DNA from: Candidatus Omnitrophota bacterium
GTDB taxonomy: Bacteria > Omnitrophota > Gorgyraeia > Gygaellales > Profunditerraquicolaceae
Assembly (NCBI GenBank): GCA_041651115.1
Contig: JBAZJY010000003.1
Coordinates: forward strand, 139,829-192,523
Length of the DNA: 52,695 bases
Reading direction: 5' to 3'
The notes under the pieces were generated by a model. That model did not search any database. It was not told where the DNA came from and was given only the letters and a program-made list of their open reading frames with translations. Below, piece by piece: positions 1 to 52,695 of the stretch. Every line of letters starts with the position of its first letter. Positions within the stretch are counted from its first letter, which is position 1. Position numbers and translations under genes: made by a program.

Positions 1-194
1 AAATTCTCTTTTTATACTCCCTCGAGGTTCGTAAAAATACTCTGGAAGAATATTTTTATCACAAAGTTCTTTACTTTTAAAGAGATCATTTCTGTTTTTC
101 TCGCCGCGCCCCGGCTGATCGCAAGCGCGATCATCAGAGAACAGCGCAAGGGCAGGCTCAAAGATTCCCTGAAACGGACGTTTATTAGCAACCG

Positions 195-1451
195 CTAATT
201 GACGATCTCCGGCACAATCCCTTTTTTTACGTATACCGGGTGCATCTCTCTTTTTAAAAACGGCAATTTTCCGGCAAAGACAGCTGCTCCGATTATGCAG
301 CAGATGCCTCCGGATAATAAAGTACCGGGAGCGCCGATTGTGCCGGCTAGAATGCCGGCTAAAAGCCCGCCAAAAGGCGCCATGCCGATAAAAGACATTG
401 TATAAAAACTCATTACCCTGCCGCGCATGCCTTCATCCACAATAGTCTGTAAGATCGTATTGCTGGCTGCCATCTGCACCATCATTGCAAAGCCGGAAAG
501 ACAAATAACAAACATGGAAAACCAAAGTACGCGTGATTGAGAAAATATTACCAGCCCCAAACCAAAAATTCCGGATGTTAAAGCAATTATCTTGGTCAGG
601 CCGATCACGCTTCTTCTACCTGCCAGATAGATCGCTCCGACAAGCGCGCCGATCCCCGCCATGGCCATAAGAAACCCGAGCGTTTTTGGCCCGCCGTGAA
701 AAATATCTTTGGCAAAAACCGGCATCAATACCTGATAAGGCATTCCGGCCAAGCTGACAAGGCCCAGGAGGATAAGGATGTATTTTATCGGCGTGAAATT
801 AAATGCATAAACAAATCCCTCTTTTAGCCCGCGCAAGACATGGGGATGGATTACCCCTGCCTTTTTCTTCTCGATCCTCATTGCCGACAAAGAAAAGAGC
901 ACGGCAATATAACTGACGGCATTGATCAAAAAACACATGCCTTCGCCAACGGCGGCAATGACGACCCCGGCAATGGATGGCCCGATCAATCGCGCGGCAT
1001 TCACCATTGAAGAATTCAAGGCTATGGCATTGCTTAAATCTTCCCTGTTACCGATCATTTCCACGGTAAAAGCCTGGCGCACCGGCATATCAAAAGAATT
1101 GACCAAACCCAGAAACATGCTTAAGGCAATGATCTGCCAGACTTCTATGCTGCCGGTCAAGACAAGCGCAGATAACACAAATGCCTGCAGCATTGCCAAT
1201 ATCTGGGTAATAAGGAGGATGTTGCGGCGGTTATGCCGGTCAGCGATCACTCCGGCAAAAGGCATCAATATGAGCGCGGGTATCTGGCCGAAGAAAACCA
1301 CTGTGCCAAGCAAAAACGCGGAATTGGTAAGCCGGTACACCAGCCAGCTCATGGCGATCTGCTGCATCCACGTGCCGATCAGAGAAATACTCTGTCCGCC
1401 GAAAAAAAGGCGGTAATTCCTGTGCCGCAGCGCGCGAAAGATATGCGTCAT
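195..1451 (-). CDS. MFS transporter (EntS/MFS_3-like efflux permease)
   Basis: 418-aa ORF with ATG at 1449-1451. Multi-helix hydrophobic protein. N-terminal LRHRNYRLFFGGQ..GTWMQ motif is typical of this MFS subgroup. ATGA stop/start overlap with macB. Confidence 0.8.
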   Translation of the reverse strand: MTHIFRALRHRNYRLFFGGQSISLIGTWMQQIAMSWLVYRLTNSAFLLGTVVFFGQIPALILMPFAGVIADRHNRRNILLITQILAMLQAFVLSALVLTGSIEVWQIIALSMFLGLVNSFDMPVRQAFTVEMIGNREDLSNAIALNSSMVNAARLIGPSIAGVVIAAVGEGMCFLINAVSYIAVLFSLSAMRIEKKKAGVIHPHVLRGLKEGFVYAFNFTPIKYILILLGLVSLAGMPYQVLMPVFAKDIFHGGPKTLGFLMAMAGIGALVGAIYLAGRRSVIGLTKIIALTSGIFGLGLVIFSQSRVLWFSMFVICLSGFAMMVQMAASNTILQTIVDEGMRGRVMSFYTMSFIGMAPFGGLLAGILAGTIGAPGTLLSGGICCIIGAAVFAGKLPFLKREMHPVYVKKGIVPEIVN

Positions 1452-3418
1452 TCGTACCTTAAGGCTTCAATAGGATTAAGCTTGGATGCTTTTTGGGCAG
1501 GCCAGATACCGAAAACTACTCCCACCATCAAAGAAAATACCGTTGCCAGTATTACGGAAAACAAAGATACTTTTATTGACCAACCGGCAAAAATCGTGAT
1601 CAAAATAGCTATGCCGCTGCCTAACAAGATGCCGGCAATGCCGCCGATAAATGACATCAGCACAGCCTCAATCAGGAATTGCGCCATAATATCTTTATTA
1701 TTCGCCCCGATGGCCTTGCGCAGCCCGATCTCGCGCGTGCGCTCGGTAACCGAAACAAGCATGATGTTCATGATCCCGATGCCTCCGACTAACAGCGATA
1801 TGGCGGCAATCGACCCCAATAAAAGCGACATTGTCTTAGTCGTGGCCTCCAGGGTCTTTTTAATCTCGGACATATCGCGGATCTGAAAAGAATCTTCGCT
1901 GTCCTTATTAAGGCGGTGCTGTTTTATGATCGTTTTGGATATTGCATCCTGGGCCGCTTCTATGAGGTCCGGGCTTTTTGCTTCTACAGAGATAGTATCA
2001 ACATACTGTTTTCCGAAAACCCGGTACATCGCCGTAGTCACCGGTATAACTACCACATCATCCTGGTCCCTGAAGCCCCCTGCGCCCTTTGGCGGCAATA
2101 TGCCGATTACTTTAAAATTCAGAAGATTTATTTTTATGCTTTCCCCCACCGGATTATTTTCGCCAAAAAGTTCCTGCGCTACGGTTGTGCCGACCACTGC
2201 AACCTTTTCCCGCATGCGCAGCTCTTCCTCGGTAAAGAACCTGCCGATTGTCGGCTCGGCTGCGCGCATTTTAGCGTATTCCACGCCTACGCCTTCAACC
2301 TGAGTATTCCAATTATTGCCGCCGTATACGAGCTGGCCCCTGCCTGAAACGGAAGCATAAAGCCTGCTTACCACGTCGGTAAGCTTGGCGATTGCCGCTA
2401 CGTCGCTAAAAGTAAAACGGGTAACTGTGCCTGTTTCCATAGCTACTCCGTGCACGCGCGCAGATCCGGGCCTGACAATTAAAAGGTTTGAACCCAAAGA
2501 CACTAATTGTTTAGCAATAGACTCTTTCGCGCCCTGGCCGATCGCAAGCATGGCGATTACCGCGGCAACGCCGATCAATATGCCCAGGATAGACAGGAGC
2601 GAACGCATCTTATGCGAAAGCATGGCAAATGCCGCCTGGCGCAGGTAATCCAGGAACTTAATCCCACCGGAAATCTTATGACGCATTGAAAAAATATCAT
2701 TGAGCCTGCTTTTTCCGTCGCTAGCCGGTTCCGGCATTCCCCCGCTGCCGGGCCGCAGCTGGTCTGAAACTATTTTTCCGTCATGCATGCGGATGATCCT
2801 TCTGGCGGGAGCGGCAATATCTTCTTCGTGAGTAACAATAATAACGGTTTTGCCTTTACGGTTGAGCTCTTTTAATATAGAAAGTATTTCTTCTTTGCTT
2901 TTGGAGTCAAGGTTTCCGGTAGGTTCGTCGGCAAGTATTACCAGCGGGTCATTGACCAGCGAACGGGCGATCGCCACTCTCTGCTGCTGGCCTCCGGACA
3001 TCTCATTAGGCCGGTGCAGCATCCTGTCTTTCAGGCCAACCCCTTCCAACTCCTGCCTCGCCCTTTCTTTTAAGTGCCTTTTACCGGCATAGATCAGCGG
3101 TAACTCGGCATTTTCCAGCGCGGTCATCCTCGGCAGAAGATGGAACTGTTGAAATACAAAACCGGTGATCCGGTTGCGCAGGCCGGCTACTTCCTCATCG
3201 GAGAGCCTTGTGATTTCCTTATCCCCCAAATAATAAGAGCCGGAGTCCGGACGGTCCAGGAGCCCCAAAATATGCATCAGCGTGGATTTACCTGAGCCTG
3301 AAGGCCCCATGATCGCGATGAATTCCCCGGAAGAAACTTTCAGAGAAACATCACAAAGGGCCTTGACCTCTACCTTGCCCATCTGATAAGTTTTTGATAC
3401 GTTCTTTATCTCTATCAT
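1448..3418 (-). CDS. macB: MacB-type ABC transporter, fused ATPase and permease
   Basis: 656 aa. Walker A GPSGSGKST, signature MSGGQQQRVAIAR, Walker B ILADEPTGNLD. Followed by a MacB periplasmic domain and a C-terminal FtsX-type 4-TM permease. Confidence 0.9.
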   Translation of the reverse strand: MIEIKNVSKTYQMGKVEVKALCDVSLKVSSGEFIAIMGPSGSGKSTLMHILGLLDRPDSGSYYLGDKEITRLSDEEVAGLRNRITGFVFQQFHLLPRMTALENAELPLIYAGKRHLKERARQELEGVGLKDRMLHRPNEMSGGQQQRVAIARSLVNDPLVILADEPTGNLDSKSKEEILSILKELNRKGKTVIIVTHEEDIAAPARRIIRMHDGKIVSDQLRPGSGGMPEPASDGKSRLNDIFSMRHKISGGIKFLDYLRQAAFAMLSHKMRSLLSILGILIGVAAVIAMLAIGQGAKESIAKQLVSLGSNLLIVRPGSARVHGVAMETGTVTRFTFSDVAAIAKLTDVVSRLYASVSGRGQLVYGGNNWNTQVEGVGVEYAKMRAAEPTIGRFFTEEELRMREKVAVVGTTVAQELFGENNPVGESIKINLLNFKVIGILPPKGAGGFRDQDDVVVIPVTTAMYRVFGKQYVDTISVEAKSPDLIEAAQDAISKTIIKQHRLNKDSEDSFQIRDMSEIKKTLEATTKTMSLLLGSIAAISLLVGGIGIMNIMLVSVTERTREIGLRKAIGANNKDIMAQFLIEAVLMSFIGGIAGILLGSGIAILITIFAGWSIKVSLFSVILATVFSLMVGVVFGIWPAQKASKLNPIEALRYE

Positions 3419-3424
3419 TCGTGA

Positions 3425-4396
3425 CTATTTGCGCTGTGTCGCGCTTGGCCTGCGGGACGGCATGAACGGGTTCTTGCCGGTATCGCTTTTGGGCAAGACG
3501 AATTTTTCAGTCTTCATGATTATCTTATCATTTATCCCGAGCCCGGAAACAATCTCTATGTTCTTATCGTCGGAAACGCCCAACACGACAGTACGCCTGG
3601 CCGGCTCGTTTGCGGCGTTATTCTTGACCATGACATAATCTCCGTCTTTATCCTCATGCACTGCCTCAAGCGGCACAAGTATGGCGTTGTCTTTGCTGTC
3701 AATGATGAAATTTACGGTCGCGTTCATCCCGGAGCGGAAAAACAGCGGCACTTCCTCAGGCACAAGATCGACTTTATAAACCGTAACGTTATTTACGGTT
3801 TCGGATTCGTAATAAATATGTTCCACCTTTGCCTTGATCTTGTTATCGGCGTAGGCATCAAGGCTGACGACCGCGTCCTGGTTAAGCCTTACCTTGCCGA
3901 TATCGGTTTCATCCACTTGCGCGCGCACGATCAGATGGTCGGAAAGCACAAGCACCGCTTCGCTGGTAGTTACAGTCTGGCCCGGCTGCACCGTCGCCAC
4001 AATAATTTCTCCGTCGATCGGCGCCAGCAGCGGTATCGGCTTATAAGTTTGTTCCCAATATTTCAATTTATCCGGCCCCTGGCCTTCGGCAGCATCCAGG
4101 ATTGCCGCCCTTTCCGTAGAACTCATCCAGGCCAGGACCTGGCCGTCTTTTACCATCTCGCCTTCCTTGACCAGAACGCTTTCTACTCGGCCGTTAACCG
4201 GCGGAGTAATTTCCAGCCGGTTCTTCGGTAGGACCGTACCGGTTGTTGAAACGGTGGTCTCAATATGGCCGATAGTCGGGGTAATTTCCTGCGCCTGTTC
4301 ATCAGAAGTAGCCTTTGGCCTCATCTTTATCGCGGCAAACGCGATAATTGCCAGGATAACCGGAACGAGCAAAATTAATTTTGTCTTTTTATTCAT
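3425..4396 (-). CDS. macA: Periplasmic adaptor subunit (HlyD/MacA family)
   Basis: 323 aa. N-terminal membrane anchor LILLVPVILAIIAFAAI and a lipoyl/beta-barrel adaptor-like sequence. Lies between the tolC-like gene (8-nt overlap) and macB (6-nt gap). Confidence 0.75.
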   Translation of the reverse strand: MNKKTKLILLVPVILAIIAFAAIKMRPKATSDEQAQEITPTIGHIETTVSTTGTVLPKNRLEITPPVNGRVESVLVKEGEMVKDGQVLAWMSSTERAAILDAAEGQGPDKLKYWEQTYKPIPLLAPIDGEIIVATVQPGQTVTTSEAVLVLSDHLIVRAQVDETDIGKVRLNQDAVVSLDAYADNKIKAKVEHIYYESETVNNVTVYKVDLVPEEVPLFFRSGMNATVNFIIDSKDNAILVPLEAVHEDKDGDYVMVKNNAANEPARRTVVLGVSDDKNIEIVSGLGINDKIIMKTEKFVLPKSDTGKNPFMPSRRPSATQRK

Positions 4397-5666
4397 ATTC
4401 TAATGTTTCTCCTTTCGCCTGGATCCATGCAGCCTCTGCCAGCAAGGCATTGGCTTGGGCATTTAAAAATGCGCTCTTGGCACTGACAAGATTATCTTCA
4501 ATGATTGTCCAGTTATCAAAACTGATAAAACCGATAGAGTATTGCGCCTGGGCAATATTGGAACGTTCCTGCGCGGCAACCAGGGTTTTTCTTTGCACTT
4601 CGACATTCTCTATAGCATCCTGCAGTTCTGCCCAAGTCTGCTCTAATGTCAGGATTAACCCGTCTTTGGTACTTCTTTCATTTTCCCGTAATTGGTTTAA
4701 TAGCGCCCTTGCCTGGGCTACCTGGGCTAGCCTTAACCCGCCCTCAAAAACCGGCATAGACATAGTAAGACCGAGGTTCCATTGGTCGTTTTTCGGTGAC
4801 CAGTGGCTGCCGGCTTTACTTGCGCCTGCTGAACCGGAAAGCGTAGGAGAAAAATTGGCATATGCAGAACGTAAACTGAATTGCGCCGCGTTCTTCTGGG
4901 CAACCAACTGCTGCAAGGAAGGATTATTTTTAACCAAGGCCTCAAAATCCGGCTTATCTTTCACAATGTTACTTACTTTAAAATCTCCCTTAGCCTCTAA
5001 GGGCACGAGTTCCTTACGGCCCATTTCTTTTGTCAGATTACGCTGGGCAACTTCCAAGTCTCTTCTGTTCTGGGAAATCCCGTATTTTGCGCTGGCCAGG
5101 TCAGCTTCCGCGGTAAGCAGCGCGCCTTTATGTTCCAGGCCGGATTCATACCTCAAAGTAATCAATTCCAGGTTGCCCCTGCGGATATCATAGATATCTT
5201 CGGTGATGCGCAACAATTCCTGCGCCCTTAACAGATCAATAAAAGCTGTGCGCAGCCGGAAACGTACTGCAGAAGAAGTAAACCTGAAGTTTTCCTTTGA
5301 TGCGGCGATGTTCTCTGAAGCGGCTCTTACGTCCTGGATGGTCTTGGTGCCGTCAAAGATCAACTGCGTACCGCTCAGGCCATAACCATAGCTGTCCGCG
5401 TTAGAATTGGTTACGCCGTTATCAGTCCTTGCCGTGGAAGCGGTTACGCTGGCATCTACTTGCGGATAAAGGCCGCTGGCAGTGATAGTTTTACCTGCCT
5501 GCGACTGTTTTACTTCTTCTTCTGCCGCGATCAGATCAGGATGGTTCTTTGCCGCTTCCCTTATGCAGTCCTGCCAGGAAAGCGTTTCAACGGCAAAGGC
5601 CTCTGCCTGAAAAAATATAAAGGATGAAATTAAGACTATAACGATATACAGCCGGTTAAAAGACAT
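4389..5666 (-). CDS. TolC-family outer membrane efflux protein
   Basis: Two-repeat OEP-like sequence. The internal ATG at 5664-5666 gives a signal peptide MSFNRLYIVIVLISSFIFFQAEAFA. The ORF-track extension to 5795 starts at TTG and overlaps the upstream abrB-like gene, so I trimmed it. Confidence 0.8.
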   Translation of the reverse strand: MSFNRLYIVIVLISSFIFFQAEAFAVETLSWQDCIREAAKNHPDLIAAEEEVKQSQAGKTITASGLYPQVDASVTASTARTDNGVTNSNADSYGYGLSGTQLIFDGTKTIQDVRAASENIAASKENFRFTSSAVRFRLRTAFIDLLRAQELLRITEDIYDIRRGNLELITLRYESGLEHKGALLTAEADLASAKYGISQNRRDLEVAQRNLTKEMGRKELVPLEAKGDFKVSNIVKDKPDFEALVKNNPSLQQLVAQKNAAQFSLRSAYANFSPTLSGSAGASKAGSHWSPKNDQWNLGLTMSMPVFEGGLRLAQVAQARALLNQLRENERSTKDGLILTLEQTWAELQDAIENVEVQRKTLVAAQERSNIAQAQYSIGFISFDNWTIIEDNLVSAKSAFLNAQANALLAEAAWIQAKGETLEYE

Positions 5667-5670
5667 AAAG

Positions 5671-5913
5671 TTAGGCCCTTTGGGAAGTTTTACCTTTAAG
5701 CTTAGAGAATAATTTTGCCGCTTCGCCGAGGAACTGATTAAAATTTTCCGCAGGAATAAAGCTGAACATCTCCATGCCGGGTTTTCCCAGGACAACCAGC
5801 TTATCCCCTGATTTGATCTTAAAAGATTTCCTTACGTCCGCGGGGATAACCACCTGCCCCCTCTCTCCTACGGTAACCGAACCGAAAAACTTGCCTTCTC
5901 CAAGGTTTTTCAT
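5671..5913 (-). CDS. AbrB/MazE/SpoVT-family DNA-binding protein
   Basis: 80 aa. Swapped-hairpin motif GERGQVVIPADVRKSFKIKSGDKLVV. Good RBS (GAGAGGAGA) upstream. Its stop is 4 nt before the tolC-like ATG, so it is the first gene of the efflux operon. Confidence 0.75.
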   Translation of the reverse strand: MKNLGEGKFFGSVTVGERGQVVIPADVRKSFKIKSGDKLVVLGKPGMEMFSFIPAENFNQFLGEAAKLFSKLKGKTSQRA

Positions 5914-5944
5914 CTGTATCTCCTCTCGCTAATCAGGCTATCTT

Positions 5945-5970
5945 GAATATGAATAGTATGAATAGTATGA
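5945..5970 (-). repeat. Tandem 9-bp repeats (gaatagtat x2 plus partial copies) overlapping the -10 and start region of the abrB-like promoter
   Basis: Plus-strand text is gaatat gaatagtat gaatagtat ga. Full copies lie at 5951-5959 and 5960-5968. Confidence 0.7.
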
Positions 5971-5995
5971 TATATCAAATAAATCTGAATGTCAA
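5967..5995 (-). promoter_or_regulatory. Sigma70-type promoter of the abrB-tolC-macAB-MFS operon
   Basis: On the minus strand: TTGACA (5990-5995), a 17-nt spacer, then TATCAT (5967-5972). This sits about 55 nt upstream of the abrB-like ATG. Confidence 0.5.
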
Positions 5996-6010
5996 GGGGA
6001 AAAGGAGATT

Positions 6011-6050
6011 AAAAAGTAGTCTCTGTCCCTACTTTTTTGTCCCTACTTTT
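6011..6050 (-). terminator. Possible A/U-rich terminator hairpin and 12-nt direct repeat after the helicase gene
   Basis: Inverted repeat aaaaagtag (6011-6019) / ctacttttt (6029-6037). Direct repeat gtccctactttt at 6025-6036 and 6039-6050. The stem is weak and AT-rich. Confidence 0.3.
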
Positions 6051-7321
6051 TAACGGCGGAAATTGGATTGTTTACGGAATTTGTTGTGATTCTGTCCGGT
6101 GCCGGACCTTGGCTTATTGCCATATTGCCGCTTCGGAGGCTGCTGCGCAAATTCGCTGAATTCTTCCGGAGGGACCTGCGGATGTTTTGAAACCGGCAGC
6201 GATGCCCGGATAAGCTTTTCAATCTCCTGCACATCCCTTTTTTGGTCCGGCGTAGCAAAAGAGATAGCATGGCCCTTATGCCCGGCCCTGGCCGTGCGGC
6301 CGATACGATGCACGTAATTCTGCGCGTCTTCGGGAAGGTCATAATTAAGCACTAATTCTATGCCGGACACGTCAATGCCGCGCGCGGCAATGTCCGTAGC
6401 AACCAGCACCCGGTATTTACCGGACTTAAATCCTTCCAGGGCTTCGCGGCGCTGCAACAAAGAGCGATTAGAATGGATTTCTGCTGCCCGATGTCCCATC
6501 TCGTGGATAGCCCGCGTCAATTTCCTCGCATTGTATTTCGTGCGCGAAAACAAAAGCACCGTACCCTGGTATTGCGCCAAGAGCTTACCGAGCAGCCGCA
6601 GTTTAGCGTCTTTTTTAACAATGAATAACTCCTGGGTTACGCGTTCAGCAGTTGTCCCGGAAGGCGCGATCTCTACGCTTACCGGCAGTTTCATGTATTT
6701 GGCGGCAATTGCCATGATCTCTTTTGGCATAGTCGCGGAAAAAAGCATGGTCTGCCTTTCCTTCGGCATAAAACGCAGGATCTTCTCTATCTGCGGGGCA
6801 AACCCCATATCAAGCATACGGTCTGCTTCATCAAGCACGAGCATGACCACTTCATCCGGGATAACATTCCATTGACCCATATGATCCAGTAATCTTCCGG
6901 GAGTGGCAATCACCACGCGCGGGCTCTTACGCAAAGCAATGATCTGATCATTCATCGGCGCGCCGCCGATCAGGCAGGCTGTGCGCATGCCAAAGGGATG
7001 GGCAATACCCTGAACTGCCTCATCAATCTGGATCGCCAGTTCGCGCGTCGGAGCAAGGACTAAACCGATCCCCTTTTTCTGCGCCAGGCGTTGCACCATG
7101 GGAATGGCAAAAGAATGGGTCTTACCGGTACCTGTCTGGGCAATACCGACAACATCCTTACCTTCAATAGCCATAGGAATAGCTTTGATTTGTATCGGAG
7201 TGGGGACTTTGAATTTTATGCGCTCAAGGATCTCAAGTATCCCCGGGGCAATACCAAGGCCGAAAAAACCCTGACTGGGCTGCTGCGCTGGATTATTGGA
7301 ATTAATCGCTCTGTGTGGCAT
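6050..7321 (-). CDS. DEAD-box ATP-dependent RNA helicase (RhlE-like)
   Basis: 423 aa. Motifs AQTGTGKT, PTRELA, DEAD, SAT and HRIGRTARAG, with a basic C-terminal tail. Confidence 0.9.
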   Translation of the reverse strand: MPHRAINSNNPAQQPSQGFFGLGIAPGILEILERIKFKVPTPIQIKAIPMAIEGKDVVGIAQTGTGKTHSFAIPMVQRLAQKKGIGLVLAPTRELAIQIDEAVQGIAHPFGMRTACLIGGAPMNDQIIALRKSPRVVIATPGRLLDHMGQWNVIPDEVVMLVLDEADRMLDMGFAPQIEKILRFMPKERQTMLFSATMPKEIMAIAAKYMKLPVSVEIAPSGTTAERVTQELFIVKKDAKLRLLGKLLAQYQGTVLLFSRTKYNARKLTRAIHEMGHRAAEIHSNRSLLQRREALEGFKSGKYRVLVATDIAARGIDVSGIELVLNYDLPEDAQNYVHRIGRTARAGHKGHAISFATPDQKRDVQEIEKLIRASLPVSKHPQVPPEEFSEFAQQPPKRQYGNKPRSGTGQNHNKFRKQSNFRR

Positions 7322-7339
7322 ATTTTTTATCCTTTATGG

Positions 7340-8971
7340 TTATGCGGCGATTTTTTCAGCAATAGGTAAACTTACCGTAAACACCGCTCCTTCTCCAAGC
7401 GTGCTTTCTACGCTGATATCGCCGCTATGCTGTTTAACGATATTGTATATAATAGACAGACCCAAGCCCGTGCCTTCGCCTGTCGGTTTAGTGGTAAAAA
7501 ACGGGTCGAATAGCTTCTTTAAATGCTCCGGAGAAATGCCTATCCCGGTATCCGCAACCGAGATCAATACGCGTTTTTCTGAAGGATCAAGGCTTGCGCG
7601 GATAGTAATTACGCCGTGGCCGTCATGCGCAGGCTTTTTTTCTATCGCCCACCTGGCATTATTGATAAGATCAAAGATTACCTGCTGTAAAAGTTGCGGC
7701 TCTCCAAATACCTTCGGCAGCCCGGCTTGAATTTCAGTCTTCAGGTTGATCTCCTGCAGTTTCATTTCATAAGAAATGATGGCCATTACCTTCCTGATCA
7801 ACTCGTCAACCGGAACAGGAATGAATTTGCCGGTGGCAGAGCGGGAAAAACCAAGGAGAGAATCGGTAATGCTTTTGCACCTTAAGGCAGACTCTTCAAC
7901 AACATCCAAGATGTGCATAAAGTTTTCAAAGCTAAAATCTTTTTTGATCACTGCTTCCATCTTTATTAACTGAACATTATTTAATATGCCGGTTAAAGGA
8001 TTATTGATCTCGTGGGCAATACCTCCGGCAAGCTGGCCTACGGAAGCCATCTTAGTCGACTGTATCAGCTGGTATTGCGTTACCTTAAGCTCATCGTAAG
8101 CATTGCGCAATTCCCTGGTCCGCTCCTGGATCCGCGCCTCTAAATCATTGTTGACTCTCTGCAGCGCATCTTCCGCGCACTTACGCTCGCAAACCTCTTT
8201 CTGGAGCTTTTCCATTGTTTCCCGGCTAAAGATCCTCAACACTCCGCATATCGACCAGGCAATAATTATTGCGCAAATACTGCGGAACGCCTGGACCGGA
8301 ACATGCATTAACGAAAAGAAAGAATCCGTATTAAGCAGGTTAGCGGGGAAAAAATCCGCCCTGGGGACCACCAATCCCCCCAAAATCCCATAAGTAAAAA
8401 AAGCTAAGCTCGCCCCGAAAAAATATTTCTTTACCTTAAGCGGCGCCAGCTCTTCTTCTTTACATTTATAATATGCTATAAGACTAAAACCGATCAAAAA
8501 GCAACCCGGAAAACCCAGAAGATACCTTGAAAAAATAGTCCCCATCCTCCAGAAATCGCCGGAGTTAATAAAACTAAGGGTTAAAATAACAAACGAGATG
8601 ATTAGGGTCAACCACCAGCCGAATGCCCTGGCGGTCTTCTCAAAATATCTCTGGCCGCAGATGCGGAAAAGCCGCCTGCTGAATTCAAATAAAAACAGGT
8701 AAGAAATTATCAGAATGAAGCTGCGGACAAGATCAAAAACAGGATTCTTGCCCTTGATTATCGCCCACATATCCAAAAACTCATTTACCCCGTGGATCAA
8801 GCCGAATCCCGCTAAAAGCCATAAAATTTCAGCAAGCTTGAATTTGCTTCCTTTTTTGGGCTGCGCAAAGACAGCAATGCCCATTCCTACAAAAGCTAAG
8901 CCATAGATGAAAAAAATGATATCCAGGTTGGACTGCGACCACTGCGCGATCAAATCAAGGGTTAGACCCAC
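7340..8971 (-). CDS. Sensor histidine kinase with a multi-pass membrane N-terminal domain
   Basis: 543 aa with a GTG start. About 7-8 hydrophobic helices, then a coiled coil. H-box GGIAHEINNPL, G1 DTGIGI, G2 GTGLGL. Confidence 0.85.
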   Translation of the reverse strand: MGLTLDLIAQWSQSNLDIIFFIYGLAFVGMGIAVFAQPKKGSKFKLAEILWLLAGFGLIHGVNEFLDMWAIIKGKNPVFDLVRSFILIISYLFLFEFSRRLFRICGQRYFEKTARAFGWWLTLIISFVILTLSFINSGDFWRMGTIFSRYLLGFPGCFLIGFSLIAYYKCKEEELAPLKVKKYFFGASLAFFTYGILGGLVVPRADFFPANLLNTDSFFSLMHVPVQAFRSICAIIIAWSICGVLRIFSRETMEKLQKEVCERKCAEDALQRVNNDLEARIQERTRELRNAYDELKVTQYQLIQSTKMASVGQLAGGIAHEINNPLTGILNNVQLIKMEAVIKKDFSFENFMHILDVVEESALRCKSITDSLLGFSRSATGKFIPVPVDELIRKVMAIISYEMKLQEINLKTEIQAGLPKVFGEPQLLQQVIFDLINNARWAIEKKPAHDGHGVITIRASLDPSEKRVLISVADTGIGISPEHLKKLFDPFFTTKPTGEGTGLGLSIIYNIVKQHSGDISVESTLGEGAVFTVSLPIAEKIAA

Positions 8972-9044
8972 TTTTGGCTCCTCTTTCCTTTAATTCTATT
9001 CTACTTGCTTGCTTCTAATAACGCAAGCAAAATATGCCTTCAGC

Positions 9045-10394
9045 CTAAACAGGGATTTCAACGTGGGCATGAATCAGCCACTTACGGGAAAAATAACGGC
9101 CGGTGATAAAAATTGCCTGAAACGATATGGAAATATTCATTGCCCACCATACTGCTGCCGGGCCAATGCCAAAATGCAAGGCAAGGATATAGCTTAACGG
9201 CACGCGCACCAGCCACACGCATAAGGCGACGATCACCATCACGCTTTTTGTGTCTCCTGCGCCGTTCAGGCCGCCGGCAAGGATCACCGACCACGCCATT
9301 ACCGGCTCAAAAAGCAAGGCAATATAAATATATCTGACGCATTCATTAATCACGAGTTCGTTATTTGAAAGCAGGCCGGCGATATTGCGGGCATTGAACA
9401 TTACTGCCACCGTCATAATGGTAACCAGCGTAAGTCCCAATAACGCGGTAACTATGCCTGCCCAGAAAGCATCTTCCTTGTTTTTCTTGCCGAGGAGATT
9501 ACCGACGACAACTGCCGCTGCCATGTTAAAGGCAAACGCGGGCAGGAAGATTGCCGCCTCAATGCGCAGGCCGTTGGTAAACGCAGCCAGCGTTTCCACG
9601 TTATTCACCGGCAAAGCGCTGATGATCAAAAAAAGCGCCAAAGCTGCCAACTGCCATAAAATTTGCAGCATGCCCGCAGGCCAGCCAATAGAAACGATCT
9701 TTTTGGTCACCGGCAGGGAAAATTTTAAACGGTGGAGCATTATGCGCTTAAGAAAGACCAAATTCAGGATGCAGCCGATGCCTGTGCTGATGATCGTAGC
9801 CACGACAATCCCCTGAAACCTGAGGGTTGTGCCGAAAGACAACGTAAAATTAAGCCAGATATTCAGCAGACAGACGATGACCATTGTCCAAAGGGATTTT
9901 TTGATCATGCCGCAGGCGCGCAAGATCCCGTTGGTATTGACAAGGATATAGCTGAAGACCAGCCCCAGAGAATAAAACCGCATTAATGACAGCGCCGGCC
10001 CCTTAAGCGCAGCCGGAACGTCAAACGCCCTGACCAGGCCGGAAGAAAAAATAAGCGCAAGCAAACTTAAGGCTATGCCGGAAAGCGTGGAACTGATCAA
10101 TGAAGAATCCACGGCAGTATGCAGGCTCTCTTGATGATGCGAAGTATGCAGCCGGCTGACTACAGAAACCGCGCCCGTAGTCAGCGCAAATCCGATGATG
10201 CCGAAAACAAAATACAGCTGCGAAGCAAAACCGTAAGCCGCCTGGACCTCTTTTCCGAATAAACCGGCGACATAGACGTCGGCAAGCCCGATCAGGAACA
10301 TAAAGAACATGATCAGGGTCATCGGCCAGCTGATTGACCAGCTTGATACGATAAGATGCTTAATATTTTTATTTTGCGCTAAATTCCGCAGCAT
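9045..10394 (-). CDS. MATE-family efflux transporter
   Basis: 449 aa with about 12 TM helices. The N-terminal SWPMTL..F.F..GLADVYVAG pattern is typical of MATE. Confidence 0.8.
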   Translation of the reverse strand: MLRNLAQNKNIKHLIVSSWSISWPMTLIMFFMFLIGLADVYVAGLFGKEVQAAYGFASQLYFVFGIIGFALTTGAVSVVSRLHTSHHQESLHTAVDSSLISSTLSGIALSLLALIFSSGLVRAFDVPAALKGPALSLMRFYSLGLVFSYILVNTNGILRACGMIKKSLWTMVIVCLLNIWLNFTLSFGTTLRFQGIVVATIISTGIGCILNLVFLKRIMLHRLKFSLPVTKKIVSIGWPAGMLQILWQLAALALFLIISALPVNNVETLAAFTNGLRIEAAIFLPAFAFNMAAAVVVGNLLGKKNKEDAFWAGIVTALLGLTLVTIMTVAVMFNARNIAGLLSNNELVINECVRYIYIALLFEPVMAWSVILAGGLNGAGDTKSVMVIVALCVWLVRVPLSYILALHFGIGPAAVWWAMNISISFQAIFITGRYFSRKWLIHAHVEIPV

Positions 10395-10403
10395 ACGCTC
10401 TTT

Positions 10404-11288
10404 CTATTTTACCGGCAGGAGGGTATATTTATTGATCATTGCGCAGGGATGATATGAAAGCTTTGTCTTGCGTAAACCGTCAATGCCGAGGTCCTGCTCC
10501 AGGTTTACATAGCGGAACATGCCTGCTTCGCGGATCAGAAATTCATGCAGCATCGCCTGATACAACCCGGGGATATCGCTGACTGCCTTAAGCGCGTGGA
10601 GCACCAACGTATCGGGGTTAAGCGCTTCGGCAATAGCAAGGCCGCGAATAGCGCCTTTTATTTTTATCGCCCCGGCAATAAGGAAAAAAGCGGAAAAATT
10701 ACCGATCATATCCTTAATCGCGTGCCTCTCATTATTTAATCCCTCCACGTGGTCGCAATCCCTGATCGCGCACCATGCCTCTTCAAACTCCAGGCAGAAC
10801 TGCGCGTTAGCCGCGTCAAGCCGGATATATTCGTAAACGTTTTGCGCCCTGAATTTTTTGATCAGGTTGCGCTTACCGTCATATTTTCTCCCCGCAAGAG
10901 AGATCAAATCAAGACTGTTGTATAAATAATCGGCGTTATCCGGGTCAGGTTCGGCAACAAAACGGCTGTCATTATCAAACAGGGACTTGGTTTGTTCCGG
11001 CAGCCGGATAAAGACCCCGGCGCCATCGCCCATTACCTTCTCTATAGCGGATTTTATATTACCTTTGCCGATGGGATTTAAAAAACGCTTCGTTTCTTCC
11101 GCTCCCGAGCAAACAATAAGCATGCCGTCAAGCAGCGAAACGGAAAATTTATAAGCGTTGCGCCAGGCATAAAGATTGGTAAAAGTGAATTCCGAGATCA
11201 GCGGAGGGCTTTCCTTGAATGCCTTGATAAAATCCGGGCGGTCGGCAAGTTCTATAGGCTGGCTTTCCGGATACGGCCTGATACCCAT
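10404..11288 (-). CDS. DUF2156 protein (phosphatidylglycerol lysyltransferase C-terminal-like domain)
   Basis: 294 aa. The segments SEFTFTNLYAWRNAYKF and GRKYDGKRNLIKKF match my memory of this family. No membrane domain. Confidence 0.6.
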   Translation of the reverse strand: MGIRPYPESQPIELADRPDFIKAFKESPPLISEFTFTNLYAWRNAYKFSVSLLDGMLIVCSGAEETKRFLNPIGKGNIKSAIEKVMGDGAGVFIRLPEQTKSLFDNDSRFVAEPDPDNADYLYNSLDLISLAGRKYDGKRNLIKKFRAQNVYEYIRLDAANAQFCLEFEEAWCAIRDCDHVEGLNNERHAIKDMIGNFSAFFLIAGAIKIKGAIRGLAIAEALNPDTLVLHALKAVSDIPGLYQAMLHEFLIREAGMFRYVNLEQDLGIDGLRKTKLSYHPCAMINKYTLLPVK

Positions 11289-11292
11289 TTAC

Positions 11293-11871
11293 TTAGTAAT
11301 TTTCGTTTAAAACCTCATAGAATGCCTGAGGATGCTTACAGGCAGGGCATTCTTTCGGCGCTTCTGCCCCTTCAATAACATAGCCGCAGTTAATGCAATG
11401 CCATTTTACCGGTGTTTTCTTCTTAAATACCTCGCCGGTAGCGATGTTGCTGACCAGCTTTCTATATCTTGCTTCATGGACTTTCTCAACCTTGGCGATC
11501 TGCTCAAAAGAGCGCGCTACGTCGGGAAAACCTTCTTCGTTGGCAATCTTGGCAAAATTTGAATAAAGCGTAGTCCACTCAAGCTGTTCTCCGGCTGCTG
11601 CCGCTTCAAGATTGCTTTTCGTATCCTTTATCATTCCCGCAGGATAAGAGGCGGTGATTTCTACGTCTCCTCCCTCAAGATGCTTAAAGAATACCTTGGC
11701 ATGCTCTTTTTCGTTTTCTGCCGTCTCAATGAAGATATTGGAGATCTGCTCATACCCTTCCTTTTTGGCAGCGCTGGCAAAATAGGTGTACCGGTTCCTT
11801 GCCTGGGATTCTCCGGCAAACGCCGCTAAAAGATTTTTCTCTGTCTTCGTCCCTCTGATTGAATTGGCCAT
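11293..11871 (-). CDS. rbr: Rubrerythrin
   Basis: 192 aa. N-terminal diiron four-helix domain (KTEKNLLAAFAGESQARNRY, EKEHAKVF, EKVHEARY). C-terminal rubredoxin CINCG...CPACK. Confidence 0.9.
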   Translation of the reverse strand: MANSIRGTKTEKNLLAAFAGESQARNRYTYFASAAKKEGYEQISNIFIETAENEKEHAKVFFKHLEGGDVEITASYPAGMIKDTKSNLEAAAAGEQLEWTTLYSNFAKIANEEGFPDVARSFEQIAKVEKVHEARYRKLVSNIATGEVFKKKTPVKWHCINCGYVIEGAEAPKECPACKHPQAFYEVLNENY

Positions 11872-11898
11872 TTTACTTCCTCCTTTTTTATTGCTTTT

Positions 11899-11926
11899 AT
11901 TATATTCATAATACCGCCGTTAGCAA
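11899..11926 (-). promoter_or_regulatory. Candidate promoter of rbr with an overlapping inverted repeat
   Basis: On the minus strand: TTGCTA (11921-11926), a 16-nt spacer, then TATAAT (11899-11904). The 6-4-6 palindrome tattat-attc-ataata (11898-11913) covers the -10. Confidence 0.45.
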
Positions 11927-11931
11927 GAGAT

Positions 11932-13116
11932 TTATGCGCTGGCTGCCCGGCGGATAGAAGCGCTGCCGAACTTTTGGCGGATCTTATCCACTACCTTATG
12001 CACCTCTTCTTTTTTTACGTCTGCTTTATCCACAAACAGGTATTTTTCATCTGCCGCGGAAAGATTTGACGCCCTTACTCCGACCAGCCTTACCTTACGG
12101 CCGTGAGCCGGAAAATCCTCAAAAAGCTTCCGGATCGCCCTGATCAGGGCTTCTGAAAAATTTGTCGGCTCTCCTATTGTTACGGCCCGCGTATAAGTCT
12201 GGAAACCTTCCAGCCTGACCTTTAAAGTAATGGTCCGGCATTTAAAGTTTGCCTCGCGCAGCCTGCCGGATACCTGCTCGCATAAAGACGCCAGTTCAGC
12301 CATTATCCGGTCATTATCAGCCGTATCCTTTTCAAAAGTCATTTCATTACTGACGGACTTTGCTTCTCTTTCCGTCTCAACCTCGCTTTCATCTATACCC
12401 TGCGCCATTTCCCAGAACCATTCGCCGTTCCTGCCGAACATCGCGCTCAAATCTTTTTTGCTTTTTTTAGCAAGGTCACCTATTTTCCAAATGCCCGCCT
12501 GGTTCAGAAGGTCTTTTGTTTTGCTGCCTACTCCCCAGAGCGCGCCAATGTCCAGCGGCCAGAGAAAATCAAGCAGGTTCTCTCTTTTTACCTCAACCAA
12601 GCCGTCGGGCTTTTTCAAGCCCGAGGCGATCTTGGCAGCCATCTTTGTCGGCGCAAGGCCGATTGACGCAGTCAGGCCGGTTTCTTTTTTTATGCGCTCT
12701 TTTATTGCGCTGCAAGCCTCTAAAGGCGTGCCAAACAGCCGATAAGTCGGGCTGATATCAAGGAACGCCTCATCAATACTCACTCCTTCTACTAACGGAC
12801 TGAATTGCCGGAAGATGCTGAATATTTTATCCGACGCTGCGCTGTATTTTTCCATATCAACGGGAAGGAATACCGCTTGAGGGCATTTACGAAAAGCAAT
12901 AGAGATCGGCATTGCCGAATGGATGCCGAATTTCCTGGCTTCATAAGAACAAGTGGAAACTACGCCGCGGCCCTTGCCTGCCTTGGGGTCTGCGCCGACA
13001 ACTACCGGCTTTCCCCGGTAAGCAGGATTATCCCGCTGTTCTACCGCGGCGAAGAACGCGTCCATGTCAACATGGACTATATAACGGCTTTCCTTTACCA
13101 ACGTCCCTGCTTTCAC
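11932..13116 (-). CDS. dinB: DNA polymerase IV (Y-family)
   Basis: 394 aa. N-terminal VHVDMDAFFAAVEQRDNP..GKPVVVG. GTG start at 13116; a TTG five codons downstream is also possible. Confidence 0.9.
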   Translation of the reverse strand: MKAGTLVKESRYIVHVDMDAFFAAVEQRDNPAYRGKPVVVGADPKAGKGRGVVSTCSYEARKFGIHSAMPISIAFRKCPQAVFLPVDMEKYSAASDKIFSIFRQFSPLVEGVSIDEAFLDISPTYRLFGTPLEACSAIKERIKKETGLTASIGLAPTKMAAKIASGLKKPDGLVEVKRENLLDFLWPLDIGALWGVGSKTKDLLNQAGIWKIGDLAKKSKKDLSAMFGRNGEWFWEMAQGIDESEVETEREAKSVSNEMTFEKDTADNDRIMAELASLCEQVSGRLREANFKCRTITLKVRLEGFQTYTRAVTIGEPTNFSEALIRAIRKLFEDFPAHGRKVRLVGVRASNLSAADEKYLFVDKADVKKEEVHKVVDKIRQKFGSASIRRAASA

Positions 13117-13989
13117 TCATGTCTTTTGCGCTGGCCGGGCAGGTATAGGCAAAATATCTTCGTAAACGTCAAAAATATCCTCCTGCTCCATATGCAGGAA
13201 ATGCCCCGCGCCCTTGACAACCCTGACCTCGCATTGGGGGATCTGGGAAGCAAGGAATTTAACGTCTTCCAGGTCAATAATCGTGTCTTTTTCTCCGTAG
13301 ATCAAAAATGTTTTTGCCTTGATATTCGCAAGATTGATCAGGTCGCCTAATTTTTTCGTTGATATTACGAACAACCCGTGCTCATAGAATGCGCGCAGAT
13401 TTTCTTCACTCATGGCATGGAACTGGCTGACGATCTTATTCTTGATGTTTTCCGGAAGATTCTTACCGAAGCTTTCAATCAGGATATCAGCCATTTTCTG
13501 CCTGTTTTGCGGGTCTATTTTAAAACCTTCTTTAATGGTTTTAACCATCTGGTCATTGGCTTTTGTCCCGAGGCTGGCTAAGCATAATTGTTTTGCTTCA
13601 TTATGATGCCGCGAAGCAAAGGCCATGGCAATGATCCCTCCCCACGAAGCAGAACAGATCGTGACATTCCGATTTATGCCCGTAGACCTGATCACCTCGC
13701 GCAAAATATCCACCTGTTCATCCAGGGTAACAAAGGTCGGGCCGGAAACAACCTTGCCCTTGCCCTGATTGGGAAAATCAAAAAGCACGACGCGATAATG
13801 CGGGGCATAACGCAGGACAAAAGTATGCCACATGGCCATGGATTGCTGCACGCCATTAAGACAGATAATATGCGGCCCTTCATTTTCATATATCCGATAG
13901 GGGATCGTGAACCTGCCGAATTCAATCGTCCCTTTGACGATTGCCGAGCCGTGGCGTATATACTTAGAATGATTGGGCGCACTAGACAT
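13117..13989 (-). CDS. Alpha/beta hydrolase, RhlA/PhaG-like
   Basis: 290 aa. Nucleophile-elbow variant CSASWGG and C-terminal GAGHFLH. Several blocks (VVLFDFP, SASWGGI, GKNLP, GHFL) resemble RhlA/PhaG as I recall them. No alignment was run. Confidence 0.6.
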   Translation of the reverse strand: MSSAPNHSKYIRHGSAIVKGTIEFGRFTIPYRIYENEGPHIICLNGVQQSMAMWHTFVLRYAPHYRVVLFDFPNQGKGKVVSGPTFVTLDEQVDILREVIRSTGINRNVTICSASWGGIIAMAFASRHHNEAKQLCLASLGTKANDQMVKTIKEGFKIDPQNRQKMADILIESFGKNLPENIKNKIVSQFHAMSEENLRAFYEHGLFVISTKKLGDLINLANIKAKTFLIYGEKDTIIDLEDVKFLASQIPQCEVRVVKGAGHFLHMEQEDIFDVYEDILPIPARPAQKT

Positions 13990-15653
13990 TATTTCTCCGG
14001 TAATGTAAAATAAAATGTGGTTCCTTTGCCCACTTCGCTCTCTACCCAGATCTTTCCGCCGTGCGCTTCTACTGCCATTTTACAAAAAGTAAGGCCCAGC
14101 CCTTTACCGGTTCTTCCCTTTACCTGCGCCTGGGCTGACTCTACTTGCGCGAATTTATCGAACACGCGCGACAAATATTCTTTAGGTATGCCTGCTCCCT
14201 GATCTTTTACGCTCAAGACAAATTGCCTGCCATCATTATCGTGGCTGGCCTGCACGCTTATCGTGGTCCCGGTATCCGTGAATTTAAGCGCGTTACCGAT
14301 CAGGTTAGAGATAATTCTTTTTAAGATCTCCCGGTCAGCTTGAAGCTTAAGTTCCGGAGCCGCGTCAAAAGTAATGGTTTTTTGTTCCTGCCGGGCAATA
14401 ACATTCATCGCATTGGAGATCTCTGCGAACAAAGCGCTCAAGCCTACTTCCTCATAATGCAATGTGAGCTTACCTTCTTCCATTTTATCGATATCCAAAA
14501 GATTAGAGACCATCCTTTGCATTTCCTGCGCGCTGTAAATTATCCAATAAAGGGTTTTTTTATATTCTTCGGAAGAAAGTTTATCCGCGCCGATCTGCAG
14601 TATCTGGGCATTACCCAATACCCCTGCGAGCGGATTATTCAGGTCATGCACGATCATCTGGGTCAAAGAGGTTTTCATCTGCTTGAGGCGGAAAAAATCG
14701 TAGATCAGACGCGCGATATCGCCGAATTCAGTTTTTTTATCTTTTAGCCGCTGGAGATATTTCAGATCCTCGGCCATTAATGACATGGAGATAGAACGTA
14801 AAGGCAGAAATACCCATCCGATAATCACCGATACGATCAAACCGAGTAAGCCGCCGGCAAAGGCCAAAAGAAGCAAAAGGTATTTTCTGGATGCCGCATT
14901 GAATTCCCTGATCTCCTCGGATACTTTTGAAACGATCAGCTGCCGAAGCGGTTTACCCTGCCAATCATCAAGGCTGTGTGAAAAAGTAATAACCCCGTTT
15001 CTAAAGTCTATACGGGACCCCGTTGCATCATTAGCCCACGGACGTAAATTTACCGCGGCCTCCGTCATTTCCGAAACCTCGTTAATGTAACTATCATCCC
15101 ATAAGCGTCCGGCAAAAAAGTATCCTTGCGGCTCGGTCTTCCTGCCCGGATCATTGCTGGGATGAACAGTAGCGGCGCGCAGCTCCAACAAGCCGGCAGG
15201 CGTCTCAAGAAAAAAATGGGCAAACCGCTGTTGAAATAACGCGTCAAAGACCGCGGGCGGAAAATTTATCCCGGCGTCGCCGTCTTTTAAATTACTGATA
15301 GAATAATACGGCTGCCGGGCTGCGTTATAGATCCACATGCCGTTAATGTCAAAATTGGAAAGCGAACTTTGCGACAAAGAGGTGCCGGCCCAATTCTTAT
15401 CATCGTTGACCACGCCTGTCAGCATTTCGTCCCAATACGTGTAATCAAAAGTTATGGTCTCTAAAGATGCGCCCTCCAGCTTCAACAATTTGTCAAAGGC
15501 GCGCTCTTTTTCTTTAGCGCTATTTTGGAATAGCCGGGCGATCGCCTGCCTTTCCATAACCCTGAAGGAAATAAAAACCGTAAGGAATATGACGATCAGA
15601 AAGACCAGGAAATAGACCAGCCGCGTCTGTACTCTTATGCCATGATTTTTCAT
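13989..15653 (-). CDS. CHASE4-type sensor histidine kinase
   Basis: 554 aa. TM helix, then a periplasmic region with FDYTYWDEM, then a second TM. H-box VHDLNNPL, G1 DQGAGI, G2 GKGLGL. Paralog of 41406-43115. Confidence 0.8.
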   Translation of the reverse strand: MKNHGIRVQTRLVYFLVFLIVIFLTVFISFRVMERQAIARLFQNSAKEKERAFDKLLKLEGASLETITFDYTYWDEMLTGVVNDDKNWAGTSLSQSSLSNFDINGMWIYNAARQPYYSISNLKDGDAGINFPPAVFDALFQQRFAHFFLETPAGLLELRAATVHPSNDPGRKTEPQGYFFAGRLWDDSYINEVSEMTEAAVNLRPWANDATGSRIDFRNGVITFSHSLDDWQGKPLRQLIVSKVSEEIREFNAASRKYLLLLLAFAGGLLGLIVSVIIGWVFLPLRSISMSLMAEDLKYLQRLKDKKTEFGDIARLIYDFFRLKQMKTSLTQMIVHDLNNPLAGVLGNAQILQIGADKLSSEEYKKTLYWIIYSAQEMQRMVSNLLDIDKMEEGKLTLHYEEVGLSALFAEISNAMNVIARQEQKTITFDAAPELKLQADREILKRIISNLIGNALKFTDTGTTISVQASHDNDGRQFVLSVKDQGAGIPKEYLSRVFDKFAQVESAQAQVKGRTGKGLGLTFCKMAVEAHGGKIWVESEVGKGTTFYFTLPEK

Positions 15654-15671
15654 ATCCGGCCCTTCATTCGC

Positions 15672-16259
15672 TTATCTGCCGAGCCCTTCCATAACATTAC
15701 CCATGGACGGCATCTGATAAGAGAATTTTTCATATCCGGCAGGCACCTCAAACAATGAATCAGGCTGGCTGCCTGTATTTATGTTCTTATACTCTATGAC
15801 CCAGCTATTGTCAGCCGCAGCTATCTTAACCGGTATGGTTAACCCGCTGGCGATCCACTGATACATGGTTTCTCTATTTCCGTTCTGATTGTAAGTGATC
15901 TCATACTTTTCAGTCATCCTGCCGCCTATCGCCTCTTTCCCTACAAGCTTACGCTCAATCTCATTTTCTACTTTTTCCGTAGGGGCCATCGGCCTGCTGG
16001 TATCAATTTCCTGCTCCATATACATTTTATCTTTGGGCATAAGCATCCATACTACTTTTTTATCCATCCGGCTGATAGTAACGGCATCCGGAGCTTCCAT
16101 CCTTACTTTGTCTTTAGTAACGAATATCTTTCCTTGAAAAACCCCGTCTTTAGTCGTGCTGACCATTTCTGCGGAAAAATCTTCAGCCAAAGCCACGGCT
16201 GCCGAAAGAAGAACAACCGCGCTCATTACCGCAATCATCAATTTCATCCCGGTCTTCAT
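15672..16259 (-). CDS. Secreted LolA-like/DUF4412-like protein
   Basis: 195 aa. Signal peptide MKLMIAVMSAVVLLSAAVALA. Beta-rich mature part. The family call is tentative. Confidence 0.45.
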   Translation of the reverse strand: MKTGMKLMIAVMSAVVLLSAAVALAEDFSAEMVSTTKDGVFQGKIFVTKDKVRMEAPDAVTISRMDKKVVWMLMPKDKMYMEQEIDTSRPMAPTEKVENEIERKLVGKEAIGGRMTEKYEITYNQNGNRETMYQWIASGLTIPVKIAAADNSWVIEYKNINTGSQPDSLFEVPAGYEKFSYQMPSMGNVMEGLGR

Positions 16260-16978
16260 AAAGCACCTCCTGATAATTGCGCCTTAGCCAAATCTCGCAA
16301 CCGCACAAAATCACCCGGAAGGAAACCGGATGTGTCTATCGGAGCAAGTACTTTTATGGCGCAAGAGATCTTTGTCTTAAAAAGCCAGCTTCCTTTTGGA
16401 ATGGCGTTCTTTGTCCCTTCAATGATCACCGGCAGGATCGGAACTTTTTCTTTTATGGCCAGCTTAAACGCGCCGTTCTGAAAATCGCCGATCTCATGGT
16501 TATCGCTCCTGGTGCCTTCCGGAAAAAATACGACCGATATGCCTTTACGCAGCCACTCACCGGCTTCTCTATAAACCTTTTTAATACTGGAAAAATTCCC
16601 CCGCCGCAGCCGTATATGCCGGGCAAGCATCATGTTCCATCCGAGGACCGGGATCTTAAAAAGGCTCTCCTTCGCTACCCACTTAAACTGCATCTTTGTT
16701 TTATACATTAAAACAATATCGGCTAAGCTCTGGTGATTTGATACGACAACATATGTTTTATCCCGGTTGATGTTCTCAAGGCCGCTCACCTTTACGTCCC
16801 AGTAGGGATTTAAGGCGGTTACCGCGTCAGTCCACCAAAAACACTGCGCGTGCGCGACCCTGCGCTCTCTGTCAAAAGGATAGAGAATAATTGAAAAGAA
16901 CGCCATCACAAAAAATAATAAGACAGTCAAGGCGATCCCCACAACCCAGATGATCACCGAAAGAATCGCCTGCTTCAT
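16256..16978 (-). CDS. plsC: 1-acyl-sn-glycerol-3-phosphate acyltransferase
   Basis: 240 aa. N-terminal TM helix, HX4D motif NHQSLADI, and FPEGTRS. ATGA overlap with the downstream gene. Confidence 0.85.
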   Translation of the reverse strand: MKQAILSVIIWVVGIALTVLLFFVMAFFSIILYPFDRERRVAHAQCFWWTDAVTALNPYWDVKVSGLENINRDKTYVVVSNHQSLADIVLMYKTKMQFKWVAKESLFKIPVLGWNMMLARHIRLRRGNFSSIKKVYREAGEWLRKGISVVFFPEGTRSDNHEIGDFQNGAFKLAIKEKVPILPVIIEGTKNAIPKGSWLFKTKISCAIKVLAPIDTSGFLPGDFVRLRDLAKAQLSGGAL

Positions 16979-16982
16979 ATAT

Positions 16983-17336
16983 TTACCTGCTCCTTTTCCT
17001 TATCCTGTTTTTTGCTTTAGCCAGCGGGCATAATATCTTCGCAAAATAAGATAATTTCCCGTTTTCGTATGGAAATTCTTTGCAGTGGTGGGGCTTAAGC
17101 CCGTAATCAACCTTATGGATAGAACAGAGCCCTTTTTTCGTAAGGAAAGAGCACTTGTTATCCTCCCAGCTTGTACCGACCCGGTAACCTGAAGGGTATC
17201 CCTTATGCTTCTCAAGATGATAAAAATCCCCTTTTAAGCCGAGGGACAATATTTTTTTCGCTTCATCCAGATCTACCCATACCCCAAAATCACAACAGGT
17301 GCTTTGCTTCTTGCATTTCTTACAATCAATCTTCAT
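16983..17336 (-). CDS. YkgJ-family cysteine-cluster protein (UPF0153-like)
   Basis: 117 aa. N-terminal CKKCKKQSTCC cluster plus further conserved Cys residues. Confidence 0.5.
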   Translation of the reverse strand: MKIDCKKCKKQSTCCDFGVWVDLDEAKKILSLGLKGDFYHLEKHKGYPSGYRVGTSWEDNKCSFLTKKGLCSIHKVDYGLKPHHCKEFPYENGKLSYFAKILCPLAKAKNRIRKRSR

Positions 17337-17349
17337 CTTAGCTTTCTCC

Positions 17350-18354
17350 TTACCATCCCCAGCCAGCGCCCAGGAATACTGCTGATTCCTGCCGGGATTT
17401 GATCAATCGCAGGAATGCCTGGCCATTTCCCTTAAAAGCGGCGCGGGATAATTCAAGTTCCGCGCCGATACCCTTATCCAAACTATTCCTTAAATTAAAC
17501 AAGACCGTTGCTTTATCCGTCAGCTTTGCCTCCGCGCCAAAGGCAAATTCCTGGATCTTTTTACTGCCTTGCTCTACTGAAAATACCAACCCGGCGTTTT
17601 TATTGACCTGCCATTTACCGGAAAAAATTATCCTGCGCCTTACAGGCCTTACCCTTTGCGCCAGGCCGATGCCCAGCTCGTATTTTATATAATTATCCTT
17701 AAATATTCCAAGGCTGGTTTTAAAATCAAAGCTTGACCCGCTATTTTTATCCAGCACATATGATAACCGGGCTTTATCCCGGATATCCCAATGCCCCTGA
17801 AAAGCAATCGCCTGTATTCTTTTGCGTTTACGCAGCAAATCCTCTTTTTTATAACGGTAGATGAGCTTATAATTTTCATCTACCTGCCATGCTGCCTCAA
17901 AAGTCAAAAGATCATAGCTTGCGCGTTCTTTATTGGCCTTAAAAGTAAGCCGGTTGCGGATATCCGCCTGCCAGGAGCCGGAAAGCTCAAGGATATAAAC
18001 GGATTGCCTGCCGTCTTTTGCCCTGCTTGTAACCGCAAAAAGCAGGGAATTCTTCTGGCCGGCAATGATCTCCCCCTGAAGGGTAAGCTGATCCCCGAAT
18101 GTCTGTCTGCCCCATTTATCCAGGGTAAGGCGGAGCTGATGTTCTTCCGTCAAGGACCATGCGCCTTTTAATTTTACCTGGTGCGGCAGCTTTATGTCTG
18201 CAGGGATCGGGCTTTTTATGTGGTAGGTTAGAGTATTGCCTGCGGCAATGCTGAATCGCCCCTCTAAAACCCTTCTAAACTTCTCCAGGCCTGTCCTTGA
18301 AACTACCAGCCGGTTATGCGGATCTACTTCATACCTGAGTTTTCCTGTTGCCAT
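17350..18354 (-). CDS. Hypothetical beta-hairpin-repeat protein
   Basis: 334 aa with no signal peptide. About 8-9 copies of a roughly 40-aa unit h-x-G-x-W-x-h-x5-L-x-F/Y. Ends in GAGWGW. Confidence 0.6.
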   Translation of the reverse strand: MATGKLRYEVDPHNRLVVSRTGLEKFRRVLEGRFSIAAGNTLTYHIKSPIPADIKLPHQVKLKGAWSLTEEHQLRLTLDKWGRQTFGDQLTLQGEIIAGQKNSLLFAVTSRAKDGRQSVYILELSGSWQADIRNRLTFKANKERASYDLLTFEAAWQVDENYKLIYRYKKEDLLRKRKRIQAIAFQGHWDIRDKARLSYVLDKNSGSSFDFKTSLGIFKDNYIKYELGIGLAQRVRPVRRRIIFSGKWQVNKNAGLVFSVEQGSKKIQEFAFGAEAKLTDKATVLFNLRNSLDKGIGAELELSRAAFKGNGQAFLRLIKSRQESAVFLGAGWGW

Positions 18355-18385
18355 CAGGCCATTTTACATCTAAAACGCGGCTTTT

Positions 18386-21300
18386 TCAATTAATTTGGCT
18401 ATTAACCCTTTCCCGCACGGGGGCTTTCAACATCCCCTGATATTCCTGAAGCGAACGCGGTTCCCGCTGTTTCCTTTTTACGGATTCTATGCCGTCAACC
18501 GTTGCCCGGGCAGCAGAGATCGTGGTTACATACGGGATCTTATACTGGATAGCCAGCATGCGGATGTAACTGTCATCATGCGCGCTCATTCTGCCGATAG
18601 GGGTATTCACGATCAGCTGGATCTCCTTATTCTTAATCGCGTCGGAAATATTCGGCCTGCCTTCATGCAGCTTTTTGATGAACGTAGATTCAATGCCTTT
18701 TTCTTTTAAGAAACGGTGCGTGCTCTCCGTGCTGAAGAGCTTAAATCCCATTTTCACCAATTTATCAACGATCGGAACAAGCTCCGGCTTATCATTATCA
18801 GTTACCGTAACCAATACATTGCCTTCGGTAGGCAGCCTCGTCCCTACTGCTTCCTGGGCTTTAAAAAATGCCAGGCCAAAATCATCGGCAATGCCCATTA
18901 CTTCGCCGGTTGCGCGCATTTCCGGGCCTAATACCGGGTCGACTTCCGCGAACATGGTAAAAGGAAACACCGCCTCCTTTACCGAAACATAGGGAAGTTT
19001 ACGATTGGCTACAAGTTCAGGAAAATCACTTAGCTTTTTGCCCACCATTAATAATGTGGCAATGCGCGCCAGCGGAATACCGGTAGTTTTTGCCACAAGC
19101 GGCACAGTGCGCGATGCCCGCGGGTTCGCCTCAAGGATATAAACCTCTTTCCCGCAAATAGCGAATTGAATATTGATCAAGCCCACTACTTTTAATTCCC
19201 GGGCGATCTTTTCTGTCCAATCCGCGATAATCTTTAGATGCTCCCGGCTGATCGTCCGTGAAGGAATGGTGCAGGCAGAATCTCCGGAGTGAATGCCGGC
19301 ATGCTCAATATGCTCCATCACCGCCGCCACAAAAACTTCTTTACCGTCGCAAAGCGCGTCAACTTCGCATTCTAAAGCTTTTTCCAGGAAGCGGTCGATC
19401 AACATCGGATACTCCGGGCTGACCTGGATCGCTTCTTTGGCATATTTCACCAGCATCGTCTCGTCATAAATGATTTCCATGCCCCTGCCGCCTAAAACAA
19501 AAGAAGGCCGGACCATTACCGGGTAGCCGATCTCTTTGGCAATGACAACTGCCTCATCTAAAGAAAAAGCGGTTTTTCCTTCGGTCTGGCGGATACCCAG
19601 CTCGATCATTTTCTGGCGGAAAAGCTCGCGGTCTTCGGCAAAGGCAATACTCTGCGTGCTTGTGCCGAGGATATTCACTCCGTTACGCTCCAGCTCGGCT
19701 GCGATATTTAACGGAGTCTGTCCGCCAAATTGCACGATTGCGCCTTGCGGCTTTTCTTTTTCCCAGATCGTTAAAACATCTTCTACGGTCAAAGGCTCAA
19801 AATAAAGCTTATTGGAAGTATCGTAATCAGTGGAAACCGTCTCGGGATTACAATTAATCATGATCGTTTCAATGCCCTCATCGCGCAAGGCAAACGCGGC
19901 ATGCACGCAGGTATAATCAAACTCAATGCCCTGACCAATGCGGTTTGGCCCGCCGCCCAAGATGAGTATCTTTTTATTGCCGGAAACCGGCACCAGGTCC
20001 TTACCCGGAGCATAGGTGGAATAATAATAGGCTGCGTCTTTTACCCCGCTTACCGGCACCGGTTCAAAGCGGGCATTGCCAACGATCTTCTTCCTGCGGC
20101 TGCGCACCTCTTCTTCTTTAACCTTGAATATTTTAGCCAAATACTTATCGCTAAAGCCCCATGTCTTGGCTTTGCGCAGATCATCATCGGAAAGCTTTTG
20201 CCATCCGCGCTTGAGCATGGCTTCTTCGAAATTCACCAACTCCTGCATTTCCTTGATAAAATATTTGCCGATGAAAGTCATATTATAGAGATCATCCACA
20301 GACATGCCCTTACGCAAGGCTTCATACATCAGAAAGACGCGCTCGCTGGAAGGATATGCCAAGCGCAGTTTTAATTCCTCCAGGGATAAATCGGGAAAAT
20401 CCTTGGCAAACCCTAGCCCTGACCTTCCGGTTTCAAGCGAACGGATGGATTTCTGGAAAGATTCTTTAAAAGTCTTGGCAATGCTCATTACTTCGCCTAC
20501 GGCCTTCATCTGCGTGCCGAGTATATCTTTGGCGCGGCGGAATTTCTCAAAAGCCCAGCGGGCAAATTTAACCACCACATAATCGCCCCAGGGCTCGTAT
20601 TTATCCAGCGTATCTTTTCTCCAATAGGGCATCTCATTAAGGCTAAGCCCGGCAGCTAATTTCGTGGAAACCCGGGCAATGGGAAAGCCGGTTGCCTTAG
20701 AAGCAAGCGCGGATGAGCGCGAAGTACGCGGATTAATCTCAATGGCAACTACGCGACCGTCTTTAAGGTTATGCGCGAACTGAATGTTTGTTCCGCCGAC
20801 AACGCCGATTGCGTCAACGATCTTATAAGAATAATCCTGCAGTTTTTTTTGCAGCTCCTGCGGTACAGTGAGCATCGGGGCAACGCAAAAGCTATCGCCG
20901 GTATGCACGCCCATAGCATCAACGTTTTCAATAAAACAGACCGTAATCTTTTTGCCCAGTTCATCCCGCACTACTTCAAGTTCCAGCTCTTCCCATCCGA
21001 TTAATGCCTCTTCGATCAATATCTGATGGATCAAGCTGGCATTCAGCCCGCGCCGGGATAACGTAGAGAGGTCATCTTCATTATAAGCAATGCCGCCTCC
21101 GGTCCCACCCATGGTATAGGCAGGCCGCACTACCACCGGAAGGCCTAATTTACGCGCGACTTTCAGCGCATCCTCTTCAGTAAGGCAAATCTCCGAACGC
21201 GGCACCGGAATACCAAGTTTTTTCATGGTATCTTTAAATGCCTCGCGATCCTCTCCGCGTTCAATCGCATCAGCCTTGACCCCGATGATCTTGACTTTAT

Positions 21301-21631
21301 ATTTATCCATAACTCCTGCCTTATACAAAGCAGAAGATAAGTTTAAACCTGTTTGACCGCCTAAATTTGGCAGCAGCGCGTCCGGCTTTTCTTTGGCGAT
21401 GATCGCAGTCAAGCTTTCCACTGTCAACGGCTCTATGTAGGTATGGTCAGCCATGCCCGGGTCAGTCATAATCGTCGCGGGATTGGAATTCACCAGGACG
21501 ATCTCATAACCCTCCTCGCGCAAGGCCTTACAGGCCTGGGTCCCTGAATAATCAAATTCACAGGCCTGGCCGATAATGATCGGGCCGGATCCAATAATCA
21601 AGACTTTCTTAATATCTTTTCTTCTGGGCAT
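18386..21631 (-). CDS. carB: Carbamoyl-phosphate synthase large subunit
   Basis: 1081 aa. N-terminal KKVLIIGSGPIIIGQACEFDYSG. Duplicated ATP-grasp halves and a C-terminal MGS-like domain. No carA in the window. Confidence 0.95.
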   Translation of the reverse strand: MPRRKDIKKVLIIGSGPIIIGQACEFDYSGTQACKALREEGYEIVLVNSNPATIMTDPGMADHTYIEPLTVESLTAIIAKEKPDALLPNLGGQTGLNLSSALYKAGVMDKYKVKIIGVKADAIERGEDREAFKDTMKKLGIPVPRSEICLTEEDALKVARKLGLPVVVRPAYTMGGTGGGIAYNEDDLSTLSRRGLNASLIHQILIEEALIGWEELELEVVRDELGKKITVCFIENVDAMGVHTGDSFCVAPMLTVPQELQKKLQDYSYKIVDAIGVVGGTNIQFAHNLKDGRVVAIEINPRTSRSSALASKATGFPIARVSTKLAAGLSLNEMPYWRKDTLDKYEPWGDYVVVKFARWAFEKFRRAKDILGTQMKAVGEVMSIAKTFKESFQKSIRSLETGRSGLGFAKDFPDLSLEELKLRLAYPSSERVFLMYEALRKGMSVDDLYNMTFIGKYFIKEMQELVNFEEAMLKRGWQKLSDDDLRKAKTWGFSDKYLAKIFKVKEEEVRSRRKKIVGNARFEPVPVSGVKDAAYYYSTYAPGKDLVPVSGNKKILILGGGPNRIGQGIEFDYTCVHAAFALRDEGIETIMINCNPETVSTDYDTSNKLYFEPLTVEDVLTIWEKEKPQGAIVQFGGQTPLNIAAELERNGVNILGTSTQSIAFAEDRELFRQKMIELGIRQTEGKTAFSLDEAVVIAKEIGYPVMVRPSFVLGGRGMEIIYDETMLVKYAKEAIQVSPEYPMLIDRFLEKALECEVDALCDGKEVFVAAVMEHIEHAGIHSGDSACTIPSRTISREHLKIIADWTEKIARELKVVGLINIQFAICGKEVYILEANPRASRTVPLVAKTTGIPLARIATLLMVGKKLSDFPELVANRKLPYVSVKEAVFPFTMFAEVDPVLGPEMRATGEVMGIADDFGLAFFKAQEAVGTRLPTEGNVLVTVTDNDKPELVPIVDKLVKMGFKLFSTESTHRFLKEKGIESTFIKKLHEGRPNISDAIKNKEIQLIVNTPIGRMSAHDDSYIRMLAIQYKIPYVTTISAARATVDGIESVKRKQREPRSLQEYQGMLKAPVRERVNSQIN

Positions 21632-21643
21632 GAAAAAGCCTCC

Positions 21644-22189
21644 TTAATGAACGCCTTCCATCTCTTTTACGAGTAATTTATATTTCTCATGGATCAGGTT
21701 ACGGTCAAACTCATTAAACTCGCAGATCATCTGATCTTTTTCCCGGGAAGTAAAAAGTTCCATACAGGGCAGGAAGAAACGTTTATCTTCTTTTTGGATG
21801 TGCGCAGGATACAGGTCTACGACCGTCTTTACCGCCGCGCGAATATCGTTAAACGCAGTTTTATCCCCGGCAATATATCTTTCTCTTGCGCAGCTCAATT
21901 CTTTAATAGTATTTCTGGAAATAATGTGCTCCTGGACCAACTCTTGAAGGATCTTGGCAAGCTCTGCGGGCAGGTTTTTTTTCTTCAGGTCGCGAAACAA
22001 AATATCTTCTTCTTTGCCATGATGGCAGCGGTCGGCATAGACGCGCATAAAATCTATTGCCTTTGCGATAAAATCAACGTCTACGGCCCGGGCCTTCTCA
22101 ATCCTGTCCAGATGCGCCTGCCAAAGCCTGATCACCCGCTCGATTAGCCGGTGTTCGATCATTAATTGGCCTACGGGAAGCATAAACAC
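21644..22189 (-). CDS. Hemerythrin HHE cation-binding domain protein
   Basis: 181 aa. Contains LMIEHRLIERV, ADRCHHGKEEDILF and a downstream H/E-containing helix. Confidence 0.65.
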   Translation of the reverse strand: MFMLPVGQLMIEHRLIERVIRLWQAHLDRIEKARAVDVDFIAKAIDFMRVYADRCHHGKEEDILFRDLKKKNLPAELAKILQELVQEHIISRNTIKELSCARERYIAGDKTAFNDIRAAVKTVVDLYPAHIQKEDKRFFLPCMELFTSREKDQMICEFNEFDRNLIHEKYKLLVKEMEGVH

Positions 22190-22199
22190 CTCTACTTTT

Positions 22200-22640
22200 T
22201 TATTTGCGCCAGGGCTTTACCTGGTCTCTCTTTTTACGCCAGCGCAGTGGATTATCCCGGGGCCTCGGCCGTGGCTTAGGCTCTTTCGGCATCTCGATCA
22301 GCCCGCGCTTTTTCATATAGCTGCGCGTACGCCTGCCGCCTTTGTATGTCCCCGGTTTATTAAGAACGGGCTGCTTGCCGATGCGGGTTTCTATTTTAGT
22401 GCGCGCGGGATTGACATCAAGGACGCGGCCCATAAATTCCTTACCGTTAAGGCCGGCTATTGCGGTAAGCGCCTGCTCTTCATCGGACATCTCCACAAAA
22501 CCAAAACCTCTTGATTTAGGCGTTTTTTTCTCTTTGCGCATCACGATCGCCACGGAAGCAACATTCCCAAAACCCTCAAAGAGCTTACGCACGTCTTCCT
22601 GGGTGGAGTTAAACGACAAATTACCCACAAAAATATTCAT
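22200..22640 (-). CDS. RRM-domain RNA-binding protein with a basic tail
   Basis: 146 aa. RNP2 IFVGNL, RNP1 RGFGFVEM, and an Arg/Lys/Pro-rich C-terminus. Confidence 0.85.
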   Translation of the reverse strand: MNIFVGNLSFNSTQEDVRKLFEGFGNVASVAIVMRKEKKTPKSRGFGFVEMSDEEQALTAIAGLNGKEFMGRVLDVNPARTKIETRIGKQPVLNKPGTYKGGRRTRSYMKKRGLIEMPKEPKPRPRPRDNPLRWRKKRDQVKPWRK

Positions 22641-22670
22641 CTTAGCCTATCCGGTTTTTTAAGTATACGG

Positions 22671-22721
22671 AAAAAGGGCGTTCCGCTATTTTTCGATTTA
22701 TCCGAAAATATAGAAACGCCC
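22671..22721 (-). terminator. Hairpin plus U-run between the zinc-ribbon gene and the RRM gene
   Basis: Minus strand: GGGCGTT..ATTTTCG-gataaat-CGAAAAT..AACGCCC, followed by TTTTT. Confidence 0.4.
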
Positions 22722-22727
22722 CTTTTT

Positions 22728-22892
22728 TTAACGACCTTCGTTCTTACGTTTTGAATAACATTCCTTGCAGTATATCGGACGGTCTTCTCTGGGTTTAAAC
22801 GGGACTTCGCATTCTTTTTTGCATTCTGAACAAATTGCCTTATGCATTTCCCGCGGCCCACCGCCGAATCCACCACCACCTTGATATCCCAT
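22728..22892 (-). CDS. CxxC-x17-CxxC zinc-ribbon small protein (not in the ORF track)
   Basis: 54 aa: MGYQGGGGFGGGPREMHKAICSECKKECEVPFKPREDRPIYCKECYSKRKNEGR. RBS GGAGG lies 4 nt before the ATG at 22892 and the TAA stop is at 22728-22730. It replaces the out-of-frame 80-aa track ORF 22637-22879. Confidence 0.75.
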   Translation of the reverse strand: MGYQGGGGFGGGPREMHKAICSECKKECEVPFKPREDRPIYCKECYSKRKNEGR

Positions 22893-22915
22893 GTTTCCTC
22901 CTTTTCAATGATGAT

Positions 22916-22943
22916 ATTATAGAACTTTTAAAAAAGACTGCAA
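22916..22943 (-). promoter_or_regulatory. Possible promoter for the zinc-ribbon gene
   Basis: Minus strand: TTGCAG (22938-22943), a 16-nt spacer, then a perfect TATAAT (22916-22921). The -35 is weak. Confidence 0.3.
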
Positions 22944-22951
22944 GTATTTCT

Positions 22952-23122
22952 TTATTCTAAGGCAGGCTGGTCATTGGGGGCTTGTCCGGGCTCAGGCGTA
23001 GCCTCTGCCGCGGCCTCTGCCGCTTTCTTATCCAGCTTTCTTTGTTTTTTCTCCTCCGCCTTCTTTTTCCGATCTAATTCTTTCTGATACTTTTTATATG
23101 AATAGTTATCTCTTGCCAACAT
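22952..23122 (-). CDS. Small Lys-rich hypothetical protein (not in the ORF track)
   Basis: 56 aa: MLARDNYSYKKYQKELDRKKKAEEKKQRKLDKKAAEAAAEATPEPGQAPNDQPALE. AAGGAGG lies immediately upstream, but the spacing to the ATG is short (2-3 nt). It fills the gap between uup and the zinc-ribbon gene. Confidence 0.4.
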   Translation of the reverse strand: MLARDNYSYKKYQKELDRKKKAEEKKQRKLDKKAAEAAAEATPEPGQAPNDQPALE

Positions 23123-23153
23123 GTCCTCCTTTCTAAAATCTTCAGCTATCTTG

Positions 23154-25046
23154 CTATTCTGCTAATTCTACCAGATAATCCCATCTTTCGCACGCTTTTT
23201 GTAACTCCTCGGACAGGGACGCGGACCTGGCTTTGGTTTGGCTGATTTCCGCGGAGTCCCGCTGGTAAAAAGAAATGTCCGCGAACAGCTTATAGAGCGT
23301 TTTCTGCTCCTCTTCTAACTTTTCAATTTTTGCAGGAAGGCTGTCTAGCTCCTGCTGCTCTTTATAGGTAAGCTTGCGCGGGACAATCGGCTTTACCTTC
23401 TTTACGGGCTCTTTTTTGGCTTTAGTCTTTTCCGGTTCAGGTTTTGATATTGGCTGGCGCTGGTTTAACCAATCATCATAACCTCCGGGATATTCATTAA
23501 TTATGCCGTTGCCTTCCAAAACAATAGTTGAGGTAACCACGTTATTCAAGAACGCGCGGTCATGACTGACTAAAAGCAGCGTGCCCGGATACTCAAGAAG
23601 TAATTCCTCAAGGAGCTCCAAGGTCTCAATGTCTAAATCATTGGTAGGCTCATCCATCACCAGCACATTAGAAGGCTTGGAAAACAGCCGCGCCAGGAAC
23701 AGGCGGTTGCGCTCTCCGCCGGAAAGGACCTTTACCTGCGTACGGGCGCGGTCAGGCGCAAAAAGAAAATCCTGCAGATATCCCAGGATATGCCGGGGCT
23801 TACCGTTAATGATTATCGTCTCGCTTTCGCCGTTTATATTCTCGGCAACTGTCTTTTCTTCATCCAACTGCTCGCGCAGCTGATCGTAATAAGCAACCTC
23901 TAAGTTTGTTCCCGGGGTGACTTTTCCTCTTTGCGGCTCAAGCTTGCCCAATAGAATGCGCAGCAACGTAGTCTTGCCGCTGCCGTTAGGACCGATCACT
24001 CCGATCTTATCCTGGCGCATGATCTGGGTGGAAAAATCCCGGATCAAACACTTATCACCGTAAGTAAAACTTAACTGACTGGCCTTGATTACTTTGTGCC
24101 CGGAAAGAATGGATTTTTGCGCCCGCATGCGTACCTGGCCCTCTTGCTTGCGCTGGGTCTTCTTTTCTTCTCTTAAGCGTTCCAGCGCCTTGACCCGGCC
24201 TTCATTGCGGCACCTCCTTGCCTTAACTCCCTGACGGATCCATATTTCTTCTTCGGCTAATTTTTTATCAAAATGGTCCCACTCTGACTCTTCAATATCC
24301 AATGCCGCCTGCTTGCGCTCAAGAAAAGTTTTGTAACCGCATGCCCAGCTGTAGATCTTGCCCCGGTCAAGTTCAACGATCCTGGTCGCTAAATGCGTCA
24401 TGAACATCCGGTCATGGGTAACAAAGAAAATTGTTCCCGGATAGCCGGAAAGAAATCCTTCCAGCCAATTAATTGAATCAATGTCCAGGTGGTTGGTAGG
24501 TTCATCAAGGAGCAAAACCTCGGGCTTTAAGACAAGGGCGCGGGCTAAAAACACCCGGCGCTTTTGTCCGCCGGAAAGGCTTTTAAAATCCATTTCACCG
24601 TCAAGCTTCATCCGGTCAATAACATATTCAACCTGGTTATTCACGTCCCAGCTATTGGTATGATCTAACTCCGCCTGCAGATCATCAAGCTGTTTCAGTA
24701 ATTCGGGAGTGTGTTCCGTATGAAGCCGATGGGTTAATTGATGATACCGGCTTAAAAGATTGGCGCGCTCCCCCAAGCCGGAAAGGACAATATCAAAAAC
24801 ACTTCCCTCCATATCAACCGGCACTTCCTGGGGCAGATGCGTGACCTGGACGCCTTTTTGAACGATGATCTTTCCCTCATCAGGCTCAAGCTGGCCAGCC
24901 ATCATTTTCATAAGGGTAGTTTTACCTGCGCCGTTACGGCCAAGCAGGGCAACGCGCTCCCCGGGCTCCAATTGAAGATTCAGCTGGTCAAAGATAAGCG
25001 GGCCGCTAAATTTAAGTGTGGTTTCCTGTATGCTGATCAATGCCAT
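23154..25046 (-). CDS. uup: ABC-F family ATPase (Uup-like)
   Basis: 630 aa. Two ABC cassettes (GRNGAGKTT and GPNGSGKTT, with LSGGQKRR and LSGGERNR). No TM domain. C-terminal coiled-coil tail. Confidence 0.85.
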   Translation of the reverse strand: MALISIQETTLKFSGPLIFDQLNLQLEPGERVALLGRNGAGKTTLMKMMAGQLEPDEGKIIVQKGVQVTHLPQEVPVDMEGSVFDIVLSGLGERANLLSRYHQLTHRLHTEHTPELLKQLDDLQAELDHTNSWDVNNQVEYVIDRMKLDGEMDFKSLSGGQKRRVFLARALVLKPEVLLLDEPTNHLDIDSINWLEGFLSGYPGTIFFVTHDRMFMTHLATRIVELDRGKIYSWACGYKTFLERKQAALDIEESEWDHFDKKLAEEEIWIRQGVKARRCRNEGRVKALERLREEKKTQRKQEGQVRMRAQKSILSGHKVIKASQLSFTYGDKCLIRDFSTQIMRQDKIGVIGPNGSGKTTLLRILLGKLEPQRGKVTPGTNLEVAYYDQLREQLDEEKTVAENINGESETIIINGKPRHILGYLQDFLFAPDRARTQVKVLSGGERNRLFLARLFSKPSNVLVMDEPTNDLDIETLELLEELLLEYPGTLLLVSHDRAFLNNVVTSTIVLEGNGIINEYPGGYDDWLNQRQPISKPEPEKTKAKKEPVKKVKPIVPRKLTYKEQQELDSLPAKIEKLEEEQKTLYKLFADISFYQRDSAEISQTKARSASLSEELQKACERWDYLVELAE

Positions 25047-25060
25047 AAATTTTCCATTCC

Positions 25061-25107
25061 CTAAGAAAACAAAGGCCCGGCATCCTTAAAAAAAGATACC
25101 GGGCCTT
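25061..25107 (-). terminator. Rho-independent terminator after csp
   Basis: Minus strand: AAGGCCCGG, an 18-nt loop, CCGGGCCTT, then TGTTTTCTT. Stem arms are at 25072-25080 and 25099-25107. Confidence 0.6.
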
Positions 25108-25118
25108 ATTGTTTTAGC

Positions 25119-25319
25119 TTATAACTTGACTACGTTAGTAGCCTGTTCGCCTTTCGGGCCTTGTTCAATATTGAACTCAACCTGCTGGCCTTCAGCTAAA
25201 GTCTTGAATCCCTCGCCCTGGATCGCAGAATGATGTACGAAGACATCCTTTCCGTTTTCCGGAGTGACAAATCCATAACCCTTCTGATCATTGAACCACT
25301 TCACTATTCCTTTTGCCAT
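25119..25319 (-). CDS. Cold-shock protein (CspA family)
   Basis: 66 aa. [18 protein letters not shown] (RNP1) and DVFVHHSAI (RNP2). Strong RBS AAGGAGGT. Confidence 0.95.
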
Positions 25320-25420
25320 TGTTTGTTACCTCCTTTTCTTGCAATTAGTAAACTGCGTTAGAAATCCTTATCATCTTTACCTGCCTAGAATCCTTGGATT
25401 CCTAACGGGGCAAACAATGA

Positions 25421-25464
25421 CAAAAACAAAAAAAACCGTAAGGTCAGATATCCTACCCTTACGG
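25421..25464 (-). terminator. Terminator-like hairpin plus U8 inside the csp leader
   Basis: Minus strand: CCGTAAGG, a 13-nt loop, CCTTACGG (perfect 8 bp; arms at 25457-25464 and 25436-25443), then TTTTTTTTGTTTTTG. Confidence 0.55.
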
Positions 25465-25493
25465 CCTAAGACTTCTAAACTTTTACTATACCG

Positions 25494-25521
25494 AGTATAC
25501 CACCTTTTTGCAGTTTGTCAA
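25494..25521 (-). promoter_or_regulatory. Sigma70-type promoter upstream of csp
   Basis: Minus strand: TTGACA (25516-25521), a 16-nt spacer, then TATACT (25494-25499). This predicts a leader of roughly 170 nt. Confidence 0.55.
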
Positions 25522-25568
25522 GCGATAATCTATAACAGGGACGTCCTTTAAGGTACCACCCTTACGAT

Positions 25569-27059
25569 TTACCAGGCAACCGGAAAATAATCTTTTAAGA
25601 ATTTGCCGCACCAGTGCTTACCGGTCAGGATCCCGTCAAAAAACGGGTCGCATACCCTGGCCGCGCCGTCTACGATATCCAGCGGAGGCTGAAAATCGTG
25701 CACCTCCTGCTTTCGCGCGGAAAGCGCAGCCGGGTCCTCATCAGTTACCCATCCGGTATCTACGGAATTCATAAAGATCCCGCTTTTTGCCAGATCGCTT
25801 GCCGAAGTATGCGTCAGCATATTCAGGGCAGCTTTAGCCATATTAGTATGCGGATGGCGGTCGGTCTTGATATAACGCAGGAATTTGCCTTCCATAGCCG
25901 AGACATTCACGATATGCTTTTGCCCGGTATTCTGGCGCTTCATCATCACTGATAACCGGTTACAAAGCACAAAAGGCGCAATATTGTTTACCAGCTGGAT
26001 CTCAAGCATTTCTGCTGTCGGTACTTCACCCAAGCGAAGCCGCCAGCTGTTTACCGAGCGCAGGTCCACCTGCTGCAGGTCAGCGTCTAATTTTCCTTTG
26101 GGGAAAACTTTTTCCGCGGGCAAAGTATGATCGTAGGCATAGGGGACCTGGGAAAGTTTTGCCGAGGCAAAGATCCCCACCCCCGGAGCTTTGCCGTTCC
26201 AGGTTACCGGAAGCTGCGCGTCTACTATCCGGGCATTATCAGAAACCGCTAAAAGCTTCTTTTTGCAATCTTCAAAAGGCCTAAGCAGCATCTGGGCGTC
26301 TGGCGGCAGGTCTTCATATCTTTGGTTTTCTTTCTCCATTAGATGCGAATAAAATCCCGGCGGACGCCTGACTGTTTGGGCAGCGTTATTGATCAATATA
26401 TCCAGGCGGTCGTATCTTTGCTCAATGAAATTGCAGAAAATCTCTATGCTGGGAGTATGGCGCAGGTCCAGTCCGTAAATATGCAGCCGGTCTTTCCAAT
26501 TTGCAAAATCGCTTTCGCGGGAATAACGCAGCGCGGAATCTACGGGGAAGCGCGTAGTAGCGATCACGTGGGCTCCGGCGCGCAGCATCATTAACGTTGC
26601 CTGATAGCCGATCTTTAAACGTGAGCCGGTGATTAAAGCAACCTGCCCGGGCAGGGGAGCAGTCTGGAAGCGTTTTTTGTAATTAAACTCCGCGCAGCGC
26701 GGGCACATGGAATCGTAAAAAAAGTGCACCTGCGTAAATGGGGTTTTACAGATATAGCAATCGCGCGGGGATACTAATTCCGGCTGTCCGCGTTTTGTTT
26801 CAGCCTCCTGGAGCGCGATCTGCGCAGGCGCGGTAAATACAGCTGATTCGCGGGCGCTGCGTATGCCGGTTGCGGCGCGCACGCTCCGCTCATAATTAAT
26901 GACCTTTTGTTTTTTAACGCGGCGGCAATCCCTTTTGCGCTTTCTTATTTCATCCCGGTCAGGCCGGGAGATCTGCCCGGCTGCGGTTATCAACGCGACC
27001 CTCTGCTCTTTAGTCAAATGGGCCAGCTGTTCGCTATTTTCCGCCAGGTCCTTAAGCAC
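25569..27059 (-). CDS. SDR-family oxidoreductase with a long N-terminal extension and zinc ribbon
   Basis: 496 aa with a GTG start. Rossmann motif [11 protein letters not shown] and NNAA. The N-terminal 130 aa are basic and contain CYIC...CPRC. Confidence 0.7.
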
Positions 27060-27106
27060 ATCAATGCATTCTTCTATTTTTGCGGCTTTATCTAAGGAAG
27101 GTCCTT

Positions 27107-28168
27107 TCAGCTTGATCCCTCCTTATTCATTTCAATGCGTATCCGCGGTAAAGATTGTGGGAAACGCCGCTGCAAAAATTCCAGGAGCTTTTCCCTGACT
27201 TCACAGCGTAAATCCCAGAGAAGAGGAGAATCTGCCGCGCTCATCAACGCCCGCAGCTCGACTGTTTTTTCGCCGGCATTGGTAACTTGCAGGGAATTTA
27301 CTTTCTTATCCCAAAGCTTGCTTTTTTCAAGGATACGGGTTAGCTCTTCACGAACTTCTTTCACGGGTATGCCGTAATCCGCATAAATAAAAACTGTGCC
27401 CAGGATATCCGCGGAAGTCCGCGTCCAGTTCTGAAACGGCTTTTCCAGAAAATACGATATGGGCACAACCAGCCGCCTCAAATCCCAGATGCGCACAACC
27501 ACAAAATTAAGCGTGATCTCTTCTATCCATCCCCATTCATTTTCAATTACAACCACGTCGTCCAGCCGGATCGGTTGGGCAATGGCTATTTGGATGCCGG
27601 CGATAAAATTACCCAGGGTCTTTTGGGCAGCGAAGCCGATAATAATGCCAAAGACTCCGGCTGAAGCCAGGATGCTCACGCCTATATGTCTGACTTCCGG
27701 AAAAGTCATTAATATAAAAGCGGCGGTAAAAATGACTATAATTACAACTACGATATTCGTAATCACGCGCATTTGGGTATATATGCTGCGGGCGCGGATA
27801 TTATCCTTTGCCTTAATGTCATAACAACTCAAGATCGCGTCACGGACAATATAGACAACCTTTACGGCCATCCAGCCGAATAAAGCTATAAACAGGATAT
27901 TCAGGAAATGATCAATTAATAGATAATCCTTTTTCGGGTATTTCAGTAAAGGGGCAACCCCCCTGACACACAAAGCCGGTATTAAATAGCGCAAGGGGGC
28001 CTTGAGCAGCTGTAGGTTTACTTGTGACCATCTTGATAAAATAATCCGGGTCCAATATTTAAGCAGAAGCGCGATAAAAAGGTAAAGTATCCACCCTCCG
28101 ACAATGGCGGAAGCGATCAAGATAGCCGAAAATAAATATTCATTCATATTTGGATTCATCTCTGGCAA
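27107..28168 (-). CDS. Mechanosensitive ion channel (MscS family)
   Basis: 353 aa. Several TM helices, then [24 protein letters not shown] and a beta domain. The track start is TTG at 28168; the ATG at 28159 is an alternative. Confidence 0.85.
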
Positions 28169-28186
28169 TATCCTTTCTTGTTTTCT

Positions 28187-28215
28187 ATTATATGTAAAAA
28201 TCCGTTAGCAGACAA
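28187..28215 (-). promoter_or_regulatory. Candidate promoter of mscS
   Basis: Minus strand: TTGTCT (28210-28215), a 17-nt spacer, then a perfect TATAAT (28187-28192). Confidence 0.45.
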
Positions 28216-28221
28216 TCTCTT

Positions 28222-29247
28222 TTAACCTAAGCGGCCATGTTCTTCCGTGAACTTAATTACCTTATTCATCATATCCACACATTCTACGGGGTACAATCCA
28301 ACCGCGGTTTCCGCGGAAAGCATCACATAGGATGAGCCGTCCAATATGGCGTTAGCCACGTCTGAAACCTCCGCTCTCGTTGGCCTGCGGTTCTCCGTCA
28401 TACTTTCCAGCATTTGCGTGGCCGTGATCGCGAATTTTCCGGCAAGCTTGCATTTCCTGATTATTGCCTTTTGTATTACCGGGACCTCATATACGGGAAT
28501 AGATACTCCCATATCGCCCCTGGCAATCATGATCCCCTCGCAAGTTTTAATTATCTCACCTATATTCCTGATGCCTTCCCTGTTTTCTATTTTAGCAATA
28601 ATTATGGATTTATAACGGCGGCCCTTAAGATATTGCCGCAGCGCAAGGATATCCTGCTTATCTCTCACAAAAGACTGGGCTATATAATCAATCTTATTCT
28701 CTATGCAAAAATCAAGATCCGCCTTGTCTTTGGCGGTCAGCCCCATAAAACCCAGCCTGACATCCGGCATGTTAATACCCTTGCGTTCCTTAATGACGCC
28801 CGGAATGACCACCTTGGCCTTTAATTTATCTTTTTGGCAACCCATGACCATAAGAGCGATATTGCCGTCGTCAATATAAATATACCGGCCTTTTTTTATT
28901 TTATTTAACGGGCCTTTATAATCAAACGGGATGATGTCGCCTTCCCCGGGGATATCCTCCCTGGTCAACCAAACAGCCTGCCCCTTTTTTAACTTTACAG
29001 GCTGCCCCTGCTTAAGCCTGCCAACCCTGATGCGATAGCCTTCTAAATCCCCCAAAATCCTGATGTGCCGGTGATATTTTTTATTCAGCTCTCTTACCAG
29101 GCGTATTCTCTCAAGGTGCTCCCGAAGGCTCCCGTGGGAAAAATTTAATCTTACGACATCCATGCCCGCGCGCGCCATCTTCAGCAGAATGCCCGCCTTA
29201 CTTGACGCAGGACCCAGGGTGCAGATTATTTTAGTTTTCGCTCTCAT
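28222..29247 (-). CDS. pyk: Pyruvate kinase, short form lacking the C-terminal regulatory domain
   Basis: 341 aa. KTKIICTLGPAS, VVRLNFSHGS and ARGDMGV are present. The protein ends right after the A domain. Its start overlaps the upstream ATPase gene by 17 nt. Confidence 0.85.
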   Translation of the reverse strand: MRAKTKIICTLGPASSKAGILLKMARAGMDVVRLNFSHGSLREHLERIRLVRELNKKYHRHIRILGDLEGYRIRVGRLKQGQPVKLKKGQAVWLTREDIPGEGDIIPFDYKGPLNKIKKGRYIYIDDGNIALMVMGCQKDKLKAKVVIPGVIKERKGINMPDVRLGFMGLTAKDKADLDFCIENKIDYIAQSFVRDKQDILALRQYLKGRRYKSIIIAKIENREGIRNIGEIIKTCEGIMIARGDMGVSIPVYEVPVIQKAIIRKCKLAGKFAITATQMLESMTENRRPTRAEVSDVANAILDGSSYVMLSAETAVGLYPVECVDMMNKVIKFTEEHGRLG

Positions 29248-31636
29248 TATTTTCTTTTTTACTCAACAGGCCTGAATGTCTTTTTTGGAAGATGCGATAT
29301 GCAAGAATTTTCAGGCGGTCATTAAGCAAGAACCACAGGAATGCGTAACCCCACACAAAAAACGCCCATTGCCATCCTATCGGCGACATGAATAATCCGT
29401 AAACCGTTATCAGCGTGGCTGCTATTTGCGTGCCTACTACCGCGCAGAGCAATACCCAGGAAGGCCTGAGAGACCAGAATGGGCCGCGCGTCCTGGTTAC
29501 AAAGATGGTCATGTGCCCGGCCACGGAAAGCTTCAGATAAATCAACGATTGGATCATATCTCTGTTCAAATGAAAAACCCGCTCGCCCAAATAGAATAGA
29601 CCGAATGAAGCCACTACTCCGGCAACTCCTAAAACAGTAGCCAATCCAAGCACCACGGGCATATCCCAGGTTTCCGGCTTATTGGAATACCGAACGCGGT
29701 CATATGCTATGGAAATGATCGCGCCGTCATTCAGTATGGCCAATAACACGATCATTATCGCGGTAACAGGATAAAAATTAAATACCATAATGGACAACGT
29801 CATAAATAACAACACGCGTATGGTTTCGGCTATCCTATAGATGGCATAGCTATTCATACGCTGGAATATCTTACGGCTCTCTTTTATCGCGTCAATTATT
29901 ACCGAAAGCCCCGGGGCCAAGAGGACTATGGAAGAAGCGGCCCTGGCAGCGTCAGTCGCTCCTGACACAGCTATGCCTACGTCCGCCTTTTTTAACGCGG
30001 GAGCGTCATTGACTCCATCGCCGGTCATACCAACGATGTTATTCTTCTTTTGCAGTGTATCAACTATGTAATATTTATGCTCCGGAAAAACCTGGGCAAA
30101 CCCATCGGCTTTCCCTATGGCGTCTGCCAGTTGAGGAGCTTCATGATGCTTGGCGTCTCCGAACAAGCTCGCGTCCATTATATTGGCGCCAAGATTCAGG
30201 CGTCCGGCTATCTCTTTGGCGATAGCAACCTGATCGCCGGTAAGCATCTTAACGTTTATGCCCATATCCTCGGCTGTTTTAATAGTCTGCTTAGAATCCT
30301 CGCGCGGCGGATCAAACATCGGGATCAAGCCCAGGTATTGCCATTTGCCCTCCTCGTCTGCCCGCGCCACGCCTAAAGAACGAAAACCCCTGGAAGCAAA
30401 ATCCAATGCCGCCTTTTCCACGTATGGCCTGACTTTATCCGCGTTAACTGCCAAAGCCAGGATAGCCTGTGGAGCTCCTTTTGTAACCCAAAAAATACGG
30501 CTGTCAGGCCCTTTGACAGTAGCCTCGGTGCGCTTCTGAATAGGATCAAAAGGTTTAAAATGAATGATCCGGCAAGACTTCAAGCGCTCTTTGTCTTTAA
30601 CCCCTCCAAGCACGGTCAGATCTATCTGGTCCTGATCTTCTTCCCTTGACGCCAGGGCAGCGTCAAGAACTATGTCACCGGGGCTAACGCCTTCTATAGT
30701 AAAAGGCTCGCCCAGAGTCAGCTTATTCTGCGTTAATGTTCCCGTCTTGTCAGAACATAATATGTTTATACCCGCCAGTTCTTCGATGCTTGCCAATTTG
30801 GTGACTATCGCCTGTTTTAATGCCAATATCCTGGCTCCCACTGCCATCGTAACGGATAAAACCGTAGGCATGGCTACGGGAATAGCAGCGACTGTTAATA
30901 TCAACGCGAATTGAAGTATTTCAAGCATGTGCTCGCCCCGGAACAAGGCAACTGCCAGGATAAGAGCCACTAGCGCCAACGCCATGATAATAAGATAATC
31001 GCCGATCTTTAATACGGCCTTTTGGAAATGACTGACCGTGTGCGCTTCCTCCACAAGCTGCGCTGTCTTGCCAAAGTATGTTTTCGCGCCGGTGGCGCTA
31101 ACATAAGCTTCAATTTCACCGCGCCTGACAATAGATCCCGAATAAACGGTCTCCCCGGATTTTCTTTCTACGGGGAGAGACTCCCCGGTCAGCGCGGATT
31201 GGTCAACTTCAATACTATCACCCGTAGATAATACCGCGTCTGCGGGAATGATCTCGCCTATGCGCAAACGGATAAAATCGCCGGGAACCAGCTCCCTAGC
31301 AGCTATCATCTTCCACACGCCGTCTCTCATTACCCTTGCTTTTATCGCCAGCTTTGCCTTCAGGGCATCTATCGTATTGCCTGCCTGGAATTCTTCCCAG
31401 AATCCCACAACGGCATTTATCAGCAAAAGAGCGGCTATGATATAAAAATCAGCCCAGTGGCGCAGTAATGCCGAAAGAATAACGGCAGCCTCGATCATCC
31501 AGGGTATCGGTCCCCAGAAATACGATAAGAACTTCAGCATTGGATTGACTTTTTTTTCGGCCAGCTCGTTATAACCGTATTGATTGATGCGGTTTTGCGC
31601 TTCTTGTTGGCTGAGACCGAGCGGTTTTTCTTGCAT
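29231..31636 (-). CDS. P3A-type (plasma-membrane-type) proton-efflux P-type ATPase
   Basis: 801 aa. Motifs LTGESLPV, CSDKTGTLTQNKLT, AAIPVAMPTVLSVTMAVGA, MLTGDQVAIAKE, GDGVNDAPALKKADVGIAV and TM6 AILNDG. Confidence 0.85.
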   Translation of the reverse strand: MQEKPLGLSQQEAQNRINQYGYNELAEKKVNPMLKFLSYFWGPIPWMIEAAVILSALLRHWADFYIIAALLLINAVVGFWEEFQAGNTIDALKAKLAIKARVMRDGVWKMIAARELVPGDFIRLRIGEIIPADAVLSTGDSIEVDQSALTGESLPVERKSGETVYSGSIVRRGEIEAYVSATGAKTYFGKTAQLVEEAHTVSHFQKAVLKIGDYLIIMALALVALILAVALFRGEHMLEILQFALILTVAAIPVAMPTVLSVTMAVGARILALKQAIVTKLASIEELAGINILCSDKTGTLTQNKLTLGEPFTIEGVSPGDIVLDAALASREEDQDQIDLTVLGGVKDKERLKSCRIIHFKPFDPIQKRTEATVKGPDSRIFWVTKGAPQAILALAVNADKVRPYVEKAALDFASRGFRSLGVARADEEGKWQYLGLIPMFDPPREDSKQTIKTAEDMGINVKMLTGDQVAIAKEIAGRLNLGANIMDASLFGDAKHHEAPQLADAIGKADGFAQVFPEHKYYIVDTLQKKNNIVGMTGDGVNDAPALKKADVGIAVSGATDAARAASSIVLLAPGLSVIIDAIKESRKIFQRMNSYAIYRIAETIRVLLFMTLSIMVFNFYPVTAIMIVLLAILNDGAIISIAYDRVRYSNKPETWDMPVVLGLATVLGVAGVVASFGLFYLGERVFHLNRDMIQSLIYLKLSVAGHMTIFVTRTRGPFWSLRPSWVLLCAVVGTQIAATLITVYGLFMSPIGWQWAFFVWGYAFLWFLLNDRLKILAYRIFQKRHSGLLSKKENNESEN

Positions 31637-31656
31637 CGTGCGCCGTCCTCTAATAA

Positions 31657-32607
31657 TTACTGCAAAGACTGCAGGTATTTGTAATAATCGCTGTCGGTCG
31701 TCAAGATCACCGTAGATTTCTCGTCAATGGTATCTTTATAAGTTTCCAGCGTCTTCATAAAAGAATAAAAATCAGGATTCTGGCTGTATGCGGCGGCGTA
31801 TATGCTGATTGCCTCGGCGTCGGCCTTACCTGTGAGGACCTGTGCCTCGCGGTAGGCTTCCGAAGTAATAGCTTTTAATTCTTTGGCCACCTGCCCTTCT
31901 ATCTCGGCGGATTTACCTTGGCCTTCGGAACGATATTTTTCTGCGGCGCGTTTTCTTTCGGCAATCATCCGGTCATAAACTTTATTACGCACGTCTTCCA
32001 CATAATTTACTCGCTTGATCCGTACATCAACGATCTCGATGCCGTACTGGGGAGCGAGTATCCCCGCCTTCTCCAGAATTGCCCCTTCGAGCATCTTTCT
32101 TCCCACATCAATACGTTCCAACGCCTCATCCGTGACAATCACATCTTCGCCTACCCCTTTGGACTCAAGAATGCGATTGGAATCCCGCACTGCCTCAACC
32201 AAAAGGTGACTGGTAACGACATCCCTTGTCGCGGAATTTATGATATCATCCAACCTGCCTTGGGCGCTCATTTCGTTGCCTACCGACTGCAAGAACTTTA
32301 GGGCATCAATGATCTTCCAACGGGCTATAGTATCCACCCAGATATATTTCTTATCTTTAGTGGGTATCTGGTTCGGATCTCCGTCCCAGTCCAAAAGCCT
32401 CTTCTCAAAATAGTGGGCTTCCTGAATCAGCGGCTGCTTGAAATGCAGGCCGGCTGACGTGATCGGATCGCCCACGGGCTTTCCGAATTGTGTAATAACC
32501 ACCTGTTGCCCTTCATTAATTATATATATCGCACCGATGGCAAAGGAGACAATTACAATAGCGAATGATGCGATAAGAATCGTGATAATTGAACGCAGCC
32601 TTTCCAT
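31657..32607 (-). CDS. hflC: Protease modulator HflC (SPFH/band-7)
   Basis: 316 aa with an N-terminal TM helix and an SPFH domain. Shares 1 nt (32607) with hflK. Confidence 0.8.
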   Translation of the reverse strand: MERLRSIITILIASFAIVIVSFAIGAIYIINEGQQVVITQFGKPVGDPITSAGLHFKQPLIQEAHYFEKRLLDWDGDPNQIPTKDKKYIWVDTIARWKIIDALKFLQSVGNEMSAQGRLDDIINSATRDVVTSHLLVEAVRDSNRILESKGVGEDVIVTDEALERIDVGRKMLEGAILEKAGILAPQYGIEIVDVRIKRVNYVEDVRNKVYDRMIAERKRAAEKYRSEGQGKSAEIEGQVAKELKAITSEAYREAQVLTGKADAEAISIYAAAYSQNPDFYSFMKTLETYKDTIDEKSTVILTTDSDYYKYLQSLQ

Positions 32608-33605
32608 TATTGCTGCCCTCCTTTTTTGTTAATATCCAAAAGCGGCAGAATTGATTTCTGCTGCGAGTCGATTATATATTTTTCTTTCGCATGAGGAAGC
32701 ACCTGTGCCAAAGTTTCTAAATACAGCCTCTTTTTGGTTATCTCCGGAGCTTTTTTATACTCCTCTAAAGTAGCGAGAAACCTCGCTGATTCGCCTTTCG
32801 CACGGTTTATCTTATCCGTAGCATATCCTTCTGCCTCGCGGATCGTCTTTTCTGCCGTACCCTTAGCCTTAGGAATGACTTTATTATATGCCTCCCAGGC
32901 CTGATTAATCATCTTCTCTTTTTCCTGCTTGGCCTCGTTTACTTCATTAAATGCCGGCTTTACCGTCTCAGGAGGATTAACATCTAACAGCTTTACCGTA
33001 ACTATATGTACTCCGACATTATAGATGTCGAGTATGCGCTGTATTTCCTGCTGCGCCAGATCATCTATCTCTTCTCTTTTGGTAGTAAGGACTTCGTCAA
33101 CCGAATAATCCCCGACAAAACGCCGCATTACTACTTCAGAAATGTCATGTATGTTGTCTTCGGGGCGGCGCGTAGCGAAAAGAAGCTTTACCGGATCCTT
33201 TATTTTAAACTGCACTATCCAGCGCACATCCAGGATGTTCAGGTCTCCGGTAAGCATTAGAGACTGATCGCGATAATTACCCGAAGAGTATCTTGTTTTT
33301 ACTCCCGCCTCTGCGGTCTTAAACCCGTACTCCTCTTTAAAAACCTTCTCTACCTTAATCGGCGTAACCTTATCTATCCCAAAAGGTATTTTTGCATGCA
33401 GGCCGGGCGAACTCAAGGACATGAATTTACCGAACCTCTGGATCACGCCTACTTCATCCGGGCCGATCGAGTAAATTAAACCCCGCAAACCGACCAAGAG
33501 AAATAAAATAATGGCCGCGGCAGGCAACCATTTCATGTAATCCGCGAATTTCTTCCTGCCTATATCAATTATTTCATCCGGGCTGGGCACATTATGTATT
33601 TCCAT
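32607..33605 (-). CDS. hflK: Protease modulator HflK (SPFH/band-7)
   Basis: TM helix plus SPFH domain. I prefer the ATG at 33605 because GAAAGGAGAAGG lies 5 nt upstream of it. The track start at 33647 has no SD and lies inside a hairpin arm. Confidence 0.8.
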   Translation of the reverse strand: MEIHNVPSPDEIIDIGRKKFADYMKWLPAAAIILFLLVGLRGLIYSIGPDEVGVIQRFGKFMSLSSPGLHAKIPFGIDKVTPIKVEKVFKEEYGFKTAEAGVKTRYSSGNYRDQSLMLTGDLNILDVRWIVQFKIKDPVKLLFATRRPEDNIHDISEVVMRRFVGDYSVDEVLTTKREEIDDLAQQEIQRILDIYNVGVHIVTVKLLDVNPPETVKPAFNEVNEAKQEKEKMINQAWEAYNKVIPKAKGTAEKTIREAEGYATDKINRAKGESARFLATLEEYKKAPEITKKRLYLETLAQVLPHAKEKYIIDSQQKSILPLLDINKKGGQQ

Positions 33606-33632
33606 AATCGCCTTCTCCTTTCTGGCTGTCTT

Positions 33633-33670
33633 AAAAAAATCCGCCATCCTGTATTTCTACAAGATGGCGG
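33633..33670 (-). terminator. Terminator-like hairpin plus U-run in the hflK leader
   Basis: Minus strand: CCGCCATC, a 14-nt loop, GATGGCGG (perfect 8 bp; arms at 33663-33670 and 33641-33648), then ATTTTTTT. Confidence 0.55.
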
Positions 33671-33735
33671 CCCGACCATCCAAACCTTCAGAGATTTTTT
33701 AGTTCCCTGAACCCCTGATTACTATCTTGACTTCA

Positions 33736-33765
33736 GTTATACACCCTGTTTTATAATCTTGTCAA
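33736..33765 (-). promoter_or_regulatory. Sigma70-type promoter upstream of hflKC
   Basis: Minus strand: TTGACA (33760-33765), an 18-nt spacer, then TATAAC (33736-33741). Confidence 0.55.
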
Positions 33766-33779
33766 GGGTTTTGCATTCA

Positions 33780-34196
33780 CTACTCACCAATAATTTTTAC
33801 CAAGACTCGCTTTTTACGCTGACCGTCAAACTCACCGTAAAATATCTGTTCCCAGGGCCCAAAATCAAGCTCGCCTTTAGTAATTGCCGCCACAACTTCC
33901 CTGCCCATGATCGTCCTTTTTAAATGCGCGTCCCCGTTATCTTCGCCGGTCAGGTTATGTTGATACTTATCTTTACCGAATGGAGCGAGCTTTTCCAGCC
34001 AGATACCGAAATCTTTATGTAACCCCGATTCGTCATCGTTAATAAAAACTGAAGCTGTAATATGCATGGCATTAACCAGGCAAAGCCCTTCTTTGATCCC
34101 GCTTTTCCTGACCGCTTCTTCAACCTGCGGGGTGATATTGATAAAATCCTGCTTGTTGTTTGTATTAAACCATAAATATTCTGTATGCGCTTTCAT
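33780..34196 (-). CDS. yjbQ: YjbQ/UPF0047 family protein (secondary thiamine-phosphate synthase)
   Basis: 138 aa. Contains [38 protein letters not shown] and GEFDG. Confidence 0.8.
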
Positions 34197-34207
34197 CAGA
34201 ACTTCTC

Positions 34208-34840
34208 CTATTGGTTACGGCTTTCAGGTATCAGCGATAGGTCCTGGGCGATTTCAGCGCTTAATGAACCGACAGCCGCACTTAACGCGTCCGCTAAACC
34301 GGAATAATCCGGCGGATCAATCGGCTGGGCCAGGCTTGACCTTTTTGTAAAAAGCATCTTTCTGGTATTTGTATCGATGACCGACCATTGCGCTGTAAAC
34401 AAAAGGCCCTTCTTAAGATTGCCCGCTAATTGCATGATCTCTATTATTACTTGATAATTCACGGGGATAGCAAAATTACAGGGGAACATCTCAAATGTCC
34501 CGCCCGGCATCATCAGGTTAAGGTCTTCAATGATCAGCCGCGCTATTCCCGCGTCAAGAGGCTCGCCCCAACGGTCAAACTGCGCAATATGCATCATTAA
34601 TTTATCGTCCTCGGTAACCATCTGCGGGCGGTCCAGGTATTGAGGGATCTCTACGGGGCCGATCACGACAATCGTGCCGGAAGGAATGTTAAACTTCCGC
34701 GCAGCCTGATCTGCCTTCAGCTGTTTAAGTATGTAAAAACGCGATTTAGGGCTGCTGCCGGCTGAAACACATCCGCCTAAAACAAAAACGAGCAGTCCCC
34801 CGACAACTACGCTATGATAAAAAAAGCCGCATCTTCTCAT
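34208..34840 (-). CDS. PqiC/YmbA-like ABC-transport auxiliary lipoprotein (DUF330-like)
   Basis: 210 aa with lipobox [12 protein letters not shown]-type overlap with the upstream MlaD-like gene. Confidence 0.6.
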
Positions 34841-35544
34841 TTTCCTTCTCCTTCGGATATTGCTTTCCCTTTTAAGAATGCTTCCGGATGCTGCTCAAGG
34901 TATTCTACCAGCAGCCGTATTGAACGCGCGGCCCGGGATACCTCCTGCAGCGTCTTCGGCAGCTCGGAAAAACCCTCTGAATTTACCAGCCTGTTGATAG
35001 CGCTTACCGTTTCTCCCAGATCATCCGTGATTTCCTTGATCGGGATTTCGTCCATTATATCAAAAATGTCCTTTGAGATCGGCAGGGCAGGCAATTCAGG
35101 ATAAGTCTTGATGATGCCATATGTCTTGGCCGGCTTATCCGGATAAAAATCAAGCGCTAACATCAACTGACCGGTAATAAAATTCTGTATCTCAAGCTTT
35201 GCGCGCAATCCCTCTTCGATCAATTTTTTGTAGTCGGGATAACCGAACCTGTCAGGCATTCCTTTGACCCGTGATAATTCCACGTCAATGACTACGGGTA
35301 TCAATACGTTTTTTTCCTTTGCATTATACACGAGCCCGATGCTGTCAACGTTACCCACCTTCACTCCCCGGAAAATTACCGGCGCCCCTTCCGAAAACCC
35401 TTTTACCGAGCCGTCAAAGAATAAAACGTACTTATCCGATTGTTTAAAAAGCGACCCGGACCCAAAAATTATTACGGCGGCGATCAATAAGGCAACCGCT
35501 CCGACTACAAACGCACCGATAAGTGTCTTATTGGCTTTTCTCAT
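34837..35544 (-). CDS. MlaD/MCE-domain protein
   Basis: 235 aa. N-terminal TM helix, then the MCE core FFDGSVKGFSEGAPVIFRGVKVGNVDSI. Confidence 0.8.
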   Translation of the reverse strand: MRKANKTLIGAFVVGAVALLIAAVIIFGSGSLFKQSDKYVLFFDGSVKGFSEGAPVIFRGVKVGNVDSIGLVYNAKEKNVLIPVVIDVELSRVKGMPDRFGYPDYKKLIEEGLRAKLEIQNFITGQLMLALDFYPDKPAKTYGIIKTYPELPALPISKDIFDIMDEIPIKEITDDLGETVSAINRLVNSEGFSELPKTLQEVSRAARSIRLLVEYLEQHPEAFLKGKAISEGEGK

Positions 35545-36302
35545 TGTCCGGCTCCTTGTTTTTCTCCCCGCGTCAGGAATCTGATTACCCTTGGGTCTTT
35601 AGAATCGGCTAATAATTTTTTAGGCGGACCTTGCGCGATCACAGTCTTAGTATCGGCATCCAAAAGTATGGCATTATCCCCCACGGCAAAGATACTGGCA
35701 AGCTCATGCGTCACCACTACGATCGTCGCGCCTAAATTATCCCTTAGCTCAAGGATAAGGTCGTCCAGCATCTTAGCGCTTAAAGGGTCGAGCCCTGCCG
35801 AAGGTTCGTCAAAAAAGATAATATCCGGATCCAGGGCGATTGCCCGCGCCAGGCCTGCCCTTTTTCGCATGCCTCCGCTTAATTCCACAGGATAAAAATC
35901 GGCGTAACCGCCCAAACCTACCAACCCAAGCTTAAGTAAGGCCACGTCCTGGATCTGCGTGCCGGATAACCGCGAATATAACTGCAGCGGCAGCGCCACA
36001 TTTTCATTTAACGTCAGCGAACTCCAAAGCGCGCCGCCCTGATAAAGCACTCCGAAACGGCGCATGATATTTTGCCTGTCCTGCTCATCCGCGTCCCAAA
36101 AGCTGACCCCGTCGTAGAGGACTTTTCCTTTTTGCGGCGGGTTAAGCCCGATCATGGCCTTAAGCAGGGTGCTTTTACCGCATCCGCTGCCTCCCATAAC
36201 AATAAAAACCTCGCCTTTTTTCACGCTGAAATCGATCCCGCGCATTACCACAAGATCGCCATAAGCCAAATCAAGGTTTTTTACTTCAATAACGGATTCC
36301 AT
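35541..36302 (-). CDS. MlaF-like ABC transporter ATP-binding protein
   Basis: 253 aa. Walker A GGSGCGKST, signature LSGGMRKRAGLARA, Walker B IIFFDEPSAGLD. Confidence 0.9.
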   Translation of the reverse strand: MESVIEVKNLDLAYGDLVVMRGIDFSVKKGEVFIVMGGSGCGKSTLLKAMIGLNPPQKGKVLYDGVSFWDADEQDRQNIMRRFGVLYQGGALWSSLTLNENVALPLQLYSRLSGTQIQDVALLKLGLVGLGGYADFYPVELSGGMRKRAGLARAIALDPDIIFFDEPSAGLDPLSAKMLDDLILELRDNLGATIVVVTHELASIFAVGDNAILLDADTKTVIAQGPPKKLLADSKDPRVIRFLTRGEKQGAGQ

Positions 36303-36305
36303 ATA

Positions 36306-37436
36306 TCAGACTCCTATTACCTGACAAACAAAAGTGATCACCGCGGTAGCGATGACGATCGCGGTTATTGCCGTGACTACTGCCGAAGTTGTGGCCTCCC
36401 CTACTCCCGCGGAGCTTCTTTCGCAGCGCATGCCCCGGTAGCATCCGGCAATAGCAATGATGATGCCGAAGACAAAGCCGTGGATCAAACCGATCCAAAG
36501 ATTGCTCAACTTTACTGCTGACATGGTATGACTAAAATATTCAACCGGATTGATCCCCAGTATCCCGGTGCTGATAACAAAACCGCCGGCTATGCCCATC
36601 AGGTCAGCGTAAAGAGTTAAAAGCGGCAGCATGATCACCAGCGCCAATACGCGCGGCATAACCAAAAATTCAGTAGGAGAAACGCCCAGCGTTCTTAACG
36701 CGTCAATTTCTTCGTTGGCCTGCATGATTCCCAGCTCCGCGGCAAAACTGGCGCCGGTGCGGCCGGACATCAGGACTGCAGTCATCACCGCCCCCATTAC
36801 CCGCACCATGGCAATCCCTACGATATCGGCAATATAAATCTGCGCCCCGAACATCTTTAACTGGATTGCGCCGATAAAAGCCAGGATCACCCCCACCAAT
36901 ATGCTGATCAGCGAAACCAGACCCAGGGCATCCGCTCCGCATCTTTGCACGATAGCAAAAAAATCATCTTTGCGGAAAAAGGCCTTGCCGCGGATAAGGC
37001 GCGCCAAGGCAGATACGATATCGCCTAAAAAATCCAGCACGGAAAGCGCGGCATCTTTAGCCTGGATAACTTTGCTGCCTACGCTATCGAGAAATGGTTC
37101 TTCGCCTGCCTTGCGGGGCGTTATTTTTTCAGCCTGCGCAGAAGGATTAAATTTAAGCAGCTTTTCTATCTGCGGCGGAAAGGCCTGCATGGTAATCCGA
37201 ATATTCTTTTGTTTGGCAATACTGCTTAATTTAAGTAAAAAGGAAATAAACGCGCTGTCCCATTTAAAATCCCGGGACACGCTAAAGCTGATCTCCGTAA
37301 TATCCGGATGAGGATCGAGTTGGGCAAGGACTGTATCTACCGCAGGAAGGCCGACGGAAAGCTGCCAGTCTCCGCTTAGCTTAAGCTGCAGGACCCCCGG
37401 TTTTGAAAAATCAAAGGCAAGTTTTTCTAAAGACAT
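36306..37436 (-). CDS. MlaE-family permease with an N-terminal STAS-like domain
   Basis: 376 aa. The C-terminal ~260 aa form an MlaE-type permease. The N-terminal ~115 aa follow a STAS-like pattern (LKLSGDWQL .. KWDSAFISFLLKL .. IRITMQAFPPQIEKLLKF). Confidence 0.8.
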   Translation of the reverse strand: MSLEKLAFDFSKPGVLQLKLSGDWQLSVGLPAVDTVLAQLDPHPDITEISFSVSRDFKWDSAFISFLLKLSSIAKQKNIRITMQAFPPQIEKLLKFNPSAQAEKITPRKAGEEPFLDSVGSKVIQAKDAALSVLDFLGDIVSALARLIRGKAFFRKDDFFAIVQRCGADALGLVSLISILVGVILAFIGAIQLKMFGAQIYIADIVGIAMVRVMGAVMTAVLMSGRTGASFAAELGIMQANEEIDALRTLGVSPTEFLVMPRVLALVIMLPLLTLYADLMGIAGGFVISTGILGINPVEYFSHTMSAVKLSNLWIGLIHGFVFGIIIAIAGCYRGMRCERSSAGVGEATTSAVVTAITAIVIATAVITFVCQVIGV

Positions 37437-37493
37437 CTTTACTTAGAATTTCTCCCAAAAGAAAAAATTACGGGGAACCTACGATAAGCCTCT

Positions 37494-38162
37494 TTATCCC
37501 GCGATGCTTCTATGTATAAAATAATGTTCCCAGGGAGCTAATCTATTATAAGGATTTTTGGTTATGATATACCCGTTTCTTGTCAATAGGTCAACGCACT
37601 CCCCGCCTTCTATCGTGATCGCTAAAAAGACGTATTTATCAAAAGGAAAATCTTTTAAAATAACAAACTCGCTTCCTTCTGTGTCCAGGGCCAGATAATC
37701 AATAACTTTAGGCGCATTATATTTTTCCAATAGCTCGCGTAAGGTTATTGCGCTTTTCCGCTTTAATGTGCCGGACTTCCAAAGCTGTTTTTTGGTTTCG
37801 TTGAGGTACCGGGCTATTCCGCCGAAGCCCCAAAGATTTCCGCCTACCTCCATAAAGTCTACGGTTTCGTTCTTTTCAGAAAGGACTAAATCAGAACAAA
37901 CACATTTTCTATTCTTTTTCAGCCGAAAAAACAGGTTTTCATTCGGTTCAACGCAAATGCCGGTCCAGTTAAATTTTTTTTCCAGGAGAAAGGTATGGCT
38001 CCAATTCTTTCCGTTTCCAGCCCCCGCCTCTATAAAATACCCGTTTCTTTTACCTTTAAATATATCTTTAATGACCCACTTATCATTATTTGGATTATCA
38101 ATATGAAGGGAAGTTCGCACAAATTTCGAAATTGAGTTATATATCTTCGCTCCGGATCTCAT
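37494..38162 (-). CDS. FkbM-family methyltransferase
   Basis: 222 aa. SAM motif YFIEAGAGNG and YLALDTEGSEFVILK. By eye the gene has lower GC than its neighbours. Confidence 0.75.
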   Translation of the reverse strand: MRSGAKIYNSISKFVRTSLHIDNPNNDKWVIKDIFKGKRNGYFIEAGAGNGKNWSHTFLLEKKFNWTGICVEPNENLFFRLKKNRKCVCSDLVLSEKNETVDFMEVGGNLWGFGGIARYLNETKKQLWKSGTLKRKSAITLRELLEKYNAPKVIDYLALDTEGSEFVILKDFPFDKYVFLAITIEGGECVDLLTRNGYIITKNPYNRLAPWEHYFIHRSIAG

Positions 38163-38177
38163 AGGTCAATTATGGGC

Positions 38178-39563
38178 TTAATGTATTAAAAAGATCAGTG
38201 AAAAATAGGCGACTGTCGTCGTAATTACGCCCATAATCAGGCCAATCTTCAGCCAGGGATAAAAACCTATCCTTACCCCGCGGCTTTTTTCTAAAATGTC
38301 CATGGCGACGATATTGGCGGTAGAACCGATAATGGTGATATTGCCGCCGTAGCAAGCGCCGAACAATATCGCCCACCAGAGAGGCTTTATGTGCATATCC
38401 AAACCGCCCAGGCTTTGAACAATCGGAATATAGGTCGCCACTACCACCGTATTGTCAAGCACCCCTGAAAGGAACGAACTGGAGTAAATGAGCACGGCTG
38501 ATAATAAATTTGCCGGGTTGCCGAACTTTCCTATTAAACCGCGCGCAATTACATCCGAAACTCCGCTGTATTTTACTACCCCCGCCAGCGCGAAAAGGAA
38601 TAAGAAGAATAAGACCGACGTCCACTCCACTTCCCGCTCAACATAATGCCGCATCCTGTCGCGGCGATAGAGCATGGCTATCCCCGCAAATACTATCGGC
38701 GTTACCATAAGGATACTGTTCTCTTCTATATTAAAAAAAGTCTCGATCCGGTGATGGAAGAAGATAGTTACAAGCATGGCAAAAAATATGCCTATGCTGA
38801 TCCTGGTCTTTCTATCCGTAGATATTGTTATCAGCGAAATAAAAAAGTAATTTTCACTTAACGGTATAAGCTTTTCAGTCATTCTTCTTATGACCTTCCT
38901 GTACCACAGCAAGAGCATTGCCAGGGTCACGATAAAAACAATGCCTGTAACCGGGAAGGCATTCCGCATAAAGTCCTCAAATGTGAGGTTCGCGCGCGCA
39001 GCGATTAAAATACCGACGGGATTGCCAAGCAGGGTACTCGAAGAGCCGATATTAGTGGCAAAAACGGAGGCCATGATCAAGGGCACGGGATCAATGTCCA
39101 TAAGATCGCAAATATCGAGTATTATCTTTGACATTACAATGATTGAGGCGACCTCGCCCATCAGGCCGGATAATATCCCCGACAGGAGCATGATCAGCGC
39201 GAAAAGCTTTCCTCCGGTGATCTTCTTTATTCTTATGAGGCGGGTAATGATCCAATAGAAAAAACCCGCATCATTGAGCATGCCGACAAGGATCATCATG
39301 CCGATCAAAAATAAGATAACATCCAGAGAGGCGAATTTTATAAGGTTTTCAAGGTCTATTGAGCGCGTAAGAAGCATGGCCCCTGCTCCCAAAAAGACGA
39401 AACTAAGGCGCAGTTCCCAGTAAAGCAGCACGCCCATGATTGAAACGCAAAAGATAGAGGCGGCGATCAACTGGGGCTGCGATAGCCCCAGCTTTGCGCC
39501 ACCTGCGGCAACGCACAATGCCGCTCCTATAATAACGAGTATTTTCTTCATTCCTGTTTTCAT
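38178..39563 (-). CDS. ArsB/NhaD-superfamily (CitMHS/SLC13-like) permease
   Basis: 461 aa, multi-TM with an internal duplication. Contains NIGSSSTLLGNPV and GGNITIIGSTANIV hairpin-type motifs. Confidence 0.7.
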   Translation of the reverse strand: MKTGMKKILVIIGAALCVAAGGAKLGLSQPQLIAASIFCVSIMGVLLYWELRLSFVFLGAGAMLLTRSIDLENLIKFASLDVILFLIGMMILVGMLNDAGFFYWIITRLIRIKKITGGKLFALIMLLSGILSGLMGEVASIIVMSKIILDICDLMDIDPVPLIMASVFATNIGSSSTLLGNPVGILIAARANLTFEDFMRNAFPVTGIVFIVTLAMLLLWYRKVIRRMTEKLIPLSENYFFISLITISTDRKTRISIGIFFAMLVTIFFHHRIETFFNIEENSILMVTPIVFAGIAMLYRRDRMRHYVEREVEWTSVLFFLFLFALAGVVKYSGVSDVIARGLIGKFGNPANLLSAVLIYSSSFLSGVLDNTVVVATYIPIVQSLGGLDMHIKPLWWAILFGACYGGNITIIGSTANIVAMDILEKSRGVRIGFYPWLKIGLIMGVITTTVAYFSLIFLIH

Positions 39564-39808
39564 TATTCCCAGCGGAAATGCAGATAGATCCTTCCCCAGC
39601 CCTTGCCTGTTTTCTCAAGGCGGGAATAAAGCTTGCGGATCTCTTTTTTATTTAGAAAATGCAAGATATGCCTCTTGACATTATCGCCGGCTTGCCCGTA
39701 GGCGATCTCAACGAGCTTGGCGCGGTTATATACGGCTTTTTGGATGATCTCCATAAGCCTTTCGTCCATGTCCGGCATTACCGGATATACATTTAATTTT
39801 AGCTTCAT
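39563..39808 (-). CDS. Small protein with a degenerate Smr-like pattern (tentative)
   Basis: 81 aa. VEIAYGQAGDNVKRHILHFL and GKGWGRIYLHF line up with Smr V.IIHGKG.G.L+..V...L and GG.G...V.L. The catalytic DLHG/HGKG residues are not conserved. Confidence 0.35.
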   Translation of the reverse strand: MKLKLNVYPVMPDMDERLMEIIQKAVYNRAKLVEIAYGQAGDNVKRHILHFLNKKEIRKLYSRLEKTGKGWGRIYLHFRWE

Positions 39809-40519
39809 TTATAATTTAGCCCCGGAAAGGAGCTCTCTTGCCCCGTTCTTGTCCTGGATGTATACCTCAGGAATAAATTCCATTGAGTTAGGGATAAGAT
39901 CGGCCATGACTTTTGTAAGCCGCGCCTGTTGCGTTTCATTCTGCGGGTCAAATATAGGATTCTGGCTAAGATCATTCAACAAAAGGATCACCGGATCGCG
40001 CGGAAACATAAAATCCTTTAAAAGCCGCTTTATGAGAATGTCCAGGTAATCCGCTTTGTCCTTGAATACGTCCACGGCGGTTTTAAAAGTGATCTTCCCC
40101 CAGTCTTCGGCAACCGTCTTATGGATGAGCGCGTAAACAGAAAAATACTTGATCATCGTAATTTCCTCGGGGGTTAATTTAGCGGCGGTATTGATAATGA
40201 CGGTAGTAAGCTCCGCGTGCTTGAATGTTTTGATCTCTTTGTGTATGTCGATCGTCAAAAGATCAAAAATATACACGCCGTGCACGCCGGATACGGCGTT
40301 GATCGTGCTGCGCTTGACAAAATCCTCTACCGCATCCCAAAGGACCTTTTCGTCATTGCGGATAAAATTCAATGATAAAATAGTGCAGGCTTGGCCTTCG
40401 CGGACAGCCTTATACCGGCGGACTTTTTCCTCATTATGCCCGGCATAGGAAATTTCGTCAAAAAGCGGCATATGCCGGAAAAGGTTTGATTTTTGAAATC
40501 CGAAATCGACAAGATTCAT
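39809..40519 (-). CDS. Hypothetical protein, no recognisable domain
   Basis: 236-aa soluble ORF. ATGA overlap with the upstream response regulator and 0-nt spacing to the downstream Smr-like ORF. Confidence 0.6.
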   Translation of the reverse strand: MNLVDFGFQKSNLFRHMPLFDEISYAGHNEEKVRRYKAVREGQACTILSLNFIRNDEKVLWDAVEDFVKRSTINAVSGVHGVYIFDLLTIDIHKEIKTFKHAELTTVIINTAAKLTPEEITMIKYFSVYALIHKTVAEDWGKITFKTAVDVFKDKADYLDILIKRLLKDFMFPRDPVILLLNDLSQNPIFDPQNETQQARLTKVMADLIPNSMEFIPEVYIQDKNGARELLSGAKL

Positions 40520-40986
40520 ACAGTAGCAGCCCCTCCCTGTGACCCGCCCTGCCTATCGGGCTGCTGCGGATCCGGTTTCTTAAAATATAACTTGCTGGGG
40601 AGGCTATCATTCTTTGCTTTAGCTAACATGTCCTCTATTTTCCCCAATAGTTCTTTTTTGTCAATCGGTTTAACAATATAATCATCGGCGCCTCTTTCCA
40701 GGGATTGGACGATATCGCTTTCTTTATCCTTGGCAGTAACCATGACCACGGGCAGGCCGGAATTTTGAGGGTCTTTTCTCAATAATTCGCATACCTGAAA
40801 ACCGTCTAGCTCCGGCATCATAATATCCAATAATAATAAATCCGGCCGCTCCTTACCGATCATTTCTATGGCCTGTTTTCCGTTATAGGCCTTCAATACC
40901 TCAAAGCCTGCTGCCTGTAAGATCGCCTCCAGAAGCTCAACGTTCTTTTCGTTATCATCAATAACCAGAATTTTTGCTTTTCCCAT
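40516..40986 (-). CDS. Response regulator, REC domain plus a short Gly/Gln/Pro tail
   Basis: 156 aa. ILVIDDNE, acceptor LLLLDIMMPELDG, and KP motif. Confidence 0.9.
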   Translation of the reverse strand: MGKAKILVIDDNEKNVELLEAILQAAGFEVLKAYNGKQAIEMIGKERPDLLLLDIMMPELDGFQVCELLRKDPQNSGLPVVMVTAKDKESDIVQSLERGADDYIVKPIDKKELLGKIEDMLAKAKNDSLPSKLYFKKPDPQQPDRQGGSQGGAATV

Positions 40987-41017
40987 TTTCAGCTCTGTTT
41001 CTGTTATGAATAACGGC

Positions 41018-41389
41018 TCAGGCCGGACCGATATATTTTTCCACCAAAACAGGAAATTGCCTGGTATCTATTGGTTTCGCGATATAATCGTCTACGCCTA
41101 AGGCAATGATTTTTTCCTTATCGCCTTTCATGGCAAGGCTGGTTACGACAATTATTTTAATATCTTTGGTTAAAGGGTCATCTTTAAGCATTTTTACCGC
41201 AGTAAATCCGTCTATTCCCGGCATCTGCATATCTAAAAGGATCAGGTCCGGCTTAAACTCACGCGCCATACCTACACCCTTTTCTCCGTCCTCTGCCTGA
41301 AAAATTTCATAGCCGCGGTATTGCAGGATATCCGACATCAATAGCCGGTTCTGCTCGTTGTCATCAACAACAAGTATTTTTTTAGCCAT
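41018..41389 (-). CDS. Response regulator, REC domain only
   Basis: Starts MAKKILVVDDNEQ from the ATG at 41389, with GGGAGA upstream. Acceptor LILLDMQMPGIDG. The track extension to 41458 overlaps the kinase gene. Confidence 0.9.
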   Translation of the reverse strand: MAKKILVVDDNEQNRLLMSDILQYRGYEIFQAEDGEKGVGMAREFKPDLILLDMQMPGIDGFTAVKMLKDDPLTKDIKIIVVTSLAMKGDKEKIIALGVDDYIAKPIDTRQFPVLVEKYIGPA

Positions 41390-41405
41390 CCCTGTCTCCC
41401 ATGCG

Positions 41406-43115
41406 CTATGATTTAACGGGTATCGCGAATATAAATTTGGAGCCCTTGCCAAATTCACTCTCTACCCAGATTTTTCCTCCGTGCAGCTCAACCAGTTTTT
41501 TAGTCAAGGCAAGGCCTAAACCCGTACCTTCAACGGTCTTAGAATAGGCGGATTCAATCTGGCTAAAGGTCTGAAAAAGTTTTGAAAGATCTGCGGGTTT
41601 TATCCCGATGCCGGTGTCTTTTACGGAGATCTCTATAAAATCCGCTGTCTGCGTACCGCCGGAGCGCCTTGCGCTTACTTTAACACTGCCGCCGCCGGGA
41701 GTGAACTTTACGGCATTAGTTAAAAGATTAAATATTATCTGCTTAAGTTTTTTTGGATCAGCTACGATGTCAATATCTGCCTGGGGTTCGACATTTAAAG
41801 ACAGGCACACATTATGTTTGCGGGCCTTCTCCTGAAGTAATACAAGCGATGGCTCAAGGACGTCTTTTTTTAAAGATAGATTTTCCGGCTCAAGCTCCAT
41901 TTTCCCGGCTTCTACTTTAGAAAGGTCCAATATATCATTGATCAGGCTCAAGAGGTGCCTGCCGCTGGTATTGATGTTGTCTACGTATTTTTTCTGTTTT
42001 TCATTTAACGGGCCGAAATATTGATCCTGCAGGACCTCGGCAAAACCAATGACGGCATTAAGGGGCGTCCTTAATTCATGCGACATATTAGCCAAAAATT
42101 CGGATTTTGCGCGGTTGGCGGAATCTGCCTGGAGTTTTGCGTTTTCAAGCTCGCGCTTTTGTTCAAAGAACCGGCTGATTATACGGATAATATCGCCGAA
42201 TTCGCTTTGATTTTTTTGCAGCGCGGCCGCGCATTCGGTATTTTCGTTTTTTAAAGCGCCGGATATTAATTGAAGCGGGGTCTTGACCCACCTGGTCAGT
42301 AAAACCATGAAAATAACTAAAAATATCCCTAAAAACGCCGTCATTATAAAGAAAAAGTTTTTATAGCCACGGTTAAAATCCTTAATGAGCAGGGATTCCT
42401 TCCACCCGGTTATTTCAAATGCCGGGTTTGCATCCCAACCCATGAGAATCAAGCTAAAAGTGCTTGTTCCCGTTTCCGGGTTTGAGGCAACGGGGGCTGT
42501 TTTCTTGCCCGGAAGCGCAGTTACGGCTATATTGCATCCGCACAATTTGGCAATTTCATCAATATAAGCCTTATCCCAGAGGCGGCCGGCCAGAAAATAG
42601 CCTTGCGCGGGGGTCTGCCTTTGTGTATCTTTGGTCGGATGAATGCTGGCGCCGCGGATTTCAAAAATACCCTTTGGGGTATTGATATAAAAATGACGGA
42701 AAGGCCCGTTAGCGAAAAGGCCGCCTATCCCGCCGGGAAAAGATAATTCTTTGAGGCTTGGGTCTTTAAGGTCATCTACGGCATAAATAAGAGAACCGTC
42801 CGGCCCGTATATCCATATCGCGTTCGCGTCGTAACTGGATAATGCGGTATTGATATTTTCCGCAGCCCATGCCTTATCGCCGCTGGATACAAAATTGGAC
42901 ATCTCATCCCAATAAGTATAATCGTAGGCTAAGGTCTCCAGTGTTTTGCCCTTAAGTTCAATTATTTTCTCAAAAGTCACCCGCATCTGCTTCTCTTCAT
43001 TGGAGAATAATGTAACCAGCCTTTGCTTCTCAAACGCCCTATGCAGGAGAATAAAAGAAGTAAATGCAATGACAATTGAAAAAAGTAAAAATATTATTTT
43101 TGTCTGCACCCTCAT
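41406..43115 (-). CDS. CHASE4-type sensor histidine kinase
   Basis: 569 aa. TM helix, then a periplasmic YDYTYWDEM region, then a second TM. H-box SHELRTPLN, G1 DTGIGI, G2 GTGLGL. Confidence 0.85.
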   Translation of the reverse strand: MRVQTKIIFLLFSIVIAFTSFILLHRAFEKQRLVTLFSNEEKQMRVTFEKIIELKGKTLETLAYDYTYWDEMSNFVSSGDKAWAAENINTALSSYDANAIWIYGPDGSLIYAVDDLKDPSLKELSFPGGIGGLFANGPFRHFYINTPKGIFEIRGASIHPTKDTQRQTPAQGYFLAGRLWDKAYIDEIAKLCGCNIAVTALPGKKTAPVASNPETGTSTFSLILMGWDANPAFEITGWKESLLIKDFNRGYKNFFFIMTAFLGIFLVIFMVLLTRWVKTPLQLISGALKNENTECAAALQKNQSEFGDIIRIISRFFEQKRELENAKLQADSANRAKSEFLANMSHELRTPLNAVIGFAEVLQDQYFGPLNEKQKKYVDNINTSGRHLLSLINDILDLSKVEAGKMELEPENLSLKKDVLEPSLVLLQEKARKHNVCLSLNVEPQADIDIVADPKKLKQIIFNLLTNAVKFTPGGGSVKVSARRSGGTQTADFIEISVKDTGIGIKPADLSKLFQTFSQIESAYSKTVEGTGLGLALTKKLVELHGGKIWVESEFGKGSKFIFAIPVKS

Positions 43116-43138
43116 GTTTTTCCTATCGCATTCTCGCG

Positions 43139-43516
43139 CTATTTACCGCCGGTAGACAGGACTTCTTTTATTCTTTGAACGAGTTCTGTCCGGTTAGACG
43201 ACTTGGAGATAATGAACCTGCCGGAAATTCTTCCGTGTTGCGCCTTAACTTCTTCTTCGGTGATTATACTGGTGAGATATATTACCGGTATGTCCCTGGT
43301 CTTATTATTTTCCAATAACTCATTGGACACCCTGTCGCCTTTTTCCCCGGGCATCATTACATCAAGAAGTATCAAATCGGGGGCATTCTTAACGGCGAGC
43401 TCCAGGCCGTCTTCGCCGTTTCCGGCGGTTAAAACATCAAACCCCTCGCTCTCAAGAATATCCTGATAGAGCGAACGCATTTTTTCATCATCATCCACGA
43501 TTAAGATTTTAGCCAT
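43139..43516 (-). CDS. Response regulator, REC domain only
   Basis: 125 aa. ILIVDDDE and acceptor LILLDVMMPGEKG. Confidence 0.9.
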   Translation of the reverse strand: MAKILIVDDDEKMRSLYQDILESEGFDVLTAGNGEDGLELAVKNAPDLILLDVMMPGEKGDRVSNELLENNKTRDIPVIYLTSIITEEEVKAQHGRISGRFIISKSSNRTELVQRIKEVLSTGGK

Positions 43517-43518
43517 AG

Positions 43519-44598
43519 CTAATATCCTCCTTTTTCATTGTCTATTTTGATTACCAGTTCAAGAGCCTTGGGATCGTTAGCATTATGCATCGCTTCTTCC
43601 GCGGAAATCACCCCTTCCTGAAGAAGGCTCTTTAAAGATTGCTCCATCTCCTGCATCCCCTCTTTACGCCCGGTCTGAATGGCGGAATATATCTGGTGTG
43701 TGTTCCCCTCTTTGATCAAATGCTTTATCGCAGAATTCACTACCATTATCTCAAAGGCAGCGACCCGGCCGGAGCCGTCCTTCTTGCGCAGCAATTTCTG
43801 GGCAATGACTGCCTTTAAGCTAGACGCTAATTGAGTGCGGATCTGGGGCTGTTGATGGGGCGGGAAAACATCGATCATCCTGTCCACTGTTTGCGCCGCA
43901 TCGTTTGTATGCAAAGTGGCAAATACCAAGTGCCCGGTTTCGGCGGCAGTAATGGCATTAGAAATGGTATCAAGGTCGCGTATCTCGCCGACCAGGATAA
44001 CGTCAGGGTCCTCTCTTAACGTATCCCTTAAGGCAGTAGCAAAGGAATCGGTATCTATACCTACCTCCCTTTGGTTGATTTCGCAGAGCTTGTTTTGGTG
44101 AATAAATTCCAAGGGGGCCTCGATAGTTATAATGTGGCCTTTGAGATTACTATTTATATACTCTATTATTGCCGCTAAGGTGGTTGACTTTCCGCTGCCG
44201 GTCGGGCCGGTAACTAAAATCAACCCGTTTGGTTTTATTGCCAACTCTTTAATGACCGGCGGCAAGGCCAGTTCTTCTATAGTGGGGATCTTAAAAGGAA
44301 TGCACCGCATCACCGCGCCTACGCACCCCCGCTGTTGATAGGCATTTACCCTGAAACGGGCTATCCCCGGTACGGAATAGGAAAAATCAAGACGGTGACA
44401 CCGGTTAAATTCTTCTTTCTGCTCCTTCGTCATAATAGAATCCATGTATTTTTCTATATCCTTAGAGGACAAAGGGCCAAGGTCGGAAAATGACAATTCG
44501 CCGTTGACGCGAAAAATAGGCGGGCTGCCGGCCTGAAAATGAAGGTCGGAAGATTTTTTGATTACCAGGGTGCGTAACAAAATATCGATATTCGTCAT
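43519..44598 (-). CDS. pilT: Type IV pilus retraction ATPase PilT
   Basis: 359 aa. SDLHF..GSPP, Walker A GPTGSGKST, GEIRD, and ATLHT His-box. Confidence 0.9.
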   Translation of the reverse strand: MTNIDILLRTLVIKKSSDLHFQAGSPPIFRVNGELSFSDLGPLSSKDIEKYMDSIMTKEQKEEFNRCHRLDFSYSVPGIARFRVNAYQQRGCVGAVMRCIPFKIPTIEELALPPVIKELAIKPNGLILVTGPTGSGKSTTLAAIIEYINSNLKGHIITIEAPLEFIHQNKLCEINQREVGIDTDSFATALRDTLREDPDVILVGEIRDLDTISNAITAAETGHLVFATLHTNDAAQTVDRMIDVFPPHQQPQIRTQLASSLKAVIAQKLLRKKDGSGRVAAFEIMVVNSAIKHLIKEGNTHQIYSAIQTGRKEGMQEMEQSLKSLLQEGVISAEEAMHNANDPKALELVIKIDNEKGGY

Positions 44599-44658
44599 AT
44601 TTTTTCTCCTTAGTAAAAAGTGCTTCCTGCGCCCCCCCTGCCCGTTATTAATAATTTT

Positions 44659-45387
44659 TCAGGTTCTAAGATACTTCCGCGAAAGAGCAACGATGAAGAT
44701 GGACATAAGAAACACGCCTAAGAAGGCCTCGGTTACCGCGAAAAATTGGTTTAAACCCACGGGGGTGATATCTCCGTAACCCACAGTAGTAAAAGTAACA
44801 AAACTAAAATAAAGCGATTGTAAAAAACCGGGCTTAAAAATAACGTCGCCCCGGGACAGCTCTCCCCGGCTATACAATAAAGCCGAAATAAAGATCAGCG
44901 AAAGCGCGGAAAGAAATCCGCGGCCCGGCCTTTCCCCATGCCCCCAGATCCACGAAGAAAACAACAGGAAAAGCCAAAGTAAAGGCCTCTTGCTTTTTTT
45001 AGGGTCGATAAAACTGCGGGCGAGTGATTTTCTCAGGCATTCCCTTGAGAGGAAAAAACATTCGGAAAAACCGGAGAATTCCAGGTCTCTTTCATAATTT
45101 ATCGCTGCCTGCCGGTACATCAAAGATGCGTATTCCCAATCGCCTGCCATTACCGCTTCCCTTGCCGCTTCCTCGTATGCCTTCGATGAATTATCAAAGG
45201 CCATTTCACCTGATTTTAAAGCCCAGCAGCTGGCAGCTGAAGCTAAACACAAAGCAGCCTGTTTATGGTCGCCTTTTTCTCTATAAAGGTCTCCCGCCTT
45301 CCTGAACAGAACATATGCCTCGCATATCTTGTCCTGCGCAAGAAGTGCGTGCGCCTCTTTTTCCAGTGATCCCGGTTGATTCCCCAT
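44659..45387 (-). CDS. Two-TM potassium-channel pore protein with an N-terminal TPR-like soluble domain
   Basis: 242 aa. Selectivity filter TTVGYGD between two hydrophobic helices. The N-terminal ~110 aa are helical-repeat-like. Confidence 0.75.
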   Translation of the reverse strand: MGNQPGSLEKEAHALLAQDKICEAYVLFRKAGDLYREKGDHKQAALCLASAASCWALKSGEMAFDNSSKAYEEAAREAVMAGDWEYASLMYRQAAINYERDLEFSGFSECFFLSRECLRKSLARSFIDPKKSKRPLLWLFLLFSSWIWGHGERPGRGFLSALSLIFISALLYSRGELSRGDVIFKPGFLQSLYFSFVTFTTVGYGDITPVGLNQFFAVTEAFLGVFLMSIFIVALSRKYLRT

Positions 45388-45406
45388 ATTTTGCCTATTT
45401 TTTAAA

Positions 45407-47260
45407 TTATCTTCCTAAAATTATCAGGGTAATATCATCGTGCTGCACGCAGCGGAGAGCAAATTCAGCAACATCATCCAATAAGGCTTTTGACAACTCG
45501 GCAGATTTCTTGCCGCGGTTTTCGGAAATTACCTTCTTTATCCTCTCAATGCCAAACTCCCGCTTATCCTTACTACGCGCCTCGGTCAAGCCGTCGGTAA
45601 AGATAATTATTTTATCACCTTTTTCTAAATTGAATAGAACATTATTGTATTCCGCGTCTTCCGTAACGCCAAGGGGTAAACCCGCATCCAGCTCTATTTC
45701 CTTTAGTTCATTCGCCTTTTCCTTAAAAACAAGCAGCGGCGCATGTCCTGCCGAAGAAACGCTCACCGTGTTATTGACGGTATCAATGATCAGGTACATA
45801 AAAGTAACAAACCTGGAAGACGTCCTGCCATAAAGTTCTTTATTAAGCAAGCTTAAGACTTTGGCGCAATCCCGGCATTGGCGGCTGAATATCCTGAAAA
45901 GTGAAATTGCCTGCGCCATGATCAAAGACGCGGGTACGCCCTTTCCTGAAACGTCCCCGATCAAAAGCCCCAGGGTTTTCTCATCAAGGGCAATAAGGTC
46001 ATACAAGTCTCCGGCAACAAATTTTGCCGGCTGTAAAGATGAGGAAATATCCAAACCGTTGAATTCTTTTAATTCCTGCGGCAGGAAACTCTGCTGGATA
46101 CTGCGGGCAATTTCCAGCTCTTTTTCCAGAAGCTCCCTCTTTTTTGTCTCTATAAAGATCCTATAAACGATTGCGACAACATAAACCGAAAAAATAATAA
46201 ATAAAGGCAGGAATAAGTCTATCCAAATGCCTAAGAATATGAATAACCCGGTAGAGATAAGAAAATAAGCCAAGCCAAGGATCAGGCTCCCCAAAAGCGC
46301 TTTTAATGGCTTAAACCGCAGGCACATTGTCAAACCGAGTGCAAACAGAAGCAGCGCTATAAGGAGGTTTATCAAAGTGCCGGCAGGCCTGATAAATTCA
46401 TTCTGTATCAGGCTGTTAAATACGCTTGCCTGCAGGCCGACTAAAGGGTAATTATTCCCTAATGGCACCGGTTGAAAATCCGATGTCCCCGTCGCGGTCA
46501 AGCCGATAAAACAAACTTTATCTTTTAATACCGATAAATCTATGTCCGGCTCTTTACCTTGTTTTAGCTGGCTAAAAGACTTTAGTATCTCAAAGTAAGA
46601 AAGGTGCTTAAAGGTTTTCTCCCACCTGCCCGGATAATTTACCAGCAAATAATTTCCGGCCATCACCGGCAGAGAAAGCCGTTTATCTAAGATGTTTAAA
46701 CCGAGCGTATCATAGGCAGCCTTGAATCCCAATTGCGGGATCAGTTCATTATTATATTTTATAAACAGGGGTATTTTCCTGATCTTTCCGTCCGGATCCA
46801 GGACTACATTAATATGGCCGATGCCTGCGGCGCTTTCAGAAAATCCCGGGGCAAGGCCTGCCAGGAGAGAAGGATATTTCCCCGGCAAAAATGCCAGCGG
46901 CAGGTAAACGTTACCGGCGGCTTTTATGGCGCGGGAAAACTCGGCATCATACGGGGTGGGCTCGGGGAAAAGAACATCAAAAATTATTTTTCTTACCCCG
47001 CACTCTTTCAGGACGTCCACCAAACTGGCATGAAAATCGCGCGGGATCGGCCAATTGGCCAGGTTCTTCAGGGAATCATCCGATATTTCAATAATAACGA
47101 TATTTTCGCTAACTTTTATGGCGGGGCGTAATTTAAACCTTAAGTCGTAGAAAAGAAGCTCGTGGCCATTGAAGACATTAAACGCGGAAAGGATAAAAAC
47201 CGCAAGGCAACCGGCGAGGATCACCCGCGATCTCAAGGAGATCTTTTTAAAGAATTTCAT
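45407..47260 (-). CDS. CHASE2 sensor fused to a SpoIIE/PP2C-type protein phosphatase
   Basis: 617 aa. Signal anchor, then CHASE2 (IVIIEISDDSLKNLANWPIPRDFHASLVDVL..IIFDVLF), then 3-4 TM helices. PP2C motifs follow: IARSIQQSFLP, GDLYD, GDVSGKGVPASL, FTDGLTEA, DDITLIIL. Confidence 0.85.
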   Translation of the reverse strand: MKFFKKISLRSRVILAGCLAVFILSAFNVFNGHELLFYDLRFKLRPAIKVSENIVIIEISDDSLKNLANWPIPRDFHASLVDVLKECGVRKIIFDVLFPEPTPYDAEFSRAIKAAGNVYLPLAFLPGKYPSLLAGLAPGFSESAAGIGHINVVLDPDGKIRKIPLFIKYNNELIPQLGFKAAYDTLGLNILDKRLSLPVMAGNYLLVNYPGRWEKTFKHLSYFEILKSFSQLKQGKEPDIDLSVLKDKVCFIGLTATGTSDFQPVPLGNNYPLVGLQASVFNSLIQNEFIRPAGTLINLLIALLLFALGLTMCLRFKPLKALLGSLILGLAYFLISTGLFIFLGIWIDLFLPLFIIFSVYVVAIVYRIFIETKKRELLEKELEIARSIQQSFLPQELKEFNGLDISSSLQPAKFVAGDLYDLIALDEKTLGLLIGDVSGKGVPASLIMAQAISLFRIFSRQCRDCAKVLSLLNKELYGRTSSRFVTFMYLIIDTVNNTVSVSSAGHAPLLVFKEKANELKEIELDAGLPLGVTEDAEYNNVLFNLEKGDKIIIFTDGLTEARSKDKREFGIERIKKVISENRGKKSAELSKALLDDVAEFALRCVQHDDITLIILGR

Positions 47261-47262
47261 GA

Positions 47263-48276
47263 TTAAAAATTATACTGCCACCCGCAGGTAAAGACGTTTT
47301 CGGTATATTTGTCAATGGAATCGTTCGCGTTGTCGCCGCGGTAGGTGTAAAGAAAAGAAAGGATATTATGCTTGTCCAATTTATACCGGAACAAGAGGTT
47401 TGTCGCGTAAATATTCTCCTTTTCCTTATAATTCTCATTAGTAACAAGGCGGCTCTTGTAATTTTTTCTTAGATAAATGAAATTGGAACTTAAATCAAAT
47501 TTACGGGTAAATTTATAAGTTATAGATGGGGATATCTCATAGGATTTATAATCGTAGAAATCAAGATACCTGTCGTTAGAGTTATTGACCGAGAACCTGC
47601 CCATGATCTTTGCGTAAAACTTCCGGGTAATATCAGAGCTGATGTTGTATTCAACGCTCTGCCTGTTTTCCCTGCGTTCTTTTTCCTGGGTTGAGCCATA
47701 GTCATCGCCCATGGCCTTTCTATCGGTATAATATTTTTCGCCGTATGAAAAAAGCAGTTGGTGATAGGTTTTACGCGCCAGTTTGCTCTTTAGATAAAAG
47801 AGATACTTATTAAAAAGGAATGTGCCGTCGTCATTATTGGTATAGGCATAGATAGCCAGGTCATCCCCGATACCGACATTTAGCCAGTCAAATAATTTTT
47901 TATCCACCACAAAACGGCCGTGGTTTAAGATATTAGAGATATCAGTTGCCTCATTATAATTTAAAACGTCCAGGTCATAGTTAAAGACGAACTTGGTGCG
48001 GGCAATCCACGGTTTTATCACCGAAGACGACCAGAGGAATTCCTCGTAATGATCACCCTTGCTTTCCGCGCTCAAACGGGCATTAGTATCAAATCCGTAA
48101 AATAAGCCCGCCACAGAAGAAAGCTTAAAGGTAGGCTTCTTTTTTTCTAACTTGCTTATTTCCAGGGTCTTTTCTTCTCTTTCTTCGCGCACATCATCGC
48201 AAAGACCTCGGTCAACTGCAGAAAAAAGGAAAATGCCAGTAATTACCAAGACCATGAAAGAAAATTTTCTATACAT
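47263..48276 (-). CDS. Putative outer-membrane beta-barrel protein
   Basis: 337 aa. Signal peptide, alternating hydrophobic beta-strand pattern rich in Y/N/D, and a C-terminal beta-signal GWQYNF. Confidence 0.6.
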   Translation of the reverse strand: MYRKFSFMVLVITGIFLFSAVDRGLCDDVREEREEKTLEISKLEKKKPTFKLSSVAGLFYGFDTNARLSAESKGDHYEEFLWSSSVIKPWIARTKFVFNYDLDVLNYNEATDISNILNHGRFVVDKKLFDWLNVGIGDDLAIYAYTNNDDGTFLFNKYLFYLKSKLARKTYHQLLFSYGEKYYTDRKAMGDDYGSTQEKERRENRQSVEYNISSDITRKFYAKIMGRFSVNNSNDRYLDFYDYKSYEISPSITYKFTRKFDLSSNFIYLRKNYKSRLVTNENYKEKENIYATNLLFRYKLDKHNILSFLYTYRGDNANDSIDKYTENVFTCGWQYNF

Positions 48277-48321
48277 AGCTTCTCCTCTTTTATTGAACCA
48301 AACGCCTGTTGCTAATTACCA

Positions 48322-49113
48322 CTAACGTTTAATATCTTCAGTCGGCGGATTATCTGACGGCGGCTCTGGTATTTCTATATCCCTTCTATTCTCTTCCCTT
48401 AAATCCCGATAATCCTGGCGCTGCTCATCGTGCAGCCCGAATTCTTCTATACCAAGGCCCTCATCATCATTTTCTTCGCCGCCTTTTTCTATAACAAAAT
48501 CAACCGTATCGGTAAAATTGTCCCAAGTATCAAAATCCCTTCCCCCTAATTGGCGCGGCTGTCCAAAATCGCCCCCGGGTCCGACATCAATGCCAAACCC
48601 GTTGCCAATGTTTTGTTCGCCGGTAGGATTGCCATTTTCATCCAACCCTTGCACAAAAATAGTATTCTCAAAACATTCTGCGTTAGTATTGCCGTTATTA
48701 AATCCGGTTACCCATCCTGTGCCGCGCGCTCCGGCAATGGCAGTAGGAGTCCTGACCTGGAATTTTTCCTCTTTGGCTAAATTCTCAACCAAAGCAAATA
48801 CCCTGCCCTGCGGCAGGAAAATATTCCCCGGCTTAACACTCTCTATTTTTATCTTTGTATTCTCCTTAACAGAAACAATATTTGTCGGCTCCTCATCAAA
48901 CGCCAGGATACATTCAGACCGCGCTTTTGTTTCTACTTCAGCGCCGTCATTTAACACCATATTAAGCTTTACCTTTTCCCACTCAAGGCCTGCTTCTTTT
49001 TTGACCATTACCTGGCCTCGCCTGTCAATGACCTTGGCTGTTTGCGCGAATAAGGCCATAGGCAAGACTAACAGAAACGAAACCGCTATTATGAATACGA
49101 ATATCCTTTTCAT
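48322..49113 (-). CDS. Secreted FecR-domain protein with an acidic tail
   Basis: 263 aa. Signal peptide ..LPMALFAQTA. FecR-like GQVMVKKEAGLEWEKVKLNMVLNDGAEVETKARSECILAF. Acidic C-terminal 60 aa. Confidence 0.65.
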   Translation of the reverse strand: MKRIFVFIIAVSFLLVLPMALFAQTAKVIDRRGQVMVKKEAGLEWEKVKLNMVLNDGAEVETKARSECILAFDEEPTNIVSVKENTKIKIESVKPGNIFLPQGRVFALVENLAKEEKFQVRTPTAIAGARGTGWVTGFNNGNTNAECFENTIFVQGLDENGNPTGEQNIGNGFGIDVGPGGDFGQPRQLGGRDFDTWDNFTDTVDFVIEKGGEENDDEGLGIEEFGLHDEQRQDYRDLREENRRDIEIPEPPSDNPPTEDIKR

Positions 49114-49124
49114 TTCTCTCTCCT

Positions 49125-49694
49125 CTATTTGCCGCTCGGCTTTGGCTTGGTTTCTTTGCCTTTGAATAAAAGTTTCCAGGGATGGCGCTTGATATCGTCG
49201 CTAAATTCCTCAAAATTCTTGGCGATATTAGTTATTCTCTCTTTGTTCTCGCCTACAATTGAATTTACATCAGACAAAAGCGAGTCTATGTCTACGTAAG
49301 GCTTACCATAAATAGTGATACCCGGTTCTAAGAAACTATTGTTTTGCGCGGAAGATATCTGGATGAATTTTTCACCCATCAGGCCAAGGGTCTTGATGGA
49401 AATTTCCGAGTTTTCCCTGATCCTTGTGTCCTTGTCCAGCCATAGCTTAAGGATAACTAAGGTCTTGTCGGCATCATAAGAGATCTTCATATCGTCTACT
49501 TTGCCGACTTCAAAGCCATTCATCATTACCGGCGCTTTCTTATCCAGGCCGGCGATTTCCTCAAAGATCACATAAATATTATAGCCCTCTTTCTTAAAAG
49601 AGATCTTCCCGGTTGACAGCGTAAGATAAGCTAACCCGGCTAAACACAAAATAATGAATAAGCCCACCTTGAACTCTTGCGTATATTTTTTCAT
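49125..49694 (-). CDS. MlaD/MCE-domain protein
   Basis: 189 aa. N-terminal TM helix and MCE core IFEEIAGLDKKAPVMMNGFEVGKVDDM. Confidence 0.8.
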   Translation of the reverse strand: MKKYTQEFKVGLFIILCLAGLAYLTLSTGKISFKKEGYNIYVIFEEIAGLDKKAPVMMNGFEVGKVDDMKISYDADKTLVILKLWLDKDTRIRENSEISIKTLGLMGEKFIQISSAQNNSFLEPGITIYGKPYVDIDSLLSDVNSIVGENKERITNIAKNFEEFSDDIKRHPWKLLFKGKETKPKPSGK

Positions 49695-49708
49695 ATTATT
49701 TCTCCCTG

Positions 49709-50518
49709 CTATAAGCCAAAATCTCCGATTACGCCGATATCTTCTTTAAAAAAATCTATCGGGCCTTCCGGCCTGCCGTTGATAAACTGCTGGATAAAAG
49801 GATTTTTAGAATTACGGATCTGATCGGGCGTGCCGATCTCAATGATCTGGCCCTTATGCACCATAGCGATCCTGTCGGCAATCGCGAATACGCTTTGCAT
49901 ATCATGGGTTACCACTACCGAAGTAATAAGCAATTTTGAGCTTAAGTCTTTGATCAGTTTATCGATCACTCCACCCACTACCGGGTCAAGCCCGGATGTC
50001 GGCTCATCATAAAAAACAATGTCCGGGTCAAGGGCGATTGCCCTGGCCAGGCCTACGCGTTTACGCATGCCTCCGGAGATCTGCGAAGGGTAATACTTCT
50101 CATAACCCCGCAAGCCAACCAGAGAAAGCTTCATTTTAATGATAATATTGACGATCTCTTCGGCTAACTTGGCGTGTTCCTGCAAGGGAAGGGCAATATT
50201 TTCTTCAACCGTCAATGAATCCAGGAGCGCGGAATACTGAAAGAGCATGCCGAAACGTTTCTTGATCTCATTCAATTCTTCTTCGGAAATATTGTAGATA
50301 TCCTTATTTTTTATCAACACCTTACCTTCATCCGGCTCGATCGTGCCGTTCATCAACCTTAAAGTAGTGCTCTTGCCTGAACCGGAACAGCCCATAATGA
50401 TAAAAGTTTCACCGGGAAAGATATCCAGGCTAAGATTATCGATTACTTTCTTGCCCTGGAATGTTTTTGAGACATTCCTTAGAGAAATTATCGGCTCTTT
50501 TGCTTGCGGCTGGCTCAT
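49709..50518 (-). CDS. MlaF-like ABC transporter ATP-binding protein
   Basis: 269 aa. Walker A GCSGSGKST, signature ISGGMRKRVGLARA, Walker B IVFYDEPTSGLD. Confidence 0.9.
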   Translation of the reverse strand: MSQPQAKEPIISLRNVSKTFQGKKVIDNLSLDIFPGETFIIMGCSGSGKSTTLRLMNGTIEPDEGKVLIKNKDIYNISEEELNEIKKRFGMLFQYSALLDSLTVEENIALPLQEHAKLAEEIVNIIIKMKLSLVGLRGYEKYYPSQISGGMRKRVGLARAIALDPDIVFYDEPTSGLDPVVGGVIDKLIKDLSSKLLITSVVVTHDMQSVFAIADRIAMVHKGQIIEIGTPDQIRNSKNPFIQQFINGRPEGPIDFFKEDIGVIGDFGL

Positions 50519-51303
50519 GTTTTAGAAAAATAGAAAATGGCGGTGATAATACAATCGGCCAGAATGATCGAAATAAAACTTGCCACAACGCTGCGCGTGG
50601 TGGCCCGGCCCACTCCTTCTGCCCCGCCTTTAGTATTTAACCCTTCATAACAGGAGATCAGCGCGATAATCACCCCGAAGACCCCTGCCTTGAGTAAACC
50701 GATATAAATATCCTTGAGCGCCAGGTGTTTAAAAGTAGTCTGCATATATAGATCGGGATTGATATTAAGGCTGCCTGTGCCGACAAGGAACCCGCCGAAT
50801 ATGCCGGAAATGTTGCCCAGGATCACAAGGCAGGGCATCATCACTAATAAAGCTAAAAAACGCGAAACGCAAAGATAGCGGGTAGGAGAAATAGACATCG
50901 TATCCAGCGCCTCTACCTGCTCGGTTACCTTCATTGAACCGAGCTCTGCGGCAATCGCCGAGCCGGCGCGGCCGGCAACTACCAAGCCGGTCAGGACCGG
51001 GCTTAATTCGCGGCAGAGGGATATCGCGACCAGCGAAGCAACATAAATCACCGCGCCCATCTTTTCCAGCTGATAGGCGGTCTGCATGGCTAAAACAATA
51101 CCGGTAAAAAAATCCACGAAAAATACGAGCACCACCGAGCGCAGGCCGACAAAGACCATTTGCTGGAATATGCCTTTGCGCTGCGCTGCCTTTCCCTTAA
51201 ATGAGCCAAAGAACAACCAGTAAAGCACGTTAAGAAAAAGAGAAAGAACGCCCCTAAGCCATCCCAGGTACTCAATAACTACTTTTCCGATATGAGAAAC
51301 CAT
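50515..51303 (-). CDS. MlaE-family ABC transporter permease (no STAS domain)
   Basis: 262 aa, MlaE-type 5-6 TM permease. Its ATG at 51301-51303 directly abuts the stop of the STAS gene. Confidence 0.85.
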   Translation of the reverse strand: MVSHIGKVVIEYLGWLRGVLSLFLNVLYWLFFGSFKGKAAQRKGIFQQMVFVGLRSVVLVFFVDFFTGIVLAMQTAYQLEKMGAVIYVASLVAISLCRELSPVLTGLVVAGRAGSAIAAELGSMKVTEQVEALDTMSISPTRYLCVSRFLALLVMMPCLVILGNISGIFGGFLVGTGSLNINPDLYMQTTFKHLALKDIYIGLLKAGVFGVIIALISCYEGLNTKGGAEGVGRATTRSVVASFISIILADCIITAIFYFSKT

Positions 51304-51636
51304 TTAGAAATCCTTTAGCCCTGATGCCTTATCTTCAAAGATCTCAAAAAGCTTATGCAGCTTAGTAACCTCAAAAACATTTTTTATTTTCTGGTTCATC
51401 CCGCTAAAACGTATGCGGCCGCCGATCTTCTTCAGGCGCTGGGACATCTCGATCAGAGTAGCGAGCCCTGAGCTGTCAATATAAGCGACATTAAGGAACT
51501 CTACGAGGATCTTCTTTTCATTTCTTTTAATGAATTCATCAAAGGCCTTGCGCAGTTGCGGAGAAGTCGTAATATCAATCTCCCCTTCTATGGCGCATAC
51601 CAGTATATCGCCGCTTTTTTCCTCGTTTATCTTCAC
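51304..51636 (-). CDS. Single-domain STAS protein (anti-sigma-factor-antagonist / MlaB-like)
   Basis: 110 aa with a GTG start in a GTGA overlap with the kinase gene. Canonical phospho-acceptor motif YIDSSGLATL. Confidence 0.85.
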   Translation of the reverse strand: MKINEEKSGDILVCAIEGEIDITTSPQLRKAFDEFIKRNEKKILVEFLNVAYIDSSGLATLIEMSQRLKKIGGRIRFSGMNQKIKNVFEVTKLHKLFEIFEDKASGLKDF

Positions 51637-52046
51637 TTGCCTTCTCCTTTTTTAAATAATTTCACCATTTTTATTTTACGGCCGCGCTCAAGAAAAGTTA
51701 CTTTATCCATGTGCTTACGGATCAAAAATATCCCCCTGCCGGAAAGTTTATGGAGTTTATCCGGCTTGGTGGGGTCAGGGGCATTCCGGAAATTAAAACC
51801 CTTGCCCTGATCAGCTACCCAGATAGTTAAAGAGCGGCTGCCGGCTTCCACTTTTACCCTTACGGCCAGATCCGGATTAAGCTTGTTCCCGTGCCTTATG
51901 GCATTGGACAAGGCTTCCCCTAAGGATAATTTTACGCCATGGATCTGCGCTTCATCCAGGGGTAATTGCTTAATTTTATCTATTATGGTATGGCTTAATT
52001 TCGGTATGAACTTGAGCTCGGAGGGTGTTTCTTCACAGAAATGCAT
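51633..52046 (-). CDS. RsbW/SpoIIAB-like GHKL serine protein kinase (anti-sigma-type)
   Basis: 137 aa. N-box EALSNAIRHG, G1 DQGKGF, G2 GRGIFL. No SD before the ATG. Confidence 0.8.
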   Translation of the reverse strand: MHFCEETPSELKFIPKLSHTIIDKIKQLPLDEAQIHGVKLSLGEALSNAIRHGNKLNPDLAVRVKVEAGSRSLTIWVADQGKGFNFRNAPDPTKPDKLHKLSGRGIFLIRKHMDKVTFLERGRKIKMVKLFKKGEGK

Positions 52047-52053
52047 AGGTTTA

Positions 52054-52082
52054 ATTATAGGCGCAATACTTCAATATTTCAA
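52054..52082 (-). promoter_or_regulatory. Near-consensus sigma70-type promoter of the kinase-STAS-Mla unit, predicting a leaderless first gene
   Basis: Minus strand: TTGAAA (52077-52082, overlapping the GIY-YIG stop), a 17-nt spacer, then TATAAT (52054-52059). Only 7 nt separate the -10 from the ATG at 52046. Confidence 0.55.
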
Positions 52083-52351
52083 GGAGATTTTGCCATTACT
52101 TTGTTACTAACGAAGCGGGCCAGAGCTAATTTCTTTTTCCGCGGTAATTTTTTTATCTGCGCTTCGCGCTTTAGGGCCTTGGACCTGGTTGCGGCCTCTT
52201 CGTTATAGACCAGCTTAACCGGGCAGCGGTATTTAGTGAACTTACAGCCATTACCGGAATTATGCGCGCGGACGCGGCGCTCTAAATTGTTGGTTATACC
52301 TGTATAGAGAATACCGTCTTTACATTTAATGATGTAGACGCGCCAAGGCAT
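52079..52351 (-). CDS. GIY-YIG nuclease-family small protein (UPF0213-like)
   Basis: 90 aa. Contains VYIIKCKDGILYTGITNNLERRVRAHN. Confidence 0.8.
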   Translation of the reverse strand: MPWRVYIIKCKDGILYTGITNNLERRVRAHNSGNGCKFTKYRCPVKLVYNEEAATRSKALKREAQIKKLPRKKKLALARFVSNKVMAKSP

Positions 52352-52438
52352 ATGCGAAAGAAAAGTTGAGGAATGGGGCCCTTCGCGTATGAACGAAGGT
52401 ACCGCTTGACTGCAGAAATGCTTCCCGGTCAGTAAAGT

Positions 52439-52695
52439 TTATTTATAATAATTGATGCCTCTTAAAATAAACTGTTCTTCCAGGCGTTTTGGCGAAAAGA
52501 ATTTACAGACAAATGATTTGGCTAAATTGGTATCGAACTCTTTGCAGCAATATATGTCGATTGAGATATAATTTTTTACGCTTAACGTATGAATAACAAT
52601 TGAACTCTCTACTAATGGCGCCCAGCCTGAAAGGCCCGCTTTATCGGGAAAACGCTTGGCATCCGTAAAAAATATGCTGGGCGGCGACTGCTTCT
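52439..52695 (-). CDS. S-adenosylmethionine decarboxylase-like (pyruvoyl-type) protein, 5' end outside the window
   Basis: Open minus-strand frame to the window edge, with TAA at 52439-52441. Translation: ..RFPDKAGLSGWAPLVESSIVIHTLSVKNYISIDIYCCKEF..ILRG. This matches the SpeH-type pattern GVSG..ISES.L.IHT....ID.FTC. It has no start in the window, so it is absent from the ORF track. Confidence 0.55.
   Translation of the reverse strand, partial: KQSPPSIFFTDAKRFPDKAGLSGWAPLVESSIVIHTLSVKNYISIDIYCCKEFDTNLAKSFVCKFFSPKRLEEQFILRGINYYK

Follow-up and report, generated by a model that had tools for sequence, protein, structure and literature searches.

A proposed partner-switching-like phospho-module encoded in an operon with an Mla/MCE lipid ABC transporter in Omnitrophota

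Eight co-directional, tightly packed minus-strand genes occupy positions 45407-52046 of the window, which is the whole 52.7-kb stretch of DNA that we analysed. The genes are given below from upstream to downstream, together with a promoter and a possible ninth gene.

52054-52082, minus strand: sigma-70-like promoter TTGAAA-N17-TATAAT, with the end of the -10 box 7 nt from the kinase ATG
51633-52046, minus strand: GHKL serine kinase, RsbW/SpoIIAB-like, 137 aa (Pfam HATPase_c_2, 1.8e-22)
51304-51636, minus strand: single-domain STAS protein, 110 aa (Pfam STAS, 1.4e-19), and the acceptor residue Ser55 in YIDSSGLAT
50515-51303, minus strand: MlaE-family permease (Pfam MlaE, 7.7e-79; TIGR00056, 245 bits, cutoff 212)
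49709-50518, minus strand: MlaF-type ABC ATPase, 269 aa (Pfam ABC_tran, 3.4e-31), with an ISGGM signature
49125-49694, minus strand: short MlaD/MCE subunit, 189 aa (Pfam MlaD, 1.8e-18; TIGR04430 match below cutoff)
48322-49113, minus strand: secreted protein with DUF7354 (MtxA_N) and FecR domains (Pfam) and a signal-peptide-like N-terminus
47263-48276, minus strand: outer membrane protein (OMP), 14-strand beta-barrel with a GWQYNF C-terminus (AF2 model, pLDDT 86.3)
45407-47260, minus strand: CHASE2-PP2C phosphatase (Pfam CHASE2, 2.5e-50; SpoIIE, 2.4e-46)
44659-45387, minus strand: TPR-like domain with a 2-TM K+ channel pore (Pfam Ion_trans_2, 9.4e-15), possible ninth gene

The STAS gene starts with GTG and overlaps the end of the kinase gene by 4 nt (GTGA). 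Its TAA is followed by the MlaE ATG with 0 nt between them, and the MlaE and MlaF genes join in an ATGA overlap. The remaining gaps are 14 nt (MlaF-MlaD), 11 nt (MlaD-FecR), 45 nt (FecR-OMP) and 2 nt (OMP-PP2C). The open reading frames (ORFs), strands and spacings had been described in an earlier reading of the sequence alone (the sequence-only reading), and all of them agreed with the sequence; Pfam confirmed the domains.

We compared the operon with 80 loci from Omnitrophota species genomes, with STAS identities of 44-73%. Counts include those loci with enough DNA on the relevant side. The sequence-only reading had proposed looking for this gene order in related genomes, and the order is conserved: MlaE follows STAS in 76 out of 76 loci (median gap 3 nt) and the kinase precedes STAS in 73 out of 73. 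The distance between the STAS stop and the MlaE start is 0 or -1 nt in 33 of 73 loci. Of the 80 related loci, all that have enough DNA contain the kinase-STAS-MlaEFD core, and the flanking genes vary. Because the core recurs in every such locus while the flanks differ, the arrangement is far beyond chance. The PP2C gene follows MlaD in 51 of the 57 informative loci and is absent nearby in six. The phospho-module is bound to mlaE-mlaF-mlaD throughout the phylum Omnitrophota.

The two ends of the unit are less uniform. The channel-type gene begins 19 nt past the PP2C gene, and its homologue is found right after PP2C in about ten closer relatives (L004, L006, L008, L009, L011, L012, L014, L016, L019 and L041) and is absent from that site in more distant ones. 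No convincing terminator was found 3' of the PP2C gene, which leaves the 3' end of the unit undefined; membership of the channel-type gene in the operon is uncertain. At the other end, TTGAAA-N17-TATAAT is the sole 11/12 match in 44400-52695 (8.3 kb), the rest scoring 9/12, so that the promoter named in the sequence-only reading holds up as the best sigma-70-like match of the region. Promoter-like matches as a class are not enriched there (18 observed versus 15.0 +/- 4.9 expected). As the -10 box lies 7 nt before the ATG, the first gene (the kinase) is leaderless or nearly so. Near-leaderless strong promoters also lie 7-8 nt before the kinase start in L014, L024, L061 and L063. Scores of at least 10/12 occur at this site in 3 of 68 loci (background 0.2%), and the near-leaderless arrangement recurs in only 3-4 of the 68 relatives.

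We assessed the identity of the three signalling proteins. The best NCBIfam matches of the kinase are RsbW and SpoIIAB, both below the equivalog cutoff, and its PDB sequence matches are SenB, RsbW and SpoIIAB. In the N, G1 and G2 boxes of the kinase, residues E44, N48, G81, G83 and G103-R104-G105 are invariant in 70 out of 70 orthologues, and D79 is kept in 66 out of 70. D54 and S55 of STAS are invariant in 73 out of 73 sequences, as are the metal-binding aspartates of PP2C (D418, D436, D556, D608 and D609) in 43 out of 43. From these invariant residues we infer that the kinase, STAS and PP2C form a live phospho-cycle. In the phosphatase, an N-terminal TM segment is followed by the periplasmic CHASE2 domain, then by a TM bundle and by SpoIIE/PP2C on the cytoplasmic side. 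PP2C stays after MlaD even when the sensor is exchanged for a cNMP, GAF or TM-only segment, and the conserved link is therefore to the catalytic domain.

The STAS protein is a canonical SpoIIAA/RsbV-type protein by sequence and fold. It scores 74.7 bits against TIGR00377 (anti-sigma-factor antagonist; cutoff 53.45) and 27.8 bits against the MlaB model (cutoff 90; E 2.5e-6), with weak sequence similarity to MlaB chains (E 2e-3). Its AF2 model (pLDDT 89.9) has Ser55 at the N-terminal end of helix 2 and includes a fifth strand and a C-terminal helix, which MlaB lacks (PMC7367683). Foldseek ranks TM1442, SpoIIAA and RsbV highest and MlaB 38th-45th; the TM score is 0.85 to SpoIIAA-type proteins versus 0.56-0.58 to MlaB. 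We rejected orthology with MlaB because the MlaB model score is below cutoff and the fold is nearer the SpoIIAA type. The sequence-only reading had suggested that STAS may be an MlaB-like subunit; the synteny with mlaE and the weak MlaB similarity speak for this, the lack of orthology against it. Extra STAS paralogues occur near several loci.

The best PDB matches of the ATPase are MlaF of A. baumannii, P. aeruginosa and E. coli (1e-70 to 3e-60), and the alignment extends into a ...QFI.G..EGPI.F motif. At 269 aa the protein has the length of E. coli MlaF and includes the full C-terminal extension, which in E. coli is the MlaB contact. The orthologues keep this extension, and many end in ...GDDYLxxL, compared with GDY261HADL265L266 in E. 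coli. A mirror-tree test gave no STAS-MlaF coevolution signal. The window also contains a second MCE system, missed by the sequence-only reading, whose MlaE has an N-terminal STAS domain (36306-37436). It has the same STAS-then-MlaE order in fused form, and its ATPase is without the C-terminal extension.

The presence of these signalling genes in the transporter operon suggests, short of proof, that phosphorylation acts as a switch on lipid transport itself and not on a sigma factor. We regard as most likely, at about even probability, a phospho-module of the partner-switching-like kind that has as its output the Mla/MCE lipid ABC transporter of the same operon and not a sigma factor. In such a module the kinase would phosphorylate Ser55 of STAS and the membrane PP2C would strip the phosphate. 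PP2C would become active once its periplasmic CHASE2 domain senses an envelope signal, helped by the FecR protein and the 14-strand outer membrane barrel. Unphosphorylated STAS would use its helical face to dock on MlaF at the helical subdomain, in the manner of E. coli MlaB, and would stabilise the MlaF dimer on MlaE, turning lipid transport on. Phospho-STAS would be unable to dock, and the transporter would idle. The direction of the switch, with dephosphorylated STAS as the ON state, is the least certain step. E. coli MlaB is a STAS subunit bound to MlaF, with Thr52 (equivalent to Ser55 here) central in the interface, and the T52E variant binds MlaF more weakly (PMC7367683). The T52A variant is non-functional and retains MlaF binding (PMC7367683), so simple phospho-gating may be too simple.

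We considered a classical partner switch, with the kinase serving as anti-sigma factor to a sigma factor encoded elsewhere, possibly the primary one, and with the mla genes only co-transcribed or part of its regulon. By sequence and fold, the kinase is indeed nearest to RsbW/SpoIIAB and STAS to RsbV/SpoIIAA, and the STAS paralogues mentioned above point to a broader Rsb-like network. Omnitrophota and Chlamydiae are both members of the PVC group, and Chlamydia RsbW reportedly binds sigma-66. Three of the 80 loci do have a sigma gene within 10 kb: in L061 and L063 rpoD immediately precedes the kinase gene, and in L014 an ECF sigma gene lies 1.5 kb upstream. However, there is none within 10 kb in the other 77. 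The sequence-only reading had found no sigma factor gene in the window, and our searches concur: Sigma70 and Sigma54 Pfam domains occur in none of the 49 minus-strand ORFs that reach 100 aa, and a sigma seed search that covered every ORF of 60 aa or more in the window found none. That reading had also held that kinase/STAS orthologues beside a sigma gene and not beside mla would speak against it; the counts favour its idea (MlaE 76/76, sigma 3/80). In L061 and L063 a separate strong promoter sits 7-8 nt ahead of the kinase ATG, so that the kinase gene is not just a member of an rpoD unit. The order kinase-STAS-transporter is the reverse of rsbV-rsbW-sigB, with the STAS gene abutting the putative output, and a classical switch leaves the universal 0-3 nt STAS-mlaE junction and the placement of PP2C after mlaD unexplained. 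We consider it unlikely, with some weight nonetheless.

In canonical RsbW and SpoIIAB systems it is the kinase that binds the effector, and STAS acts solely as antagonist. The module could be wired in this way, with the kinase binding and inhibiting MlaF or MlaE as an 'anti-transporter factor' and dephosphorylated STAS sequestering the kinase to lift the block. This wiring matches the canonical role and fits the same synteny evidence, and the kinase and STAS are fused in one ORF in four loci, which holds both in the same place. A permanent fusion is, however, hard to square with sequestration and release, and a GHKL anti-sigma kinase that binds an ABC ATPase has no known precedent. STAS-MlaF binding, in contrast, has a structural precedent (PMC7367683), and a STAS-MlaE fusion is present in the window. 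The kinase is also the fastest-evolving core protein (33-53% identity versus 57-85% for MlaF), a rate that does not agree well with a second conserved interface. We regard the anti-transporter wiring as improbable.

The FecR protein and the OMP could alternatively be the periplasmic and outer-membrane legs of a lipid route, standing in for MlaC and MlaA. Their genes directly follow mlaD, which encodes a short protein of the type that in Proteobacteria requires MlaC and MlaA (PMC10665443), and no MlaC or MlaA domain was found by Pfam in minus-strand window ORFs of at least 100 aa. The OMP itself has no Pfam match; its homologues carry PF10082 and PF13505, and its best Foldseek matches are CymA and OmpG (TM ~0.6). 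Against this role, the presence of both genes goes with that of the CHASE2 sensor and not with the transporter. Among loci with enough downstream DNA, FecR, OMP and PP2C occur together in 36, the six PP2C-less loci lack FecR and OMP as well, and a co-directional OMP copy after MlaD is found only where PP2C is present. Thirteen loci keep MlaEFD and PP2C without FecR. Both FecR and OMP are missing wherever the PP2C sensor is a cytoplasmic cNMP or GAF domain, and in L057 and L064 they are located past PP2C. Burkholderia and Pseudomonas are known to encode a secreted FecR-domain protein next to a CHASE2 sensor (PMC5192318). The FecR protein is thus a probable periplasmic partner of the CHASE2 sensor, and these patterns support the earlier suggestion that FecR and the OMP feed the phosphatase. 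A role as lipid-route legs appears quite improbable. Least probable is that the signalling and transporter genes are functionally unrelated neighbours co-inherited within one phylum: although all of the evidence is computational and from a single phylum, the core persists at STAS identities as low as 44% while the flanks turn over, the junctions overlap or are near zero, and PP2C remains in place through sensor exchange.

We compared the preferred reading, a phospho-module acting on the transporter, with known systems. The operon shares with MlaFEDB of E. coli and A. baumannii (PMC7367683, PMC5016091) an MlaE permease, an SGGM-type MlaF extended at its C-terminus by ~25 aa, an MlaD of the short type and, encoded in the same operon, a small STAS protein of one domain with T52 (MlaB) or S55 (here) at the start of helix 2. 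The STAS protein here differs in being SpoIIAA-type (110 aa, fifth strand and last helix, DSSG) and below the MlaB cutoff, and its gene is upstream of mlaE whereas that of MlaB is at the operon end. Relative to described Mla systems, a dedicated kinase and phosphatase are found only here, and MlaC and MlaA are absent from the window. The B. subtilis switches RsbU/RsbV/RsbW-SigB and SpoIIE/SpoIIAA/SpoIIAB-SigF, the source of the nearest sequence and fold matches, comprise the same three families and share their catalytic motifs: the serine kinase is of the GHKL type, the STAS protein has its phosphorylatable Ser in DS[ST]G, and the PPM/PP2C phosphatase carries a sensor region at its N-terminus. 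Here, in contrast, the operon and window have no sigma gene, the kinase precedes STAS, lipid-transporter genes come next, and the phosphatase is membrane-bound with a periplasmic CHASE2 domain.

Non-sigma outputs of such modules include those of P. aeruginosa HsbR/HsbA and SiaABCD and of Bordetella BtrU/V/W. Other partner-switching-like modules without a sigma factor are Anabaena HenR/All4160, whose effector is an envelope-biogenesis enzyme (PMC13555669), and Vibrio fischeri SypE/SypA (PMC10120452, PMC4517449). The likeness is that an RsbW-like kinase and a PP2C determine the phospho-state of a STAS domain and that this state directly controls a non-transcriptional effector, as is presumed here. 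The presumed effector would differ in being an ABC transporter complex, hitherto undescribed in this role; STAS is free with its gene right before the permease gene, and the whole module is inside the operon of the effector. Burkholderia 'BiofilmReg' (PA4035/PA4036-like; PMC5192318) likewise has a secreted FecR-domain protein beside a CHASE2 sensor and a further envelope protein. Its output is a histidine kinase rather than PP2C, its FecR protein carries LysM rather than DUF7354/MtxA_N, and its third component is a DUF4136 protein rather than a 14-strand outer membrane barrel. The Chlamydia Rsb system consists of RsbU with a periplasmic sensor, RsbW and RsbV1/V2, with scattered genes and the primary sigma factor as proposed target. 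That system, listed in PMC5177608, resembles the present one in its PVC-group host, its membrane PP2C with a periplasmic sensor, its RsbW/RsbV pair and the lack of an adjacent alternative sigma gene; the Chlamydia genes are not in an mla operon, whereas those described here are.

Phosphoregulation of MlaB has been raised as a question (PMC7367683), and it is on this question that our finding bears.

The kinase, STAS, Mla and phosphatase genes form a run of eight minus-strand ORFs in the window. Their coordinates and spacings were correct in the sequence-only reading, and Pfam backed all of its domain calls except that of the 337-aa outer membrane protein (OMP), which has no match of its own. 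From the upstream end, the genes are:

51633-52046, minus strand: kinase, 137 aa
51304-51636, minus strand: STAS protein, 110 aa; GTG start in a GTGA overlap with the kinase stop
50515-51303, minus strand: MlaE; its ATG abuts the STAS TAA
49709-50518, minus strand: MlaF; ATGA overlap
49125-49694, minus strand: MlaD; 14-nt gap
48322-49113, minus strand: FecR-domain protein; 11-nt gap
47263-48276, minus strand: OMP, 337 aa, C-terminal end GWQYNF; 45-nt gap
45407-47260, minus strand: CHASE2-PP2C, 617 aa; 2-nt gap

The STAS start is preceded by AAGGAG 8-9 nt upstream of the GTG.

Relatives were gathered by scanning one genome per GTDB species, which yielded 369 stretches encoding a relative. We fetched the best 80 of the 369 (44-73% identity) with 10-kb flanks and compared them with the window. 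These 80 loci all come from Omnitrophota MAGs or SAGs, some of them mislabelled 'uncultured Planctomycetia', and the STAS homologues belong to Candidatus Omnitrophica/Omnitrophota, a member phylum of the PVC group, wherever the source gives a name. The synteny, which the sequence-only reading had set as its own refuting check, held throughout this set: among the best 80 of 369 loci, MlaE directly follows STAS in all 76 with enough room, and the gene directly before STAS is the kinase in 73 of 73. The STAS stop and the MlaE start lie a median of 3 nt apart, and in 33 of 73 loci the distance is -1 or 0 nt. Conservation does not extend to the flanks: all eight genes recur in the complete 1.82-Mb genome CP070807.1 among entirely different neighbours. 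The kinase and STAS of four related species form a single fused ORF of 246-258 aa that lies directly before mlaE (L019:4907-5656, L042:607-1347, L069:9557-10333 and L072:9593-10333, where L numbers denote the compared loci). An intact kinase/STAS/PP2C set is thus genetically welded to mlaEFD across the phylum, usually with an envelope-facing sensor. The conservation of this genetic unit is well supported; the mechanism that we attach to it is a proposal.

Two further observations concern the compared loci. A single 21-kb single-cell contig (JBHPFV010000032.1, L052 and L053) carries two inverted, facing STAS-mlaEFD-PP2C copies, and the arrangement suggests a chimera from palindromic amplification, not a real duplication. 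Several species have extra STAS paralogues of 110-133 aa near the operon, most with DS[SA]G, lying divergently upstream of the kinase in some cases and downstream of PP2C in others (L026:4039-4371, L030:9110-9442, L049:9572-9937, L065:10048-10413, L074:18261-18626, L076:8071-8472, L006:9179-9562 and L024:16276-16665). These hint at a multi-STAS network.

Upstream of the kinase, a promoter-like TTGAAA-N17-TATAAT at 52082-52054 is the sole 11/12 match in the 8.3 kb scanned, where the remaining matches are 9/12 and the total count is not above chance. Seven nt separate the end of its -10 box from the kinase ATG, which makes it plausible that the first gene has little or no leader. The sequence-only reading had described a single unit with an apparently leaderless start. 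The promoter spacing agreed with this; the leaderless position did not prove general, as a promoter match of at least 10/12 occupies it in 3 of 68 related loci and one of at least 9/12 in 4 of 68. TATAAT-like boxes lie 20-30 nt upstream of the kinase in many other related loci. Judged from these predicted boxes, the kinase commonly heads its unit, and a leaderless start is not a family trait. No convincing terminator was found after CHASE2-PP2C.

The genes at either end of the operon are less constant. Immediately upstream is a 90-aa GIY-YIG domain gene (52079-52351, minus strand) whose TGA stop and the -35 hexamer of the kinase promoter overlap; it precedes the kinase in 1 of the 80 related loci. 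Starting 19 nt after PP2C, a 242-aa protein (44659-45387, minus strand) combines a TPR-like N-terminal half with a 2-TM K+ channel pore (Ion_trans_2). A homologue occupies the same position in about 10 closer relatives and is absent there in distant ones, and it may be a lineage-specific ninth operon gene. All Pfam-matched ORFs of the window, from 195 to 52351, are on the minus strand, and the window is rich in envelope, lipid and signalling genes. These include a MacB-type ABC transporter with HlyD and OEP, a PilT-like ATPase, an MprF-C-terminal-like protein (10404-11288), a PlsC-like acyltransferase (16256-16978), three stand-alone receiver proteins, two CHASE4 histidine kinases and a third HisKA kinase with no sensor-domain match. 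For three minus-strand ORFs, Pfam gave no match at E <= 1e-3 to 1e-4 (39809-40519, 236 aa; 17350-18354, 334 aa; 16983-17336, 117 aa).

RsbW-type kinases phosphorylate the serine of a DSSG motif, and PP2C phosphatases take the phosphate off. The kinase of the operon matches Pfam HATPase_c_2 at 1.8e-22, and its best NCBIfam models are RsbW and SpoIIAB, both with scores below the equivalog cutoffs. Among orthologues from the best 80 of 369 loci, the N box (E44, N48), G81 and G83 of the G1 box and the G2 box (G103-R104-G105) are invariant in 70 of 70, and D79 of the G1 box is kept in 66 of 70. The STAS protein passes TIGR00377, the anti-sigma-antagonist superfamily model (74.7 bits, cutoff 53.45), and its D54-S55 pair is invariant in all 73 orthologues from these best 80 loci; the surrounding YIDSSGLAT motif is likewise invariant. 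An AlphaFold2 model (pLDDT 89.9) places Ser55 as the first residue of helix 2. We take Ser55 to be the acceptor from its alignment with SpoIIAA Ser58 and RsbV Ser56, and its IDS55SG takes the position of VDT52GG, around Thr52, in MlaB. The phosphatase has a SpoIIE domain at 2.4e-46, and its metal-binding residues D418, D436, D556, D608 and D609 are invariant in 43 of 43 orthologues, again among the best 80 of 369 loci.

Sequence comparison and the modelled fold both indicate that the STAS protein is not an MlaB orthologue. It fails the MlaB equivalog NF033618 (27.8 bits, cutoff 90). Its best PDB sequence matches are TM1442, SpoIIAA and RsbV (4e-11 to 4e-8), with MlaB chains at E 2e-3, and in Foldseek the model reached a TM of 0.85 to SpoIIAA, TM1442 and RsbV and 0.56-0.58 to MlaB, ranked 38-45. 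The model contains a strand at 98-100 and a helix at 103-107, i.e., the fifth strand and C-terminal helix. MlaB is a minimal STAS fold of four strands and three helices that is without these two elements (PMC7367683). Known MlaBs are mutually <20% identical (PMC7367683), and non-membership in the MlaB model therefore does not settle function.

In E. coli, MlaB binds the helical subdomain of MlaF through an interface centred on Thr52, the T52E substitution weakens MlaF binding, and MlaF does not stay on MlaED without MlaB (PMC7367683). The C-terminal extension of E. coli MlaF finishes with a short helix that places Tyr261, Leu265 and Leu266 in the MlaF/MlaB groove (PMC7367683). The operon's MlaF has 269 aa, equal to E. 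coli MlaF, and the ISGGM signature typical of Mla ATPases. Its best ATPase model is PRK11831 (235.9 bits, under the 441 equivalog cutoff), and its top PDB matches are MlaF chains. Its alignment with the MlaB-dependent MlaF proteins of E. coli, P. aeruginosa and A. baumannii reaches the C-terminal extension (QFINGRPEGPIDFF versus QFLDGIADGPVPF) and the motif QFI.G..GPI.F. An extension is kept in 67 of 67 orthologous MlaFs among the best 80 of 369 loci, and in the more divergent half of the orthologues its end reads GDDYLxxL, which resembles GDYHADLL of E. coli. MlaE matches PF02405 at 7.7e-79 and scores above the TIGR00056 cutoff, and MlaD matches PF02470 at 1.8e-18.

The window also contains a second MCE/Mla-type system, 14 kb away from the operon (34208-37436, minus strand), which the sequence-only reading had missed:

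36306-37436, minus strand: MlaE with an N-terminal STAS_2 domain, 376 aa
35541-36302, minus strand: ABC ATPase, 253 aa, without the MlaF C-terminal extension
34837-35544, minus strand: MlaD of the second system
34208-34840, minus strand: ABC_trans_aux lipoprotein

No kinase or phosphatase gene lies beside this system. Its STAS domain is joined covalently to the MlaE N-terminus, matching the STAS-then-MlaE order of the operon. A BLASTP comparison of the free STAS with the fused protein's STAS region gave no alignment, so the two are not recent duplicates. In a mirror-tree comparison of 64 taxa, in which one or two paralogue mis-picks are possible, the distance matrices of MlaE, MlaF and MlaD correlated strongly, at r 0.83-0.85; with the same possibility of mis-picks, STAS correlated weakly with everything, at r 0.2-0.29, and its partial r to MlaF was 0.09. 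By sequence and by analogy with E. coli, the position of the STAS gene, the STAS-MlaE fusion in the window and the extended MlaF favour an MlaB-like role. We give about an even chance to the module regulating the Mla transporter through STAS.

The nearest counterparts of the kinase and STAS are true anti-sigma pairs, and the kinase's actual target could instead be a sigma factor encoded elsewhere. We consider this unlikely. The sequence-only reading had found no sigma factor in the window, and this stood: none of the 49 minus-strand ORFs with 100 aa or more carries a Sigma70 or Sigma54 Pfam domain, and jackhmmer searches with approximate SigB, SigF, RpoE and RpoD seed sequences found no sigma among window ORFs of at least 60 aa. 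In other loci the same searches picked up genuine sigma genes. Among the best 80 of 369 loci, a sigma gene lies within 10 kb in three and in none of the other 77. The three exceptions speak for a sigma target: a full-length rpoD (regions 1.1-4) adjoins the kinase upstream on the same strand in two (L061:3512-5071, L063:7863-9443), and an ECF sigma lies 1.5 kb upstream of the kinase in the third (L014). However, the kinases of both rpoD-adjoining loci have their own TTGAAA-17-TATAAT promoter 7-8 nt before the ATG. The operon's gene order also runs opposite to rsbV-rsbW-sigB, and a sigma target would leave the STAS-mlaE junction and the PP2C behind mlaD unexplained. Annotating these Omnitrophota genes as 'anti-sigma factor' and 'anti-sigma factor antagonist' is therefore probably misleading.

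It is improbable that the kinase, rather than STAS, is the partner that binds the transporter. Such an arrangement has no precedent and fits poorly with the kinase-STAS fusions, and the kinase evolves fast (33-53% identity versus 57-85% for MlaF).

The genes behind mlaD vary between loci. Among the best 80 of 369 loci, 57 were informative downstream of MlaD. FecR, OMP and PP2C follow MlaD in 36 of these and FecR and PP2C in 2; PP2C follows directly in 13, one of them with an OMP-like fragment, and 6 have no PP2C within at least 4 kb. FecR and OMP never occur without PP2C in loci with enough downstream DNA, and they sit beyond PP2C in two loci (L057, L064). Where the PP2C sensor has been exchanged for a cNMP-binding domain (L019:7921-9045), a GAF domain (L069:12567-13835) or a TM-only region (L039:4105-4941), neither a FecR nor an OMP gene is present. 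The PP2C catalytic domain stays behind mlaD while its sensor changes, which ties the phosphatase activity itself to the operon. FecR-domain genes occur as tandem copies between mlaD and the OMP gene in some loci (three in L022:5427-7987, four in L023:13202-16441, two in L028:12583-14463).

A secreted FecR-domain protein adjoining a CHASE2 sensor kinase is known from Burkholderia and Pseudomonas (PMC5192318). The Burkholderia operon shares with ours a secreted FecR protein beside a membrane CHASE2 sensor; its output is a histidine kinase, whereas the Omnitrophota output is SpoIIE/PP2C, and its FecR protein has LysM, whereas ours has DUF7354/MtxA_N as the N-terminal domain (PMC5192318). Given this known pairing, the co-variation with CHASE2 and the constant presence of PP2C, we assign FecR and OMP to the input side of the phosphatase. 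The sequence-only reading that they possibly feed the CHASE2 phosphatase is thus supported by co-variation across loci. The OMP homologues carry PF10082/PF13505, and an AlphaFold2 model of the OMP (27 homologues, pLDDT 86.3) shows a signal peptide and a 14-strand beta-barrel whose nearest folds in Foldseek are the 14-strand barrels CymA and OmpG (TM about 0.6).

The scanned window ORFs gave no match to MlaC (PF05494) or MlaA (PF04333). The MlaD is of the short type (189 aa; orthologues about 183-250 aa), which a published survey found almost restricted to Proteobacteria (PMC10665443). It is very improbable that FecR and OMP are lipid-route parts replacing MlaC and MlaA, and we dropped this as the main reading, as the two co-vary with CHASE2 and not with MlaD. 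Chance adjacency of signalling and transporter genes is argued against by the conservation pattern.

In regulation of the transporter through STAS, the kinase would maintain STAS in its phosphorylated form, away from the transporter. A signal from the envelope reaching CHASE2, together with the FecR protein and the OM barrel, would activate PP2C, and dephosphorylated STAS would then dock on MlaF and switch lipid transport on. In full, the OM barrel, FecR and CHASE2 acting through PP2C, opposed by the kinase, may set the phospho-state of an MlaB-like STAS and with it MlaF-MlaE engagement, so that a dedicated partner switch gates an ABC lipid transporter; we hold this whole chain tentatively, at somewhat less than an even chance. 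The polarity, with dephosphorylated STAS as the state that turns transport on, is more doubtful still.

Partner-switching-like modules with non-sigma outputs are known from Anabaena HenR/All4160 (PMC13555669) and from V. fischeri SypE/SypA (PMC10120452, PMC4517449). Phosphoregulation of MlaB is an open question without experimental evidence according to the MlaFB structure paper (PMC7367683). Our literature searches on kinase-regulated MlaB, on partner switching with ABC transporters and on Omnitrophota with Mla found no prior description, and full-text searches gave no account of a kinase/phosphatase pair on an Mla transporter, although absence there is not proof. A STAS subunit of Mla and partner-switching-like modules with non-sigma outputs were thus already known; the attachment of a kinase and phosphatase to Mla appears to be new.

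If the proposed mechanism is true, the operon would form a trans-envelope feedback loop on membrane-lipid trafficking and give the phosphoregulation of MlaB hypothesised by Kolich et al. (2020) its first example in nature. An ABC transporter would join the short list of non-sigma partner-switching outputs, and the orphan CHASE2/FecR sensor pair would gain a defined downstream substrate. The phylum-wide operon offers a natural and tractable test of STAS phosphoregulation, as its parts are small and reconstitution in E. coli or in vitro is feasible. The finding bears on how bacteria might rapidly adjust the flow of lipids between their two membranes.
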